From the NCBI GenBank assembly GCA_048320885.1, contig JBLWFJ010000001.1:5633697-5697696 (forward strand): a stretch of 64,000 nucleotides of DNA, read 5' to 3'. Of the stretch, positions 1 through 64,000 are shown in pieces. Made by a program: the position numbers and the translations under genes. Within the stretch, counting starts at the first letter, position 1; each line of letters starts with the position of its first letter. The notes beneath the pieces were generated by a model. That model was given only the letters and a program-made list of their open reading frames with translations. It searched no databases and had not been told where the DNA came from. This DNA is from Nannocystaceae bacterium ST9 (GTDB taxonomy: Bacteria; Myxococcota_A; Polyangia; Nannocystales; Nannocystaceae).

Positions 1-1
1 A

Positions 2-206
2 GGCCCTGCGTGGCCTGGCCAGCGACGCGCCCTTCGTGCTCGCGGTCGAGGGTGGGCGCGCGGTCCAGCGCCCGGTCGAGGTCGGCATTCGCGGCGACGA
101 GCGGGTCGAGCTGCTCTCGGGTCTGGCCGACGACGCGTGGGTGATCCGCGACGAGACCCTCGTGGTCGAGAGCGGCGATCGGGTGCGGGCCGAGAGGATC
201 GAGTAG
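2..206 (+). CDS. Efflux periplasmic adaptor (membrane-fusion protein, HlyD/DevB family), C-terminal fragment; 5' end lies outside the window
   Basis: Open frame from the window edge to TAG at 204-206 (…ALRGLASDAPFVLAVEGGRAVQRPVEVGIRGDERVELLSGLADDAWVIRDETLVVESGDRVRAERIE*), typical beta-barrel tail of an MFP. It sits directly upstream of an FtsX permease and an ABC ATPase (devBCA-like order). Confidence 0.5.
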   Translation, partial: ALRGLASDAPFVLAVEGGRAVQRPVEVGIRGDERVELLSGLADDAWVIRDETLVVESGDRVRAERIE

Positions 207-208
207 CG

Positions 209-1423
209 ATGCCGGTCTCGCTCTTCCTGGCGCTGAGCTTCCTGCGCGAGTATCGGACTCAGACCGCGCTCACGCTCGGCGCGGTGGCGGTCGGCGTGGC
301 GGTGATGGTGTTCCTCTCGGCGTTGATCGACGGCCTGCAGGTCAGCCTGATCGCCCGCACGCTGGGCACTCAGGCTCACGTGATCGTCCGGCCGCTCGAA
401 GAGAGCGCCCGCGCGCTGCTGCCCGACGAGGGCCTCCACCTGCGCCACGTCGAGCGGCCCGCCCAGCGCATCCGCTCGATCGCGCAGTGGCAGCGGATCG
501 ACGGCTGGATCCGGGCGGACGCCGACGTGGTCGCGACCTCGCCGGCCGCGATGGGCGACGCGTTCGCGACCCAGGGCTCGGCGAATCGCCCGGTCGTCAT
601 CCTCGGGATCGATCCTGCGCGCTTCGATCAGGTCATCGCGGTCGGCCAGCGGATGACGCGAGGCGTCTATCGACTCGAGGGCGCCGAGGCGGTGATCGGG
701 ATCGAGCTCGCCGGCGATCTCGGCGTCGACGTCGGCGACAAGCTGCGGCTCGAGACGCCGGCGGGGACCGACGCGTTGCTGACGATCCGCGGCGTGTTCG
801 ATCTCGGCAATCAGCAGGTCAACCAGCGCTGGGTCCTGGTCCCGCTGCGGACCGGCCAGACCCTGCTTGGCCTGCCCGGCGGCGCGAACACCCTGCACGT
901 CAAGGTCCGCGAGATCTTCGCGGCCGAGCGCGTGGCCCAGCGGATCGCCGACGACACCGGGCTGTCCGCCGAGAGCTGGATGCAGGCCAATCAGCAGCTC
1001 TTGATCGGGCTGCGCTCGCAGTCGAGCTCGAGCTACACGATCCAGTTCTTCGTGTTCCTCGCGGTCGCGATCGGCATCGCCAGCGTCCTGGTCGTCACGG
1101 TCGTGCAGCGCACCCGCGAGATCGGGATCCTGCGCGCGATGGGGACGCCCCGCCGACGGATCGCGACGGTGTTCGTGATTCAGGGCGGGCTGGTCGGCTT
1201 CGTCGGCTCGCTGCTCGGCGCCGGCCTCGGTGCCGGGCTCTCGGTCTTGTTCGTCCGGCTCTCGCAGAACCCCGACGGCACGGCGATGTTTCCGATCGTG
1301 CTGACCGCGAAGCTGGTGTTCTCGGCCACGGCGCTGGCGACCCTGACCGGAGTGCTGGCCGCCGTCCTGCCCGCGCGGCAGGCCGGTCGACTCGATCCGG
1401 TCGAGGCGATTCGGCATGTCTGA
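209..1423 (+). CDS. ABC exporter permease, FtsX/MacB/DevC family
   Basis: ATG at 209, 3 nt after the upstream stop. N-terminal TM helix, large periplasmic domain, and a C-terminal 3-TM FtsX-like block (…[23 protein letters not shown]…). Its stop overlaps the downstream ATPase start. Confidence 0.8.
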
Positions 1424-2141
1424 CGAGCCCTTGTTGGCGCTCGCCGGCGTGCGCAAGAGCTACGGCCAGGCGGTCGAGACCGAGGTCCTGCACGGCATCG
1501 ATCTCGAGCTCGCGCGCGGCGAGTTCGCGGCGTTGATCGGTCCTTCGGGCTCCGGCAAGAGCACGCTGCTCAATCTGATCGGCCTGCTCGATCGACCGAC
1601 CCACGGCACGATCCGGATCGCCGGGCGAGACACGGTCGGGCTCGACGAGGCCGCGCTGTCGAGGCTGCGGGCCGAGACGCTCGGCTTCATATTTCAATTC
1701 CACCACTTGATCGGCGCGCTCTCGGTGATCGAGAACCTGTTGATGCCGCTGAGCGTGCGCAGCGGTCGTATGCGCGGCGAGGATCGGGCGCGGGCCCGCG
1801 CGGCGCTGGCCGAGGTCGGGCTGGCCGCGCGCGCCGACGCCCGGCCGAGCGAGCTCTCGGGCGGACAGCAGCAGCGAGTAGCGATCGCCCGCGCGCTCGT
1901 CCATCGACCGGCGCTCGTGCTGGCCGACGAGCCGACCGGCAACCTCGACACCGGCACCGCCAACGACGTGTTCGCGCTGCTTCGTCGCTTCAATCGCGAG
2001 CGCGCGCTCACCTTCTTGATCGTCACCCACGATCCGCGGATGGCCGCCCGCTGCGATCGGATCATCACGCTCGTCGATGGCCTGGTGGCCAGCGACGTCC
2101 CCAACCTCGCGCGTGGGTCGGACGAGTCGAGCGAGCCATGA
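1416..2141 (+). CDS. ABC transporter ATP-binding protein (MacB/LolD/DevA-like)
   Basis: Walker [11 protein letters not shown]-loop, ABC signature [15 protein letters not shown], Walker [14 protein letters not shown]-loop VTHD. Overlaps the permease stop by 8 nt. Confidence 0.92.
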
Positions 2142-2202
2142 CTGGCGGGGTCGCGGAAGCTGCGCGCTTGACAGCATGGGCGCTCTCGCGGCCCAGTGAC
2201 CC

Positions 2203-4119
2203 ATGCGAGTTCGCTCGATCCCGCGGGGCCTGTCTTCGTCGCTCTCGCTCGCGCTCGGCCTGACCACCGCCTGCCTGAGCGGGTGCAACCCCGACGACGC
2301 GACCGACGACGAGATCGGCGACACCGGGTCCGACTCGGGCAGCGGCGAGTCGAGCGACGCGAGCACGAGCGACACGAGCACGAGCGGCGACACGAGCACG
2401 AGCACGAGCGACACGAGCACGAGCGACACGAGCAGCGACTCGACCAGCGACTCGAGCTCGGACGGCACCGACAGCACGACCGGCGATCCGCCCGATCCCG
2501 CCGACGCCCTGTTCGCGCCCGGGACCATCGCGCAGTTCGACATCGTGCTGAGCGACGCCGAGATCGACGCGCTGAACGTCGACGGCAAGTCCTACGTGCC
2601 CGGCGATCTGACGGTGACGATCGACGGGCAGGCGACCGAGCTGCTCGACATCGGCGTGCGACTCAAGGGCAACTTCGGCTCGTATCGCACGCTCGATCAG
2701 AAGGCCGGCTTCCTGCTCGACTTCAACCGCTACGTCGACATGCAGAAGCTGTTCGGGCTCGGCAAGCTGGCGGTCAACAACATGGTCCAAGACCCCAGCA
2801 TGCAGCGCGAGGTGCTGGGCTACCGGCTGTTCCGCGAGGGCGGGGTCCCAGCGGCTCGCGCCGCGCATGCGGTCGTGACCGTCAACGGCGAGCTCTACGG
2901 GCTCTACACGACCGTCGAGTCGACCGACAACGAGGAGTTCCTCGACACGTGGTTCGGCGATCACGGCGGCAGCCTCTACGAGGGCGCCTACGGCAGCGAC
3001 CTGCTCGCCGACTGGCTGTCGAGCTACGACCAGGACAACGGCCCCGACGTCGGCCTCACCGACCTCGCCGAGCTGATCGCCGCGCTCGACGGCATGACCG
3101 ATCCCGACACCTACGTCAGCGACGTCGACGCCCACGTCGATCTCGATCTCTACCTGACCTACGCCGCGACCTCGCTCTATCTCGGCGACTGGGACGGCTA
3201 CCCCTGGTCGCGCAACAACTACTACATGTATCGCCGACCCAGCGACATGCGCTGGGTGTTCATGCCCTGGGGCATCGATCAGCTCATGGTCGACTACCTC
3301 GATCCCTTCGGCGGTGGCGGCCGGCTCACGCTGATGTGCGCGGCCTCGCTCGAGTGTCGGGCGATGCTGGCCGGCAAGTACGAAGAGGTCGTCGCGCGCG
3401 TCGACGAGCTCGGCCTGGCCGTCGAGGCTCAGAACCTGGCCGACACGCTCTACGACGCCGCGCTCGCCGATCCGCGCAAGGAGTATGCGATCGACGACGT
3501 GCAGGCGACGGTCGCCAGCAACATCGCGTTCTTGACCAACCGCGGGCCGCAGCTGCTCGGCGCGCTGATCTGCACGGACCCGAGCCTGGTCGACGAAGAC
3601 AACGACGGCTACAACGGCTGCGGCCAGGACTGCGACGACTACGACGACGCGGTCAATCCCGGCGCGATGGAGGTCTGCGATCTCGACGACGACAACTGCG
3701 ACGGGCAGTGGGACAACGATCCGGCCTGTCCGCAGTGCATCATCCAGCCCTTGCCCGCGCCGGAGCTCGGCAGCGCGGCGTTCTGCTTCGCGCTGAAGAA
3801 CTGGTCGGCGGCCGAGGTCGACTGCGTCGATCAGGGCGGGCACCTGATCTCGATCCACGATCAGGCGATGCAGGACTTCGTGAGCTCGACCGCGTTCAGC
3901 ATCGCCGGCTCCGACTGGTGGATCGGGATCAACGATCTTTCGCTCGAGAGCACCTTCGCGTGGAGCGACGCCAGTCCGGTCGACTACACGGCGTGGGCCG
4001 GCGGCGAGCCCAACAACGCCGGCGAGGAAGACTGCGGCCACATTGCGCCCTGGGCGGGCGGCGGCTGGAACGACTTGTTCTGCGGATCCGAGATCCGCTA
4101 CATCTGCCGGCTGCCCTGA
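2203..4119 (+). CDS. Lipoprotein with a CotH-like (atypical kinase) domain, MopE-like Cys/Asp metal-binding repeats and a C-terminal C-type lectin domain
   Basis: Signal peptide with lipobox LSGC. S/T/D-rich linker (…TSDTSTSGDTSTSTSDTS…). CotH-like core (…FLLDFNRYVDMQKLFGLGKLAVNNMVQDPSMQREVLGYRLFREGG…). DxDxDGY…CxxDCDD…NPGAxExCDxxDxxCDG motifs. CTLD signature (WWIGINDL…W.DAS…YTAWAGGEPNN…EDCGHI…W…NDL.C….YICR). Confidence 0.8.
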   Translation: MRVRSIPRGLSSSLSLALGLTTACLSGCNPDDATDDEIGDTGSDSGSGESSDASTSDTSTSGDTSTSTSDTSTSDTSSDSTSDSSSDGTDSTTGDPPDPADALFAPGTIAQFDIVLSDAEIDALNVDGKSYVPGDLTVTIDGQATELLDIGVRLKGNFGSYRTLDQKAGFLLDFNRYVDMQKLFGLGKLAVNNMVQDPSMQREVLGYRLFREGGVPAARAAHAVVTVNGELYGLYTTVESTDNEEFLDTWFGDHGGSLYEGAYGSDLLADWLSSYDQDNGPDVGLTDLAELIAALDGMTDPDTYVSDVDAHVDLDLYLTYAATSLYLGDWDGYPWSRNNYYMYRRPSDMRWVFMPWGIDQLMVDYLDPFGGGGRLTLMCAASLECRAMLAGKYEEVVARVDELGLAVEAQNLADTLYDAALADPRKEYAIDDVQATVASNIAFLTNRGPQLLGALICTDPSLVDEDNDGYNGCGQDCDDYDDAVNPGAMEVCDLDDDNCDGQWDNDPACPQCIIQPLPAPELGSAAFCFALKNWSAAEVDCVDQGGHLISIHDQAMQDFVSSTAFSIAGSDWWIGINDLSLESTFAWSDASPVDYTAWAGGEPNNAGEEDCGHIAPWAGGGWNDLFCGSEIRYICRLP

Positions 4120-4124
4120 TTGCC

Positions 4125-4526
4125 GTGTCCGCTTCACTCGACACCCCCTTCGACATGCTCGGCGGTCGCGAGCGCGTGCTCGCGCTGACCGAGGCGTTCT
4201 ACGACGCGATGGAGCGCGACGAGCCGGCGCTGGCGAGCCTGCATCGCTGCGACGCGCCGGGCCGGATCGCTCGACTCACCCGCGATCGCTTCGGGCTCTT
4301 CCTGATCGGCTGGCTCGGCGGGCCGCAGGACTACGTCGAGCAAAACGGGCACCCGCGCCTGCGCATGCGGCATGCACGGGTGCCGATCGATCTGGCCATG
4401 CGCGACGCCTGGCTGCGCTGCATGCAGACGGCGCTCGACGAGACCGGCGTGCGCGGGCCGATCCGCGGCTTCTTGGATCAGCGCTTCGCCGAGGTCGCCG
4501 ACTTCTTGCGCAATCAGCCTGGTTGA
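4125..4526 (+). CDS. Group II truncated haemoglobin (trHbO-like globin)
   Basis: GTG start 5 nt after the upstream stop. FDMLGG…LTEAFYDAMERDE…F…GGP..Y…H…LRMRH.R..I…RDAWL.CM..AL pattern of 2/2 haemoglobins. 133 aa. Confidence 0.7.
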   Translation: MSASLDTPFDMLGGRERVLALTEAFYDAMERDEPALASLHRCDAPGRIARLTRDRFGLFLIGWLGGPQDYVEQNGHPRLRMRHARVPIDLAMRDAWLRCMQTALDETGVRGPIRGFLDQRFAEVADFLRNQPG

Positions 4527-4533
4527 GCCGAGC

Positions 4534-5085
4534 TCAACAATCGGTGGATGTGCACGTCCCACCGCTGCACAAGTAGCACCACGAGGTTCCGCTGATCAGC
4601 GTGACCATGCAGGCCGTCGTCTTCTCCTTGCTGCCCGACAGCTGGTGGCACTCGAGGGTGAGCTCGCTCGGATCGGGTTCGGCGGCCTGGAGATCCTCGA
4701 GCGCGAAGAGCAGAGTTTCGTCGTAGGCGGGGTCGCAGATCGCCACGCCGCCCGCCAGGTTCAGACTGCACGCGGCCAGGTCCGAGCCTTCGGTCACGCT
4801 CTGGCCGTTCGTGTAGAGCGAGAAGGCACTGCCGATCGCGCCCGTCGCCACGTAGAGGGTCTGGCTGGTGCCGGTGATGTGGAGATCGATGTGGCCGGAC
4901 GCGTCGCCATAGTAGTCGGCGATCGCGGCGAGCCGATCTTCGAGCGGGTCGGTCGAACTCGCCATCGAGGGCCCGGCGTCGATGGCCGGACTCGCGTGGC
5001 CGATCAACGCGAAGGGGAGGGTCGCCAAGCCGGCGAGCAACAGGAGGGGTTTGGTCGAGAAGAGCGACGCGATGCGGACGTGCAT
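4534..5085 (-). CDS. Small secreted cysteine-rich protein (hypothetical)
   Basis: The C-terminal 183 codons of a long antisense ORF begin at an ATG (MHVRIASLFSTKPLLLLAGLATLPFALIGHASPA…), a clean signal peptide. The protein ends …GTSWCYLCSGGTCTSTDC. It fills the gap between the globin and the kinase start without overlapping either. Confidence 0.5.
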   Translation of the reverse strand: MHVRIASLFSTKPLLLLAGLATLPFALIGHASPAIDAGPSMASSTDPLEDRLAAIADYYGDASGHIDLHITGTSQTLYVATGAIGSAFSLYTNGQSVTEGSDLAACSLNLAGGVAICDPAYDETLLFALEDLQAAEPDPSELTLECHQLSGSKEKTTACMVTLISGTSWCYLCSGGTCTSTDC

Positions 5086-5151
5086 GCCGGCCTCATTCCC
5101 GCTCGCCTCGGTATCGATCGGGGCGAACGTCCGAAATCGACCGAAGGCCGC

Positions 5152-8100
5152 ATGATGCGTAGTAGCGTCGAGGGCGTGGACCGCTCCTCCACTCCCGAGC
5201 CCGATCGCGCTCGCACGACCCTCCGCGGCGACGAGACGCTGACGGCCGATCCTTCGCGCGCGCACGAGGCCAGGCGAGTCGACGCGGAGCCGCTCGCCCC
5301 TGGTCGGCGGATCGCTCGCTTCACGCTGCTGCGCAAGCTCGGCGAGGGCGGCATGGGCATCGTGCATGCCGCCTACGACGACGAGCTCGATCGCAAGGTC
5401 GCGATCAAGCTGGTCCGCGGCGAGCGGGTCGACGAGCTCGCGCGCGCCCGGGTGCTGCGCGAGGCCCAGGCGCTGGCTCGCGTCTCGCACCCCAACGTCG
5501 TGCAGATCTACGACGTCGGTGTGCACGACGAGCAGATCTACGTGGCGATGGAGTTCGTGGCCGGACCCACGCTCGCGGCCTGGACCGAGGAGTGGCGCGC
5601 GCGAGCGAAGGCCGAGGCCCGCGAGGCCTGGCCGGAGATCCTCGCGCGCTACGTCGACGCCGGGCGCGGGCTGGCGGCGGCCCACGCCGCGGGCTTGGTT
5701 CATCGCGACTTCAAGCCGGCCAACGCGATCGTCGGCGACGACGGGCGCGTGCGGGTGCTCGACTTCGGCATCGCGCGCCCGATCGCCGGCGCGCTGCCTC
5801 GCCTGCGGCCGGTCTCCGAGTCCGGTGGAACGATCGGCGACACGTCGGCCGACACCAACCAGAGCACCACGCTGACCCGGACCGGGGCGATGGTCGGGAC
5901 GCCGGCCTATATGTCGCTCGAGCAATTCGAGAGCGCCGACGTCGACGCGCGCAGCGATCAGTTCAGCTTCTGCGTCGCGCTCTGGGAGGCGTTGCACGGC
6001 GAGCGGCCATTCGAGGGTCGAAACGCGGCGGCGTTGATCTGGGCGATGCGCGAGGGTCGAGTGCGGACGCCGGCGTCGACCAGCGACGTGCCGACCTGGC
6101 TGCGCGATCACATCCGGCGCGGGCTGGCCAGCGATCCGGGCGAGCGCTGGCCCTCGATGGACGCGCTGCTCGCCGCGCTGCTCGACGATCCCGAGCGTCG
6201 GCGTCGACTCTGGCGGCGACGCGCCGGGCTCGGGCTGCTCACGCTCGGCTTGCTCGCCGGCTCGCTGATGTTCGCGCGCGCCCAGATGGCCAGCGCGGAG
6301 CGGGCCCAGGCCGAGCGGGCCATGGCGCTCGAAGAAGAGGCCGTCGCCCAGCGCTGGGCGATCGCGGCCCAGGCCGAGCGCGACCGGGCGCTCGCCGAGG
6401 CCCGAGCCAGCGCGCTGCGAGCCCGCGACACCGCCCGGATCCTCGCCGCCCGCTCGCTGGTCCGCGATCCGACCCTGGCGGTCGCGCTGCTGCGCGAGGT
6501 CGAGAACCGAGCGGCGCCGGGCTGGCGCTCGGCGGCGCTCGAGGTGCTTCAGCGCCCGGTCAGTCGCCACGTGCTGGCGGTCCACGACGATCGGGTGGTC
6601 GACGTCGAGTATAGCCCGGACGGCGCGTGGCTGGCCTCGGCCTCGTTCGACGGCAAGGTCCGGCTCTGGTCGAGCGCCGCGCTCGGCTCGGGCGCCTACT
6701 ACGAGCTCGATCATGGCGATCGCGTGTTCGACATCGACTTCGATCCGAGCGGGCGCCGGCTGGTCGGCGCGTCGCGGGAACGCAGCGCGCGAGTCTGGTC
6801 GTTGCCGACCGCGCCCGCGACTCGACCCGCGCAGCCGCTCGAGGCCAGCCACGTCCTGCGTGGTCAGGCGGGCATCCTGTGGACCGCTCGCTTCTCGTCG
6901 ACGGGTGATCGCGTGGTCACGGCGGCGCGCAGCGGCGAGATCTGGGTGTGGACGCTCGCCGATCGGCGCGAGCCGACGCCGAGCCAGCGGCTCGTGATCG
7001 GCGACGAGATCGTCTGGCACGCCGAGTTCTCGCCCGACGATCGAAACGTCGCGATCGCGGTCAACGACGGTCGCGTGCTGATCTGGGATCTCGAGCGCGA
7101 CGCGGTCCGCGAGCTCTCGCGCCACGCCGGTCCGGCCTGGGTCGCGCACTTCAGCCCCGACGGCCGCTGGATCGCCAGCGCCTCGCAGACGGGCGAGCTG
7201 CGGCTCGATCCGGTCGATCCGAGCCAGGGCGAGGGGACCACGCTGCGTGGTCACACCGGCCCGGTTCAGCGGCTGGCGTTCAGCCCCGACGGACGCACGC
7301 TGGCCAGCTGCTCGCACGACAAGACCGCGCGAGTGTGGACGTTCGACGAAGCGGGCCGACCTCGCGGCGACTCGCGGGTGTTCGAGGTCGGCAGCGCGTT
7401 CGCACTCACGCCCGCGTTCAGCCCGGATGGCCGCTGGCTCGCGCTCGGTGGCGTCGAGCCGATCGTCCGGGTGATCGAGCTCGCCGGCGGACAGGCGATC
7501 GAGCTGCGCGGCCACACCTCCGACGTGTTCTCGCTGCGCTTCAGCCCGGACGGCTCGCAGCTGATCACCGGCTCCTACGATCAGAGCGTGCGGGTCTGGG
7601 ACACCGATTGGGCCGCGGTCGAGCGCCGCTTCGCCGGCTTGCTGGCGCCCGATCCCCGCGGTCGATGGTTGATCGAGCGGCGCAGCGACGAGCGAGCCCG
7701 GCTGTGGCGAATCGACTCGAACCGAATCACCCCGGCCGGGCTGACCCGCGAGCCGCTGGCCGAGAACGCCAATCAGCAGGCGTGGTCGAGCGAGGGCGAC
7801 TGGCTGGTGCTGCCCGGGGCGCGCGGCGAGCTGCTCGGGTTCGAACCCGACGAGGCGAACGTGGCCGAGCTCGCGCCGCGCTGGCGGATCGCCGCGGTCG
7901 GGCCACCGACCAGCCTGCAGATCTCTGCCGACGCTCGCTGGCTGATCGCGGCCACCCGAGTCCGGCTGCGACTCTGGCACTTCGCCGAGGGTCTGGCCGG
8001 AGGTCCACGCGAGGTCGAGCTCGGCGAGTCGGGCTCGCACGAGCCGGCGGTCGCGGTGGTCGCGGTCAGCCTCGACGGGCGCTGGCTGATCTCGACCTCG

Positions 8101-8781
8101 ATCCGCGGCGACGTCCGGATCTCGCAGCTCGATCCCGCGAGCGGGAGCGTCGGCGAGGCGCACGTCTATCCGGGCGTGCAGTCGGGCCGCAACAACGGGA
8201 TCGTGCTCGATCCCGCCGGCGAGTGGGTGGCCATCAGCGCGCTCGATCGCAGCGTTCGCGTCTGGAATTTCGCTCGCCTCGACGAGCCGCCGCTGGTCGC
8301 GATGCTGACCAGCGAGGCGCGCTCGATCATCTACGAAGCAGGGTCGGATCGCGTGCTGCTCGGCTGCTACGACGGCGCCCTGCGTTCGCTCGATCCCCAC
8401 ACCGGCGTGGTCGAGCTGCTCGACGAGGGCAAGGGCACCTTGTTCGCGCTCGAGCTGGCCGCGAACCAGTCTTGGCTGGCGTTCGGGACCGCCAACGGCG
8501 ATCTCGGCGTGCGCGACGATCTGCCCGCGCTCCACTCGAGCGAGCCCTTCGTGCTGCCGACCGAGACCGGGATCCGTCGGCTCGACTTCGTCGACGAGGA
8601 TCGTCGCTTGCTGGTCGCCGACTCGCGCGGGGGTCTGCGCCTGCTCGCGCTCGGCGAGGGGCTCGACGAGGCCAGTCTGCTCGCGCGCCTGCGCGAGGTC
8701 AGCGAGTACTGCCCGAGCGTCGACGAGCGGGTCCGCTACGCCGGCGAGGCGCCCGAGTCCGCGCGGCGCTCGTGCGAGTAG
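5152..8781 (+). CDS. Ser/Thr protein kinase with a C-terminal WD40 beta-propeller
   Basis: Hanks kinase motifs: GEGGMGIVHAA, VAIK, HRDFKPAN, DFGIA, GTPAYMSLEQ. Followed by a coiled/TM segment and many WD40 repeats (…SPDGAWLASASFDGKVRLWS…, …HTGPVQRLAFSPDGRTLASCSHDKTARVWT…). Confidence 0.88.
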   Translation: MMRSSVEGVDRSSTPEPDRARTTLRGDETLTADPSRAHEARRVDAEPLAPGRRIARFTLLRKLGEGGMGIVHAAYDDELDRKVAIKLVRGERVDELARARVLREAQALARVSHPNVVQIYDVGVHDEQIYVAMEFVAGPTLAAWTEEWRARAKAEAREAWPEILARYVDAGRGLAAAHAAGLVHRDFKPANAIVGDDGRVRVLDFGIARPIAGALPRLRPVSESGGTIGDTSADTNQSTTLTRTGAMVGTPAYMSLEQFESADVDARSDQFSFCVALWEALHGERPFEGRNAAALIWAMREGRVRTPASTSDVPTWLRDHIRRGLASDPGERWPSMDALLAALLDDPERRRRLWRRRAGLGLLTLGLLAGSLMFARAQMASAERAQAERAMALEEEAVAQRWAIAAQAERDRALAEARASALRARDTARILAARSLVRDPTLAVALLREVENRAAPGWRSAALEVLQRPVSRHVLAVHDDRVVDVEYSPDGAWLASASFDGKVRLWSSAALGSGAYYELDHGDRVFDIDFDPSGRRLVGASRERSARVWSLPTAPATRPAQPLEASHVLRGQAGILWTARFSSTGDRVVTAARSGEIWVWTLADRREPTPSQRLVIGDEIVWHAEFSPDDRNVAIAVNDGRVLIWDLERDAVRELSRHAGPAWVAHFSPDGRWIASASQTGELRLDPVDPSQGEGTTLRGHTGPVQRLAFSPDGRTLASCSHDKTARVWTFDEAGRPRGDSRVFEVGSAFALTPAFSPDGRWLALGGVEPIVRVIELAGGQAIELRGHTSDVFSLRFSPDGSQLITGSYDQSVRVWDTDWAAVERRFAGLLAPDPRGRWLIERRSDERARLWRIDSNRITPAGLTREPLAENANQQAWSSEGDWLVLPGARGELLGFEPDEANVAELAPRWRIAAVGPPTSLQISADARWLIAATRVRLRLWHFAEGLAGGPREVELGESGSHEPAVAVVAVSLDGRWLISTSIRGDVRISQLDPASGSVGEAHVYPGVQSGRNNGIVLDPAGEWVAISALDRSVRVWNFARLDEPPLVAMLTSEARSIIYEAGSDRVLLGCYDGALRSLDPHTGVVELLDEGKGTLFALELAANQSWLAFGTANGDLGVRDDLPALHSSEPFVLPTETGIRRLDFVDEDRRLLVADSRGGLRLLALGEGLDEASLLARLREVSEYCPSVDERVRYAGEAPESARRSCE

Positions 8782-8788
8782 CGAGCGA

Positions 8789-10243
8789 TCAGACCACGTC
8801 GAGCGACCAGTGTGGGTTGCGTCGGACGTGCTCGACGAGCAGCGCGTGCGCGTCGGGTTCGAACGCGACGCCACGCAGATCGACGCTCGCGACGCTCTGT
8901 AGGGTGCGGGAGTCGATCAGTACCCGCGCGACCTCGCCGGGCCAGTCGCCCTCGCCCAGCCTGCCGACATGGCGGCCGAAGGCGTCGCTGAACAGCGCGA
9001 AGCGATCCAGCGACGCGACGATCGGCAGCCCGAGCAAGGCCGCGAGCGCGTCCACGGGCGCGTGCTCGAAGACGTCGTCGTCGAGGCGGAGCTCGAAGAC
9101 ACGCAGGCCGGGCAACTCGCTCTCGCGCAGGAGCTCGGTCGCGAGATCGGGGCGCCAGGCGGTCAGGTCGAGCTCGCGCAGGCGAGGCAGTCTCAGCGAG
9201 CTCGACTCGTTGGCGCAGACCATCCGCAGGCGCTCGAGTCGAGGCAGGCGCTCGGCGGTGAACAGCTCGGCGGTGGCGTGGACGAAGCTCTCGAGCTCGC
9301 GCAGGCCGGCGAGCAGATCGGGATCGGCCGCCATGATCGCCTCGAGCGTCTCGCGGTCGGTGATCCCTCGGCCCAGCTCGAGCGCGCGCAGGCACGCGAC
9401 GATCGGCAGCTCCAGCAGCCCGGCGATCCACTCGCGCGTGCCGTGCCGCCAGGTCCGGCCCGCCGAGAGTCGAGGGTCGAAGCCGAGTCGCTGCACGAGC
9501 CCGCCCGACCAGTCGAGCCGCAGCATGTCGAGGGTCTCGGCGTGGGGCCCGAACAGGTGCCGGCGATGCTCGACGAGCGCCTCGTGAAACGCCCGATCGA
9601 GCCGCTCGCGCTCGCCGGGCTCGCTCGCGCGGGCACGCGCGAGATCCAGCGCCGCGATCAGCCCACGCGGGTCGCCCTGCCGCTGCAACCAGTCGGCGTG
9701 GACCTCCATCGCTTCGTCGGGCGGATCGCCGACGCGGATCGCCTGCTCGAGCGCGGGCTCGCGGGCGCTGCAGCGCAGCGCGACGTCGAGTTCGCGCGCG
9801 CTCGACTCGAGCCCGCGCGCAGCCCAGGCTTCGAGTTCGTCGGCGATCGCCCGGTCGCGCTCGTCGATCTCGACGAACTCCACTTCGCGCTCGCGGATCC
9901 ACTCGTCGGCCTCGCGGCGCTCCCAAGCCAGGCGCAGGCCGTGCCAGCGCAGCCGCTCGATCGGCTGATCGCCGCGCCGCGGGTGGCGAGGATCGAAGGC
10001 GTGGCGAAGCTCGTCCTCCTCGACGAGCCCGACCGCGCTGCCGGCCTCGCGTTCGAAACGCTCGACGATCGCCCGCGCGGCCGCTTCGTCGAGGCCCTGG
10101 GCGAACACCCATTGCTGCTCGACGATGTCCTTGCACTCCTTGAGCCCTCGCCCGGTCAGCTCGCGCATCAACTTGATCGCCGCGATCTTCTGATTGCCGC
10201 CGAGGTAGCGCAGGGAGTAGGTCATGTCGTTCATGCCGTTCAT
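8789..10243 (-). CDS. Protein with an N-terminal ribosomal bL12 C-terminal-domain-like module, a TIGR02996 repeat-companion motif and LRR-like repeats
   Basis: The N-terminus (MNGMNDMTYSLRYLGGNQKIAAIKLMRELTGRGLKECKDIVE…GLDEAAARAIVERFEREAGSAV) resembles the bL12 CTD ([24 protein letters not shown]…). Then …AMEVHADWLQRQGDPRG… (TIGR02996-like), then L-rich repeats. Its ATG overlaps the upstream paralogue's stop (ATGA). Confidence 0.75.
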   Translation of the reverse strand: MNGMNDMTYSLRYLGGNQKIAAIKLMRELTGRGLKECKDIVEQQWVFAQGLDEAAARAIVERFEREAGSAVGLVEEDELRHAFDPRHPRRGDQPIERLRWHGLRLAWERREADEWIREREVEFVEIDERDRAIADELEAWAARGLESSARELDVALRCSAREPALEQAIRVGDPPDEAMEVHADWLQRQGDPRGLIAALDLARARASEPGERERLDRAFHEALVEHRRHLFGPHAETLDMLRLDWSGGLVQRLGFDPRLSAGRTWRHGTREWIAGLLELPIVACLRALELGRGITDRETLEAIMAADPDLLAGLRELESFVHATAELFTAERLPRLERLRMVCANESSSLRLPRLRELDLTAWRPDLATELLRESELPGLRVFELRLDDDVFEHAPVDALAALLGLPIVASLDRFALFSDAFGRHVGRLGEGDWPGEVARVLIDSRTLQSVASVDLRGVAFEPDAHALLVEHVRRNPHWSLDVV

Positions 10244-11673
10244 GTCGGCGCCTCGGGCAGCAGCAGCGCCGGCAGGATGACCCGGACGGTCTCGAGCTGC
10301 TGACGGGTCGCGGGTTCGAGGGTCATCGCGCGCAGATCGATCCGTTCGAGCCCGCGCAGCTCGCTGCCGAGCACGATCAGCGCGCGCGCCAGCCAGGTCC
10401 CGCAAGGAGTCCCGCGATCGAGCAGGGTCAAGCCGCGCAGCGGCTCGATCAGCGGCAGCCGCAAGAGCGCGCGCAGCTGCTGCTCGGGCGTCGGGTCGTC
10501 GGAGCCCTGGATCAGCGAGTCGAAGTCGAAGCCGAGCGTCAGCTCGCGCAGCGCCGGCAGGCGAGCGCGCGAGAGCGACTCGTGCACGGTCTGCACCGAC
10601 CAGACGTCGAGGCGCAGGCGCTCGAGCGCGGGCAGCTCGAGGCCGCGCGCGTGGAGATCCCAGCGAACCTCGAGCTCGCGCAGGCCGGTCAGCGCGGGCC
10701 AGCGAGTGGTGTCGCGGCGGGCCGAGTGACGGGTCAGCGCGAGCGAGCGCAGGTTGGCCAGGGTCGCCGGGTCGACCGACGCGAGCGCGTCGATGTCCGG
10801 GACTCGAAGTGCGCGCACGCAGGTGGCCAAGGGCAGCTCGAGCGCGTCGCGGATCGTCTGCGTGGTCACGCGCTCGTCGAAGCCCAAGCCGAACATCACG
10901 CCACCGCGCCAGTCGATCGTCAGCAGGTCGAGCGAGGCGTGCAGTGGCCCGAAGAGCTGGTGACGATGATGCTCGCGCAGCCGAAGGGTCTCGCGCTCGA
11001 GCTCGGCTCGCCGCGAGGGATCGCTCTCGCGCTCGGCCGCGAGCCCGGTCGCGATCAACAGCCCGCGCGGGTCGGCTTGTCGCTGTAACCAGTCGCCGTA
11101 GACCGCGAGCGCCACGCTCGGATCGTCGTGAGTGCGGATGGCCTGCTCGAGCTCGGGCTCGCGCGCGGCCAGTCCAGCCAGCAGCTCGACCTCGCGCGCG
11201 CAGACCAACGCGCCGCGCTCGGCCAGCGCTCGCGCGTGCTCCTCGAACACCGAGCTCGCGTCGCGGCCCGCGGGGATCGCCAGGGTCTCGATCGCTTCGG
11301 GCCACTCGCCGAGCCGGCCGCGCTGACGGACGACGCCCTCGCGGGTCAGCCGCAGCCGCTCGATCGGCTGGTCGCCGCGGAGCGGGTGGCGAGGATCACC
11401 GGCGAAGCGATCCTCGGCCTCCATCTGCAGCTCGACCTCGCTGCCGAGCTCGGCGAAGCGACGGATCAACGCGCGCGCTCGATCGACCCCGACCCCGCGC
11501 AGGAACACCGCGTTGTCGTCGATCAGCTGGCGAGCGGCAGGGAAGTCGAGGCCGGTCAGCTCGCGGACCAGCGAGACGGCGAGGTGGGGGCTGCGGCCGG
11601 ACACGTGACGCAGCGCGGCCGTCGGTTCTGCGAGCACGCGAGGATCGTGCCGCTCGTCGGGGCGACGAGGCAA
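10240..11673 (-). CDS. Paralogue of the previous gene: bL12-CTD-like + TIGR02996 + LRR protein
   Basis: …LAVSLVRELTGLDFPAARQLIDDNAVFLRGVGVDRARALIRRFAELGSEV… then …LAVYGDWLQRQADPRG… It has the same architecture as the gene at 8789-10243 and sits in tandem with it. The exact start is uncertain (the listed ORF start was used). Confidence 0.7.
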   Translation of the reverse strand: MPRRPDERHDPRVLAEPTAALRHVSGRSPHLAVSLVRELTGLDFPAARQLIDDNAVFLRGVGVDRARALIRRFAELGSEVELQMEAEDRFAGDPRHPLRGDQPIERLRLTREGVVRQRGRLGEWPEAIETLAIPAGRDASSVFEEHARALAERGALVCAREVELLAGLAAREPELEQAIRTHDDPSVALAVYGDWLQRQADPRGLLIATGLAAERESDPSRRAELERETLRLREHHRHQLFGPLHASLDLLTIDWRGGVMFGLGFDERVTTQTIRDALELPLATCVRALRVPDIDALASVDPATLANLRSLALTRHSARRDTTRWPALTGLRELEVRWDLHARGLELPALERLRLDVWSVQTVHESLSRARLPALRELTLGFDFDSLIQGSDDPTPEQQLRALLRLPLIEPLRGLTLLDRGTPCGTWLARALIVLGSELRGLERIDLRAMTLEPATRQQLETVRVILPALLLPEAPT

Positions 11674-11692
11674 GCCAGGCGCGTGCAGGGGT

Positions 11693-12760
11693 TCAGGGCA
11701 CGTCGAAGACCATCGTCCAGATCACTCCGCTGGCCGAGCCGACCTCGGTCGCGACGCCCTCGACCGGCAGGCCGTCGATCTCGAGCTCGAACAGCTCGCC
11801 GAGGCCCGGCCCGATCAAGACGAATTTACCGTTGCTGGAGCTCGCGTCGGTGGTGAAGCTGGTCTCGCTCGCGTCGAGGTAGCGGACATGCGCGCCGCTG
11901 CTCGGGTCGGCCGAGACCACGCGCGCGCCCGCGATCGGGTCGCCCGTGATCGCCTCGCGGATCAGCCCGACGACCCCGCCGGTCTCGCCGAGCGGAAGCT
12001 GGTTGGCGAATTCCGGATCGGCCTCGAGCATCGCGGTGTACGAGCTCAGCAGATCGAGGGGGACGACCCAGAGATCGTGAACCGGATTGCCCGTGTCGTA
12101 GAAGGCGCCATTGATCGGCGTGGCGATCTTGGTGGCGGTCAGGGCGTCGCCCGTGCCCGAGATGAGCGCGACCAGGTAGAGCGGCACGCTCACGGGGGCG
12201 TCGATGCTGAGAAAGTCGAAGCGCCCGCCCGCGTCGCTCGTGCCCATCGCGACCGCGCTCGCGGAGGCCGGCATCAACGCGGCCTGCAGCGCGGCCGCGA
12301 CCTTCACGTCGGCGTCCGCGATCGGCTCGAGCGTCTCGAAGTCCAGCACTCGACCGGTGAAGCGCATCCGACAGCCGGGATCGACCGGCTCGCAGGTGCC
12401 GGCCAGCGGCGGGGCGTCCTGGAAGCGCACGCACAGCTTCGAAGCGCACTCCGAGCTGGCCAGGCAGGCGCTGCCATCGATCGCGCCCTCGCCCGGCGCG
12501 AACTCGGGGCACGCCTCGAAGCCGCCGCCCGTCTCGCTCTCCGAGCCCGTCTCGGTCTCCGAGCTGGTCTCGCCGTCCGAGCTGGTCGAGGTCGTCGCGG
12601 TCTCGCCCTCGTCTTCGCCGGTGGTCGAGCTCGAGCTCGATCCCGACTCGCTCTCGCTCTCGCTCGTACCAGTCTCGCCCTCGGCCGGAGGATCGGGGTC
12701 GTCGCAGCCGGCGAGCAGCAGTGAAGACACCAAGCACGAGAGTTTGGCGAGGCGAGACAT
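11693..12760 (-). CDS. Lipoprotein, acidic S/T/E-rich linker plus Cys-rich region (hypothetical)
   Basis: Internal ATG giving MSRLAKLSCLVSSLLLAGC (lipobox). Then …ETGTSESESESGSSSSSTTGEDEGE… linker, CPEF…C…C…C. C-terminal beta-rich domain. Confidence 0.65.
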   Translation of the reverse strand: MSRLAKLSCLVSSLLLAGCDDPDPPAEGETGTSESESESGSSSSSTTGEDEGETATTSTSSDGETSSETETGSESETGGGFEACPEFAPGEGAIDGSACLASSECASKLCVRFQDAPPLAGTCEPVDPGCRMRFTGRVLDFETLEPIADADVKVAAALQAALMPASASAVAMGTSDAGGRFDFLSIDAPVSVPLYLVALISGTGDALTATKIATPINGAFYDTGNPVHDLWVVPLDLLSSYTAMLEADPEFANQLPLGETGGVVGLIREAITGDPIAGARVVSADPSSGAHVRYLDASETSFTTDASSSNGKFVLIGPGLGELFELEIDGLPVEGVATEVGSASGVIWTMVFDVP

Positions 12761-12810
12761 CGCCCGAGTGGACCACCGATTTCCGTGGTCCGACGAGAAC
12801 GGCGTCTCGC

Positions 12811-13314
12811 TCAGCCAACCCGCTCGTACACGAAGATCGTCCAGGCCCAGGCGTGACGATCGTCGACCTCGTGACGCTCGCGCGAGACCTCGCGCCACCG
12901 ATCGAGGTCGAACTTCGGAAACACGGCGTCACCCTCGAACTCGGCGTGGACGCGGGTCAGGTAGATGCGATCGGCCACGCCCAGCGCCTCGGCATAGAGC
13001 GCGGTCCCGCCGATCACGAACGCCTCGCGCTCGCCGGCCGCCCGTGCGAGTTCGAGCGCCTCGCTCAGCGAGCGGACCACCTGCGCGCCCTCGGCCGGAT
13101 AGTCGACCCGCGAAGTGACCACCACGTTGACGCGATTGGGCAGCGGCTTGCCGCGCGACTCCCAGGTCCGCCGGCCCATGATCACCCAGTGGCCCTCGGT
13201 CGTGCGCTTGAAGTGGCGGAACTCGTCGGGCAGCCGCCAGGGCAGATCGTTGTCGCGGCCGATCACGTCGTTCTCGGCCGCCGCGGCGATCAGCGAGACC
13301 TGCATGCCGCTCAT
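12811..13314 (-). CDS. folA: Dihydrofolate reductase
   Basis: [53 protein letters not shown]… Canonical DHFR. Its ATG overlaps the thyA stop (ATGA). Confidence 0.9.
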
Positions 13315-14105
13315 ACGGCGACCTCGGCCTTGATGTGCGGGTGCGGATCGTAGCCGCGCAGCTCGAAGTCCTCGTAGCGATAGTCGAAGAGCGAGTCGGG
13401 CGTACGCAGGATGTGCATGGTCGGCAGCGGTCGTGGTTCGCGGCTCAGCTGCAGGCGAGCCTGGTCGAGGTGGTTGAGGTAGAGGTGCGCGTCGCCGAAG
13501 CTGTGCACGAACACGCCGGGCTCGAGCCCGACGACCCGGGCGATCATCAGGGTCAGCAGCGCGTAGCTGGCGATGTTGAAGGGCACGCCGAGGAACACGT
13601 CGGCGCTGCGCTGGTAGAGCTGACAGCTGAGCCTGCCGGCCGCGACGTGGAACTGGAACAGGCAGTGGCAGGGCGCCAGCGCCATGTCCGGGAGATCGCC
13701 GACGTTCCAGGCCGAGACGACCAGCCGGCGCGAGTCGGGGTTGCGGCGGAGCTGATCGATCAGCTCGGCCATCTGATCGATCGTCCGTCCGTCGGCGCAG
13801 GTCCAGCTGCGCCACTGCTTGCCGTAGATCGGCCCGAGCTCGCCCCGCTCGTCGGCCCACGCGTCCCAGATCTTGACCTTGTGCTCGCGCAGGTAGGCGA
13901 CGTTGGTCTCGCCGCGCAGGAACCAGAGCAGCTCGTGGATGATCGATTCGAGGTGCAGCTTCTTGGTCGTGACCAAGGGGAAGCCCTCGCCGAGATCGAA
14001 GCGGAGCTGATGACCGAACACGCTGAGCGTGCCGACCCCCGTGCGATCGGACTTGCTCACGCCCTCGTCGAGGATCCGCTGCATCAGCGCGAGGTAGGGA
14101 CGCAC
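13311..14105 (-). CDS. thyA: Thymidylate synthase
   Basis: …[10 protein letters not shown]…[29 protein letters not shown]…DAHLYLNH… Full-length ThyA signature, including the catalytic Cys in PCH. Confidence 0.95.
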
Positions 14106-14253
14106 GCCGGGAGCTTACGCGGACCCGACGGCGTGAGCTCCGCGAAGCCCACCACGACGAGCGGAGAATGCTCCAGGGCGAGGCGGGAAATTTTCGCTGG
14201 CGAACGCCGATTGAACCCCGGGGCCGGCCCCGCGCACGATAACTTGGCTTCGA
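14106..14253. promoter_or_regulatory. Divergent intergenic region between thyA and the nitrogenase-like operon; presumed promoter(s)
   Basis: 148-bp gap between two divergently oriented starts. No convincing sigma-54 or sigma-70 consensus was recognised. Confidence 0.3.
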
Positions 14254-15360
14254 ATGGAGCGCATCACCTTGTTTGGCAAGGGTGGGATCGGCAAGTCGAC
14301 GATCGCCTGTGGGATCTCGGCCAGCCTGGCCGCGAGCGGTCGTCGGGTGCTGCACGTCGGCTGCGATCCCAAGCACGACTCGACCGCCGCGCTGCTCGGC
14401 GGCCAGATGATCGAGCCGGTCATCGATCGCATCACCGCGGTCAAGGGCGTGCGGATCGAGGACATCGTGGTCCGCTCGCCGCTCGGGATCGACTGCGTGG
14501 AGGCGGGCGGACCGGCGGCGGGCGTCGGCTGTGGTGGGCGCGGCATCACCCGGATGCTCGAGATCTTCGACGAGGCCGGCCTGCTCGCGCCCGATCGCTA
14601 CGACCTCGCGCTCTACGACGTGCTCGGCGACGTCGTGTGTGGCGGGTTCGCGGCCCCGCTGCGGCGAGGGATCGGCGAGAAGGTGGTGATCGTCACCTCC
14701 GAGGAGCTGATGTCGCTCTACGCGGCCAACAACATCGCGCGGGCGGTCGTGCACTACGCGAGCAACGGCATCGCGCTCGCCGGCCTGGTCGTCAACCTCA
14801 AGGACCCCGACGCCGATCGGCAGGTCGTCGAGCGCTTCGCCGAGCGGATCTCGACCAAGATCCTGTGCTGGGTGACCCGCGATCCGCTGATCCGCCAGGC
14901 CGAGTACGAGCGCACGACCGTGACCGAGATGGCCCCGCTCGCGCCGATCGCCAAGCTGTTCCGCGAGCTCGCCGATCAGCTGCTCACGCTCGACGTGAAG
15001 GGCACGCCGCTGCCGACTCCGATGGAAGAAGAGCAGTTCTACTTGGCCGCGCGCAGCCGGTTTCGCGCCGACGTCAGGGCCGAGCCGACGCCTGCGGCCA
15101 AGCCCGCGGTCCAGGCCACGCGCGTCGAGCCGGCGCCCGAGCGCTCCGACGTCCGGCCCTCCTCGCTCGCGCGGGGGCCCAAGGTCAGCGCCGATCGTCA
15201 GCGCAAGCAGGCCGAGGTCGAGCGCTACGTCCACGAGCTGCGGGCCGGCGCGCGGGCAGTCCGACTCGGGTTGGTCGGCGCCGACGAGGCGCTGCGTCGC
15301 CTCCAGGCCGCGTTCCCCGAGCAGGCCCGGACGCTTCGCCGCGAGGAGCTGCTGGCGTGA
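14254..15360 (+). CDS. NifH/BchL/ChlL-family Fe-protein ATPase (nitrogenase-like reductase component) with a C-terminal extension
   Basis: FGKGGIGKSTIACGISASLA (P-loop). VGCDPKHDSTAALLGG (switch I). CVEAGGPAAGVGCGGRGI (Cys97 equivalent). YDVLGDVVCGGFAAPLR (Cys132 equivalent). Then ~80 aa of Pro/Ala/Arg-rich and helical extension not present in NifH. Confidence 0.9.
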   Translation: MERITLFGKGGIGKSTIACGISASLAASGRRVLHVGCDPKHDSTAALLGGQMIEPVIDRITAVKGVRIEDIVVRSPLGIDCVEAGGPAAGVGCGGRGITRMLEIFDEAGLLAPDRYDLALYDVLGDVVCGGFAAPLRRGIGEKVVIVTSEELMSLYAANNIARAVVHYASNGIALAGLVVNLKDPDADRQVVERFAERISTKILCWVTRDPLIRQAEYERTTVTEMAPLAPIAKLFRELADQLLTLDVKGTPLPTPMEEEQFYLAARSRFRADVRAEPTPAAKPAVQATRVEPAPERSDVRPSSLARGPKVSADRQRKQAEVERYVHELRAGARAVRLGLVGADEALRRLQAAFPEQARTLRREELLA

Positions 15361-17243
15361 GCACGAGCAGCCTGTTTCCCGAGCTCGAGACCTCGGTCGA
15401 AGTCGCGGCGGGCGTCGACGACATCGAGCCCGAGTGGTCGGCCGAGACCCGCGCGCTCTTCGATCGCCTGGCCAGCGCCGGCGACAGCGAGCTGATCGCC
15501 GCCAGCGAGTCGGTCTACGAGCAGCATCGGGTTCGGCTCTCGGGCCCCGGGATCGCGGCCAGCGTCGCGGTCACTCGCCGCTTCGAGCAGGCGCTCGAGC
15601 TGCCGGGCATGCTGCGCTCGCTCAAGCGGGTCGACGAGGGCCGGATCGAGTTCGTCGCCGAGATCGAGGGCAAGCTCTACAGCGCGGGGCTCGGCCCGGT
15701 CGACGAGCCCGCGTGGCGCAAGGGCAAGACCTTCGCGCTGACCTACCGCGACGAGCTGCACCCGCGGATCGCTCGCGGGTTGATGCGCTTCTTGGCCCGC
15801 TACGACGGCGTGCCCTTCGCGACCATCCTCGCGCTGGTCGAGCCCGACCTCGCCGACCGCCACATGCTGGCGACCGACTATCTCGAGTCGGTGCTCTACT
15901 CGTACGCGCCCAGCAATGGCTGGCGGCGCTTCTTCGAGGGCACCGAGCTCTACCGCGGGACCTGTGGCGGGCACGTCGGCAAGGTCGCGATCGTCGATCA
16001 CACCGAGCTCGAGTGCGCGTTCAACCACGTGCCCTACGAAGAGCGACTGCCGGGCTTCTTCAACGTCCCGCCGACCGAGGACGAGCGCGAGCGCGATCCG
16101 AGTGAACCGGCCACCCAGCAGATCAAGCTGCTGACCGACATCCAGGATCGTGACGTGATCGTCGGCGCCGACGTGCTGCTCGACCGCGCGCTCGAGAGCC
16201 TCGCCGATCACCCGGCCCGGCCCGAGCTGGTCATCGTCCAGGCCGGCTGTCTGCCCGAGGTCACCGGCGACGATCTGCAGGCCTCGGTCGCGCGGACCAG
16301 CGCCCGCCTGCGCCTGCCGGTCGTCGTGGTCGGCCAGCACAACGATCCGGTCGGTCGCTCGATCGGCGAGCTGGTCGAGCGCGAGACCGTCGAGCTCGGG
16401 CGCACGCTCGATCCGACCCTGGTGATGTTCGTCGGCCTGCCGGCGTTTCGCGGTCGTCGGCAGGTGTTCGAGCTGTTCGAGCGGGCCGGCATCCGGGTCG
16501 CGGGCGCGCTCTTGCCCAACTTCGATCCCGACGTGGTCGCGCGCCTGCCCGCGGTCTCGCTCTTCGTGCTGCACCCCTGGGAGCGCTACGAGGTCTCGGC
16601 CAAGCGCATGGCCGCCCGCTACGCGCCCGCGCGGGCGATCGCTCCCGGCACTCCCTTCGGCGTGCGCGGCACTCGACGCTGGATGCTGGCGATCGCCGAG
16701 GCGCTCGGTCGTCGAGCCGAGATGCTCGCGGTGCTCGACGCCGCGTGGGCCGAGCTGGCCCCGCGTTGGGCGGCCCTGCGGGCGCGCGCGCGTCGGCATC
16801 GGCTCGGCTTCGTCGTCGAGCAGTCGAGCTGGCAGCTGGCCCTGTCGGCGCGGCGGAGCTTCGGCGCGCCCGTGGTCGAGCAGCTCGGCGAGATGGGCTT
16901 CGGGCTCGAGGTCCTGGCCTTCGCCGGGACCGCTGCGCTGCCCGAGCAGCGCTTCGACAGCCTGCGCGTGCGCAGCTACGCCGACTGCGACGAGCTCGCG
17001 CGCCTGCTCGCGGCCGACGAGGTCTCGGCCTGGTACAGCGAGCTGCACTACGATCGCCGACTGACTCGCAGCGGCAAGAACTCGTTCTCGCTCCGGCATG
17101 TCCGCATGGGCCTGCAGGGCGCGGTCGACTCGCTGGCCGAGCTGCTCGATACCATCGAATTGCCCTTCTACCGCCGCTACGGCGCCTATCTCGGCACCGC
17201 CTTTCCCGAGCTCGGCGATCCCGAGCACGCAGGAGCACGATGA
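15357..17243 (+). CDS. Nitrogenase component-1-like protein (NifK/BchB-like large subunit homologue), 628 aa
   Basis: GTG overlapping the upstream stop (GTGA). Conserved cysteines (GTCGGHVGK, TELECAF, and VQAGCLPEVTGDDLQ resembling the C..E.IGDDl motif of NifD/K/BchN/B). The long N-terminal extension is unique. The assignment rests on recalled motifs, not an alignment. Confidence 0.55.
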   Translation: MSTSSLFPELETSVEVAAGVDDIEPEWSAETRALFDRLASAGDSELIAASESVYEQHRVRLSGPGIAASVAVTRRFEQALELPGMLRSLKRVDEGRIEFVAEIEGKLYSAGLGPVDEPAWRKGKTFALTYRDELHPRIARGLMRFLARYDGVPFATILALVEPDLADRHMLATDYLESVLYSYAPSNGWRRFFEGTELYRGTCGGHVGKVAIVDHTELECAFNHVPYEERLPGFFNVPPTEDERERDPSEPATQQIKLLTDIQDRDVIVGADVLLDRALESLADHPARPELVIVQAGCLPEVTGDDLQASVARTSARLRLPVVVVGQHNDPVGRSIGELVERETVELGRTLDPTLVMFVGLPAFRGRRQVFELFERAGIRVAGALLPNFDPDVVARLPAVSLFVLHPWERYEVSAKRMAARYAPARAIAPGTPFGVRGTRRWMLAIAEALGRRAEMLAVLDAAWAELAPRWAALRARARRHRLGFVVEQSSWQLALSARRSFGAPVVEQLGEMGFGLEVLAFAGTAALPEQRFDSLRVRSYADCDELARLLAADEVSAWYSELHYDRRLTRSGKNSFSLRHVRMGLQGAVDSLAELLDTIELPFYRRYGAYLGTAFPELGDPEHAGAR

Positions 17244-18562
17244 CCTTCGACGGATCCGCGAGCTCGCTCGCCGACGACGTGCTGCCGCACGAGCAGTTCT
17301 CGAAGCCCTACCGGCTGCCCTTTCACCTCGGCCTCTACCTGGCGATCAACGCGATCCCCGGCTGCTTCGCGGTGATCGACGGGCCCGACTGTCTGTATCG
17401 CAAGGCCGAGTGGGTGCACGGCCGCCACGACCTGCGCTCGACCCTGCTCGACGCCGGCGGCCGCCACCGGATCGCCCCGACCTTCCTGCACTCCGGCGAG
17501 GTCATCAAGGCCAAGGGCGACGAGGTCGTCAAGCGCCTGCGACGGATCGGGCAGTTCGCCGACGCCGAGCTCGTGCTGGTCAACACCATGCCGCACGTGC
17601 AGATCATCGGCACGCAGTACGACCGGCTGATCGCCGAGGTCGAGGCCGAGGTCCGGGCGCCGATCTACGAGGTCCCGAGTCGAGCGCTCGAGGGCGACTG
17701 GCTCGACGGCTACGCCGAGGTCTTGAACACCTTGGCGCGGCGGATCCCGCTGACCGGCGACCTGCGGCCCGGCACGGTCGCGATCGTCGGATTGCTGATG
17801 GATCGCAACGAGGCCGACGGCCTGGCCAACGTCGCCGAGCTCGAGCGGCTGATCGCCGGGCTCGGGCTCGAGCCGATCTCGACCTGGCTGAGCGGGCGTC
17901 GCTTCGAGCACCTGTGCGCGGCCGGCTCGGCCGAGCTGATCGTCGCGCTGCCCCACGGCGTCGACGCGGCGCGCGTGCTGGCCAAGCGGACCGGCGCTCG
18001 CGTCGTCGAGGTCGCTCAGCCCTTCGGATTGCCCGCGAGCCTGCGAATGCTGCGAGCGGTCGGCTTGGTCGGCGGGCGCGAGCGCGAAGCCGAGCAGCTG
18101 ATCGACGCCGAGCTGCGCCGGACCCTGCCGATGTTCGAATGGCTGATCCCGACCACGCTGCTCGGTCGCAAGCTGGCCTTCTCGGGTGATCCGACGCTCT
18201 TCGACGGCGTGCTCTCGGGCGTGCGCGAGCTCGGCATGGACATCCTGCACCTCAGCTCGTCGGCGCGCCGTCCGGCCCACGGCGTCGGCCTCGACGGCGA
18301 CGAGCACGGCACGCTGCCGCCGGTCTTGTTCGCGCCGCCCAACGACACGCTGTTTCGTTCGCTGAGCCAGCACTCGCGCGAGATCGACCTGCTGATCGCC
18401 AATACCCTGGTCACCAGCCAAGAGATCGCGCTTCGCTTCGACTTCGGGTTCCCGAATTTCTTTCGCCACGCGCTGCACGAGAGCCCCTACCTGGGCGTGC
18501 GCGGCTGGGCGTGGTTCGTCCAAGAGCTGGCCACGCTGCTCGCTCGACGACTGCGGCGTTGA
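17240..18562 (+). CDS. Nitrogenase component-1-like protein (NifD/BchN-like subunit homologue), 440 aa
   Basis: ATG overlapping the upstream stop (ATGA). N-terminal …AINAIPGCFAVIDGPDCL… resembles the hGPxGC cluster-binding region of NifD/NifE/BchN. No ORF on the other strand of this region looks protein-like. Confidence 0.55.
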   Translation: MTFDGSASSLADDVLPHEQFSKPYRLPFHLGLYLAINAIPGCFAVIDGPDCLYRKAEWVHGRHDLRSTLLDAGGRHRIAPTFLHSGEVIKAKGDEVVKRLRRIGQFADAELVLVNTMPHVQIIGTQYDRLIAEVEAEVRAPIYEVPSRALEGDWLDGYAEVLNTLARRIPLTGDLRPGTVAIVGLLMDRNEADGLANVAELERLIAGLGLEPISTWLSGRRFEHLCAAGSAELIVALPHGVDAARVLAKRTGARVVEVAQPFGLPASLRMLRAVGLVGGREREAEQLIDAELRRTLPMFEWLIPTTLLGRKLAFSGDPTLFDGVLSGVRELGMDILHLSSSARRPAHGVGLDGDEHGTLPPVLFAPPNDTLFRSLSQHSREIDLLIANTLVTSQEIALRFDFGFPNFFRHALHESPYLGVRGWAWFVQELATLLARRLRR

Positions 18563-18651
18563 GCCCGACTCGAGCCGCGAGTTCGTGCGTGCGTTCGGGT
18601 CAGGAGGACTCCGATGCGCACGGCTCGTCCTCTCCGCGCTCGGCCGCGACG

Positions 18652-19839
18652 CTACTCGAGCCGCTGCACGCCGAGGTCGAGCACCCCGCCCTCGCGCATG
18701 GCCCCGCTGACCGACTCGGCCGGGGTCGTCGTCCACTGCTCGCCGATCTGCAGGGCCCACCCGTAGCGAGCGAGCGGCACGGCCTCGAACGCGAAGCTGC
18801 CGTCGGCCTGGGTCTTGGTCGCGAAGCGCAAGGGCGAGTTGTCGCAGGGCGTGGCGTGGAAGAGCGGCGCGGGCCGAGGGCAGATCTCGAGCTGGGCGTG
18901 GGCGACCGGCTTGCCGCGAAATTCGAGCTTGCCCGCGATGCCGCCGGTGCGGACCGGGCCGGGCTCGGGCAGCTCGCTCGGGCCACCGCCGACGACCGCG
19001 ATCGATCGCAGCGCACCGACCAGCTCGGGCACCGATCCGCTCGGGTAGGCCGCGACCACTCCGCTCGCGTCGAGCACGTGCACACCGCTCAGCGAGCCGA
19101 CCCACACGCGCGCCGAGCCGTCGATCGCCAGCGCGGTCGGGTACTCGCAGCCGTAGCTCGGCTCGCGACCACGCGTCCAACTGCGGCTCGGGTCGGCCGG
19201 ATCGATCAGCCCGAGCTCGCAGGTCGTCCCGGCGACCGCGACCACGCCCGCGTCGGTGAGCGCGAGCTCGCGGGCGTGGCCGAAGGGCAGGGCGAGCGCG
19301 AGCTCGGCGAGCGGGTCGGGGCCGGCGAAGCGCCACACGTGCTCGTCGGCGAGCACGAACAGCTCGCCTCGCGGCGCGCTCGCGAAGCCGACCACCTCGC
19401 GGCCGAGCTTCGGGCCGAGCTCCCAGCGATCGTCGTGCGCGCGACCGATCGCCGCGCTGCCGATCGCCCACAGGCCCGCGGACGTGAACGCGATCTGCTC
19501 GACCTCGCCGAGCCCGGCGTCGAAGCCGGTCTGAACCGTGAAGCCGTCGTCGCCGAGCGCGAGCAGCCCGGCCTCGCCGAGCGCGAGCAGTCGGCCGGCG
19601 GGGCTGGTCAGCAGCGCGCGAGCATCGACCGCGTGGGCGATCGTCTCGAACTCGCCGGCCTCGCCCAGTCGGACCACGCGATCGTCGATCGCCAAATACA
19701 CCCCGCGCGGGGACTCGCGCTCGGACGCGGGGTTCGAGACATCTTCACTCGCGCGCTCGGGCGGCGTCGTGACCTCGGGCGCGGGGCAGGCGGACAGCGA
19801 TCCGAGCACGAGCGAGGCGGCGAGGCGCGAGGGCGACAC
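18652..19839 (-). CDS. Lipoprotein with a C-terminal carboxypeptidase-regulatory-like beta-sandwich (hypothetical)
   Basis: Putative GTG start giving …SRLAASLVLGSLSAC (lipobox). C-terminal …GKLEFRGKPVAHAQLEI…ADGSFAFEAVPLARYGW… Start codon uncertain. Confidence 0.5.
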   Translation of the reverse strand: MSPSRLAASLVLGSLSACPAPEVTTPPERASEDVSNPASERESPRGVYLAIDDRVVRLGEAGEFETIAHAVDARALLTSPAGRLLALGEAGLLALGDDGFTVQTGFDAGLGEVEQIAFTSAGLWAIGSAAIGRAHDDRWELGPKLGREVVGFASAPRGELFVLADEHVWRFAGPDPLAELALALPFGHARELALTDAGVVAVAGTTCELGLIDPADPSRSWTRGREPSYGCEYPTALAIDGSARVWVGSLSGVHVLDASGVVAAYPSGSVPELVGALRSIAVVGGGPSELPEPGPVRTGGIAGKLEFRGKPVAHAQLEICPRPAPLFHATPCDNSPLRFATKTQADGSFAFEAVPLARYGWALQIGEQWTTTPAESVSGAMREGGVLDLGVQRLE

Positions 19840-19870
19840 GCCGCGATCATGAACCAGCGATCGCTCGCCG

Positions 19871-21499
19871 TCACTCGTCCTCGCCCGGCTCGCGAAAGGG
19901 CAGATCGAGCACGAAGCGAGCCCCGTGCCCGAGGCCCTCGCTCGCACCCGAGAGCCGGCCGCCCATCTCGGTCGCCGCGTTGGCGCTCACGTGCAGGCCG
20001 AAGCCCGAGCCCTGCTCGCCCTTGGTCGTGTAGCCATGCACGAAGATCCGCTCGAGGTCGCCCGGCGGGATCCCGACCCCGCGATCGCGGACTTCGAATC
20101 GGATCTCGCGATCGGCGAGCCGCTGGGCCGCGATCGTCAGCGTGTGCTCGTCGGTCGGCGCGGGATCGAGCGGGTCGCTCGGGTGGGCCTGGTCGATCGC
20201 GTCGGCGGCATTGCGGATCAAGTTGATCAGGATCTCGAGCGTGCGGTGCTTGTCGAGCATCAGCGCGGGCAGGTCGGCGACCTCGCGGACGATCCGGTAG
20301 CGTCGTTGGCGTTGGTTCGAGAGCGCGACGGCGAGCGCGAACTCGATCAACGCGCCCGGCTCGATCCGCTCGTAGTCGAGCCGGGTGATGCCATGCTGCT
20401 GATAGGCGCGGACGATCCGAACCAGGTGATCGACGCGCTCGCGCAGGCGGGCCAGCTCGCTGGAGTAGGCGCTCGACTGCCGCTCGAGCTCGGGCGCGAG
20501 CAGCAGCAGGTACTCGGCCAGCCGGCGGCCGGTCGGATCGTCGGCGAGGTAGCGGGCCAGGTGGTCGCGCTGGGGCTCGAGCATTCGACCGATCCGTGCG
20601 ACCCGATCGAGGCGCTGCTCGATCCGCTGCTCTTCGATCATGTCGAGCGAGACGCCGACGCTGTTGAGCGCGTTGCCGACGTTGTGCAGCACCCCGGTGG
20701 TGATCTGGGCGACGCCGGCCTCGCGGGCGAGGTCGCGAGCCCGCCGGGCGGCCTGCTCACGAGCCAGGCGCGAGCGAGCGAGCTGCTCGACCATGTGGTT
20801 GAAGCCACGCCCGAGTCGAGCCAGCTCGCTCTCGCCACGCAGATCGACGCGCGCGTCGAGATCGCCGGACGCGATCCGCTTGGCCGCGTCGAGCAGGGCC
20901 GCGAGATCGCGGCGCATCCGGCGAAGCAAGCCGAGCCCCGGGACCACCACGAAGGCCACGCCGAACAGCGCGAGCGAGAGCAGGCGTCGGCCGAGCCGAT
21001 CGGTCAACTCGCTCTCGCGCGCGCGGGCCTGCGCGAGCTCGTCGCGTTCGTCGGCGGCGATCGAGTCGGTCAGTCGCTGGAATCGCGCGAGGGTCTCGGA
21101 GTCGGACGCGCCCGAACGATCGACGCTCGCTACGAAGCTCGCCAGCCGGGCGACCTCTTCGAGCTCCTCGTCGTGCTCGTGCGGGTCGTCGTCGGTCTCC
21201 GCCTGGGTGTTGGTCGTGAGCTCGTCGAGCCGGGCTTGGACCTCGGCCCGTCGGCGCGCCGCCTGCGGGCTGCCGGGATCGAGCTCGAGCGCGTCCACCC
21301 ACGCCCGCATGGCCAGGTCGAGCTCGCTGGCGAGGGCCTGCTGGCGGTGGGTCTGATCCATCCAGTCGTGCAGGCGTCGCAGCGTGACCGCGCTCTGCCA
21401 GCCGCCGACGCCGAGCAGGATCATCACCGAGAGGTTGACCGCGGCGAGGGCCACCGCGAGCGTCCGCGAGTCGGCCCAGCGCGGCATGAATCGGCTCAT
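19871..21499 (-). CDS. Sensor histidine kinase (TM, HAMP, HisKA, HATPase_c)
   Basis: Internal ATG giving MSRFMPRW…TLAVALAAVNLSVMILLGVGGW (TM). HAMP region. H-box …TGVLHNVGNALNS…. N/G boxes …LINLIRNAADAI…RDRGVGIPP…GSGFGLHVS…. Confidence 0.85.
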   Translation of the reverse strand: MSRFMPRWADSRTLAVALAAVNLSVMILLGVGGWQSAVTLRRLHDWMDQTHRQQALASELDLAMRAWVDALELDPGSPQAARRRAEVQARLDELTTNTQAETDDDPHEHDEELEEVARLASFVASVDRSGASDSETLARFQRLTDSIAADERDELAQARARESELTDRLGRRLLSLALFGVAFVVVPGLGLLRRMRRDLAALLDAAKRIASGDLDARVDLRGESELARLGRGFNHMVEQLARSRLAREQAARRARDLAREAGVAQITTGVLHNVGNALNSVGVSLDMIEEQRIEQRLDRVARIGRMLEPQRDHLARYLADDPTGRRLAEYLLLLAPELERQSSAYSSELARLRERVDHLVRIVRAYQQHGITRLDYERIEPGALIEFALAVALSNQRQRRYRIVREVADLPALMLDKHRTLEILINLIRNAADAIDQAHPSDPLDPAPTDEHTLTIAAQRLADREIRFEVRDRGVGIPPGDLERIFVHGYTTKGEQGSGFGLHVSANAATEMGGRLSGASEGLGHGARFVLDLPFREPGEDE

Positions 21500-21978
21500 G
21501 CGTCTCGTCCCCGCGCGAGCGCGAGGGCCAGCGCGCGCAGTTGCTGCGCGCGAAACGGCTTCTGGAGCGTCTCGATCCTTCGGCCGGGAGCCAGTCGCTC
21601 GGTCAGGAGCTGCAGCTTGGCGTCGGCGTAGGCCGTGCAGAACACGATCGGCAACTCGTCGTCGAGCGCGAGCATGGCCTCGGCCGTCCGTACACCATCC
21701 CACCCTGGTGGCATCCGCATGTCGACCAGGGCCAGCGCATAGCGGCGGCCTTGCTCGCGCTCGCTTCGAACCTGCTGGGCGCCGTCGCGACCCTGGAAGG
21801 CCGAGTGGACCTCGAAGCGCTCGCTGGCCTCGTCGAGCTCTGTATCGAGCTCGAAGAGCTGGCGCTCGAGCGCCTGCAGATCGTCGTCGAGCTCGTGCGG
21901 GCTGGTCAGCGCGCGCCGAATGTCCTCGTGAATCGCTCGATCGTCGTCGACGACCAAGATCCGCAATTCGGGGTTCAC
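21496..21978 (-). CDS. Single-domain response regulator (CheY-like receiver)
   Basis: ILVVDDD…LALVDMRMPPGWDG…VFCTAYAD…LQKPF. Its stop overlaps the kinase ATG (ATGA). Confidence 0.85.
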   Translation of the reverse strand: MNPELRILVVDDDRAIHEDIRRALTSPHELDDDLQALERQLFELDTELDEASERFEVHSAFQGRDGAQQVRSEREQGRRYALALVDMRMPPGWDGVRTAEAMLALDDELPIVFCTAYADAKLQLLTERLAPGRRIETLQKPFRAQQLRALALALARGRDA

Positions 21979-22370
21979 GAGCCTGCCCTCGTCGCGTGCC
22001 GATGGCGACTGGATGGCGGATTCTTCAGCCCTGGTCGGAAGACCACGAATGCGAGCGAAACCAGCTGCAATTGCAATGCTGCAATCGACGTCGGAATCCC
22101 CTCCGGCTTGCCGGCCGGGAGCCTGCCAACCGCCCGCTGGGGGCCCGAACAGGCAGAATTCAGGTTTTCGTGAATTCGTACCGTGTCATGCGAATTGATC
22201 GCTTCCGCGCCGACGAAGGTGCAGGAAGTCCACATGCGATCATTGTGCATTGTTTGGCGCCTGCCGACTACTGTCACGAAGATCGAATCGCCGGTGCGAC
22301 TCGAGATGGCGAATCAGCCATTCGTGCGGCCTCGACCCCTCGCCGCGGACGTGGTGCTACGCTGACCACG
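21979..22370. promoter_or_regulatory. 392-bp lower-GC divergent intergenic region between two paralogous receiver genes, containing palindromes
   Basis: GCAATTGCAATGCTGCAAT (palindromic GCAATTGC plus a third GCAAT). GAATTCAGGTTTTCGTGAATTCG (GAATTC…GAATTC). This is the only long AT-richer non-coding stretch in this part of the window. Confidence 0.35.
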
Positions 22371-22952
22371 ATGCGAGCGACTCCCACGAGTCTCGCACCG
22401 GCGTCTCCCCCCGGACCCCGGCCCAGCGTGCGTTCGACATGGGGGGCGTCCACCAACCCGCAGCTCGAACCACCGACCACGGTGCTGATCGTCGACGACG
22501 ACCCGGCGATCCACGACGATTTCCTGCGGGCGCTCGCCGAGCGCAGCGGGCCGCGGACGACCGAGATCGAGGCGCTGCTGTTCGGCGCGGGTGCGCCGGC
22601 GAGCAAGGCGGTCGGTCACCTGCTCGAGCACGCCTACCAAGGTCGCGAGGCGCTCGACGTGATCGAGGCCGGGCTCCGACGTGGACGGCAGACCATGGTC
22701 GCGTTCGTCGACATGCGGATGCCGCCCGGCTGGGACGGCATCGAGACCATCGAGCGGCTCTGGCAGGTCGATCCGGCGATCCAGTGCGTGGTCTGTACCG
22801 CCTACTCCGACTTCGTGTGGGAGGAGGCGCAGGCGCGGCTTCACCACAATCGTCGCCTGCATCTGCTGCGCAAGCCGTTTCGGACCAGCGAGGTCGTTCG
22901 GCTCGCTGGCGTGCTGGCGGGCAAGTGGCAGCGCGAGCAAGCGCAGGGCTGA
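22371..22952 (+). CDS. Single-domain response regulator, paralogue of the 21496-21978 gene
   Basis: VLIVDDDP…VAFVDMRMPPGWDG…VVCTAYSD…LRKPF. ~40 aa Pro/Ser-rich N-terminal extension. Confidence 0.8.
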   Translation: MRATPTSLAPASPPGPRPSVRSTWGASTNPQLEPPTTVLIVDDDPAIHDDFLRALAERSGPRTTEIEALLFGAGAPASKAVGHLLEHAYQGREALDVIEAGLRRGRQTMVAFVDMRMPPGWDGIETIERLWQVDPAIQCVVCTAYSDFVWEEAQARLHHNRRLHLLRKPFRTSEVVRLAGVLAGKWQREQAQG

Positions 22953-22974
22953 GCGGCTCGGTTACCATCGCGAC

Positions 22975-23610
22975 GTGCCCACGGACTGGGAACGAGACGC
23001 GGAGCTGCTCGAGGGCTGGCGTGCGGGCGACGATCGAGCCGGCGAGCAGCTCTTCGATCGTCACGCCGACGCGGTCGCCCGCTTCTTCGAGAACAAGGTC
23101 CACGAGAGCGCCGACGATCTGACCCAGACGACCTTTCTGCGGATGGTCGAGGGCCGCGAGCGCGTGCGGGCCGGCCTCGCGTTTCGAGCCTATCTGTTCG
23201 GCATCGCCCACAACGTGCTGCGCGAGCACCTGCGCCAACTCGCCCACGGGCGCGAGCTCGATCCCGACGTCGACTCGATGGCCGACCTCGCGCCGGGCCC
23301 GATCACCGAGGCAGGGACCCGCGAGGAGCATCGCGTGTTGCTCGAGGCGCTGCGTCGGCTGCCGCTCAAGCATCAGCTCCTGCTCGAGCTGTTCTATTGG
23401 GAGAAGCTCAAGACCCACGAGATCGCCGAGATCCTCGCGATCCCGGCCTCGACGGCGCGGACTCGCCTGGCTTCGGCGCGCGCGAAGCTCGGCGAGACGC
23501 TGGCCGCGGTCGCGGCGTCGCCCGAGCTCTTGGCCAGCACCCTGCACGGCCTCGACACTTGGGCCACCGACCTGCGCGAGCGGCTCGGTGGGGGCGCGCG
23601 CGAGGAGTGA
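22975..23610 (+). CDS. ECF (sigma-70 family) RNA polymerase sigma factor
   Basis: GTG start. Region 2 (…DLTQTTFLRMVEG…FRAYLFGIAHNVLREH…) and region 4 (…LLLELFYWEKLKTHEIAEILAIPASTARTRLASARAKL…). Confidence 0.8.
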   Translation: MPTDWERDAELLEGWRAGDDRAGEQLFDRHADAVARFFENKVHESADDLTQTTFLRMVEGRERVRAGLAFRAYLFGIAHNVLREHLRQLAHGRELDPDVDSMADLAPGPITEAGTREEHRVLLEALRRLPLKHQLLLELFYWEKLKTHEIAEILAIPASTARTRLASARAKLGETLAAVAASPELLASTLHGLDTWATDLRERLGGGAREE

Positions 23611-23677
23611 AAAAACCGGAAGAAAATTCCGGACAATTTTCGCCCGCGCGCACTTGGACTTCGGAGGCAGCGAACCA

Positions 23678-26650
23678 GTGGCGATCCCCAGCACGCGCGA
23701 GTGGTTTGCAGACCAGAGGTTGGACGTGGCCACGCAACTCGGCGAGCGCGAGCAGGGGGAGGACGCCACCGACGAGCGTCATGAGGGCGAGGCGAGCGTG
23801 GAGGCCGATCCGCGCTTCGACGTCGCGTCGAGCGAGCGCAGCTTCGAACATCGACGGATCGTCAGCACCGCCCGCCAGCGGCTGTTCGGGCGCGGCCAGC
23901 CGGTTCGAATCGGGCGCTACGAAGTCGAGCGTCGGCTCGGCGCCGGGGGCATGGGCGAGGTCTACCTCGCCCGCGATCCCGAGCTGAACCGCAAGGTCGC
24001 GGTCAAGCGGGTGCTGGCCCGCTTCGGCCCTCGCCATCAAGACCGCCTGCGCGGCGAGGCCCGAGGTCTCGCCCGCCTCTCGCACCCGAACGTCGTGCAG
24101 GTCTACGAGTTCGGCGAGCACGAGGGCCGAACCTTCGTGGCCATGGAGTACGTCGACGGTCAGACGCTGGGCAAGTGGTTGACCCACGGCGCGCCCTCGT
24201 GGCAGGCCGTGCTCGCCAAGTTCATCGCCGCGGGCCGGGGCCTGGCGGCCGTGCACGAGGCGGGCTTGGTTCACCGCGACTTCAAGCCGGACAACGTGCT
24301 GCTCGGCGCCGACGGCCGCGTGCTGGTGGCCGACTTCGGCCTGGTGCTCGCGGGCGACGATCGTCGCGCGGGCGAGGGCAACGCCCGAGCGCTCGGGTCC
24401 GACCTGTCCACGAGCGTCACTGGGGCGATCCTCGGCACGATTCGATACATGTCGCTCGAGCAGCTGCGCGGCGGCGAGATCGATGCGCGCAGCGATCAGT
24501 TCTCGTACTGCGTCGCGCTCTACGAGGCGCTGTGGGCCAAGCCGCCCTTCTCGCTGGCGAGCTCGCTCGCACGCCTCGACGCGCTCGAACTCGGCGAGCC
24601 GGAGGTCCCGAGCGCGCGCGAGGGTCTGCGTGCGCCGGCCCGCCTGTGGCGAGTGATTCGACGCGGGCTGAGTCGGGAGCCCGAGGCGCGCTGGCCCGAC
24701 ATGCACGCGCTGCTCGAGGCGCTCGAAGGCGAGACCCGCAGGCGCCGTCGCACGATCGGGTTCGGCTCGGCCGGCGTCGTCGTGGCGCTGGCGATCGCGG
24801 CCTGGATCGCGCAGGTCGAACCCGCGCTCGATCCCTGCGCCGCGGTCGAGCGCGAGCTCGACGGGGTGTGGGACGCGGAGCGCCGAGCCGAACTCGAGCG
24901 TGGCCTCGCCGAGCTCGAGGTCGACCACGCCGCCGACAGCCGCGAGCGGGTGGTCGCCGGTCTCGATCGTTGGTCGAGCGGCTGGCAGCACGAGCGCGAG
25001 CGAGTCTGTCGAGCCGAGCACGAGCAGCGGCTCGAGCCCGAGCTCGCCCGCCGGCAGAGCCTCTGCCTGACTCGCCAGCGCCAGCGCGTCGAAGACCTCG
25101 TCGATCTGCTGCTCGAGCCGAGCGCCGACGGTGACGCGCTCGCGGGCGCGGTCGAGGCCGTCGCCGATCTGCCGAGCGCCTCGGCCTGCGCGGACGAGCT
25201 CGCGCTGCTCGGGGTCGATCCGCCGGGGCCGGCGATCGCCGACGAGGTCGAGCTGCTGCGCCGCGAGCTCGGGCGGGCTCGCGAGCTGCGCCTGCTCGGG
25301 CGCCTCGACGAGGCGCTGACACTGGCCGAGCAGTCCGAACGAGCGGCGCGCGAGCTCGGCTACGGGCCGCTGCGTGCCGAGGCGTCGGCCGAGCTGGCCA
25401 AGGCCGAGCTCGCGGCGAGCCTGTTCCCACGCGGTGCCGAGCGCATGCAGGCGGCGATCGACGACGCCGAGCTCCATCGTCACGACGCCCTGGCGGCCGG
25501 TCTGTGGCTCGAGCTCGCGCTGCACACCTTCACGCATCTCGACGACCCGAGGCTCGGCGCGTGGCAGCTTCGCCGGGCCGAGGTCGCCAACGCCCGGATC
25601 GGAGTCTCGCCGCGCGTGGCCGCTCGGCTCGCGTTCGCGGGGGCCCAGCTCGCCGAGCTGCGAGCCGACGCCGGCGCGGCCGAGCAGGGCTATCGCGCGG
25701 CGATCGACGAGGCCGAGCTCGACGACGCGGCCCGGCTGGACCTGCCCAGCTACTACGCCAACCTCGCGCGCGTCGTCGCCGAGCACGACGTCGAGCAGGC
25801 GCTCGAGCTGCGCCGCGAGGCCGTCGCGATCGCGCAGACGCAGTACGGGCCGGCGCATCCCGAGACCGCGGTGCACCTCTACGAGCTCGCGCTCGCGCTC
25901 GACGAGGGCGAGGCGTCAGCCGGCGAGGAGGTCGTCGGCTTGCTCGAGCGCGTCGTCGCGATCTGGGCGGAGGTCGGCGATCGTCCGCATCGAACCATGG
26001 GGCGGGCCGAGCTGCTCTTGGCCAGGAGCGCGCTCCGACGCCAGGATCTCGACCAGGCCGAGTCGCACGCCCGTGCGGCGATGGCCATTCAGGCCGCGAT
26101 CTTGCCCGAGGATCACCCCGAGCGCGGCGAGACGGCCCACGTGCTGGCCGTGGTCGCCAGCATTCGTGGCGACCACGAAGCCGCGCTCGAGCACTACCTC
26201 GCCGCGCTGGCGGGCTTGGAGTCCGAGCATGGCTTCGACGACCCACGCGTGCAGCGAGTCCGCAGCGACATCGCGGCCACTCAGCTCGCGCTCGGCCGGA
26301 TCGACGACGCCGCCGAGGGGATCGCGATGTTGCTCCCGCATGTCCGCGATCGGCCCGAGCACGTGTCCGTGCGGCTGCAATCGTGCGAGATCGCGGTGCG
26401 CCGCGGCCAGCTCGAGCTCGCGGCGTCCGAGCTCGACGCGCTCGACCCGGCGACGCTCGGCGCTCACGAGTTCAGCTACGCGTTGCTGCGCGCGCTGATC
26501 GAAGTGCGCGAGGGCGAGCTCGCGCCCGCGACCCTCGAAGGGCTCCACCGCGCGCTCGCGGCCGCGCCCTTCACGATCGCGCAAGTCGAAGGTTGGTTCG
26601 ATCAGCTCGAGCTGACGGCGACCGAGCGCGAGGCCTTGCAGATCGAATAG
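23678..26650 (+). CDS. Ser/Thr protein kinase with a long TPR-like C-terminal domain
   Basis: GTG with GGAGG 10 nt upstream. GAGGMGEVYLARD, VAVK, HRDFKPDNVLL, DFGLV, GTIRYMSLEQ. A TM segment, then ~600 aa of helical TPR-like repeats. Confidence 0.8.
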   Translation: MAIPSTREWFADQRLDVATQLGEREQGEDATDERHEGEASVEADPRFDVASSERSFEHRRIVSTARQRLFGRGQPVRIGRYEVERRLGAGGMGEVYLARDPELNRKVAVKRVLARFGPRHQDRLRGEARGLARLSHPNVVQVYEFGEHEGRTFVAMEYVDGQTLGKWLTHGAPSWQAVLAKFIAAGRGLAAVHEAGLVHRDFKPDNVLLGADGRVLVADFGLVLAGDDRRAGEGNARALGSDLSTSVTGAILGTIRYMSLEQLRGGEIDARSDQFSYCVALYEALWAKPPFSLASSLARLDALELGEPEVPSAREGLRAPARLWRVIRRGLSREPEARWPDMHALLEALEGETRRRRRTIGFGSAGVVVALAIAAWIAQVEPALDPCAAVERELDGVWDAERRAELERGLAELEVDHAADSRERVVAGLDRWSSGWQHERERVCRAEHEQRLEPELARRQSLCLTRQRQRVEDLVDLLLEPSADGDALAGAVEAVADLPSASACADELALLGVDPPGPAIADEVELLRRELGRARELRLLGRLDEALTLAEQSERAARELGYGPLRAEASAELAKAELAASLFPRGAERMQAAIDDAELHRHDALAAGLWLELALHTFTHLDDPRLGAWQLRRAEVANARIGVSPRVAARLAFAGAQLAELRADAGAAEQGYRAAIDEAELDDAARLDLPSYYANLARVVAEHDVEQALELRREAVAIAQTQYGPAHPETAVHLYELALALDEGEASAGEEVVGLLERVVAIWAEVGDRPHRTMGRAELLLARSALRRQDLDQAESHARAAMAIQAAILPEDHPERGETAHVLAVVASIRGDHEAALEHYLAALAGLESEHGFDDPRVQRVRSDIAATQLALGRIDDAAEGIAMLLPHVRDRPEHVSVRLQSCEIAVRRGQLELAASELDALDPATLGAHEFSYALLRALIEVREGELAPATLEGLHRALAAAPFTIAQVEGWFDQLELTATEREALQIE

Positions 26651-26728
26651 TGCCACGCGAGTCGAACTCGCAAATCTCGTGTGATTGAACGACCGCCGAG
26701 CTTCGCCTCGGCATCGAGAGGATGTGCA

Positions 26729-27238
26729 ATGAAAACCATGTACGACAAATCCCGTAGTCTTCGCCACCTCACTCTGATCGGCGTCGTCGGCTTGATCGCC
26801 GGGCCGTCGATCGGCGCGGCGGCGAACCAGTCCGACCCGCTCGCGCCGATCGCCGCGGCCGATCCCGATTGCGACGAGAAGTCGTCGATCTCGCTCGAGA
26901 TCGACGTCGCGACCGGCAAGATCTACCTCGACGAGGGCAACCAGGGCCTGACGCTGATCGACGACGACCTCGACGTCTACTTCGGCTCGCTGACCAACGT
27001 GGACGTGATCCTGCAATTCTCGACCGGCGAGTGGATCGTCGCGCTCGAGCCCGAGAACGGCGCGGTCCAATCCCGGCAGACCGTCGGCGGCGTGGTCCGT
27101 CATCGGATCGGCCTGGGCACCAGCAAGTACGTGCTCAGCTCCGCCGCGTCCTCGCAGCAGTCCACGATGCTGAACATGACCCCGGTCGTGCCCGACATCG
27201 TGCTGCGGCCCAAGCCGGACTGCCCGCCCTCGACTTGA
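26729..27238 (+). CDS. Hypothetical secreted protein
   Basis: ATG with GAGAGGA RBS. MKTMYDKSRSLRHLTLIGVVGLIAGPSIGAAA signal peptide. Codon usage is less GC-biased than its surroundings. Confidence 0.45.
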   Translation: MKTMYDKSRSLRHLTLIGVVGLIAGPSIGAAANQSDPLAPIAAADPDCDEKSSISLEIDVATGKIYLDEGNQGLTLIDDDLDVYFGSLTNVDVILQFSTGEWIVALEPENGAVQSRQTVGGVVRHRIGLGTSKYVLSSAASSQQSTMLNMTPVVPDIVLRPKPDCPPST

Positions 27239-27402
27239 GCGGTACGCCGAGCGAACGCGAGGGGGAATCCTGAGCAGCGTACGCGTGTCGCATCATTCAG
27301 CTCCGGGCTCTCGCTGCTCAGCGAGCGCCCGGACGCCCACTGCTCATTCTCCCATCGTGGGCTCGACTTGACATTCGCGCGGTTTAATGATATCAATCAT
27401 AT

Positions 27403-28701
27403 GTGATCGCCGATCGTTTGGAATCCATCGAACAGCTCGCCCAGCAGATCGCCGAACTCGCCCGCAGCGTCGATACGGTCAAGCACGCATGGCTCGGTCG
27501 AATCCGTGAATTCGACGCCCGCAATGGTTGGGCAGACACGGGCTGCGTCTCGATGGTCGCGTGGCTGGCCTGGTGGACGGGGACCAGCAACAAGACGGCC
27601 AGCGAGCATGTCCGTATCGCCCGAGCGCTCGGCGAGCTGCCTTTGATCGATCGCGCGTTCGCAGCCGGGGAGCTGACCTATTCCAAGGTTCGCGCGCTCA
27701 CCCGCGCCGCCACGCCGGCCACGCAACAAACCCTGATAGACGTGGCCAAGGCCGCGACCGCCAGCCAACTCGACAAGATCGTCGCTGGATTGCGGCGAGT
27801 CCGAGCGCACGCGAATCCCGAGCAGGGCGTCGAGCCACCGCGCCGATTCGCCCGCTTCACCGAGACGCCGGACGGCATGGTGCGAATCGTCGCCCAGGTC
27901 GGGCCCGAGGAGGCGCTCGTTCTTCGAGCGGCGATGGACATGGCGCAATCTCCCGCGGGAGATTCGACGTCTCCCCGCGCCGCCAACGACCCGCAATCTC
28001 CCGCAGGAGATTACGGCTCCGACCAAGCCGACGCGTTGGTCGCCGTCGCGCGGGGCTATCTCGAGCGCAAGCCGACCACGCGCGGAACCGGATGCGAGCT
28101 GATCATGATGACCACGCCCGAGCAGCTCGCCCACGGACCCGATGGGATCGGCGGATTCTTGCGCGATGGCACGCCGCTACCGCTACATGTCGCCCGAATG
28201 CTGGCCTGCGACGCTGCGCGGGTCGATGTGAGCGTCGGTGACTCGGGCGAGATCCTCGACGTCGGACGTTCGCGTCGAACCATCCCCACGGCGATAGGGC
28301 GCGCGCTGACGCTGCGCGACGGTGGCTGTCGCGTGCCCGGCTGCGGGCGCTCGCGGCATCTACAAGCCCATCACGTTGAAGCGTGGGCAGAGGGCGGGGA
28401 GACCTCGATCTCGAACCTGGTGCTGCTCTGCCCCGGCCACCATGGCTTGGTCCACGAGGGCAAGCTGCATGTCGAGGTTCGGGCAGGCAAGCTCGAGTTC
28501 ATAAATGTCCATGGTCTGCCCCTCGCGCCTGCGCCAAACCACTGCATCGACCCCGGGGCCGTCGCGGCTTGGCTCGACGCGGCCGAACCATCGAGCGAGC
28601 CGCCGATCGCGTGGGACGGGAGTCGGCTCGATCTTCACGAGGTGATCGGTTGGATGATGCTGGCCGAGGGATTTCGAGCGGACGTGGGCGCGTGGGGATG
28701 A
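27403..28701 (+). CDS. DUF222 + HNH endonuclease (13E12-repeat-family-like HNH nuclease)
   Basis: N-terminal DUF222-like region (…ARNGWADTGCVSMVAWLAWWTG…SEHVRIARALGELP…). C-terminal HNH (…DGGCRVPGCGRSRHLQAHHVEAWAEGGETSISNLVLLCPGHHGLVHEG…). Preceded by an AT-rich stretch (ttaatgatatcaatcatatg). Confidence 0.8.
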   Translation: MIADRLESIEQLAQQIAELARSVDTVKHAWLGRIREFDARNGWADTGCVSMVAWLAWWTGTSNKTASEHVRIARALGELPLIDRAFAAGELTYSKVRALTRAATPATQQTLIDVAKAATASQLDKIVAGLRRVRAHANPEQGVEPPRRFARFTETPDGMVRIVAQVGPEEALVLRAAMDMAQSPAGDSTSPRAANDPQSPAGDYGSDQADALVAVARGYLERKPTTRGTGCELIMMTTPEQLAHGPDGIGGFLRDGTPLPLHVARMLACDAARVDVSVGDSGEILDVGRSRRTIPTAIGRALTLRDGGCRVPGCGRSRHLQAHHVEAWAEGGETSISNLVLLCPGHHGLVHEGKLHVEVRAGKLEFINVHGLPLAPAPNHCIDPGAVAAWLDAAEPSSEPPIAWDGSRLDLHEVIGWMMLAEGFRADVGAWG

Positions 28702-28775
28702 TTGTGCAGGGCTCATCTCGCCTGGTCAGCTCAGGCGTGGATCCGCCTCGGTGCTCACCGAGCGCAGGAAGACGA

Positions 28776-30197
28776 TCACACCGTCGCAGAGAAGCGAGCG
28801 GCCGCGGCCTGCTTGGTCCGCAGTCGCTCGTCGAACACCATCGCGACGTTGCGGACGAAGAAGCGCCCGAGCGGGGTCAGCCGCAGCGCGTCGACGTCGT
28901 CGATCAGCAGGCCGTCGAACTCGGCCGCGTGCAGCTCGGCCAGCTCGCGCTGGAAGTGGCGATCGAAGTCGACGTCGAAGCGCTCGCGGATTCGCTCGCG
29001 CTCGACTTGGTGCTGGCACATCAGGTCCTCGATCACCGCCGCGCGGAGGCGATCTTCGGGCGTGCGGACGATGCCCTTGGCGGTCGGCAGCTCGCCGCGC
29101 TCGATCGCCTGCTGCCAGTGGATCAGCTTGGCGTGGTTCTGCACGTAGGTGCCGGCGACCTCGCCGATCGCGGTGACGCCGAAGCCGAGCAGGTCGGTCC
29201 CGGCCGTGACCGTGTAGCCCATGAAGTTGCGGCGCAGCGTCCCGGCCCGCTCGGCACGGGCGAGCGGATCGTCGGGCCACGCGAAGTGGTCCATGCCGAT
29301 CGCTCGATAGCCGACCGCGAGCAGGCGCTCGCGCGCGCTCAGAAACAGCTCGAGGCGGGCGGCGGCGTCGGGCAGCGTGCTCGGATCGATCGCGCGCTGG
29401 TTGCCGCGGCCGGGCATCCAGGGCACGTGGGCGTAGCCGTAGAGCGCGATCCGATCGGGCGCCAGCTCGAGCACGCCGTCGAGGGTCCGCTGCATGCTGG
29501 CCTCGCTCTGCGCGGGCAGGCCATAGACGAGGTCGAGGTTGATCCCGCGGACTCCGGCGGCGCGGCAGCCCACGACGACCTCGCGGATCCGATCGAAGCT
29601 CTGCAGCCGACCGATCGCGCGCTGGACCTCGGGGTCGAGATCCTGGACGCCGAGCGAGACGCGATCGATCCCGAGCTCGGCGAAGAGTCCGACGTGCTCG
29701 TCGGTGGTCGCGCGCGCGTCGAGCTCGATCGACCACTCGCGTCCGTGGCGATGATCGTCGGCGAACTCGCGCGAGATCGCTTCGAACACGCGGGCCAGCT
29801 GCGCGGGCGAGAGGTAGCTGGGTGTGCCGCCGCCCAGGTGCAATTGCGCGAGCTGCCGACGCGCGCCGAGCCGATGACCGACCAGCTCGATCTCGCGGAT
29901 CAGGTGGGCGACGTAGGGCTCGGCCACGCGATCGTGATCGGGGCTGGCGATCACCGAGCAAGCGCAGAAACTGCATCGCTGGGCACAGAAGGGCACGTGG
30001 ACGTAGGCCGACCACGATTCGCTGGTGCGCGCGCGGGCGAGCTCGAGCCGGCGCGCGTAGTCGTCGGAATCGAGCGGGCCGAAGTCGGCGGCCGTCGGGT
30101 AGCTGGTGTAGCGCGGGCCGGCCTTCGAATGGCGGGCCGCGAGCTGACGCAGACGTTGGCGGGAGAGCTCATCGACGGGTGAGGTGGACTCGAGCAC
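28776..30197 (-). CDS. hemN: Oxygen-independent coproporphyrinogen III oxidase (radical SAM)
   Basis: …GPRYTSYPTA… N-terminal HemN motif. Radical SAM CAQRCSFCAC. Full-length HemN-like C-terminus. The GTG start was chosen ~25 aa upstream of PRYTSYP and is uncertain. Confidence 0.85.
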   Translation of the reverse strand: MLESTSPVDELSRQRLRQLAARHSKAGPRYTSYPTAADFGPLDSDDYARRLELARARTSESWSAYVHVPFCAQRCSFCACSVIASPDHDRVAEPYVAHLIREIELVGHRLGARRQLAQLHLGGGTPSYLSPAQLARVFEAISREFADDHRHGREWSIELDARATTDEHVGLFAELGIDRVSLGVQDLDPEVQRAIGRLQSFDRIREVVVGCRAAGVRGINLDLVYGLPAQSEASMQRTLDGVLELAPDRIALYGYAHVPWMPGRGNQRAIDPSTLPDAAARLELFLSARERLLAVGYRAIGMDHFAWPDDPLARAERAGTLRRNFMGYTVTAGTDLLGFGVTAIGEVAGTYVQNHAKLIHWQQAIERGELPTAKGIVRTPEDRLRAAVIEDLMCQHQVERERIRERFDVDFDRHFQRELAELHAAEFDGLLIDDVDALRLTPLGRFFVRNVAMVFDERLRTKQAAAARFSATV

Positions 30198-30354
30198 CGC
30201 GTTCAGGATCGCAGCTCGGCCGGTCGAGCGCGTCGGCAATGCGTGCAGCGAGTCCACGCACGACGACCGCGATGGCGTGTGCCGAGCCTGCACAGTCAGC
30301 GCACGAAAACCGTGCGCTTTTCCGGCCCGGCGAGCTCGGGCAGCTTGAACTTCG
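30198..30354. promoter_or_regulatory. Divergent promoter region between hemN and the boxB-like gene
   Basis: 157-bp gap between divergent starts. Confidence 0.3.
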
Positions 30355-31779
<1,425 letters not shown>

Positions 31780-31822
31780 TCGAAGCGCGCGCTCGGGCTA
31801 CCTCGGCTACGGAGACTTTGTC

Positions 31823-32005
31823 ATGACTTTCGCGATCACGTGGTTCTCGGCCTTCGAAATCGTGGCGGGCGAGCTCGCTCGCCCCAAACCGACCGATCTC
31901 TGGGCGTTCTGGCTGCTCGCCGGACTGTGGATGGGCATCCTGTCGAGCGCCTGGGTGCTCTATCGGTGGTTGCGCAAGGACGACGAAGGGACGCGAGGGC
32001 TCTGA
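31823..32005 (+). CDS. Small two-helix membrane protein (hypothetical)
   Basis: 60 aa, ITWFSAFEIVAGEL…LWAFWLLAGLWMGILSSAWVLY. Sits between the boxB-like gene and the HTTM gene, with its stop 2 nt before the next ATG. Confidence 0.4.
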   Translation: MTFAITWFSAFEIVAGELARPKPTDLWAFWLLAGLWMGILSSAWVLYRWLRKDDEGTRGL

Positions 32006-32007
32006 TC

Positions 32008-34482
32008 ATGATCGCATTCGCCGAGGCCCCACCCTTGCCCGAGGCGCTCGCGCTCGGACCGACGATCGGCTGGCTGCTCTTCGCCTGCGCGCTGGCGTTT
32101 TGCGCGATCATCGTGCTCGATCGCGAGCGCTGGCGGAAATTCTGGCTGCGCACCGAGGACCCCCGCTCGATGGCGGCGTTTCGGATCGCGTTCGCGATCG
32201 TGTTGTTGCTCAACATCAACAACATGTGGGTGCACTTCGAGTACCTGTTCACCGACGAGGGGCTGTTCTACACCGACTCGGCCCGGCAGTTCCTCGCGGG
32301 CGGGCAATTCAAGGGCTACGGCGACGGGGTCGGCGGCGAGCCGACCGGGTTCTTCGACGTCGCCGCGGTCCTGACCTGGGCCAAGGGCCCGCGCTATTCG
32401 CTGCTGTATTTCTGGGACAGCCCGCAGGCGTTCTGGATTCAGCTGTGGATGTTCGAGATCGCGACGATCGCGTTCCTGGTCGGGTTTCGCACGCGCCTGG
32501 CCGGATTCGTCAGCCTGATCCTGACGCTCGGTTTCATGAATCGGGCCTCGATCTATCAGAGCGGCGCCGACGTGGTGTTTCGCGTGATGTTCATCTACCT
32601 GGTCCTGGCCAAGACCGGGCACGCGTGGAGCGTCGACAATTGGCTGCGCTGCCGAAGGCTGCGCAAGCAGGGCAAGCTGAGCGAGCGCGAGGGCCCGGGC
32701 GGAGGCGCGGGCGTGCCGGCCAGCGCCGAGCAGCCCGAGGGGCTCGCGGCGATCCATCGGCGGATCCCGGCGTGGCCGCGAATGCTGATGATCCTTCAGC
32801 TCGCTACCATCTATCTGTGGACCGGCAGCGCCAAGACCGGCGACGTCTGGTGGAAGGGCGACTCGCTCTATTACGCGCTGAGCCTCGACCACTTCGCGCG
32901 CGTGCCCTCGCAGTACCTCGTCTACGTGTTCGGGACCAACCTGTTTCGGTTGATGACCTGGACCGTGCATTATTGGCAGATCGGTTTCTTCTTGATGGTG
33001 CTCGGCCTGATCGTGCGTTGGGCTCGACGCGAGGGCCTCGAGCCGCCGACCGGCTGGCGCCGCCAGGCCATGCGCGCGGCCTGGATCACGATCGGCCTGT
33101 GCGGATTGGCGATCACCTGGGTCGGCCTGCCGGTCCACGTGCCGGCCGAGAGCCCGATCGCGGTCTCGACCATTCAATGGTTGGTCGCCGGCACCTGGCT
33201 GGCGCTGATGGCCGGGATCGGCTGGGGCTGGTGGCGGCTGCGCGAGCGGCCCTTCGAACTGAAGCTCCGCAAGTGGAGCTATCGGCTCGACCTCGAGCGC
33301 TTCTTCGCGCTGGTGTTCGGCCGGCGCTGGTGGCTGACGCTCGGGATCATCTTTCACCTGCACATCTTGGTGCTGATGAACATCGGCATGTTCGCGCCGG
33401 TGATGATCGTGACCTACATGGTCGCGCTCAACGGCACCGAGCTCGCGCTGCTGGTCCGCCGCTGCGGCCAGAGCCTGGCCAAGCTGGGCGTACCTGGCAA
33501 TCTGGGCATTCCGGCCTGGGTGGCCCGCGGCGAGCGGATCACTCCGACCGAGGATCCCGCCTGCGCGCGCCACCACGACGGTCGGCGGCTGCCCGACGTC
33601 GCGCTGGCGATCGCGTTCGGGCTCGCGGCGCTGGCCGTGGTCGCCAAGGTTCAGGAGGTCGACCGCTGGTGGTGGTTGTTGCTGGCGGGATTGGCCACGC
33701 CGCTGCTGGTCGGGCTCGGCCAGCGCCTGCGCGAGCGCGGCGAGCCGCCGCAGCCGGTCGTGGACGCGTGGGCCTACGGCTGGCTCGGCCGCACGCTGAT
33801 AGCGACCTTGGTGACCGTGCAGATCGCCGCGGTCGCGACCTGGGGCATCCCCGACAAGGCCTGCACCGAGAGCTTCCGCAAGCCGGCCAAGCAGGTCGTC
33901 GCGCGCTGGCTCAACGTGACCGAGACCTACCAGAGCTGGAACATGTTCGCGCCCAACCCGAGCCGCTCGAACGTGTTCATGAACGTCTACGTGACCGACC
34001 CGCGCGGCGAGACCTGGGACCTCTACACCGACGCCAATTCGCCGCGCAACAAGGCCAACCCGTGGTGGATCTACGATCGCATGGGCAAGATCACCCGGCG
34101 GGTGACCGGCGACGGTCCGCAGTATCAGAAGTGGGTGGCTCGCTATCACTGCCGGCAGTGGGCGCTCGAGCACGAAGGCCAGCTGCCGCGCAAGGTCGAG
34201 GTCGTCAAGCAGTGGTACGTGATCCCCACGCCCGATCGCCTGCGCAAGATCGGGCCCTACGATCCCGGCGAGTACCTGGCCAAGCACGGCAAGGACGAGC
34301 TGGTCTACACGGCCTGGTGCGCCCGCGAGCCCGACGGCCAACCGACCAACGCCCAGCGGGCACGGCACGGCCTGCCCGAGGTGCCCGAGTCGCAGATCAA
34401 GCGAGCCGTGCGGCCGCGCTGGGACGCGTGGCAGCGCGAGCGAGCCCGCGAGGACGGCGAGCTCGAGCTCAGCGGCGACTGA
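32008..34482 (+). CDS. Large polytopic membrane protein with an N-terminal HTTM (vitamin K-dependent gamma-carboxylase-like) domain
   Basis: …SMAAFRIAFAIVLLLNINNMWVHFEYLFTDEGLFYTDSAR… matches the HTTM start motif. Many TM helices. Second half carries …TETYQSWNMFAPNP… and W/Y-rich soluble segments. ~824 aa. Confidence 0.65.
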   Translation: MIAFAEAPPLPEALALGPTIGWLLFACALAFCAIIVLDRERWRKFWLRTEDPRSMAAFRIAFAIVLLLNINNMWVHFEYLFTDEGLFYTDSARQFLAGGQFKGYGDGVGGEPTGFFDVAAVLTWAKGPRYSLLYFWDSPQAFWIQLWMFEIATIAFLVGFRTRLAGFVSLILTLGFMNRASIYQSGADVVFRVMFIYLVLAKTGHAWSVDNWLRCRRLRKQGKLSEREGPGGGAGVPASAEQPEGLAAIHRRIPAWPRMLMILQLATIYLWTGSAKTGDVWWKGDSLYYALSLDHFARVPSQYLVYVFGTNLFRLMTWTVHYWQIGFFLMVLGLIVRWARREGLEPPTGWRRQAMRAAWITIGLCGLAITWVGLPVHVPAESPIAVSTIQWLVAGTWLALMAGIGWGWWRLRERPFELKLRKWSYRLDLERFFALVFGRRWWLTLGIIFHLHILVLMNIGMFAPVMIVTYMVALNGTELALLVRRCGQSLAKLGVPGNLGIPAWVARGERITPTEDPACARHHDGRRLPDVALAIAFGLAALAVVAKVQEVDRWWWLLLAGLATPLLVGLGQRLRERGEPPQPVVDAWAYGWLGRTLIATLVTVQIAAVATWGIPDKACTESFRKPAKQVVARWLNVTETYQSWNMFAPNPSRSNVFMNVYVTDPRGETWDLYTDANSPRNKANPWWIYDRMGKITRRVTGDGPQYQKWVARYHCRQWALEHEGQLPRKVEVVKQWYVIPTPDRLRKIGPYDPGEYLAKHGKDELVYTAWCAREPDGQPTNAQRARHGLPEVPESQIKRAVRPRWDAWQRERAREDGELELSGD

Positions 34483-35140
34483 GCTGGTCGACGCGGCGCT
34501 CGAGGATCGAGAGGTCCTGATCGGCGAAGAGCCGGCGCGCCTGCGCGAGCGTGGCCGCAGCGTCGTCGGCCTGCGAGGCCCGCAGTCGCGCGGCCTCGCG
34601 GGCGCTCTCGCAGGTCTCGGGCCAGCCATGGACAGCGAGTACGGCGAGATCAGAGAGCTCGGCCAGCGCCGGCAGCAGCCCGCCGAGCCCGAGCACGGCG
34701 ATCTGGATCTCGACGTAGTCCTCGAACCCGATCGCCAACGGCAGCAGCACGCCGCGACCAGAGTCGTGCATGAACAGCTCGCCGCTCGCCCGGGCCAAGA
34801 CCATCACGCCCTCGCCACCTTCGGGGTGATCTTCGAAGTGCGAGAGATCGGCGGCCAAGACCTGCTCGGGCGAGCCCGCGTCGAACCACTGCGACCCGAC
34901 CCGATCGCCTCCGACCGGCTCGATCGCCAGCCAGTGCAGCTCGCCTTGGTTGGGGCCCTCGCGCTCGAACCAGCGGACCGCGATGTCGCTCGGGTAGATC
35001 GGGTAGGCGGGCGCGACCAACGACTCGCCCGCGTGGGCGGCGATCACTTCGAAGCGTGGATCGGCGCTCAGTCGTCGGAGCCGCTCGTGGAGGCGCGCTC
35101 GCCAGCGAAGGTCTCGGGCGTCGTCGAACTCGAAGCTCAT
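34469..35140 (-). CDS. Hypothetical protein
   Basis: 223-aa ORF with coding-like composition. Converges on the HTTM gene with a 14-nt overlap. Confidence 0.45.
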   Translation of the reverse strand: MSFEFDDARDLRWRARLHERLRRLSADPRFEVIAAHAGESLVAPAYPIYPSDIAVRWFEREGPNQGELHWLAIEPVGGDRVGSQWFDAGSPEQVLAADLSHFEDHPEGGEGVMVLARASGELFMHDSGRGVLLPLAIGFEDYVEIQIAVLGLGGLLPALAELSDLAVLAVHGWPETCESAREAARLRASQADDAAATLAQARRLFADQDLSILERRVDQLSRR

Positions 35141-35156
35141 CGGCGGCGAAGATATA

Positions 35157-35834
35157 TCAAGTCAGCACGATGCCCTCGTGCTCGATCAGCCGATCGAGCG
35201 CCCGCTCCATGATCGCCCGCGCGCGGGCGGTGCTCTCGAAGAGCAGCCGGTGGACCTCGGCGTCGGCCGGGTTGCGGTTCTCGCAATTTCGCGAGTAGCG
35301 CTCGAAGTCGAGGAGGCTCTGGAGCAGGGCCGAGAGATGGTTGGGGCACTCGCACTCGACCTTGCTGGCGATCTGCTGGAGCTTGCCGAGCTGGGCGTGG
35401 GTGTAGCGGGCGGGCGTGAGTCCGCCGGTCTGTGAGGCGCCCGAGCCGAGGATGTTGCGGGCGATGATGTTCATCATCTGCGAGCGCAGCTGCGGCAGGT
35501 TGACCGGCGCCCGCAGGGCTCGCACGCGCGGACCATCGGCGAGCCGCTCGAGCAGCTCGCGCTTGGCGAACGCATACAAGGTGATCGCCAGCTCGGCGCC
35601 GGTGAGCTGGACCATCTCGTCGATCGCCGCGACCGGATCGGCGCCGAGCAACTCGAGGTTGACCAGCAGGACGTCGATCTCGAGCTCGGGCGCGGCCTTG
35701 CGGAGCGCCGCGAGCGAGGTTCCGTGCCAGACGACCTCGAGGTCGCTGGCGTGTTCGCTGCTGGCCCGGAGCTGGGCGGCGGCGCTCTCGTCGAGGACCG
35801 CCAGGCGGACTGCGGAGGTGGGGGGCTTGGACAT
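35157..35834 (-). CDS. Hypothetical regulator-like protein (receiver-like N-terminal half; C-terminal CECPNHL motif)
   Basis: Internal ATG MSKPPTSAVRLAVLDESAAAQLRA…IDVLLVNLELLGADPVAAIDEMVQ… (receiver-like, no obvious phospho-Asp). C-terminal …LGKLQQIASKVECECPNHLSALLQSLLDFERYSRNCE…. Divergent from hypF. Confidence 0.5.
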   Translation of the reverse strand: MSKPPTSAVRLAVLDESAAAQLRASSEHASDLEVVWHGTSLAALRKAAPELEIDVLLVNLELLGADPVAAIDEMVQLTGAELAITLYAFAKRELLERLADGPRVRALRAPVNLPQLRSQMMNIIARNILGSGASQTGGLTPARYTHAQLGKLQQIASKVECECPNHLSALLQSLLDFERYSRNCENRNPADAEVHRLLFESTARARAIMERALDRLIEHEGIVLT

Positions 35835-35967
35835 GGCGAGCCGGGCTTGAACGCGATCGCTGCGGGTGCAAGCGGGCCTTCGTTCGTGCGGCTCCCTCGG
35901 GCAGCGCGGCGCAGGATCGGCGGGGCGCGAATCAGCGCGGCATACGCTATGCTGGCGGGCAGCGGCG
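35835..35967. promoter_or_regulatory. Divergent promoter region between the regulator-like gene and hypF
   Basis: 133-bp gap between divergent starts. Confidence 0.3.
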
Positions 35968-38343
35968 ATGCACGAGCTCTGCGTGAAGGAGATCCGCATC
36001 ACCGGCACCGTCCAGGGCGTCGGCTTTCGCCCGACCGTGTGGCGCTTGGCCAACGAAGAAGGATTGGTCGGCGAGGTGCTCAACGACGGCGCCGGCCTGT
36101 TGATCCGCGCCGGGGGCTCGCGGGCCGCGATCGAGCGCTTGCTCGCCCGCCTGAGCGCCGAGGCGCCCGTGCTCGCGCGGATCGAGGCGATTCGGGTGTG
36201 TGATTCGAGCGCGTCGATCGCGAGTCGAGAATTTCGAATCGCCGCGAGCGAGTCCGGCGAGCCACGCACGCGGGTGGCCAGCGACGCGGCGATCTGTGCC
36301 GAGTGCCTGGCCGAAATGCTCGATCCCCACGATCGTCGCTTCGGCCATCCATTCGTCACTTGCACGAATTGTGGCCCGCGATTCTCGATCCTCGAGCGGC
36401 TGCCCTACGATCGTGCGAATACCACGATGGCGAATTTCTCGATGTGCGCGCGCTGTCGGGCCGAGTACGAGCAACCCGACGATCGCCGCTTTCACGCCCA
36501 GCCGATCGCCTGCGCCGAGTGTGGACCGATGGTCTGGCTCGAGTCGCTCGCGTCTGGATCGTGGGAGCCGCGGTCCGAGGTCGTGGCGACTCGGGCGGCC
36601 GCGATCGAGGCGGCGGGGCAGGCCCTGCTCGACGGAAAGATCGTCGCGATTCGCGGCCTGGGCGGCTACCACCTGGCCTGCGACGCGAGCGAGAGCGCGG
36701 CGGTCGATCGCCTGCGCGTCCGCAAGCATCGCGGCGGCAAGCCCTTGGCGATCATGGTCCGCGACGCCGCGATGGCGCGTCGCTGGGTGCGGCTCGACCC
36801 GATCGAGCAGGCGGTGTTCGAGAGCCCCGCGGCGCCGATCGTCGTCGCGCGCGTGGCCGGGTCCGAGTCGCCGCCCGCCGGCTTGGCCCCGGGTCTGACC
36901 ACGCTCGGGCTGATGCGGGCCTACACGCCGCTGCACCGCCTGCTGATCGATCGCGTCGATCGGCCCTTGGTGATGACCAGCGGCAACCCGAGCGAGGCGC
37001 CGCAGATCCTCGCCAACCCGCAGGCGCGCGTGGACCTGGCCGGGATCGCCGATCTCGCGCTGATGCACGATCGCGAGATCGCCCACCGCGTCGACGACTC
37101 GCTGGTCTGCGTCATGGCCGGCGCGCCCCGGCTGCTGCGTCGGGCTCGCGGCTACGCGCCCGAGCCGATCGCCCTGCCGCCGGGTTTCGAAGCCGTGCCG
37201 CCGCTGCTGGCCTTCGGTGGCTCGCAGAGCTCGACCTTCTGTCTGCTCGGCGCCGGCGTGGCCTCGCTCTCGCCCCATCAGGGCGACCTCGATCACCCGG
37301 ACGCCTTCGACGACTACCGGCGCAACCTCGCGCTCTACCAGACGATGCTCGAGCATCGACCGCGTCGACTCGCGGCCGATCTGCACCCCGAGTATCGCTC
37401 GACCGCGCTCGCGCGCGAGCTCGCGAGCACGCAGGCGCTGCCGCTGAGCTTGGTCCAGCACCACCACGCTCACGTCGCCAGTTGCATGGCCGAGCATGGG
37501 CTCGCTCGGGACACGCCGGCGGTCTTGGGCGTGGCGCTCGACGGGCTCGGTCTCGGGCTCGGGTTCGAATCCGAGCTCGAGCTCTGGGGCGGCGAGTTCT
37601 TGCTCGCCGACTATAGCGAGGCGCGGCGGCTGGCCTCGCTGGCCCCGGTCGCGCTGCCCGGCGGCGATCGAGCGGCGCGCGAGCCCTGGCGCAGCTTCTA
37701 CGCTCACGTCGCGCGGGCGATCGGCTGGGCCCGGGTCGGCGAGCGCTGGCCCGGGCTCGCGCTTCACCGCGACTTGGCCGACAAGCCGCTCGCGGCGATC
37801 CAACGCATGCTGGATCGCGGTCTGGCGGTCCCTCGCGCGTCGTCGTGCGGTCGGCTCTTCGACGCCGTCGCGTTCGCGCTCGCGTGCTGCCCGGACGTCG
37901 TAGAGTACGCGGCGCAGCCAGCCATGCAGCTCGAAGCCCTCGCCGATCGCAGCGCGCCCGTGCACGAGGGCTACCCCTTCGCGCTCGTCGACGATCCGAG
38001 CGCGGCGATCCGGCGCCTCGACTTCGCGCCGATCTGGCCGGCGCTCTTCGACGAGCTCGCGGCCGGGGTCGAGCGCTCGACGATCGCGATGCGCTTCCAT
38101 CAGACGCTCGCGCGCGCCGTGGTCGCGACGATCGTCGACCTGGCCGATCGCGGCGCTCGCTTCGACACGGTCGTGCTCTCGGGCGGCTGCATGCAGAACC
38201 GGATCCTGCTCGAAGCGCTGCACGAGTCGATCGCCGGGCTCGGGTTCGCGTGCCTGAGCCACCGCCGAGTGCCGGCCAACGACGGCGGGCTCGCGCTCGG
38301 CCAGGCGCTGGTCGCCGCGGCTCGCCACGCGGAGGGCGACTAG
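35968..38343 (+). CDS. hypF: [NiFe]-hydrogenase maturation carbamoyltransferase HypF
   Basis: Acylphosphatase domain (IRITGTVQGVGFRP). Two Zn-finger CxxC…CxxC pairs. YrdC-like and Kae1-like carbamoyltransferase domains. Confidence 0.92.
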   Translation: MHELCVKEIRITGTVQGVGFRPTVWRLANEEGLVGEVLNDGAGLLIRAGGSRAAIERLLARLSAEAPVLARIEAIRVCDSSASIASREFRIAASESGEPRTRVASDAAICAECLAEMLDPHDRRFGHPFVTCTNCGPRFSILERLPYDRANTTMANFSMCARCRAEYEQPDDRRFHAQPIACAECGPMVWLESLASGSWEPRSEVVATRAAAIEAAGQALLDGKIVAIRGLGGYHLACDASESAAVDRLRVRKHRGGKPLAIMVRDAAMARRWVRLDPIEQAVFESPAAPIVVARVAGSESPPAGLAPGLTTLGLMRAYTPLHRLLIDRVDRPLVMTSGNPSEAPQILANPQARVDLAGIADLALMHDREIAHRVDDSLVCVMAGAPRLLRRARGYAPEPIALPPGFEAVPPLLAFGGSQSSTFCLLGAGVASLSPHQGDLDHPDAFDDYRRNLALYQTMLEHRPRRLAADLHPEYRSTALARELASTQALPLSLVQHHHAHVASCMAEHGLARDTPAVLGVALDGLGLGLGFESELELWGGEFLLADYSEARRLASLAPVALPGGDRAAREPWRSFYAHVARAIGWARVGERWPGLALHRDLADKPLAAIQRMLDRGLAVPRASSCGRLFDAVAFALACCPDVVEYAAQPAMQLEALADRSAPVHEGYPFALVDDPSAAIRRLDFAPIWPALFDELAAGVERSTIAMRFHQTLARAVVATIVDLADRGARFDTVVLSGGCMQNRILLEALHESIAGLGFACLSHRRVPANDGGLALGQALVAAARHAEGD

Positions 38344-38344
38344 C

Positions 38345-38629
38345 ATGTGCCTGGGCGTGCCCGGGCAAGTGGTGGCGATCGTCGATCGCGATCGCGGGTT
38401 GGCGAGCGTCGACGTGTGTGGCGTGCGTCGGCAGATCAACCTCGCCTGCATCGTCGACGACGAGCACCCGATCGACGCGTGCGTCGGCGACTGGGTGCTG
38501 ATCCACGTCGGCTTCGCGCTGAGCCGGATCGACGCGGCCGAGGCCGAGGCCAGCTTGGCCCTGCTCGATCGGCTCGGCGAGCTGGCCAGCGAGCTCGACG
38601 CGCTGCGCGGGCGGGAGTCGGGGCCGTGA
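38345..38629 (+). CDS. hypC: Hydrogenase maturation factor HypC
   Basis: MCLGVPGQVVAI… N-terminal Cys2 signature. 94 aa. Confidence 0.85.
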   Translation: MCLGVPGQVVAIVDRDRGLASVDVCGVRRQINLACIVDDEHPIDACVGDWVLIHVGFALSRIDAAEAEASLALLDRLGELASELDALRGRESGP

Positions 38630-39780
38630 AGTACGTCGACGAATTTCGCGATCCCGAGCGAGCGCGCGCGTTGTTGGCCGCGATCGAGGGCTTGCTCGAT
38701 CGGATCCCCGCCGCCGCGATCCGACCGCTCGCGCTGATGGAGATCTGTGGCGGCCACACCCACGCGATCTTTCGCCATGGGCTCGACACCATGCTCCCGC
38801 CGGCGATCGAGTTCGTGCACGGGCCGGGCTGTCCGGTCTGCGTGTTGCCGATGGGCCGGGTCGACGACGCGGTCGCGATCGCCGAGACGCCGGGGGTGAT
38901 CTTCACGACCTTCGGCGACGCGCTGCGGGTGCCGGGCTCGCGCAAGAGCCTGGCCGAAGCCAAGGCCGGCGGCGCCGACGTGCGGATGGTCTACTCGCCG
39001 CTCGACGCCCTGGGCCTGGCTCGCGCCCACCCCGAGCGCGAGGTCGTGTTCTTCGCGCTCGGGTTCGAGACCACGATGCCGAGCACGGCGCTGACGGTGA
39101 TGCAGGCCAAGGCCGATCGGGTCGGCAACTTCTCGCTCTTCTGCAATCACATCACGATCGTCCCGACCCTCGCGGCGCTGCTCGATTCGCCCGACGTGCA
39201 GATCGACGGCTTCCTCGGGCCCGGCCATGTCAGCGTGGTGATCGGCAGCTCGCCCTACGAGTTCGTCGCGACCCGCCATCGCCGTCCGCTGGTCGTGACC
39301 GGGTTCGAGCCGCTCGACGTGCTGCAAGGGGTGTGGATGGTGCTCAGTCAGCTCGCGCGCGGCGAGGCACGGGTCGAGAATCAATACGCCCGAGTCTCGG
39401 CCGCGCAGGGCAACCCGGCCGCGCTCGCGGCGATCGCCGAGGTGTTCGAGCCGCGCGAGACCTTCGAATGGCGCGGGCTCGGATCGATCGCCGAGTCGGG
39501 CGTCCAGCTGCGCGCGGCCTGGGCCGAGTTCGACGCCGAGCGGCGCTTCGCGGTGCCCGGCGTGACCCACCGTGATCCCGAGGCCTGCCAGTGCGGCGAG
39601 GTCCTGCGCGGCGCGCTGCAACCATACGAGTGCCGAGTGTTCGGGACCGCGTGCACGCCCGAGACCCCGATGGGCGCGCTGATGGTCTCGTCCGAGGGCG
39701 CGTGCGCGGCCCACCATCGCTTCGGTCGGCTCGGCAAGCGCCTGCCGATCCTCGATCAGGCCGGAGCACGGCCGCGATGA
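38626..39780 (+). CDS. hypD: Hydrogenase maturation factor HypD
   Basis: GTG overlapping the hypC stop. …CGGHTHAIF…GPGCPVCV…FGD…CQCG…C… conserved HypD cysteine motifs. Confidence 0.9.
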   Translation: MKYVDEFRDPERARALLAAIEGLLDRIPAAAIRPLALMEICGGHTHAIFRHGLDTMLPPAIEFVHGPGCPVCVLPMGRVDDAVAIAETPGVIFTTFGDALRVPGSRKSLAEAKAGGADVRMVYSPLDALGLARAHPEREVVFFALGFETTMPSTALTVMQAKADRVGNFSLFCNHITIVPTLAALLDSPDVQIDGFLGPGHVSVVIGSSPYEFVATRHRRPLVVTGFEPLDVLQGVWMVLSQLARGEARVENQYARVSAAQGNPAALAAIAEVFEPRETFEWRGLGSIAESGVQLRAAWAEFDAERRFAVPGVTHRDPEACQCGEVLRGALQPYECRVFGTACTPETPMGALMVSSEGACAAHHRFGRLGKRLPILDQAGARPR

Positions 39781-40877
39781 GCCGGCGGCTCGGTCAGGTC
39801 GTCGCCACCCACGTCGCGATGGCCCATGGCGGCGGCGGCAAGGCCATGCACGATCTGATCGACGACGTGTTCGTGCGCGCGTTCGCGGACACCGACGAGC
39901 GCGCGCCGCTCGAGGATCAGGCCCGCCTCGATCTCGCCGAGCTGACCCGCCACGGTGATCGCCTGGCGTTCACGACCGACTCGTTCGTGGTCAGCCCGCT
40001 CGAGTTCCCCGGCGGCGACATCGGCAAGCTGGCGATCTGCGGGACGATCAACGACCTCGCGGTCGGCGGGGCCACGCCGCTCTACCTGACCTGCTCGGTG
40101 ATCGTCGAGGAGGGCCTGGCGATCGATCGACTGCGAGGCTTCGCGCGATCGATGGCGGAGACGGCTCGGGCCGCGGGCGTCCGCGTGGTCACGGGCGACA
40201 CCAAGGTCGTCGAGCGAGGCGCCTGCGATCAGCTCTTCATCAACACCGCGGGGATCGGCGTGATCGCTCGCGGCGTCGAGCTCGGCGTCGATCGAGCGCG
40301 GCCCGGCGACGCGATCCTGGTCAACGGCATGCTCGGCGATCACGGGGCGGCGATCCTCCAGGCGCGCGGCGACATGCAGCTCGACGCCGAGATCGCCAGC
40401 GACTGCGCGCCGCTGCATCGCTTGGTCGCGGCGCTGCTGGCCGCGGCTCCGGGCGCTCGCTTCGTCCGCGATGCCACCCGCGGCGGCGTGGCGACCGTGC
40501 TGGCCGAGCTCGCCGCGGGCTCGGGCGTCGACGTCGAGATCGACGAGCTCGCGCTGCCGATCCGACCGCAGGTGCGAGGGATCTGCGAGCTGCTCGGGCT
40601 CGAGCCGATCTACATGGCCAACGAGGGCAAGCTGGTCTGCGTGGTCCCGGCCGAGCAGGCCGAGGCCGCGCTCGCGGCTCTGCGCTCGCGCCCCGAGGGC
40701 GAGCACGCGGCCATGATCGGGCGAGTCGGGCGAGTCGGGCGAGTCGGTCGGGTAGGTCGAGTCGGTCGGGTCGAAGGCGACGATCGTCGACCCGGCCGCG
40801 TGGTCATGCGGACCGCGTTCGGCGGCCAGCGGATCGTCGACATGTTGGTCGGCGAGCAGCTGCCACGGATCTGCTGA
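39777..40877 (+). CDS. hypE: Hydrogenase maturation factor HypE (carrying a (GRV)5 insertion)
   Basis: ATG overlapping the hypD stop. PurM-like HypE motifs. C-terminal …PRIC. Contains GRVGRVGRVGRVGRV encoded by a 9-nt tandem repeat. Confidence 0.9.
   Translation: MSRRLGQVVATHVAMAHGGGGKAMHDLIDDVFVRAFADTDERAPLEDQARLDLAELTRHGDRLAFTTDSFVVSPLEFPGGDIGKLAICGTINDLAVGGATPLYLTCSVIVEEGLAIDRLRGFARSMAETARAAGVRVVTGDTKVVERGACDQLFINTAGIGVIARGVELGVDRARPGDAILVNGMLGDHGAAILQARGDMQLDAEIASDCAPLHRLVAALLAAAPGARFVRDATRGGVATVLAELAAGSGVDVEIDELALPIRPQVRGICELLGLEPIYMANEGKLVCVVPAEQAEAALAALRSRPEGEHAAMIGRVGRVGRVGRVGRVGRVEGDDRRPGRVVMRTAFGGQRIVDMLVGEQLPRIC
40719..40763 (+). repeat. 9-nt tandem repeat (~5 units) inside hypE encoding (GRV)5
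   Basis: gggcgagtcgggcgagtcgggcgagtcggtcgggtaggtcgagtcggtcgggtc. Confidence 0.7.
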
Positions 40878-40888
40878 CGCTCGGGTGG

Positions 40889-42313
40889 TCAGGGCACGGC
40901 CCAGAGCCGGAGCACGCCGCCTTGATCGAGCGTGACGAATTCCTGCCGACCGTCGCCGTCGCGATCGCCGACCGCGAACTCGAGGTTGCCGACGAAGGGC
41001 AGCGCCGCGATGCAGGCCGGCGTGTCGTTGGTCCAACCCCAGACCATCCGGCCCTCGCCGAGGTCGCTCAGCAGCAGGAAGTCGCCGTTGCCCTGCAGGT
41101 CGGCGACCGCCGACGAGCCGTAGCCGTTGGGCAGCTCGAGCAGGGCGTTCGACGCGTTGGCGATGTCCCAGCGCCCGACGTAGCCGGAGTCGCCTTGGTT
41201 GTAGACGACCAGCGGCTGACCGACCTGACCGTCGAACGCGGCGGCTTGCCACTCGCAGACCCCGGGCCCGAGCAGGTCGGGGTTGATCAGGGCCTGGGTC
41301 ATCGCCAAGTCCGGGCCGTGGAGCAGCGTGGCCGAGCAGCCCGTGCCGATCAGCAGGTCGGGCACGAGGTCCGGAGCGACCTGCACGACGTCGAGGTCGG
41401 TGGCGCCGTTGGGCCCGACCAGGATGTTGTTGGCGGTCAGCGTGGTCGGATCGGAGAACTGCGTGACGCGATCGAGGTCGAGCCGGAGCGCGAGCAGGCG
41501 ATCGGTGCCGTCGAGGTCGGGGTCGAAGCCGGTCGGGCGATCGACCAGCGGAGCAGCGGCGATTTCGCCCAACACGCTGAAGTCGCCGCTGCCTTCGCCG
41601 AGCGCGACGATGGCCGGGCCTGGCTGCTGATCGGGGAACCCGACCAGATCGATCGCCGCGTCGCCGTCGAGCGAGAGCGCGGTGAACTGTCGGATCGGCG
41701 CCGGCGGAGCCACCCAGGCCGTGAACACCACGCTCTCGTCGTCTTGGACGACCGAGACCCCGTTCGAGTGCAGGGCGATCAGCTCGTCGTCTTCGTCGCC
41801 GTCGACGTCGGCGAAGTGAACGTCGAACACCTGGTCGAGCGGCGGCAGCGGGATCTCGACCAGGGGCGGGCCCTCGCACTCGACCGGGAGCTCGGCGGGC
41901 GGCGGCGGAACGTACTGACAGTAGTTGTAGATGCAGAAGTACCCGGGCGCGCAGTCGTAGTCGGAGAAGCACTCGTACCAGGGGGCGTCGGAGTAGTCGG
42001 AGTAATCCGAGTAGGTCTCGGCGTAGTCCGAGTAGTCGGAGTAGTCCGAGTAGTCCGAGTAATCGGAGTAGTCGGAGTAGTCGGAGTAGTCCGAGTAGTC
42101 CGAGTACACGGTGGTCACGTCCTCGTAGACCATCGGCGCGCAGACCTCGTTGGCGCAGTAGTAGTTCGTGGGGCAGTCGGCATCGACCGTGCACTCGGGC
42201 CCGACGTCGTCGGCGTTCTCGTCGGCGGGGATCCCCGGCGGTCCACACGACGCGGCCGCCAACATCACGGCGGGAGGCAGGAGATTCCACTCTCGCGGGT
42301 CGAGGTGACGCAT
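40889..42313 (-). CDS. Lipoprotein with an (SDY)n tandem repeat and FG-GAP/VCBS-like repeats
   Basis: MRHLD…LAAASCG lipobox. Cys-rich knots. YSDYSDYSDY… (×~12). D-x-D-G-D and GDF/GNGDF-type repeats typical of integrin-alpha/FG-GAP. Confidence 0.6.
   Translation of the reverse strand: MRHLDPREWNLLPPAVMLAAASCGPPGIPADENADDVGPECTVDADCPTNYYCANEVCAPMVYEDVTTVYSDYSDYSDYSDYSDYSDYSDYSDYSDYAETYSDYSDYSDAPWYECFSDYDCAPGYFCIYNYCQYVPPPPAELPVECEGPPLVEIPLPPLDQVFDVHFADVDGDEDDELIALHSNGVSVVQDDESVVFTAWVAPPAPIRQFTALSLDGDAAIDLVGFPDQQPGPAIVALGEGSGDFSVLGEIAAAPLVDRPTGFDPDLDGTDRLLALRLDLDRVTQFSDPTTLTANNILVGPNGATDLDVVQVAPDLVPDLLIGTGCSATLLHGPDLAMTQALINPDLLGPGVCEWQAAAFDGQVGQPLVVYNQGDSGYVGRWDIANASNALLELPNGYGSSAVADLQGNGDFLLLSDLGEGRMVWGWTNDTPACIAALPFVGNLEFAVGDRDGDGRQEFVTLDQGGVLRLWAVP
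41983..42106 (-). repeat. 9-nt tandem repeat (~13 units) encoding (SDY)n
   Basis: gagtagtcggagtagtccgagtagtccgagtaatcggagtagtcggag… on the plus strand. Confidence 0.75.
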
Positions 42314-42377
42314 GGGCCGACAGTGCCATCGGTCCGTCGAGTCGATCGCCCAGCCGCGAAGAAAGCCGTCTGCGCGG

Positions 42378-42893
42378 TCATTGGATGCGCTTGTCCTTCA
42401 CGTCGACCAGGAACGAGACCCGGACCTCGAGCGTGTTCGCGCCGCTCGGCAGCCCGTCGACGATCGCATCGATCGTGAAGGTGGGCTGCCGAAACCAGGG
42501 CCCGAGATCGATCGGATCGATCGTCCACGTCGCGCAGCCGTCGGCCTCGACTCGACCGCGAGCGAACACCTGCGGACCGAGCTCGCCCGCGTCGATGCGC
42601 AGGTCCATGCTCGGGTAGGGCAGCCCGCAGCCGCCCGAGCCGTCGCCGACCTCGACCTCGCCGGCCTTCACCGCCTCGATCTCTTCGCGCGTCACCGCGT
42701 AGCGGCTGAGGCTCGGGCTCTCGGTCGGATCGACGTCGACCAGGCCGGGCAGGCGAACCTCGACCTGCTCGAGCGGCGCGTCGCCGCCGGGCAGCTCGGC
42801 GCCCGCGATCGCGTCGGCGTAGCCGAGCGAGGCTTCCTTCAGAGTCTGACAGCCGGCGAGCAGGAGCGGGGCCACGAGTACGAGCGAGCGCAT
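42378..42893 (-). CDS. Lipoprotein (hypothetical), last gene of the cco-associated string
   Basis: Internal ATG MRSLVLVAPLLLAGCQ (lipobox). 171 aa. Confidence 0.55.
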   Translation of the reverse strand: MRSLVLVAPLLLAGCQTLKEASLGYADAIAGAELPGGDAPLEQVEVRLPGLVDVDPTESPSLSRYAVTREEIEAVKAGEVEVGDGSGGCGLPYPSMDLRIDAGELGPQVFARGRVEADGCATWTIDPIDLGPWFRQPTFTIDAIVDGLPSGANTLEVRVSFLVDVKDKRIQ

Positions 42894-42969
42894 GGCCGCC
42901 ACGATAACAACGAGGCCGGTCCACTCGCGTGGGCCGGCCTCGAAAAGTCGCGGGTGATCGCGGGGCGGG

Positions 42970-43341
42970 CTACTGGACCATCTTGCGGATCTTCTTGACC
43001 AGCTGGTCTTGCACCGCGGGCTTGTCCTTGAGATCCGGGTTGGGGGCCATCGCCTCGTTGAGGCCGACCGAGGCGCCACCTTCGACCATGACCTTCTTGA
43101 GGCGGGCATCGTCGACGCTCGCCTGCCAGGCCGGATCCTTGAACGAGCGCGGCTTGACGGCCAGCGCCGCGGCGCCCGGGCCGTTGCCGCCACCGTCGGT
43201 GCCGTGGCAGGTCACGCAGCGCTCGTTCCAGACCTTGTTGGCTTCGGCGATCGCCTCGGCGTCGGCACCACCCTTGTCACCGCCTCCACAGGCGGAGAGC
43301 AGACCGACGAGCGCGAGCGAGGAAACGAAGAGGCGAGACAT
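42970..43341 (-). CDS. Monohaem c-type cytochrome lipoprotein
   Basis: MSRLFVSSLALVGLLSACGG lipobox. CVTCHG haem-binding site. A downstream Met as probable sixth ligand. Confidence 0.75.
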   Translation of the reverse strand: MSRLFVSSLALVGLLSACGGGDKGGADAEAIAEANKVWNERCVTCHGTDGGGNGPGAAALAVKPRSFKDPAWQASVDDARLKKVMVEGGASVGLNEAMAPNPDLKDKPAVQDQLVKKIRKMVQ

Positions 43342-43364
43342 CGGGACGGGTTCCTTCCTTGAAG

Positions 43365-43404
43365 TGCCGAGCGTGCTCGGCGGGCTGCCGAGTGTGCTCG
43401 GCGA
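43365..43404 (-). repeat. Two tandem copies of a 16-nt palindrome in the ccoI–cytochrome-c spacer (potential RNA hairpins)
   Basis: GCCGAGCGTGCTCGGCGGGCTGCCGAGTGTGCTCGGCGAG. Each unit is GCCGAGC-GTG-GCTCGGC. Confidence 0.5.
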
Positions 43405-43423
43405 GGGATTTGGCAGGCGCAGT

Positions 43424-45934
43424 CTAGGAACTTCGAGCCGGCCGGACAGTGTTTGCGGCGTGCAAGCTTTGCGTCGCGTCCTTCGTGGGTGTCACGAAGG
43501 TCCGCGCGAGCGCCGACGAGAGCAGCACGGTCAGCGAGCTCGCCGGCATCAGCAAGGCGGCCGTCAGCGGATCGATCCGACCGGCGAGCGCGAGGCTGGC
43601 GAAGAGCAGGTTGTAGATCAGCGAGAAGCCGAGGTTGCGATGGACGACGCGCATGGTCCGACGCGAGCCTTCGAAGAGCTCGGCGACCTCGGACACGCCC
43701 GGCCGCGCGAGGTGGACGTCGGCGACGCGCAGCGCGACCTCGGCCCCGCCGCGCACCGCCACGCCCACGCCGGCGGCACGCATCGCAGGGGCATCGTTCA
43801 CGCCGTCGCCGATCATCGCGACCGGGCCTGGCCACGCCGCGAGTTGCTCGGCCTTGGCTTCGGGCGAGCACGCGCCGGCTCGGTCGGTGATCTGCAGTCG
43901 CTCGGCCAGCGCGGCGACGGTTCGCGGGTGATCGCCCGAGCGGATCGCCAGCTGCAGACCGAGTCGACGCAGGCGCTCGAGCGCCGCGGGTGCGTCGGCG
44001 CGAGCGGTGTCGGCCAGGCTCAGCAGGGCGAGCGGATCACCCTCGCGCTCGACCAGCACCGCCGTCTCTCCGCGCGCGAGCGCGGGCTCGAGCACGCCGG
44101 CGAGCTCGCTCGGCAGGTCGTGACCGAGCCAGCCGACGCTGCCGACGCGAACTCGTGCACCCGCGATCGTCGCCGCGCGGCCGAGCCCCGGCAGCTCCTC
44201 GATCGCGGTGATCGAGGGCGTCGAGCTCGGACGACGCTCGGCCCAGCGACGCAGCGCCTGGGCGATCGGGTGGCCGCTCTCACCCTCGATCGCGCGCAGC
44301 AGCCCGGCCAGCTCGCGCTCGTCGATCGACCCGCGCATGGCGACGTCGACGACCCGCAGCTCGCCCTCGGTCAGCGTGCCGGTCTTGTCGAACACGGCGG
44401 TCTCGGTCTTGGCCAGCACCTCGATCGCGCCGGCCGAGGCGAACAAGATCCCGCGCTCGGCCGCGCGACCGCGGGCGACCGCGAGCGCGACCGGGGTTGC
44501 GAGCCCGAGCGCGCAGGGGCACGACACGACCAGCAGCGCGACCACGACCGCGAACGCGCGCTCGGGCGAGGTCGACCACCAGGCCAGGCCGCCGACCAGC
44601 GCGAGCAGCAAGACCGCGGCCACGAACCACCCGCTGATCCGATCGACCGTGCGCTGGATCGGCGCGCGGCTGCGATCGGCCTGCATGATCCGAGCGGCGA
44701 GCGAGCCGATCCGGGTCGCGTCGCCGGCCGCCTCGACGATCAGCTCGAGTCGACCCTGAAGGTTGCGGGTCCCGGCCAACACGTGATCGCCGACCTCGAC
44801 CGCGAGCGGCAGCGACTCGCCGGTCAGGCTGCTGGCGTCGACGCTGCCGCGGCCCGCGACCACGCGTGCGTCGGCGGGGATGCCTTCGCCGGGCAGCACG
44901 AGGATCGCGTCGCCGGGCGCCAGCGCGGTCGCGGCGACGTCTTCACCGCCGAGCCGGCGCGCGCGGGCAGGCAAGAGCCGTTGGAGCAGATCGGTCCGCG
45001 AGAGCGCCCATCGCTGACCGCGGCGTTGCACCCAGCGCCCGACCAGCAGCAGGAAGACCAGCACGCTGACCGAGTCGAAGTAGACCTCGCGATGATCGAA
45101 GGGGTCGCCGCCGATCGTCGCGATCACGCTGGCCACGAACCCGCCGATCAGGCCGAGCGCGATCGGCAGATCGATGTGCAGTCGACCCATGCGCAGGCCG
45201 GCCCACGCGGCCCGATAGAAGGGCATCGCCGCCCAGGTCAGGGCCGGCAGCGCGAGCAGCAGCGCGGCCCATTCGAAAAAGCGGGTCCAGCCGGCGTCCA
45301 TGTCCTGCAGGCCGCCCGCATAGAGGGCGACGCTGACCAGCATGACGTTGCCGGCCGAGGCTCCGGCGACCGCGATCCGGATCAGCTCGCGCCGTCGCTC
45401 GCGTCGCTCGGCGGCCTCGGCCTCGGCGTCGATCGCATGGACCTCGTAGCCGGCGCGATGCAAGAACGCGGCGATCGCCGAGAGCCGGAGGCGAGCGGGA
45501 TCCCACTCGACGACCAGGCGAGCCGTGCCGGCCTCGCGCCCGCGCTTGGCCGCGCCCGACCAACCGACCCTCGCCGTGCGCACGCCGGGCAGGACCTCGG
45601 GCAGCCGCTCGATCAGCCACACGCACGCGGCACAGTGCAGGCCGACCAGGTGCAGCTCGGCGCGCCCGGGCTTGCCCTCGCCGATCGCCTGCTGCACGCG
45701 AGCGTCGTCGAGGTGGGCGAACCCGGGCAGCTCGGCGGCCTGCTCGGCGCGAGTCAGGCCGGGCGCGAGCGCGTCGCCTTCGAGTCGCTCGCGCAGGTCG
45801 TAGTAGTGATCGAGGCCGACCTCGTGCAGCAGCTCCCAGACGGTCTTGCAGCCGGCGCAGCAGAAGCTCGGCAGGCCGCTCGGGCTCGCGGGCGCCGGCA
45901 GTCCACAGTGAGCGCAGGGCGTGGTCGTGGCCAT
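43424..45934 (-). CDS. ccoI: Copper-translocating P1B-type ATPase CcoI/FixI
   Basis: N-terminal CAHCGLP…CCAGC metal-binding. CPC in TM6. DKTGTLT phosphorylation motif. GDGVNDAP hinge. Confidence 0.9.
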   Translation of the reverse strand: MATTTPCAHCGLPAPASPSGLPSFCCAGCKTVWELLHEVGLDHYYDLRERLEGDALAPGLTRAEQAAELPGFAHLDDARVQQAIGEGKPGRAELHLVGLHCAACVWLIERLPEVLPGVRTARVGWSGAAKRGREAGTARLVVEWDPARLRLSAIAAFLHRAGYEVHAIDAEAEAAERRERRRELIRIAVAGASAGNVMLVSVALYAGGLQDMDAGWTRFFEWAALLLALPALTWAAMPFYRAAWAGLRMGRLHIDLPIALGLIGGFVASVIATIGGDPFDHREVYFDSVSVLVFLLLVGRWVQRRGQRWALSRTDLLQRLLPARARRLGGEDVAATALAPGDAILVLPGEGIPADARVVAGRGSVDASSLTGESLPLAVEVGDHVLAGTRNLQGRLELIVEAAGDATRIGSLAARIMQADRSRAPIQRTVDRISGWFVAAVLLLALVGGLAWWSTSPERAFAVVVALLVVSCPCALGLATPVALAVARGRAAERGILFASAGAIEVLAKTETAVFDKTGTLTEGELRVVDVAMRGSIDERELAGLLRAIEGESGHPIAQALRRWAERRPSSTPSITAIEELPGLGRAATIAGARVRVGSVGWLGHDLPSELAGVLEPALARGETAVLVEREGDPLALLSLADTARADAPAALERLRRLGLQLAIRSGDHPRTVAALAERLQITDRAGACSPEAKAEQLAAWPGPVAMIGDGVNDAPAMRAAGVGVAVRGGAEVALRVADVHLARPGVSEVAELFEGSRRTMRVVHRNLGFSLIYNLLFASLALAGRIDPLTAALLMPASSLTVLLSSALARTFVTPTKDATQSLHAANTVRPARSS

Positions 45935-45935
45935 G

Positions 45936-46736
45936 TCAGTGGCAAGGGGCGTCGCGTGGCGGCGCGGGCTCGGTGTTCGCGGGCTCGGTGTTCGCCGGCT
46001 CGCGCGTCGCCGGCTCGCTCGCGACCTCGCTCGTGGTGGGCTCGTGGGTCGGCATCGGCCCGAGCTTGCCGGCCAGGCTGAGCAGGCCGAGCGTCAGCAT
46101 CAGCGCGGCGCTGATCCGCGGCGCGTGACGACCGAGCCGACGGCCGAGCTCGCCGGCCAGCAGCCCGACGCCGAGCAGCGCGGGCAAGCTGCCGGCCCAG
46201 AACACCAGCATCGCGAACGCGCCGCGCGGCGGGCTGCCGGTGCCGGCCGCGAAGAGCAAGTAGGCCCACAGCCACCCGCAAGGCAGCAGCGCGGTCAACA
46301 AGCCGGCGGCCGCCGAGGCCCGCAGCCCGCGTTCGCGCAGCGATCGAGTCAGGCTCAGGCGAGCGCGCGCGAGCAGACCGACGCGCTCGCCTCGGCGTGC
46401 GCCCAGCGAGATCAGCGGATCGGGGACCGGCGCGCGGCGTGGCCAGAGCGACGCGATCGCGAGCACGATCAGCGAGAGCCCCATCAATGGCCCGGCGATC
46501 CGCTGCAACCCGAGCAGCGCGCCGCCTTGCTCGAGCCCGGCGCCGAGCAGTCCCGCGAGCGCGCCGAGCAGCACGTAGGTGCCTCCGCGCGTGGCTTGAT
46601 AGACGAGCGTCGGCGCGAACCGGCGACGATCTTCGCGTGGGCCGGCGCCCGCGACCACGGCCACGAAGCCGCCGCACATGCCGACGCAGTGCAGGCTGCC
46701 CAGCATGCTGGCCAGGAAGATCGCGGCCCAGCTCAT
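45936..46736 (-). CDS. TauE/SafE-like membrane protein with an HCVGMCGG motif (cco-cluster-associated)
   Basis: Internal ATG MSWAAIFLASMLGSLHCVGMCGGFVAV… Polytopic. C-terminal Pro/Thr/Glu-rich tail. Its stop is 1 nt from the ccoI ATG. Confidence 0.6.
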   Translation of the reverse strand: MSWAAIFLASMLGSLHCVGMCGGFVAVVAGAGPREDRRRFAPTLVYQATRGGTYVLLGALAGLLGAGLEQGGALLGLQRIAGPLMGLSLIVLAIASLWPRRAPVPDPLISLGARRGERVGLLARARLSLTRSLRERGLRASAAAGLLTALLPCGWLWAYLLFAAGTGSPPRGAFAMLVFWAGSLPALLGVGLLAGELGRRLGRHAPRISAALMLTLGLLSLAGKLGPMPTHEPTTSEVASEPATREPANTEPANTEPAPPRDAPCH

Positions 46737-47230
46737 TTCGCCTCCGCGACGTCGAGCTGCGCGAGGTCCAGCCAGCGGCGCGCGCTGAACTGCTCGCCGC
46801 TCGGATCTTCGAGCGCGACGGTCAACTCGTAGAGCCCCGCGCTCGGGATCGCCGGCTCGCCGCGATAGCGACCCTCGCCGCGCTCGACCAAGCTCAGCTC
46901 GTGGTCGTCGCCGCGATCCGCCCGGCGCAGCGTCACGCTGCCGCGCAGGCCCGCGAGCGGCCGCTGCTCGGCGTCGACGATCGTGAGCTCGAGCGCCTGG
47001 CCCTCGCGCGCGAGCGCGGCGATCGACCAGCCGAGCTCGCGGCTGTGCGCGCGGCGTTCGAGCTCCTGCTCCCAGGCCAGCGACTCGGCCCAGTGATCCA
47101 CGCTGGCCGGCAGCGAGGGATGCGAGAGCGCGATGCCGATCATGATCAGGTTGGTGATCACCACGCCGCTCAGCCCGGCGATCACGGCGATCGGTCCGCG
47201 CCAGCTGCCTCGTTCGTCGTCGCGGCTCAT
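46733..47230 (-). CDS. ccoH: cbb3 oxidase assembly protein CcoH/FixH
   Basis: Single N-terminal TM (IAVIAGLSGVVITNLIMIGIAL), then a periplasmic domain. Sits between ccoG and the TauE-like gene with overlapping start/stop. Confidence 0.75.
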   Translation of the reverse strand: MSRDDERGSWRGPIAVIAGLSGVVITNLIMIGIALSHPSLPASVDHWAESLAWEQELERRAHSRELGWSIAALAREGQALELTIVDAEQRPLAGLRGSVTLRRADRGDDHELSLVERGEGRYRGEPAIPSAGLYELTVALEDPSGEQFSARRWLDLAQLDVAEAK

Positions 47231-48702
47231 GTTCCACCTCCCGGACGGCCGATGAACTCGGCCTCGACCACGCCGGAGAAGCCCAGGTCGTCGCTGACCC
47301 GCAGCTCGAGGATCCCGTCGCCGAGCGCGTTGCTCCGGACCAGGAAGACCGGAAACTGCCGGGTGCTCTCGGGCTCGACCACCAGCGTGCCGCCCGGGAC
47401 CAGCAGCTCGGTGCCGTCGTCGCCGACCAGCTCGACGGTGAAGCGCCGCTCTTGGCTGGTCCGATTCTGGATGCGCAGCTCGAGCGAGTTCTGCACGCGC
47501 TGGTCGGGCAGCTGCACGAAGGGCGCGGCGCCGGCCTGGCGATGGAGGTTGAGCCCGACCGGCTGGCGGCCGCCGACCACGAACACCGCCGTGACCAGCA
47601 CGCAGGTCAGCGCGACCGCGTAGGCGATCACCCGCGGACGCAGGGCTCGCCGCCAGAAGCCCTGGCCCTCGATCGCGGCCACCCGCGACTGCGAGAGCGA
47701 GCCCGAGGCCGAGGGCGGCGTGGCTCCGCGCGAGCGATTGAGCCGACGCTCGCTGTCCAGCCGGACCAGCCCGGTCGGACGGTTGAGCTTGGTCATGATC
47801 GAGTCGCACGCGTCGATGCAGGCCATGCACTGCACGCACTCCATCTGCGCGCCCTTGCGAATGTCGATCCCGGTCGGGCACACGTTGACGCAGGCCCGGC
47901 AGTCGACGCAGTCGCCCATCGAGGGATCGGCGAGCTTGGCCGCCGGCTTGGCCCGCGGCTCGCCGCGCCCGACGTCGTAGCCGACGGTCAGCGAGTCGCG
48001 GTCGATCAGCACCGACTGGAAGCGACCGTAGGGGCACACGACCAGGCAGACCTGCTCGCGAAACCACGCGAAGTCGAAGAGCAGCGCGCCGGTGATCGCC
48101 AGAAAGGTCGCGGTCCCGGCCGGGTGCGAGAGCGGATCCATCTGGGCATGGAGCACCCCCTCGCGGCCGAGGAAGTACGCCGCGAAGGTCGTGCCCGCCC
48201 CGCCCGCGACGACCAGATAGAAGCTCCACTTGGTCAGCTTCTTGACCAGCTTCTTGCCGGTCCAGGGCGCCTCGTCGAGCTTGCGTCGGGCCACCCAGTC
48301 GCCCTCGATCAGCCGCTCGACCGGGCGGATCAGCGACTCGAGGAACACCGTCTGTGGGCAGCTCCAACCGCACCATGCCCGCCCGTAGAGCGCGGTGAAC
48401 AAGAACACGCTGAAGATGACCACGCCGGCGAAGAAGAGCAGGTAGGCCCCGTCCGTGGCCATGAAGGTCATGCCCCAGAAGTAGAGCCGGCGGCCGGGGA
48501 TGTCGATCCGGGTGGCCGGGTGGCCACCGATGTCGATCCAGGGGCCGATCAGCAAGAGCACGATCAGCACCCAATGCACGGCGGTGCGGATCGTCAGCTT
48601 TCGACCGCGGATCCACTTGGGGTAGAGCCACACCCGTCGGCCGCCGGTGCCGATGGTCGGCGTGACGATGTCAGGCTCTTCGATGTCGTCGACGTGGCGC
48701 AT
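47227..48702 (-). CDS. ccoG: cbb3 oxidase accessory 4Fe-4S ferredoxin CcoG/FixG
   Basis: TM helices. Two ferredoxin motifs CGWSCP…C and CVDCRACVNVCP…C..C..C..C. FixG C-terminal domain. Confidence 0.9.
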   Translation of the reverse strand: MRHVDDIEEPDIVTPTIGTGGRRVWLYPKWIRGRKLTIRTAVHWVLIVLLLIGPWIDIGGHPATRIDIPGRRLYFWGMTFMATDGAYLLFFAGVVIFSVFLFTALYGRAWCGWSCPQTVFLESLIRPVERLIEGDWVARRKLDEAPWTGKKLVKKLTKWSFYLVVAGGAGTTFAAYFLGREGVLHAQMDPLSHPAGTATFLAITGALLFDFAWFREQVCLVVCPYGRFQSVLIDRDSLTVGYDVGRGEPRAKPAAKLADPSMGDCVDCRACVNVCPTGIDIRKGAQMECVQCMACIDACDSIMTKLNRPTGLVRLDSERRLNRSRGATPPSASGSLSQSRVAAIEGQGFWRRALRPRVIAYAVALTCVLVTAVFVVGGRQPVGLNLHRQAGAAPFVQLPDQRVQNSLELRIQNRTSQERRFTVELVGDDGTELLVPGGTLVVEPESTRQFPVFLVRSNALGDGILELRVSDDLGFSGVVEAEFIGRPGGGT

Positions 48703-48724
48703 GATGATGATTCGCAGATTGCGA

Positions 48725-49339
48725 CTAGTTCGTGGGCTTGGCAGGTCCGTCCGCGCTGGCGACCGGGCCATCGACGATCGGATTGCCTTCGGCCTTCTTG
48801 GGGTTGGCCGGCGTCGTGCCTCGCAAGGTCCGCACATAGGCGCCGACCTGGTAGATCTCGGTCAGCCCGAGCTGATCCTTCCAGGCCAACATTCCCTTGG
48901 GCGTACCCGTATAGATGATTCGCACGATGTGGTTGCGCTCGTACCCGTAGATCGAGAAGTCGTCGGTCAGGTTGGGCCCGACCAAGCCACCACCGTCGGC
49001 GGCGTGACACGACGCGCAGCGGACGGCGAAGGTCGCCGCGCCGGCCTGCACGAACGCCGGATCCTCGGCCATCGCGGCCAGCTCCTGATCCGACGCCAGC
49101 TTGGGCGGCGGGTGCAGCTGATACCACTCGTTCATCGCCTGCGCCCAGGTCTCGCGCGGCAGGCCGCCCGGGCCGAAGTGGTAGTAGGGCACGTAGACCA
49201 GCGCGAACACGATGGTCCCGTAGAACAGGTAGACCCACCACTTCGGCAGCGGATTGTCGTACTCCTGAATGCCGTCGTAGTCGTGGGAGAGCACTTCATC
49301 CGCGCGCGGATGACTCGGTCGGCTGTCGGACTTGGACAT
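48725..49339 (-). CDS. ccoP: cbb3 oxidase subunit CcoP (monohaem variant)
   Basis: N-terminal CcoP motif …YDGIQEYDNPLPKWW…. Single CASCH haem site. 204 aa, shorter than the dihaem form. Confidence 0.8.
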   Translation of the reverse strand: MSKSDSRPSHPRADEVLSHDYDGIQEYDNPLPKWWVYLFYGTIVFALVYVPYYHFGPGGLPRETWAQAMNEWYQLHPPPKLASDQELAAMAEDPAFVQAGAATFAVRCASCHAADGGGLVGPNLTDDFSIYGYERNHIVRIIYTGTPKGMLAWKDQLGLTEIYQVGAYVRTLRGTTPANPKKAEGNPIVDGPVASADGPAKPTN

Positions 49340-49348
49340 CGTCGATTC

Positions 49349-49543
49349 CTAGGCGTGAGAGGTGGAGGGGAGCGGCTCGACGGGGACGTCGTCGGAGAGC
49401 GGCATGGTCGAGCAGGCCGCGTAGACCTGCTTCGAGCCGGGCCGGAACATCCAGATCAGCGCGCCGAGGAAGATCGTCATGAACATGACGATGGCGACGG
49501 CGCCGAGCCAGGCGAGATCACTGAGGGCGAGTACGTCTTTCAT
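49349..49543 (-). CDS. ccoQ: CcoQ-like small membrane subunit
   Basis: MKDVLALSDLAWLGAVAIVMFMTIFLGALIWMFRP… Immediately downstream of ccoNO. Start chosen at the internal ATG. Confidence 0.5.
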   Translation of the reverse strand: MKDVLALSDLAWLGAVAIVMFMTIFLGALIWMFRPGSKQVYAACSTMPLSDDVPVEPLPSTSHA

Positions 49544-49572
49544 GGGATCACTCGATGATTGGCGGCGCCGAT

Positions 49573-51750
49573 TCACTGGACTTCCGGGACGTCGACTTCG
49601 GCGGTGAATTCGTCGCTGGCACCGCGACCGTCACGGCCGAGCCGCTGCAGATAGGCGATCAGCGCGACCATCTTCTTGTCGCGGATGTCGGGCATGCCCT
49701 GATCGATCAGGCCCTGAGCGATCTCGTTGGCCTGCAGCTGGGCGAGGTCGCCGGCGACGGCGATCTCGTCCTCGTCGTAGGGAGCACCCATTGCGCCGAG
49801 CGCCCCGACCTTGGCGCTGGTCCGCGACAGATCGAGCGGCTGCTCGGCCAGATGCGCGTAGTTGGGCATCAGCGACGCGGGCGAGAGCTTGCGCGGATCC
49901 ATCAGGTGCTCGTAGTGCCACGAATCGGGGTACTTGCCGCCGACCCGGAGCAGGTCGGGGCCGATTCGCCGCGAGCCGAACAAGAAGGGACGATCGTAGA
50001 TGAACTCGCCGGCCTTGGCGTAATCGCCGTAGCGCAGCGTCTCCTCGCGGAAGGGCCGGACCAGCTGCGAGTGGCAGCCGACGCAGCCCTCGCTGATGTA
50101 CACGTCGCGACCCTCGAGCTCGAGCGGCGACCAGGGCCGCACGCTGGCGATCGTCGGCACGTTGGACCGAATCGCCATGCTCGGGATCAGCTCGAAGATG
50201 CCGCCGGCCGCGACCGCGACCGTCACCCAGAGCGTGAACACCAGCGGCTTGCCCTCGAGCACGCGATGCCAGCCGGTGGTCTTGGGGTCGTCGGCAAGCG
50301 GGGTCGCCGGTCGGACCGGGACCGAGACCTCGGTGTCGGACAGATCCGCGCCGCGCTGCTGCCAGGTCTTGAACAGGTTCCAGAACATGATCAGGAACCC
50401 GGTGATGTAGAGGCTGCCGCCGATCGCCCGGACCAGGTACATGGGCGCGAGCGCAGGCACCATCTCGTCCCAGGTCCCGTAGACCAGCTTGCCGTCCGGA
50501 TCGAACTCCTTCCACATCAGGCCTTCGGTCACGCCCGAGACGTACATCGAGAGCACGTACACGCCGATGCCGATCAACCCGAACCAGAAGTGGGCGGTCG
50601 CCAGCGTCTTGCTGTGCAGCTCGGTCTTCCACAGCCGCGGGAGCAGCCAGTAGAGCATGCCGAACACGAAGAACCCGTTCCAGCCCAGCCCGCCGGCGTG
50701 GACGTGGGCGATCGTCCAATTGGTGAAGTGCGAGAGCGCGTTGACGCTCTTGAGCGAGAGCATCGGGCCCTCGAAGGTCGACATCCCGTAGAAGGTGATC
50801 GACGCGACGAAGAACTTGAGGACCGGATCGGTGCGCAGCTTGTGCCAGGCCCCGCGCAGGGTCAGCAGGCCGTTGATCATGCCGCCCCAGCTCGGGGCCA
50901 GCAGCATGATCGAGAACACCGTGCCGAGCGTCTGCGCCCAGTCGGGCAGGGCCGAGTTGAGCAGGTGGTGCGGGCCGGCCCAGATGTAGAGGAACACCAG
51001 CGCCCAGAAGTGGATGATCGACAGCCGATAGCTGTAGACCGGCCGCTGGGCGGCCTTGGGCATGTAGTAGTACATCAGCCCGAGATAGGGCGTGGTCAGG
51101 AAGAACGCGACCGCGTTGTGGCCGTACCACCACTGGACCAGGCCGTCCTGCACGCCCGCGAACACCGAGTAGCTGCGCAGCGGCCCGACCGGGATCGCCA
51201 TCGAGTTGACCACGTGCAGCACCGCGATCGCGAGGATCGACGCGATGTAGAACCACAGCGCGACATAGAGGTGCTTCTCGCGGCGCTTGCGGAGGGTCAG
51301 GAAGAAGTTGAGCCCGAACAGCACCCAGACCAGCGCGATCAGGATGTCGATCGGCCACTCGAGCTCGGCGTACTCCTTGCTGGTCGTGAACCCGAGCGGC
51401 AAGGTGATCGCCGCGGCCACGATGATCGACTGCCAGCCCCAGAAGTTGATCTTCGAGAGCAGATCGCTCGCCATGCGGGTCTTGAGCAGCCGCTGGGTCG
51501 AGTAGTAGATGCCCGCGAACATGCCGTTGCCGACGAAGGCGAAGATCACGGCGTTGGTGTGCAGCGGGCGGAGTCGGCCGAACGCCAGCTCCGGGATCAG
51601 GTTGAAGCGGTGGCTGGTCAGCTCGAGCGCCAGCAGCAGGCCGGCCAGCATGCCGATCAGGCCCCAGACGACGGTCGCGTACGCGAATTTGCGGACGATG
51701 GCGTCGTCGTAGCGGATCGTCTCGGTCGAAGGGGACGCGGATTCGCTCAC
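49573..51750 (-). CDS. ccoNO: cbb3-type cytochrome c oxidase, fused subunits I+II (CcoN–CcoO)
   Basis: 12-TM haem-copper oxidase core with His ligands (…HFWALVF…, …HVHAGGLGW…). Then a CcoO-like domain with CVGCHSQ. GTG start overlaps the ccoS stop. Confidence 0.95.
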   Translation of the reverse strand: MSESASPSTETIRYDDAIVRKFAYATVVWGLIGMLAGLLLALELTSHRFNLIPELAFGRLRPLHTNAVIFAFVGNGMFAGIYYSTQRLLKTRMASDLLSKINFWGWQSIIVAAAITLPLGFTTSKEYAELEWPIDILIALVWVLFGLNFFLTLRKRREKHLYVALWFYIASILAIAVLHVVNSMAIPVGPLRSYSVFAGVQDGLVQWWYGHNAVAFFLTTPYLGLMYYYMPKAAQRPVYSYRLSIIHFWALVFLYIWAGPHHLLNSALPDWAQTLGTVFSIMLLAPSWGGMINGLLTLRGAWHKLRTDPVLKFFVASITFYGMSTFEGPMLSLKSVNALSHFTNWTIAHVHAGGLGWNGFFVFGMLYWLLPRLWKTELHSKTLATAHFWFGLIGIGVYVLSMYVSGVTEGLMWKEFDPDGKLVYGTWDEMVPALAPMYLVRAIGGSLYITGFLIMFWNLFKTWQQRGADLSDTEVSVPVRPATPLADDPKTTGWHRVLEGKPLVFTLWVTVAVAAGGIFELIPSMAIRSNVPTIASVRPWSPLELEGRDVYISEGCVGCHSQLVRPFREETLRYGDYAKAGEFIYDRPFLFGSRRIGPDLLRVGGKYPDSWHYEHLMDPRKLSPASLMPNYAHLAEQPLDLSRTSAKVGALGAMGAPYDEDEIAVAGDLAQLQANEIAQGLIDQGMPDIRDKKMVALIAYLQRLGRDGRGASDEFTAEVDVPEVQ

Positions 51751-51938
51751 GATTCGGACTCCTGGGTGGGAAGGGGAGGGTTGGGGGAAGGCAGGCGTGC
51801 GTCGTCGTCGAAGAGCACCCGCAGCGGCGGAGTGTCGAGGTCGTCGAATTGGCCGTCGCGGGCCGCCACATAGAAGGCAAGGACCGCGGCGGCCACGAGC
51901 ACGCCGGCGAGCGGAATGAGGAAGTAGAGGACGGCCAT
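51747..51938 (-). CDS. ccoS: cbb3 oxidase maturation protein CcoS/FixS
   Basis: MAVLYFLIPLAGVLVAAAVLAFYVAARDGQFDDLDTPP… Single TM plus conserved DGQFDDL tail. The listed ORF may begin 7 codons upstream at TTG. Confidence 0.7.
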   Translation of the reverse strand: MAVLYFLIPLAGVLVAAAVLAFYVAARDGQFDDLDTPPLRVLFDDDARLPSPNPPLPTQESES

Positions 51939-52221
51939 GGGCGGCACGCTTCGCCCCAACCCTTACCCGGTTTCACCTCGCCGGTAAGCCTTGCGCGTGC
52001 GGCTAGTGATGCGCGGTGCGGTCGGCTCGCACGCAGAAGATTCGTGTTTCGGAATCGCTCGATGTTTCGGACCGCGAGGCTCGGCAGAGTTTGCGGGAAG
52101 CGAGGATTGCTTCGAGGATGCTCGCGCATCCTTCGCGGACGTTCGCTCGCCCGAGCGAGGGCGCGGCCCTTGGCCCGCGGATCGAAGATTGGTCTTGCCC
52201 CAAAATTTCAGACACCCAGTT

Positions 52222-53150
52222 TTATGCGGCCTGGCTGGCCGCGAGCTCTCCTGCGTAGTAGCTCCGCTCGTACTCGACCGGCTTGCAATAACCGATCGTC
52301 GAGTGTCGACGTTGGCCATTGTAAAAGATCCCGATCCACTCCGCAATCGATATTTTCGCTTGTTCGTGAGTGACGAAGACCTTGCGATAGACGTGCTCGC
52401 GTTTCAGCGTCGCGAAAAATGCCTCGGCCACGGCGTTGTCCCAGCAGTTCCCACGACGGCTCATGCTGCAGGTGATCCCGGCGCTGCCGAGTGCGTCTCG
52501 CACTCGCTTGGCGCTGAACTGCGAGCCTTGATCCGAGTGAAACATGAGGCCATCGTCGGACGGTGCGCGGCTCCCCAGTGCGGCGCTCAGAGCCTCGAGG
52601 ACGAGGTCGGCTCGCATGTGGTCGGCCGTGGCCCAGCCGACGACGCGTCGCGAGAACAGGTCGATGACGACCGCGAGGTACAACCAACCTGCGACCGTCC
52701 AGACGTAAGTGATGTCCGAGACCCACACGCGGTCTGGCGCTTCCACGTCGAACTGGCGCTCGAGCAAGTTGGGCGCGAGCTCGGCCGTGGGCTCGGCGTC
52801 GACCTTGCGGAATTTGGGCTTCAGATCGCCGCTGATGCCCATCTTGGTCATGAGCCGGGCGACTCGCTTGCGGTCTGTTTTGAAGCCGCGCGCTTCGAGT
52901 TCTGCGGTCACGCGCGGGCTGCCGTACGTGCCTCGGCTCTGGTGATGGATCTCGGTGATCTGCTGACTCAAGATCTCGTTCTCCTGCGAGCGGTTCGACG
53001 GTTCACGATCTCGCCAGGCGTAGTAGCCAGCTCGCGAGACGCCGAGAACCTTGCACATGAAGCTGATCGGGAAGTGGGCCTTCTCCGCCGCGATCAACTC
53101 GAAGGCCGCTACGCCTACGAGTTCTCCTTGGCGAAGAAGGCCGCGGCTTT
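52222..53150 (-). CDS. IS3-family transposase OrfB (DDE integrase core), expressed as an OrfAB fusion by -1 frameshift
   Basis: …VWVSDITYV…HSDQGSQFSAKRV…CWDNAVAEAFFATLKREHVY…. The frame is open upstream to ~53457 and overlaps orfA. Confidence 0.8.
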
Positions 53151-53414
53151 TTTTAGGAATTCGCGCTCCATTTGCAACTGCCGGTTTTCTCGCCGGAGCT
53201 TCTGAAGTTCGTCGCGCTCCTCGCTCGTCAATGGACCGGTTTCCGTCGGACCACGAGCGTCGACCTCCTCCTGCTTCGCCCACTGCCTGAGCGAGTTCTG
53301 GTTGAGATCGAGATCTCGAGCGACCTCGGCGATCGTCTTGCCCGACTGTCGCCAGATCTTGACGGCCTCGGCCTTCTGCTGGTCTGTGTAGGTCCTGCGC
53401 TTCCTGCGTGGCAC
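53115..53414 (-). CDS. IS3-family transposase OrfA (HTH)
   Basis: MPRRKRRTYTDQQKAEAVKIW…TIAEVARDLDLNQNSLRQW… leucine-zipper tail. Ends just after the A7G site. Confidence 0.85.
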   Translation of the reverse strand: MPRRKRRTYTDQQKAEAVKIWRQSGKTIAEVARDLDLNQNSLRQWAKQEEVDARGPTETGPLTSEERDELQKLRRENRQLQMEREFLKKAAAFFAKENS

Positions 53415-53506
53415 GGTGCTTGTCCTCCAGTTTCCATCTTCCGGAGGTGTCCATCAAATTGGGGTAGATCCAGATCGAGAATGTCGCGGTTCGCGACTCG
53501 CAGCAT

Positions 53507-54496
53507 TCAGCGAGCTTGCTCGATGAACGCGATCAAGGCCGCGACGAAGCGATCGGGCTGCTCGAGGTGGGCGGCATGGTCGGCGCGCGGGATCACGACC
53601 CATTGCTTGTCGGCTTGCGCGAGTCGGGTGAACAGCTTGGCCTGCCAGAGTCGATCGATCGGATCGTCGACGCCATGCAGGACCAACGTGGGGATGGTGA
53701 TCGCCTCCGGATCGAGGGCGTTGAATTGCTGGGTCGCGCGCCAGTCGGCCTTGATTGGATCGGCGGCCATCGACGCGCGCACATAGGCCGCGATCGCTTC
53801 GTCGGAGATCGTACCGGGCGTGTCGAAGTCGGAGGCCGCGGCCTCTTCGGTGTTGGGCTTGCGCGGCGGCTCGCCCTTGCCGGCCGAGGTCGGCGTGCGA
53901 GCGTCGGGGTCGCGCGGGTAGCCGTAGAGCGTCAGCGTGCGCGCGGCCTCCGGGTGCCGCTGCACGCAGAGCTGGCCGACCAGCGCGCCGTAGGACCAGC
54001 CGAGCAGATCGGGCGCCGCGCCCTCGCGCTCGCGCACGAACGCCAGCGCGGCCGCGAGGTCTTCGGCCGCGCGATCGGGCTCGAGCCAGCCACTCGCGTC
54101 GCGCTCGGTCCCGCCGTAGCCGCGCAGATCGAGCGCATAGCTGACGTAGCCACGCTCGCGCAGGCGATGCATCAGCGAGAGCGATCGATCCTCGCCGACT
54201 CGAAGATCGAAGTCGGGCAACCCGCTCCAGGTCCGACCGTGCAGCAGCAGCACTGTGCCGCGCGAGGGCCCCTCGGCCGCGAGCCGCCACACTCGCAGCG
54301 CGTGGCCGTCGTCGGCCGTGACGGTGAGCGCCTCGGGTTCGGCGACCACCGCCGCGGCGGGCTCGGGCTCGGCGGGCGTGGGTTCGCTCGCGGGCGTGGG
54401 CGCATCGATCGTCGGGGTCGTGCACGGCGGGCACTCGCTCGGGGCCGGACAGGCGAGCAGGATCGAGGCGAGCGCGAGCGGGAGGGCGCGGAGCAT
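53507..54496 (-). CDS. Secreted/lipoprotein alpha/beta hydrolase
   Basis: MLRALPLALASILLACP lipobox. HG…GWSYG nucleophile elbow. C-terminal HGVDD…H catalytic region. Confidence 0.75.
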   Translation of the reverse strand: MLRALPLALASILLACPAPSECPPCTTPTIDAPTPASEPTPAEPEPAAAVVAEPEALTVTADDGHALRVWRLAAEGPSRGTVLLLHGRTWSGLPDFDLRVGEDRSLSLMHRLRERGYVSYALDLRGYGGTERDASGWLEPDRAAEDLAAALAFVREREGAAPDLLGWSYGALVGQLCVQRHPEAARTLTLYGYPRDPDARTPTSAGKGEPPRKPNTEEAAASDFDTPGTISDEAIAAYVRASMAADPIKADWRATQQFNALDPEAITIPTLVLHGVDDPIDRLWQAKLFTRLAQADKQWVVIPRADHAAHLEQPDRFVAALIAFIEQAR

Positions 54497-54556
54497 GGCG
54501 CAGGGTCGCAGGCGAATCGACGCCACCGCAAGTCGATGCAGTGATAGCGTTCGAGC

Positions 54557-56119
54557 ATGCGCAATCGTCCATGGTCCATGCTGGTCGCCGCGCCCTTGCT
54601 CTTCGCCTGCAAGCCGGACGGCGCCGACGAGTCCGCCGACGACGAGGTCGGTTCCAGCGACACGACCGGCGCCGACGATTCGGGGACCAGCGGGAGCGAG
54701 AGCGACACCGACACGGGCGAGACCGGCGAGCCCGAGCTGCCGGCCGAGCTGATCTTCGACGATCAGAACCGCGCGCTGATCCTGCATGGCATCAACGTCC
54801 ACAACGCGTCGAAGTACCAGGCCGATCGGCTGCCGACGATCAGCGAGGCCGACGTCCAGCGAATGGCCCACGACTGGGGCTTCAACGTGGTCCGCCTGCT
54901 GATCTTCTGGGACGCGATCGAGCCCGAACAGGGCGTCTACGACGACGCCTACCTCGAGGCGATCGCCCAGCGCGTGGCGTGGTTCGAGGCCGAAGGCATC
55001 TACGTCATCCTCGACATGCATCAGGACGTCTACTCGGAGATGTTCTGCTGCGACGGTGCGCCGGTCTGGGCGGTCCGCGACGACGGCGAGCCCTTCACCG
55101 AGCAGGATCTGTGGACCTCGAACTACAACCAACCGGCGGTCCAGCGCGCGTTCGACAATTTCTGGGCCGGCGACGCCGGGGCCCACGCCGACGTGCAAGC
55201 GCACTATGTGATGGCTTGGCAGCACGTCGCGGAGGCCTTCGTCGGCACGCCCAACCTGCTCGGCTACGATCTCATGAACGAGCCGTTCCCGGGCACCGGC
55301 TGGACGATCGCCGACCTCGACTCGCCGGATCCCGAGGGCCCGATCGCCGATTGGGGAGCCAACGAATTCACGCAGTTCTACGTTCGACTGATCGCCGGGA
55401 TTCGCGAGGTCGATCAAGACAGCTGGATGTTCTTCGAGCCGCGCTACGGCGCGCCGGCCAATGGCAAGCCGACCTTCCTCGGCCCGATCGACGATCCACG
55501 GGTCGAAGGTCCGCGCCTGGTCTATTATCCACACCTCTACCCGATCGAGCCCGAGATCTTCGACACCTACGCGCCCAACAATCCGACGATCCCCAACTGG
55601 GAGGCCAACCGGGCGATCGAGCAAGAAATGTTCGGCAGCGCGGTGATGCTCGGCGAATTCGGGATCATGCCGGATTGGAGCTTCGGGCCCGATCTGCTCG
55701 CGCAGGCGCTCGAGATGGCCGATCGAGCGACGACCGGCTGGACCTACTGGAGCTACGACACCAACGGGCGTGGAATCATCGATCCGATGGGCGCCGAGCG
55801 GCCGGCCGCGGGCATCCTGACCCGCACCTACGCGCAGCGGGTCGCCGGCACGCCGATCGAGCATTCGTACGATCCGGCCACGCGGGTGATGGTGCTTCGA
55901 TTCAATGATCGCAACGGCGTGCAGGGCCCGACCGAGATCTACGTCCCGGCCGCGCGCTGGTACCCCGAGGGCTGGGACGTGATCGTCGACGATCCGGACG
56001 GGACCTGGACCTCGAGCTGGGACGAGGCCCGCGAGCTGCTGAGCGTGACCACGGCGCGCAGCGAGGGGCCGGACCATCGGATCGAGGTTCGGCCGACGAT
56101 GGTGATGACCACGGATTGA
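54557..56119 (+). CDS. Glycoside hydrolase family 5 lipoprotein (cellulase/endoglycoceramidase-like)
   Basis: LLFAC lipobox. S/T/D linker. …NVVRLLIFWDAIEP…ILDMHQDVYS…LMNEP (catalytic acid)…GEFG (nucleophile region). Confidence 0.85.
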   Translation: MRNRPWSMLVAAPLLFACKPDGADESADDEVGSSDTTGADDSGTSGSESDTDTGETGEPELPAELIFDDQNRALILHGINVHNASKYQADRLPTISEADVQRMAHDWGFNVVRLLIFWDAIEPEQGVYDDAYLEAIAQRVAWFEAEGIYVILDMHQDVYSEMFCCDGAPVWAVRDDGEPFTEQDLWTSNYNQPAVQRAFDNFWAGDAGAHADVQAHYVMAWQHVAEAFVGTPNLLGYDLMNEPFPGTGWTIADLDSPDPEGPIADWGANEFTQFYVRLIAGIREVDQDSWMFFEPRYGAPANGKPTFLGPIDDPRVEGPRLVYYPHLYPIEPEIFDTYAPNNPTIPNWEANRAIEQEMFGSAVMLGEFGIMPDWSFGPDLLAQALEMADRATTGWTYWSYDTNGRGIIDPMGAERPAAGILTRTYAQRVAGTPIEHSYDPATRVMVLRFNDRNGVQGPTEIYVPAARWYPEGWDVIVDDPDGTWTSSWDEARELLSVTTARSEGPDHRIEVRPTMVMTTD

Positions 56120-56370
56120 CTCTGGTCCGTCGCGCCGGCGGCGAGAAAATGGCGGCTCGAAATTGGCGAATGGCGAGTGGCGCGGTCGAAATCCGCGCGC
56201 GGTCGGATGATCCCTTTTGGGCCAATCGAGATATCCCATCGTGCCCCACGCATGAATCCGCGCCGCGAGCTCATGCGTCGACGACGAGCGGCCCAACCGC
56301 GACGTCGAATTCGAGTGACTCACGTGCTTTTGATGGTTTCACTCATCGCCGTTTCGGACTACGATGAATC

Positions 56371-56865
56371 ATGACTCGGATGCGATACGCGGACGCCGAC
56401 TCGGTCGTGGTCTTGGATGACACCTACAGTCCGGTGATCATCGTCTCGTGGATCGGCGAGCCGACGCTCGAGCTCGTCGAGATCTACCAGCGGTGGCAGG
56501 GCGAGCAGATCGAGCGCGCCAAATCGGCCGGTCTTCGACTGATCTCGCTGACCGATTGCTCGCGCACCGAACGGCCGAGCTCGCGCGTCCGCAAGGCGTT
56601 CAGCGAGGACCCCGCGGAAGGCGAGGCCGTCTTTCTCAAGTCGATCGTCGTCATCACGAGTCCGGTGATTCGCGGGGCGCTGACGGCCGTGAAGTGGTTG
56701 ATGGGAGATCGTTTCGGAGACGTCGAGGTGGCGGAGTCGACCCGCGGCGCGATCACGAGGTGCCTCGATCTGCTCGATCAGCATGGAATCGCGCGCCCGA
56801 GCCTGTCACCGACGAGCTACAGGGGGCCCGTCGCGCACGCGGACGAGCGAGCCGAAGGCGGCTGA
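56371..56865 (+). CDS. Hypothetical protein
   Basis: 164-aa ORF following a lower-GC spacer. No recognisable motifs. Confidence 0.4.
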   Translation: MTRMRYADADSVVVLDDTYSPVIIVSWIGEPTLELVEIYQRWQGEQIERAKSAGLRLISLTDCSRTERPSSRVRKAFSEDPAEGEAVFLKSIVVITSPVIRGALTAVKWLMGDRFGDVEVAESTRGAITRCLDLLDQHGIARPSLSPTSYRGPVAHADERAEGG

Positions 56866-57021
56866 CCCGAAGCGCCCGACTTCGCACGCACGACGACGAG
56901 CTGGCGTCCGAGCGGCGGGCCATCGGCCCGCCCACGGGCCACTTCGAATGGCACGCTCGCAATCAACCGCGCGAGAATACTGGACTTCGATCGCGGCCCG
57001 CTCTTTGCGAGGGGCCCGAGC

Positions 57022-58062
57022 ATGCTGTCCAAGGAGCACCTCGGCATCGTCGAACTCTTGAGTCGCGACCTCGCGATCATCCCCGAGCTCCTCGCTCGCG
57101 CGGGTGGGCACGAGCCACCCAAGAATCTTCGCTACGAGCAGCGCGACGGCCGCTTGATCGCCTACGGCTTCGAGGGTCCGCCGCGCGAGATCCAGGTCGA
57201 CTTGTTGCTCGTCGTCTACCCGGCAGATGTGCCGGGTGGCGCCCCGCAGATCGTCCTGCCCATCGAGTGCCAACTCGGCATGGATCCCGAGAAGCTCTAC
57301 CGCTACGTCGAGTACTTGGCGACCGCACGCCGGGAGAATCGCTGTCCTGGCCAGACGGTGGTGTTCAGTCCCGACGATGAAGTGCTCGAGTACATCGAGC
57401 GCCTCTTCGCTCGCGAGCCGCACTTGTGCCCGGTGTTGCTAGGCAAGGATGCCGTGCCGAGGGTTCTCACGCGTGCCGAGGCGATCGCGCGGCCGGAGCT
57501 GGCGACCTTCGCCGCTATCGTGCACGCGGACACCGACGTCGATCAGCAGATTGCCCGCAACGCGCTGATCGGCGCGAGGCATGTCGCAACTCATCGTGGA
57601 CAAGCGAATGTCCGCATCTTGCTCAACTGTCTGGAGGAGGCTCAAGTGAACGAATTGCAGAAGACTCCCGAGTATCGCGAAACGGTCGAAGCATGGGACG
57701 AGTGGAAGCCAGGGCCTTGGTATCGCAAGACCTCCGGCTTCACCCGCGGTCTGCGAGAGGGCCGAGAGGAAGGCCGCGAGGAAGGCCGAGAAGCGGGCCG
57801 CGAGGAAGGCCGGGAAGCGGGCCGAGAAGAGGGCCGCGAGGAAGGCCGCGAGGAAGGCCGAGAAGCGGGCCGAGTCGAGGGCCGCGAAGAAGGCCGAGAA
57901 GAGGGGCTCCAGCGGGCGCTGAAGCTCGTCCTCACCGCGCGAGGTCTGATCCCGAGCACCGAGCAGCTCGCGTCGATCGAGGCCTGCACTTCGACCGAGA
58001 CGCTCGAGCGCTGGATCGAGCGGGCCGCGAAGGTCAGCGATCTCGACGCGCTACTGGGTTGA
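57022..58062 (+). CDS. Protein with an (EGRE)n repeat and a DUF4351-like C-terminal domain
   Basis: …GLREGREEGREEGREAGREEGREAGREEGREEGREEGREAGRVEGREEGREEG LQRALKLVLTARGLIPSTEQLASIEACTSTETLERWIERA…. This arrangement is seen in myxobacterial and cyanobacterial DUF4351 proteins. Confidence 0.6.
   Translation: MLSKEHLGIVELLSRDLAIIPELLARAGGHEPPKNLRYEQRDGRLIAYGFEGPPREIQVDLLLVVYPADVPGGAPQIVLPIECQLGMDPEKLYRYVEYLATARRENRCPGQTVVFSPDDEVLEYIERLFAREPHLCPVLLGKDAVPRVLTRAEAIARPELATFAAIVHADTDVDQQIARNALIGARHVATHRGQANVRILLNCLEEAQVNELQKTPEYRETVEAWDEWKPGPWYRKTSGFTRGLREGREEGREEGREAGREEGREAGREEGREEGREEGREAGRVEGREEGREEGLQRALKLVLTARGLIPSTEQLASIEACTSTETLERWIERAAKVSDLDALLG
57751..57906 (+). repeat. 12-nt tandem repeat (~13 units) encoding (EGRE)n
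   Basis: ggccgagaggaaggccgcgaggaaggccgagaagcgggccgcgaggaaggccgg… in-frame. Confidence 0.75.
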
Positions 58063-58885
58063 GCGCGAGACCGTGGATCCAGTCGACCATCGCCGCGCCG
58101 AGCTCGTCGGCGCGGGTCTTCTGGATGTTGTGCCCGCCGGTGGTGAAGCCGATCCGCGGTCCCGCGGGCAGGGCCACGCCCAGCTCCTCGGCGATCGCCG
58201 GCTCGACCAGCGGATCATCCTCGGCCCAAGCGATCAGCGTGGGCACGCGCAGCGCCGCGGCGGCGTTGCGGATCGCCACGAAGTCGACGCGCGCGACGAT
58301 GTCGACGCTGCGGTGGGTCTCGTGGGCGGGCGTGCGCTTGGGAAACCCGGCCCGCTGCATCGCGGCCTGGGTCAGCCGCATCATCGGCCGGCGCAACAGG
58401 GGCGTTCGCAGGCCGCGGGTCACCCAAGGGAGGCGGCTCTGAAACGCGCGCAGGGCTCGATGCGGGCGCAGACCGACCGAGGCCAGCAGGGCCAGGCCGA
58501 CGACGCGGTCGGGCGAGCGCGAGGCGGCGAGCAGCGCGGATGGCCCTCCGAACGAGTGTCCGACCAGGACCACGCGATCGAGCCCGAGCTGATCGAGCCG
58601 CCGCAACACGTGCTCGGCGATCGGCGAGAGTCGGGTCGAGATCGCCGAGCTCTCGCCGAACCCGGGCATGTCGAGTCGAACCACGCGCGCGTGCGGCTCG
58701 AGGCTCGGGGCCAGCCAGCGAAAGTCGCGGTGCGAGCCGGGCAGACCGTGGACCATCACGAGGGTGATCGGGCCGGCGCCGGCGTCGACCCAGCCGATGG
58801 TGCGGCCATCGAACACGGCGCGCTGGACAGGGGGATCGGAGGGATGCTCGGGCACGTGACGCGACCTCGCGGGCGGCTCTATCAT
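58034..58885 (-). CDS. Alpha/beta hydrolase fold protein
   Basis: Internal ATG MIEPPARS… …ITLVMVHGLPGSHRDFRW…VVLVGHSFGG… (GxSxG) …AEDDPLV…GGHN…. Start uncertain. Confidence 0.7.
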   Translation of the reverse strand: MIEPPARSRHVPEHPSDPPVQRAVFDGRTIGWVDAGAGPITLVMVHGLPGSHRDFRWLAPSLEPHARVVRLDMPGFGESSAISTRLSPIAEHVLRRLDQLGLDRVVLVGHSFGGPSALLAASRSPDRVVGLALLASVGLRPHRALRAFQSRLPWVTRGLRTPLLRRPMMRLTQAAMQRAGFPKRTPAHETHRSVDIVARVDFVAIRNAAAALRVPTLIAWAEDDPLVEPAIAEELGVALPAGPRIGFTTGGHNIQKTRADELGAAMVDWIHGLALNPVARRDR

Positions 58886-58903
58886 GCCGAGCACGACGCG
58901 ACC

Positions 58904-59461
58904 ATGGTGCTGCCCTACTACGCGCGGCTCTCGAACAAGCAACGGGCGATCTACCGGCGCAGCGACGCAGTTCGCAAGCTCGCGGTGCCCGAGGCCGCGC
59001 TCGCGCTGCCCCTGGTCGCCGGGCTCGAGCAGGCGCTCGCGGCCGGCAAGACGCGCGCGACCGGCCGCGCCGCGCATGGCCTGCTCGCCGAGCTCACCCG
59101 TCAGCTCGGCGTGGTCGCGCTCGGCCGGACCCGGGTGCTGAGCGTGCGCCCGAGCAACGCGAGCGGTGAGCTACACGGGCTCTACGAGCGTGGCCGGCCG
59201 GTCGAGGTGCTCGGCCGGACCGACACGCAGATCACCGTGTGGATGCGGACCGCCGCGCTCGCGCGGGTCGTCGCGTTTCGGACCTTCTTGCGCACGCTCT
59301 TGCACGAGCTCGTCCACCACCTCGACTACGAGCTCCTGCGCCTGCCCGACAGCCTGCACACCGAAGGCTTCTTCGCCCGCGAGTCGAGCCTGATGCGCCA
59401 GCTCGCGCCGGCGCCCGGCGAGGACGAGGCGGTCGAAGCTCAGCTCGAGCTGCCCTGGTGA
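58904..59461 (+). CDS. Putative HExxH zinc metallopeptidase-like protein (YgjP/DUF45-like)
   Basis: …RTFLRTLLHELVHHLDYELLRLPDSLHTEGFFARESSL… resembles the HEL.H…H motif of YgjP-family proteins. 185 aa. Confidence 0.45.
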   Translation: MVLPYYARLSNKQRAIYRRSDAVRKLAVPEAALALPLVAGLEQALAAGKTRATGRAAHGLLAELTRQLGVVALGRTRVLSVRPSNASGELHGLYERGRPVEVLGRTDTQITVWMRTAALARVVAFRTFLRTLLHELVHHLDYELLRLPDSLHTEGFFARESSLMRQLAPAPGEDEAVEAQLELPW

Positions 59462-59466
59462 CGGCG

Positions 59467-60087
59467 ATGCGCTTGGCGATCACCCTCATGCTCTTCGTCG
59501 GCGTCGCGGGCTGCGTGCGCGCGGACCAGACCTCGCTGCAGCCGGTGGCGATCGATCCGCGCGTGGCGATCGACGAGCCGAGCTACGGCGGCGATCCGAG
59601 CCAGCCCGCTCTGCTCGCGCTCGGCGATCGACTCGAGCTCGACCACTTGCCGGCGGGCGAAGGCCAGACGATCTCGCTGACCGAGGCGCGGGCGATCGGT
59701 CCCGTCGTGCTGGTCTGGCTCGGTGGGGCCGAGCACGCCGGCCTGATCGAGTGGGTCCGCGAGCTGGCCTCGGCGCTGCCCGAGCTCGAGGCCCGCGGGG
59801 CGACGCTGGTGATCGTTCGTCCGCTGCCGCCCGATCGCGCCGACGCGTTCGCGGCCGACCTGGACCTGCAGGCCGTGGTCGCGGCCGACGAACACGGCGA
59901 GCTGGCGATGGCGCTCGGCTGGGTCGAGCCGCTGCCCGAGTGGGCGCTGCTGGTGGTCGATCGCCAGTCGACGCTGCGCTACCGCAAGCTCGCGGGGCGG
60001 CGGCCGGGCCTCGACGAGCTGCTCGCGGCGATCGAAGGTCGAGCGCCGCGCTGCTGCGTCGACGAGTGCGAGCGCGCCTGCGAGTGA
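59467..60087 (+). CDS. Lipoprotein (hypothetical; possibly thioredoxin-like fold)
   Basis: Internal ATG MRLAITLMLFVGVAGC lipobox. C-terminal …CCVDECERACE. Confidence 0.5.
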   Translation: MRLAITLMLFVGVAGCVRADQTSLQPVAIDPRVAIDEPSYGGDPSQPALLALGDRLELDHLPAGEGQTISLTEARAIGPVVLVWLGGAEHAGLIEWVRELASALPELEARGATLVIVRPLPPDRADAFAADLDLQAVVAADEHGELAMALGWVEPLPEWALLVVDRQSTLRYRKLAGRRPGLDELLAAIEGRAPRCCVDECERACE

Positions 60088-60115
60088 GCGCGGAGCCGGA
60101 AGCTCGAACCAGAAG

Positions 60116-60988
60116 TCAGAACCGGAAGCCGAGCTTGGCCCCGAAGCTGTGCGGAGTGGCCGAGGGCGCGAACGCGAAGCGCATGCGCTGATACTTGGCC
60201 ATCCGCGAGCCGTACTGGCCCGACCACGCGAGCAAGCCGAAGCCGCTGGTCATCCCGACCACGCCGGCATCGGCGACGCCCAGCCAGAGCCCGCGGCGGC
60301 CGACGTGGCACTCGTAGGACACGCAGGGGTCCTTGGCGTCCATGTAGAGCAGCGCGCCTTCGGTCGCGAACGCGGCGATGCCCAGGCCGATCATGATGGC
60401 ACCGGCGACGCGCCGCGAGGTTCGGTTGCGGATCCGCCCGTCGCCGTAGTTGGACTCCCAGGCCTCGCGCTGGCCCAGCGCCGCGCCGCCGATCGAGGTC
60501 ATCACGATCGCCGAGCCGAACGCCACGCTGCTCGACAGGTAGTTGCCGGGGTTGTCGACGGTCTGGAAGCACGCGCCGACGCTGTCGAAGCCGCGCGGGT
60601 TCCATTCGTTGCACACGGCGGCCGCCGTGCCGAACTGATGCATCTGCATGCCGACGCCGATCGAGAACGCCAGCATGCCGCCGAAGAAGAGGCCCGCGCC
60701 CGTGCTCGGGCGGCGCGGGACGAGCGGAGCGATGGGCGTCGCGGGAGGCGGAGCGGCGACGGTGACGATCGTGGCTTCGGGCGCGACGGCGACCGAGACC
60801 GTGGTGTCGGCCGAGGGTCCCCAGGTCATCACGGGCGCGGGCTCGACCGCGGGCGCGGGCTCGACCGCGGGCGCGGGAGCGGGCTCGACCGCGGGCGCGG
60901 GCGCAGGCTCGCTGGTGATGACGAAGGCGTCGCCCTCGTCCGGAGGTGCGAGAGCCAGGAGCGTCGAGAGCACGAGTCCGGCGGTCAT
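60116..60988 (-). CDS. Secreted protein with (PAPAVE)n repeats and a beta-barrel-like C-terminus ending in F
   Basis: MTAGLVLSTLLALAPP signal. EPAPAPAVEPAPAPAVEPAPAVEPAP. Gly/aromatic-rich body. Terminal …GAKLGFRF. Confidence 0.5.
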   Translation of the reverse strand: MTAGLVLSTLLALAPPDEGDAFVITSEPAPAPAVEPAPAPAVEPAPAVEPAPVMTWGPSADTTVSVAVAPEATIVTVAAPPPATPIAPLVPRRPSTGAGLFFGGMLAFSIGVGMQMHQFGTAAAVCNEWNPRGFDSVGACFQTVDNPGNYLSSSVAFGSAIVMTSIGGAALGQREAWESNYGDGRIRNRTSRRVAGAIMIGLGIAAFATEGALLYMDAKDPCVSYECHVGRRGLWLGVADAGVVGMTSGFGLLAWSGQYGSRMAKYQRMRFAFAPSATPHSFGAKLGFRF

Positions 60989-61368
60989 CGAGCGAGAGCA
61001 TAGCAGCTCGGCGCGACGCCGATGGCGCCTGGTCCAGGACCCAGCAAACCCCGCGGCCGAGCCCGACGGGCCGCTCGGCCGCGCTGCGTTGCGGTTCGCA
61101 ACGGCTCGGAGCCCGCAGCTCGCCGAGCGGTGGGCACGTGCGATCCGACGTCGAGGCTCGCTCGGCTCGCGGACTCGCTCACGATCACGCTCGCACGCGC
61201 TCGCACGATCGCGAGACCGAGCACGTCGTCGCTCACGTCGTCGCTCACGATGATCACTCGCTCGCTTTCATGCCAATCGATCGACAGGGACGATCGATTG
61301 GCGGTGATTCGCATTGCGGGGTGTTCGTCGACGGTCGCATGATCGCGTGCATGTACGACTCTTGGAAG

Positions 61369-62613
61369 ATGGGTTCACGAGCGGCGCTCGGACTGTTCTG
61401 CTTGGTGTCCGCGGCCTGCTCCGACGATGGTTCGACCGACGACGAAGTCGGCGAGACCTCGACGGACACGCAGGGCGACACGGGCAGCGAGACCGCGACG
61501 GAGACGGGCTCGAGCTCGGCCGACACGAGCGAGTCCGACACGACGCAGGGCGACACGACCACCGACACGACCGGGTCGGACACGAGCGAGTCCGACACGA
61601 CCGGCAGCGACACGGCGACGACGAGCGACACGACCGGCACCGACACGACGACCGGCGAGCCCGACGTGTGCGGCGACGCGATGATCACCGGCGACGAGAT
61701 CTGTGACGACGGGGTCAACGACGGCTCCTACGCCGGCTGCAACCCCGACTGCCTCGGCCTGGCCGCCTACTGCGGTGACATGCAGGTCAACGGGCCCGAG
61801 GAGTGCGACGACGCGTTGAACGGCGACGCGGCCGACGGCTGCCTGGACAGCTGCGTGGTCCCGAACAGCTGCCTCGAGCTGCACGAGTACGACGCGATGC
61901 TCGGCGACGGCGTGTACCTGATCGATCCCGAGGGCTTCGACGGCGATCCCTTCGCGGCGACCTGCGACATGACCACCGACGGCGGCGGCTGGACCCTGGC
62001 GATGCGCTTCGCTCCGGCGATGGCCCAGTTCCACTTCTACTCGACCCACTGGACCACCAACAGCGTGGTCAACGAGCTGGTCACCGATCCCGTCGATCCC
62101 TCGGACGGCAAGTTCATGGCCTACAACGAGCTGCCCGGCGACGCGATCCGAGGCTGCCTGCGCAACCCGCAAGACATGAGCTGGGGCTGCAAGCCCTACG
62201 ACCTGCCGATGACCACCACGTTGCTCGATCTGTTCACCACGGTTCAGGTCGGCTCCGACGTGACCATGAAGGGCCTCTACTTCATGGAGACCCAGGCCGA
62301 GAAGGTCGAGTGGCTGACCATCCAGGGCCGCACGCTCGCGCAGTCGTCGGTGCCCAACCCCAACTACGTGCAGGTCGGGATCAACATCGACGACGATCAG
62401 TCCTGCTACGATGCTCGGGTCCGCTTCGGGCTGGTGCTCAACAACGAGAACTCGGTCGTGACGCTCAACGACGCGGCGGGCTTCGGCGCGCAGTCGTACT
62501 TCACGGCCGCCTGCGACCTCGGGCCGGGCGTCGACTCGGGCTGGAAGACGGCCTCGGGCTTCGCCGCCGGGCAGACCCTCTACAACACCGCCGGTCAGAT
62601 CTGGGTGCGCTGA
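61369..62613 (+). CDS. Lipoprotein with a T/D/S-rich linker, myxobacterial Cys-rich repeats and a fibrinogen-related (FReD-like) C-terminal domain
   Basis: MGSRAALGLFCLVSAACS lipobox. …CGDAMITGDEICDDGVNDGSYAGCNPDC…CGDMQVNGPEECDD… Then …GVYLIDPEGFDGDPFAATCDMTTDGGGWTLAMRF… (fibrinogen C-terminal signature). Confidence 0.7.
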   Translation: MGSRAALGLFCLVSAACSDDGSTDDEVGETSTDTQGDTGSETATETGSSSADTSESDTTQGDTTTDTTGSDTSESDTTGSDTATTSDTTGTDTTTGEPDVCGDAMITGDEICDDGVNDGSYAGCNPDCLGLAAYCGDMQVNGPEECDDALNGDAADGCLDSCVVPNSCLELHEYDAMLGDGVYLIDPEGFDGDPFAATCDMTTDGGGWTLAMRFAPAMAQFHFYSTHWTTNSVVNELVTDPVDPSDGKFMAYNELPGDAIRGCLRNPQDMSWGCKPYDLPMTTTLLDLFTTVQVGSDVTMKGLYFMETQAEKVEWLTIQGRTLAQSSVPNPNYVQVGINIDDDQSCYDARVRFGLVLNNENSVVTLNDAAGFGAQSYFTAACDLGPGVDSGWKTASGFAAGQTLYNTAGQIWVR

Positions 62614-62640
62614 CCCGACCAGGCTCGCGGCCGCCGGCGA

Positions 62641-63963
62641 TCACTCGAAGGTCGCCGGCGTGTCGTTCACGAGCGAGGTCATCTGGAATTGCCGGACGCC
62701 GCTCGGGTCGTACGCGACTTGGACGATCGGGTGGCCGAAGCTCGGCCACGAGCGCAGATCGAGCGCCCAGGTCGCCTCGCGCACGCAGGTCTGATCGGCC
62801 TCGACCACGACGATCTCCCGATCGAGGATCTCGAGCATCAGCGAGCCGGGCTCGACCACGCCGCACTCGCCGATCACCTGCTCGAGGGTCGTGGCGAAGG
62901 TCGAGAGGTCGGGCCAGCGGCCGGCGTGGGCGCGGCCGACCCCGCCGCAGCGAGTGCTGAACCCGTGCGAGCCGCTCATGAACCCGCCGCTGCCCCACAG
63001 CTCGGACGCGATCGAGCGGCCCTCGAAGCGGGCCTCGGCGACCAGCGAGGTCCAGGGCGAGGCGACCTTGGCCAGCTCCGCGAGCGCGCTCGCCTCGGCG
63101 TCGTCGAGCTCGATCCAGGGGTTGCGGCCGGTGGTCAGCAGGCCAGCCCAGCGCTGCTGGGCCGAGCGGCTGGGCTTGGCCGACCAAGTCAGCGGCCCGG
63201 CCCAGGTCGACGCTTCGAAGCCCACCCGCTCGATCGCCGGCGCGGCGAGTCGCTCGACCCATTCGATCGACTCGCCGGTCGCGAGCTCGGAGGTCAGCAG
63301 CGCGTCGGTCGTGCGACCGCGGGCGTCGGCGTGAGTCACCCGCAGGTCCCGGATCCGGTTGGGCGCGAGCAGCTCGGCGCCGTCGCGGGCCAGCTGCGAC
63401 TCGCTCATCGTGAAGCCGTAGTGCGCACCGCCGGCCGCGTGGGCGATCGATGTCCAGGGATGGTCGAGGGGCATCGGCACGAGCGAGTAGCCGCTGTCCG
63501 GTCGGATCACGTGCATGCGGACCTCGCTGGCCTCGGCCGCGTCGAGCTGCTCGGCGAGCGGGAAGCCGTCGCGCAGCTCGAGGTCGCTGACCAGCAGCAG
63601 CCAGTCGACGCCGACTTCGCCCTCGGCCCGGGCCTCGCTCAGCAGCGCGCGCGCGTGGTCGAGGGCCAGGCCGGGCTCGCTGCCGTTACGACCGACCACC
63701 GGCTCGAGCATGCGCGCGCGAGCCTGGGTCGGCTCGACGAACTCGCCGAACACCGGGCGGACCTCGCGGTCGAAGTGCAGGATCTCGACCCGCGCGTCGG
63801 GCTGGGCCAACGCCAGCGCGTCGAGGTAGGCGGCCGCGAGCGCCTGGCTGCTCGCCCGATCGCTGAACGAGTACGAGCCGTCGACGACCACGACCACGCG
63901 GCGAACCGGGGGGAGATCGACGATCGCGAGCGGGACGTCGAGCTCGGCCGCGACCAGGCTCAT
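62641..63963 (-). CDS. von Willebrand factor A domain protein (N-terminus possibly truncated by the window edge)
   Basis: …RRVVVVVDGSYSFSD… MIDAS DxSxS motif. The listed start is 37 nt from the window end. Confidence 0.55.
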   Translation of the reverse strand: MSLVAAELDVPLAIVDLPPVRRVVVVVDGSYSFSDRASSQALAAAYLDALALAQPDARVEILHFDREVRPVFGEFVEPTQARARMLEPVVGRNGSEPGLALDHARALLSEARAEGEVGVDWLLLVSDLELRDGFPLAEQLDAAEASEVRMHVIRPDSGYSLVPMPLDHPWTSIAHAAGGAHYGFTMSESQLARDGAELLAPNRIRDLRVTHADARGRTTDALLTSELATGESIEWVERLAAPAIERVGFEASTWAGPLTWSAKPSRSAQQRWAGLLTTGRNPWIELDDAEASALAELAKVASPWTSLVAEARFEGRSIASELWGSGGFMSGSHGFSTRCGGVGRAHAGRWPDLSTFATTLEQVIGECGVVEPGSLMLEILDREIVVVEADQTCVREATWALDLRSWPSFGHPIVQVAYDPSGVRQFQMTSLVNDTPATFE

Positions 63964-64000
63964 CGGCTCGCGGCTGGCGTCGAGCTCGTGCAGATCGATC

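Follow-up and report, generated by a model that had tools for sequence, protein, structure and literature searches.

Does the three-gene operon of Nannocystaceae bacterium ST9, which codes for an iron protein (H) and two large component-1-like subunits (D and K), represent a wholly new class of nitrogenase-like reductase, or does it belong to a branch that has already been catalogued? The operon is located in the window, by which we mean the whole analysed stretch of DNA of 64,000 nucleotides, and an earlier note on this stretch favoured a new reductase class. We come to a different conclusion, namely that the triad very probably is a Group VI nitrogen-fixation-like (NFL) enzyme, NflH-NflD-NflK, a family that was omitted from the list of families considered in the note. 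Group VI NFL was described from groundwater Elusimicrobia, Gracilibacteria and Myxococcales, among the latter in 14 genomes (Meheust et al. 2020, 10.1101/765248), and has been reviewed in section 7 of PMC13474568. The existence of this group and its presence in Myxococcales are thus already published, and the classification is not changed by the locus described here.

The reading frames of H, D and K (Table 1) are supported end to end by the GC3 frame plot, including the N-terminal extension of D. The translational coupling that had been claimed, a GTGA overlap at 15357 and an ATGA overlap at 17240, is real and can be read from the sequence: the GTG start of D overlaps the stop codon TGA of H at 15358–15360, and the ATG start of K overlaps the TGA of D at 17241–17243. 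dN/dS values of 0.17 (H), 0.40 (D) and 0.34 (K) in comparison with the closest relative show functional constraint on all three genes. A scan for promoters and terminators at the locus yielded nothing above chance.

Table 1. Features of the H-D-K operon (positions refer to the window)
Feature	Position	Strand	Evidence
nflH-like Fe protein, 368 aa	14254..15360	+	PF00142 Fer4_NifH at 1.5e-83; groups with Group VI H in tree
Low-complexity Pro/Ala/Arg-rich linker of the H tail, precedes the helical module	15040-15204	+	
C-terminal helical module of the H tail, ELRAGARAVRLGLVGADEALRRLQAAFPE...REELLA	15205..15357	+	Conservation among unfused H
nflD-like subunit, 628 aa, GTG start	15357..17243	+	PF00148 at 3e-14; Foldseek; conserved Cys
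LFPEL peptide of the D N-terminus, residues 6-10	15372..15386	+	Invariant in alignment
Folded alpha+beta N-domain of D, ~100 residues (~60-165)	15534..15851	+	
nflK-like subunit, 440 aa, ATG start	17240..18562	+	PF00148 at 1.4e-37; K profile

The assignment of H to the NifH family, with a P-loop, switch I and both cluster cysteines, is borne out by the Pfam match and by the motifs, which we could locate at residue 8 (GKGGIGKS), residue 38 (DPKHDST) and at C93 and C129. The core of the protein comprises residues 1–262. The presence of a C-terminal tail rich in Ala, Arg and Pro could also be confirmed, but with 106 residues beyond the NifH core (263–368) it is longer than the ~80 residues proposed before. 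H does not reach the curated cut-off of any NCBIfam model to which it was compared, with 271 bits for nifH (cut-off 394), 271 for CfbC (402), 203 for BchL (345) and 188 for BchX (331). Its best match in the PDB is NifH with 212 bits. Chain 9fmg_D, which is labelled "Nitrogenase iron protein" in a methylthio-alkane reductase complex entry and which we take to be MarH, scores about as well, with 207 bits.

The two other proteins were rightly regarded as NifD/K-like. PF00148 is found in both, in D restricted to residues 259–564, and the fold of D is backed by a Foldseek search with its AlphaFold model, which retrieved the MarD/NifD fold at E ~1e-16 with MarD (9d9u, 9fmg) as the top match; the alignments to NifD chains have 13–17% identity. 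By sequence, D and K match PDB entries only at E ~1e-4 to 1e-5 at best, the matches to NifD and NifK lying at E ~1e-4. The core of D spans residues ~185–628 and is preceded by an N-terminal extension, which was correctly noticed but measures ~185 instead of ~170 residues. Residues L6, F7, P8 and E9 at its beginning are invariant in 18 sequences, and the N-domain within the extension matches no Pfam family.

Several lines of evidence place the triad in Group VI. Table S2 of Meheust et al. (2020, 10.1101/765248) lists a Group VI nifH in Enhygromyxa salina SWB007 (GCA_002994635.1). Contig PVNL01000142.1 of this strain carries the same H-D-K triad, with identities to the window proteins of 67% (H), 50% (D) and 63% (K), and its H presumably is the sole NifH homologue of that genome; we therefore count the triad of the window as Group VI, too. 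In a neighbour-joining tree of H (262 core columns, 200 bootstraps), the window protein, six further myxobacterial H, two Elusimicrobia H domains and the H of loci L018 and L019 fall together as one clade in 199 of the 200 bootstraps, the references being two NifH, Sporomusa NflH, BchL and BchX, a set without CfbC, MarH, IsrH and NfaH. In agreement with the tree, the H core of the window is 51–52% identical to the Elusimicrobia H domains and 47–53% to the non-myxobacterial members of the clade overall, as compared to 45% for Sporomusa NflH, 40% for the two NifH references and 36–37% for BchL and BchX. D and K are divergent from NifD and NifK and yet homologous to their Elusimicrobia counterparts. 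A profile of the D family gives 251–327 bits for Group VI D proteins versus 46 for NifE, 37 for NifD, 22 for BchN and 21 for Sporomusa NflD, and the K profile gives 371–407 bits for Elusimicrobia K and 342–612 for all Group VI-type K, the other references scoring at most 26.

The family is large. A word-indexed search had suggested that it is limited to 41 Nannocystaceae proteins, but this was an artefact of sensitivity, as the D-family profile search found 1515 representatives at E <= 1e-3, most of them of ~560–660 aa. More than 100 H proteins of 340–390 aa align end to end with the H of the window. Thus the size pattern of 368/628/440 aa, which had been taken to match no known family, is typical of a large sub-branch of Group VI. 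One of the listed representatives (P0189) shares a 90%-identity cluster with a protein from an Elusimicrobia MAG, the contig of which encodes two H-D fusions accompanied by K genes, one further pair of D and K on its own and eight radical SAM genes. This combination corresponds to the original description of Group VI.

The earlier note was right that the triad is not of the Nif, DPOR, COR, CfbCD or Mar type. None of the three proteins reaches an NCBIfam equivalog cut-off. The comparison with profiles that it had proposed (NifH, BchL, BchX, CfbC; NifD, NifK, NifE; BchN, BchB, BchY, BchZ) gave scores below the curated cut-offs throughout: for the component-1 subunits 17 bits for nifD (cut-off 654), 18 for nifK (427), 28–31 for BchN (420), 19 for BchB (490) and ~16–17 for BchY and BchZ (425–529). 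These low scores, the distant PDB matches of D and K and the lack of accessory genes at the locus would also be expected for a class that stands outside Nif, DPOR, COR, Cfb, Mar, Isr, Nfa and Group VI. Nevertheless, we consider such a class very improbable, as E. salina SWB007 from the published Group VI list has the same triad, as the D and K profiles give 250–400 bits for the Elusimicrobia loci and as the H clade is so firmly supported by the bootstraps. The note would have given up its reading if the triad fell into a characterised clade. The clade is indeed catalogued, but none of its members has a characterised function (PMC13474568).

The cysteines of D and K agree with this placement. 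C203, C220 and C298 of D align at or beside Cys62, Cys88 and Cys154 of NifD (alignment to NifD, NifE and BchN). Among 18 family members, C220 and C298 never vary and C203 is kept in 16, and past residue 298 there is no invariant Cys or His. In K, C51 of the invariant DGPDC motif is conserved in all of 12 family members and C42 is not; a Met occupies the position of NifK Cys153, and Cys95 has no equivalent (alignment to NifK and BchB). Of the cysteines named beforehand, Cys220 of D and Cys42 of K were numbered correctly, whereas Cys202 of D and Cys50 of K are each off by one. In total D holds four cysteines and K three. K-C51 could not be mapped exactly onto NifK Cys70 and BchB Asp36, because the alignment puts C51 into an insertion ~10 residues upstream of that position, where the family has HGxHD (residues 60–64). 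Therefore, the ligand from the K subunit is uncertain. With three cysteines in D and one in K, at most four of the six P-cluster positions are retained, and this pattern agrees with the review of Group VI, according to which the group lacks NifB and retains no more than four of these six cysteines (PMC13474568).

The Mo, V and Fe nitrogenases (NifHDK, VnfHDGK, AnfHDGK) belong to the same superfamily and share the ATPase and cluster motifs of the Fe protein as well as the component-1 fold. On the contrary, their six P-cluster cysteines, the FeMo-co ligands Cys275 and His442 of NifD and the nifB/E/N genes are not seen for the window triad. In fact there is next to no chance that the triad is a divergent nitrogenase which fixes N2: this reading is backed only by the resemblance to the family and by the order of the genes (H-D-K), and against it stand the missing equivalents of the FeMo-co ligands, the four P-cluster-type cysteines, the nifH, nifD and nifK scores and the absence of nifB/E/N from the scanned parts of the window and from the called genes of the related loci.

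More can be said for a reductase that cleaves C–S bonds of organosulfur compounds like Mar or Isr, since MarD is the top structural match for D and since 9fmg_D scores close to NifH against H. The H-D-K gene order and the overall fold are shared with these systems. However, the Group IV systems Mar, Isr and Nfa have the composition BHDK, in which B is a radical SAM gene (PMC11423573, PMC13474568), and no myxobacterial locus contains a B gene. P-like and L-like clusters have been observed in MAR and predicted for most other Group IV sequences, and ISR diverges from the P-cluster cysteines with only a [4Fe-4S] cluster predicted (PMC13474568, PMC11423573). The window triad offers only four candidate Cys ligands and none for an L-cluster, and sulfur-metabolism genes are absent near it and near the related loci examined. 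For these reasons we regard C–S cleavage as improbable.

DPOR (BchL/ChlL with BchN-BchB, Group V) is closer in its architecture, as it combines an ATP-dependent Fe protein with a D/K-type heterodimer and has a single inter-subunit [4Fe-4S] cluster in a 3+1 arrangement, as predicted for the window enzyme, with neither a complex cluster nor NifB. The differences are that the fourth ligand is an Asp in DPOR and a candidate Cys located in an insertion in the window, that H is only 37% identical to BchL, and that the BchL/N/B scores, like those for BchX/Y/Z of COR, are far below the cut-offs, with no bch genes found in the window. CfbCD (Group IV-B) likewise uses simple [4Fe-4S] chemistry, and H scores equally with the CfbC and NifH models. 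CfbD, however, is a homodimer without K subunit (PMC11423573). The window has a separate conserved K gene and no cfb genes in the stretches scanned, and its host is a bacterium and not a methanogen.

With regard to the gene context, thyA and folA on the minus strand lie upstream of the triad and a histidine kinase and a response regulator downstream, as the earlier note had stated, and its claim that nifB/E/N, bch and cfb genes are absent nearby holds for the scanned stretches of the window. The related loci have no nifB/E/N among their called genes either. The survey of neighbourhoods in other Myxococcota that it had suggested revealed that the flanking genes vary from genus to genus. We observe, as a new finding, that Group VI loci of the myxobacterial branch consist of the bare H-D-K triad, without conserved neighbours. 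In Elusimicrobia, zero to 13 radical SAM copies lie beside the Group VI loci, frequently but not universally (Meheust et al. 2020, 10.1101/765248). In contrast, neither the window nor L001 (E. salina), L002, L004, L005, L012, L013, L015 or L017 has a radical SAM gene next to the triad. The co-location is a contextual feature of Group VI and not a defining one. Three candidates for a functional partner were rejected. The adjacency to thyA-folA is kept only in the closest relatives (L004, L007, L008) and is missing in E. salina, Pseudenhygromyxa, L005, L012, L013, L015 and L017, which points to synteny by descent. The protein of 431 aa encoded downstream on the minus strand (18652–19947) is unrelated to the protein of the same size at the same position in Pseudenhygromyxa. 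The radical SAM/HemN_C gene at 28776–30551, considered as a missing accessory gene, is absent from the syntenic locus L004, and none of the Group VI loci compared contains a relative of it.

One might argue that the bare triad is the decaying relic of a larger Group VI cluster, as the accessory radical SAM genes of the Elusimicrobia type are absent here and as one myxobacterial MAG locus (L014) is devoid of H and of the N-terminal half of D. The chance for this is exceedingly small, because the window and at least nine other loci have all three frames intact and translationally coupled, the dN/dS values are low, and the cluster ligands and ATPase motifs are conserved.

Compared with the Elusimicrobia Group VI proteins, the myxobacterial D keeps the equivalent of Cys62, which the Elusimicrobia copies compared do not have; it starts with LFPEL, and the myxobacterial H ends in a tail of ~100 residues, the terminal helix of which is conserved. 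This helical module is kept in every unfused H of a 10-sequence alignment of the window and related loci; its strict pattern is found in 84 of 109 long H homologues, and the module is also present in the 15 non-matching tails listed. The LFPE motif occurs in the window and in nine related loci, every one of them with a tail-bearing H. In the one locus with a tail-less H (L019), the helical module is absent and LFPE on D is missing, too. Of the 150 representatives listed, 19 are H-D fusions, and 18 of these have no LFPE at or near the junction; in P0008, the exception, the pattern matches at residue 377, within the linker between the domains. Two of the three D copies at the Elusimicrobia locus are fused to H. 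The constant co-occurrence of the H tail with LFPE on D, and the fusion of H to D in sister lineages, are new observations. The fusion of 970 aa in Pseudenhygromyxa was dropped as a proof of coupling: its linker, rich in Gly, Arg and Gln, is accompanied by remnants of the tail helix in another frame, so that the fusion may stem from a sequencing indel, and we put the weight on the other 18 fusions and the two Elusimicrobia fusions.

Judging from this co-occurrence, we suggest that the helical module serves as a tether: the Fe protein is probably held non-covalently on NflD, with the C-terminal helix of H binding LFPEL or the N-domain, and the sister lineages would reach an equivalent link by fusion into a single chain. 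The stable binding of CfbC to CfbD (PMC13474568) is a parallel. We propose that one [4Fe-4S] cluster is bound between the two subunits of an NflH homodimer by C93 and C129, and that ATP binds to NflH at the P-loop, switch I and switch II, as indicated by the motifs. By homology with nitrogenase and DPOR, NflH would dock on NflD/NflK and transfer electrons one at a time, under the control of ATP hydrolysis, to a single, simple [4Fe-4S] cluster located between D and K. Conservation and alignment make D-C203, D-C220 and D-C298 together with K-C51 the most likely ligands, a 3+1 arrangement that would resemble the NB-cluster of DPOR. As there is no site for FeMo-co or an L-cluster and no NifB-type maturase nearby, a two-electron reduction of an organic substrate in NflD is suggested. 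The substrate would most likely be a C=C bond of a tetrapyrrole-type macrocycle, which is the published guess for Group VI and which we adopt tentatively. Since no member of the group is characterised, the predicted reaction is an extrapolation, and the tetrapyrrole hypothesis rests on a radical SAM and tetrapyrrole gene context that the myxobacterial loci do not have. Furthermore, the host family is aerobic. An aerobic host sits awkwardly with an oxygen-labile Fe protein, and this counts against the explanation that we favour.

It is well conceivable, though less likely than not, that the myxobacterial Group VI enzyme reduces another conjugated or hard-to-reduce organic compound, for example a lipid- or isoprenoid-type molecule or an intermediate of secondary metabolism, and that the N-domain aids its binding. 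A more far-reaching proposal, which we consider rather unlikely, is that the whole myxobacterial branch is functionally distinct: a minimal three-gene NFL of aerobic heterotrophs without accessory genes, with a non-tetrapyrrole substrate and a permanently tethered Fe protein. If this were true, the docking of the tail helix to LFPEL would be the non-covalent counterpart of the single-chain H-D fusions, a mode of coupling that is not described for any nitrogenase-family enzyme in the literature covered.

Among the major branches of the nitrogenase superfamily, Group VI alone has no characterised member, and two main obstacles have been named, few tractable hosts and a gene context poor in clues (2026 review, PMC13474568). 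The window presents Group VI in its simplest form, three translationally coupled genes without conserved partners. Relatives of the triad are found in the cultured strains E. salina SWB007 and Pseudenhygromyxa sp. WMMC2535, and the name of the source record, Nannocystaceae bacterium ST9, together with its contig of 6.98 Mb suggests that this organism is an isolate, too. Heterologous expression or a knock-out thus comes within reach, and mutagenesis could be aimed at the conserved cysteines, at the N-domain and at the H tail and its LFPEL partner. As a minor observation, a sub-threshold TP_methylase match adjoins the triad of L015, and a Cob_adeno_trans gene is present in L019; these are the only tetrapyrrole-type hints at the myxobacterial and related loci.

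The three genes at 14254–18562 lie on the plus strand in the order H–D–K and code, as the Pfam matches confirm, for a NifH-family Fe protein (gene 1, H) followed by two nitrogenase component 1 proteins (gene 2, D; gene 3, K). A third-position GC content of 0.85–0.98 backs all three frames from end to end, also over the extended N-terminal region of the gene 2 product. The overlaps linking the genes are present as described in the earlier note: the GTG start of gene 2 overlaps the stop codon of gene 1 (GTGA) and the ATG start of gene 3 overlaps the stop codon of gene 2 (ATGA). The sequence of NflH shows its ATPase and cluster motifs: a P-loop (residue 8), switch I (residue 38) and two cluster cysteines, C93 and C129. 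The NifH core is followed by a 106-residue C-terminal tail rich in Ala, Arg and Pro. An AlphaFold2 model of the gene 2 protein matches MarD and NifD in Foldseek with E about 1e-16. When compared with the closest relative, dN/dS is 0.17 for H, 0.40 for D and 0.34 for K, which argues for functional genes. The earlier observation is real and its assignment to the nitrogenase superfamily is right.

Features of the window and of the compared loci
Sequence	Position	Strand	Feature	Length	Match or remark
Window	2200–4119	+	CotH kinase domain protein		MopE-type metal-binding motif, C-type lectin domain
Window	8789–10228	-	Protein with N-terminal ribosomal protein L7/L12 C-terminal domain	about 479 aa	PF00542, 3.7e-8; remainder without Pfam match
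Window	14254–15360	+	Gene 1, H	368 aa	PF00142, 1.5e-83
Window	15357–17243	+	Gene 2, D	628 aa	PF00148, 3e-14
Window	17240–18562	+	Gene 3, K	440 aa	PF00148, 1.4e-37
Window	18652–22600		Block between triad and ECF sigma/Ser-Thr kinase pair		431-aa protein of unknown function (- strand), histidine kinase, response regulators
Window	19871–21703		HAMP histidine kinase		
Window	28776–30551	-	Radical SAM protein	591 aa	HemN_C domain
Window	30349–31779	+	PaaA/PaaC-like protein		
Window	35866–38343		hypF		Hydrogenase maturation
Window	39591–40877		hypE-like gene		AIR-synthase fold
Window	43424–46093		P-type ATPase		cbb3-type oxidase cluster
Window	47227–48861		fixG		cbb3-type oxidase cluster
Window	49573–51972		Fused ccoN-ccoO		cbb3-type oxidase cluster
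L002 (Pseudenhygromyxa sp. WMMC2535)	10817–11122		Linker region of annotated H–D fusion	970 aa (fusion)	Gly/Arg/Gln-rich
L014 (Myxococcales MAG HK-STAS-MYXO-17)	8001–10330		K intact, D C-terminal half only		No H upstream
L015 (distant MAG)	9312–10073		Gene 3' of K		TP_methylase, 8.6e-5, below Pfam cut-off
L016 (Elusimicrobia contig)	919–3555		NifH–D fusion gene		
L016	4909–7236		NifH–D fusion gene		
L019 (Deltaproteobacteria contig)	906–1460; 4210–8800		Two D–K pairs, each with radical SAM gene; cobalamin adenosyltransferase gene		
L022 (Sporomusa termitida plasmid pSPTER, 131 kb)	6001–9273		Different NFL H–D–K triad		Directly 3' of iron ABC transporter operon

When the three proteins were scored against the named nitrogenase-superfamily models, none of them reached the curated cut-off of any family tested. 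The nifH and CfbC models, with cut-offs of 394 and 402, each give H 271 bits; BchL gives 203 bits and BchX 188. The scores of D and K do not exceed 37 bits on the NifD/K/E and BchN/B/Y/Z models, which have cut-offs of 320–1200 bits, and their best sequence matches to solved structures have E values of only about 1e-4 to 1e-5. The earlier note took the triad for a possible new reductase class. This proposal is not supported: by profile scores and by the H tree the triad groups with the nitrogen-fixation-like (NFL) Group VI, a branch missing from the list of known families used there.

Group VI was described as a new NifH clade of groundwater Elusimicrobia, without cluster-assembly genes and with many radical SAM neighbours, whose D and K partners are highly divergent and lack some P-cluster cysteines; homologues were reported in two Gracilibacteria and fourteen Myxococcales genomes (Meheust et al. 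2020, 10.1101/765248). The supplementary table of that study includes Enhygromyxa salina SWB007 (GCA_002994635.1), and the triad of this genome is 67% (H), 50% (D) and 63% (K) identical to that of the window. A word-indexed protein search returned only 41 relatives; an exhaustive HMMER search with the D-family profile returned 1515 representatives at E <= 1e-3, of which 451 reach E <= 1e-30. One listed D-family representative (P0189) falls into one 90%-identity cluster with an Elusimicrobia MAG protein. The contig of this protein contains two NifH–D fusion genes with a K gene behind each, another D+K pair and eight radical SAM genes, an arrangement that matches the original description of Group VI by Meheust et al. 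The triad occurs in the same order in E. salina SWB007, Pseudenhygromyxa sp. WMMC2535, a Byssovorax MAG and several Nannocystaceae and Myxococcales MAGs. The 4-nt overlap of H and D is kept in eight of the nine triad loci checked, and in the remaining one (L015) the D start directly follows the H stop.

As references we used annotated plasmid-borne proteins, namely Rhizobium NifH/D/E/K, Tateyamaria BchL/N/B/X and a Sporomusa NFL. The D-family profile of the window obtains 251–327 bits on the Group VI-type D proteins of Elusimicrobia and Deltaproteobacteria and 46, 37, 22 and 21 bits on NifE, NifD, BchN and the Sporomusa NflD; the K-family profile obtains 342–612 bits on Group VI-type K proteins and at most 26 on everything else. 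Over 262 core columns H is 51–52% identical to the Elusimicrobia H domains (47–53% across the non-myxobacterial clade members), 45% to the NflH of the Sporomusa plasmid triad, 40% to the two NifH references and 36–37% to BchL and BchX. Myxobacterial, Elusimicrobia and related H proteins formed one clade in 199 of 200 bootstraps of a distance-based neighbour-joining tree built without CfbC, MarH, IsrH and NfaH references. Taking profile scores, H identities, tree and the E. salina listing together, we assign the triad on sequence grounds to Group VI, a group already reported in Myxococcales and without assigned function.

D contains four cysteines and K three. The positions put forward earlier were broadly right, with two numbers off by one, the correct residues being D-C203 and K-C51. 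Among 18 D homologues D-C220 and D-C298 are invariant and D-C203 is present in 16, and in an alignment with NifD, NifE and BchN, D-C220 falls on NifD Cys88, D-C298 on Cys154 and D-C203 next to Cys62. C-terminal to residue 298 these homologues share no conserved Cys or His, so that a FeMo-co or L-cluster site is missing. All 12 K sequences compared have C51, within the motif DGPDC, and K-C42 is not conserved; the position of NifK Cys153 is Met, or Leu in one member. K-C51 sits in an insertion just upstream of the position of NifK Cys70 and BchB Asp36, which carries a conserved HGxHD motif in the K family, and thus the fourth ligand is not certain. The model best supported by these alignments predicts for NflDK one [4Fe-4S] cluster, ligated 3+1 between D and K as in DPOR. 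The NflH dimer would feed electrons in an ATP-dependent manner to this cluster, which would reduce an organic substrate; we infer both the electron path and the substrate class.

To our knowledge, every characterised NFL enzyme with a simple [4Fe-4S] cluster reduces a tetrapyrrole, and by this general argument a tetrapyrrole substrate is still favoured. A different substrate is a serious rival. The myxobacterial loci lend the tetrapyrrole hypothesis little support: in the window and in the compared loci of this branch the triad adjoins neither a radical SAM nor a tetrapyrrole gene. The only tetrapyrrole-flavoured neighbours seen outside Elusimicrobia are the weak TP_methylase match in one distant MAG and the genes of the Deltaproteobacteria contig. 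The hypothesis was proposed for Group VI from Elusimicrobia gene context in a review which also states that the group lacks NifB and FeMo-co ligands, with no more than four of the six P-cluster cysteine positions occupied (PMC13474568). For the triad of the window, the ligand pattern and the lack of nifB/E/N nearby exclude N2 fixation, and a role as organosulfur reductase like Mar or Isr is unlikely, as neither a B gene nor complex-cluster ligands are found. In one Myxococcales MAG locus (L014), where H and the N-terminal half of D are gone, the remainder looks like a decayed copy and would fit a triad that is becoming a relic; nevertheless this is unlikely for the window, where the genes are intact and constrained. 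The value of the triad is practical: it is a minimal three-gene version of Group VI in an apparently culturable host and offers defined residues and candidate docking elements for testing.

The flanking genes named before are confirmed, with thyA and folA upstream on the minus strand and the histidine kinase and response regulators downstream, where a protein of unknown function and an ECF sigma factor are also encoded. Across the related loci compared, no neighbourhood is conserved: the flanking genes vary between genera, and the thyA–folA adjacency is common only to the closest relatives. In the closest syntenic relative (L004) the block 3' of the triad is missing and the sigma factor gene directly follows K. 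The gene of the radical SAM protein with HemN_C domain, 10 kb downstream of the triad, is also missing there; together with the PaaA/PaaC-like gene it lies between genes adjacent in L004. The pair looks like an insertion whose link to the triad is not conserved, and since both frames overlap as called, one start codon is probably wrong. The hyp and cbb3-type oxidase genes point to an ability to grow under micro-oxic conditions, of possible relevance to an oxygen-labile enzyme.

The C-terminal end of the H tail is a conserved helix (AGARAVRLGLVGADEALRRLQAAFPE), found in all unfused H proteins of the alignment of window and related loci. In the databases 109 H homologues of 330–420 aa align over essentially the full length; 84 match the strict helix pattern, and the 15 non-matching tails listed carry the module too. 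About 19 of 150 listed D-family representatives (P0063, P0076–P0184) are single-chain NifH–D fusions of 744–1067 aa, with one or two copies of a ~100-residue N-domain (D residues about 60–165) between H and the D core. No LFPE-type motif is found at or near the junction in 18 of 19 fusions, the exception being a linker match at residue 377 of P0008. The words "fusion" and "fused" do not occur in this sense in the Group VI texts (Meheust et al. 2020; PMC13474568). In the window and the nine related loci in which both genes are readable, a tail-bearing H is paired with a D starting with LFPE (LFPEL, residues 6–10); L019, the single locus whose H has no tail, has a D without the motif. From this co-occurrence we infer a possible non-covalent tether between the tail helix and the LFPEL peptide or N-domain, as a counterpart of the fusions.

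In the Pseudenhygromyxa locus, remnants of the tail helix are readable in a different frame of the linker region and the LFPE motif in none; a deletion may have created a true fusion here, or else the annotated protein reflects an indel artefact of the assembly. Among the relatives of H there are also tandem NifH–NifH single chains of 584–636 aa (P0282, P0307, P0308, P0315, P0317, P0322 and P0324), and as most keep the cluster cysteines in both halves, these would be covalent Fe-protein dimers.
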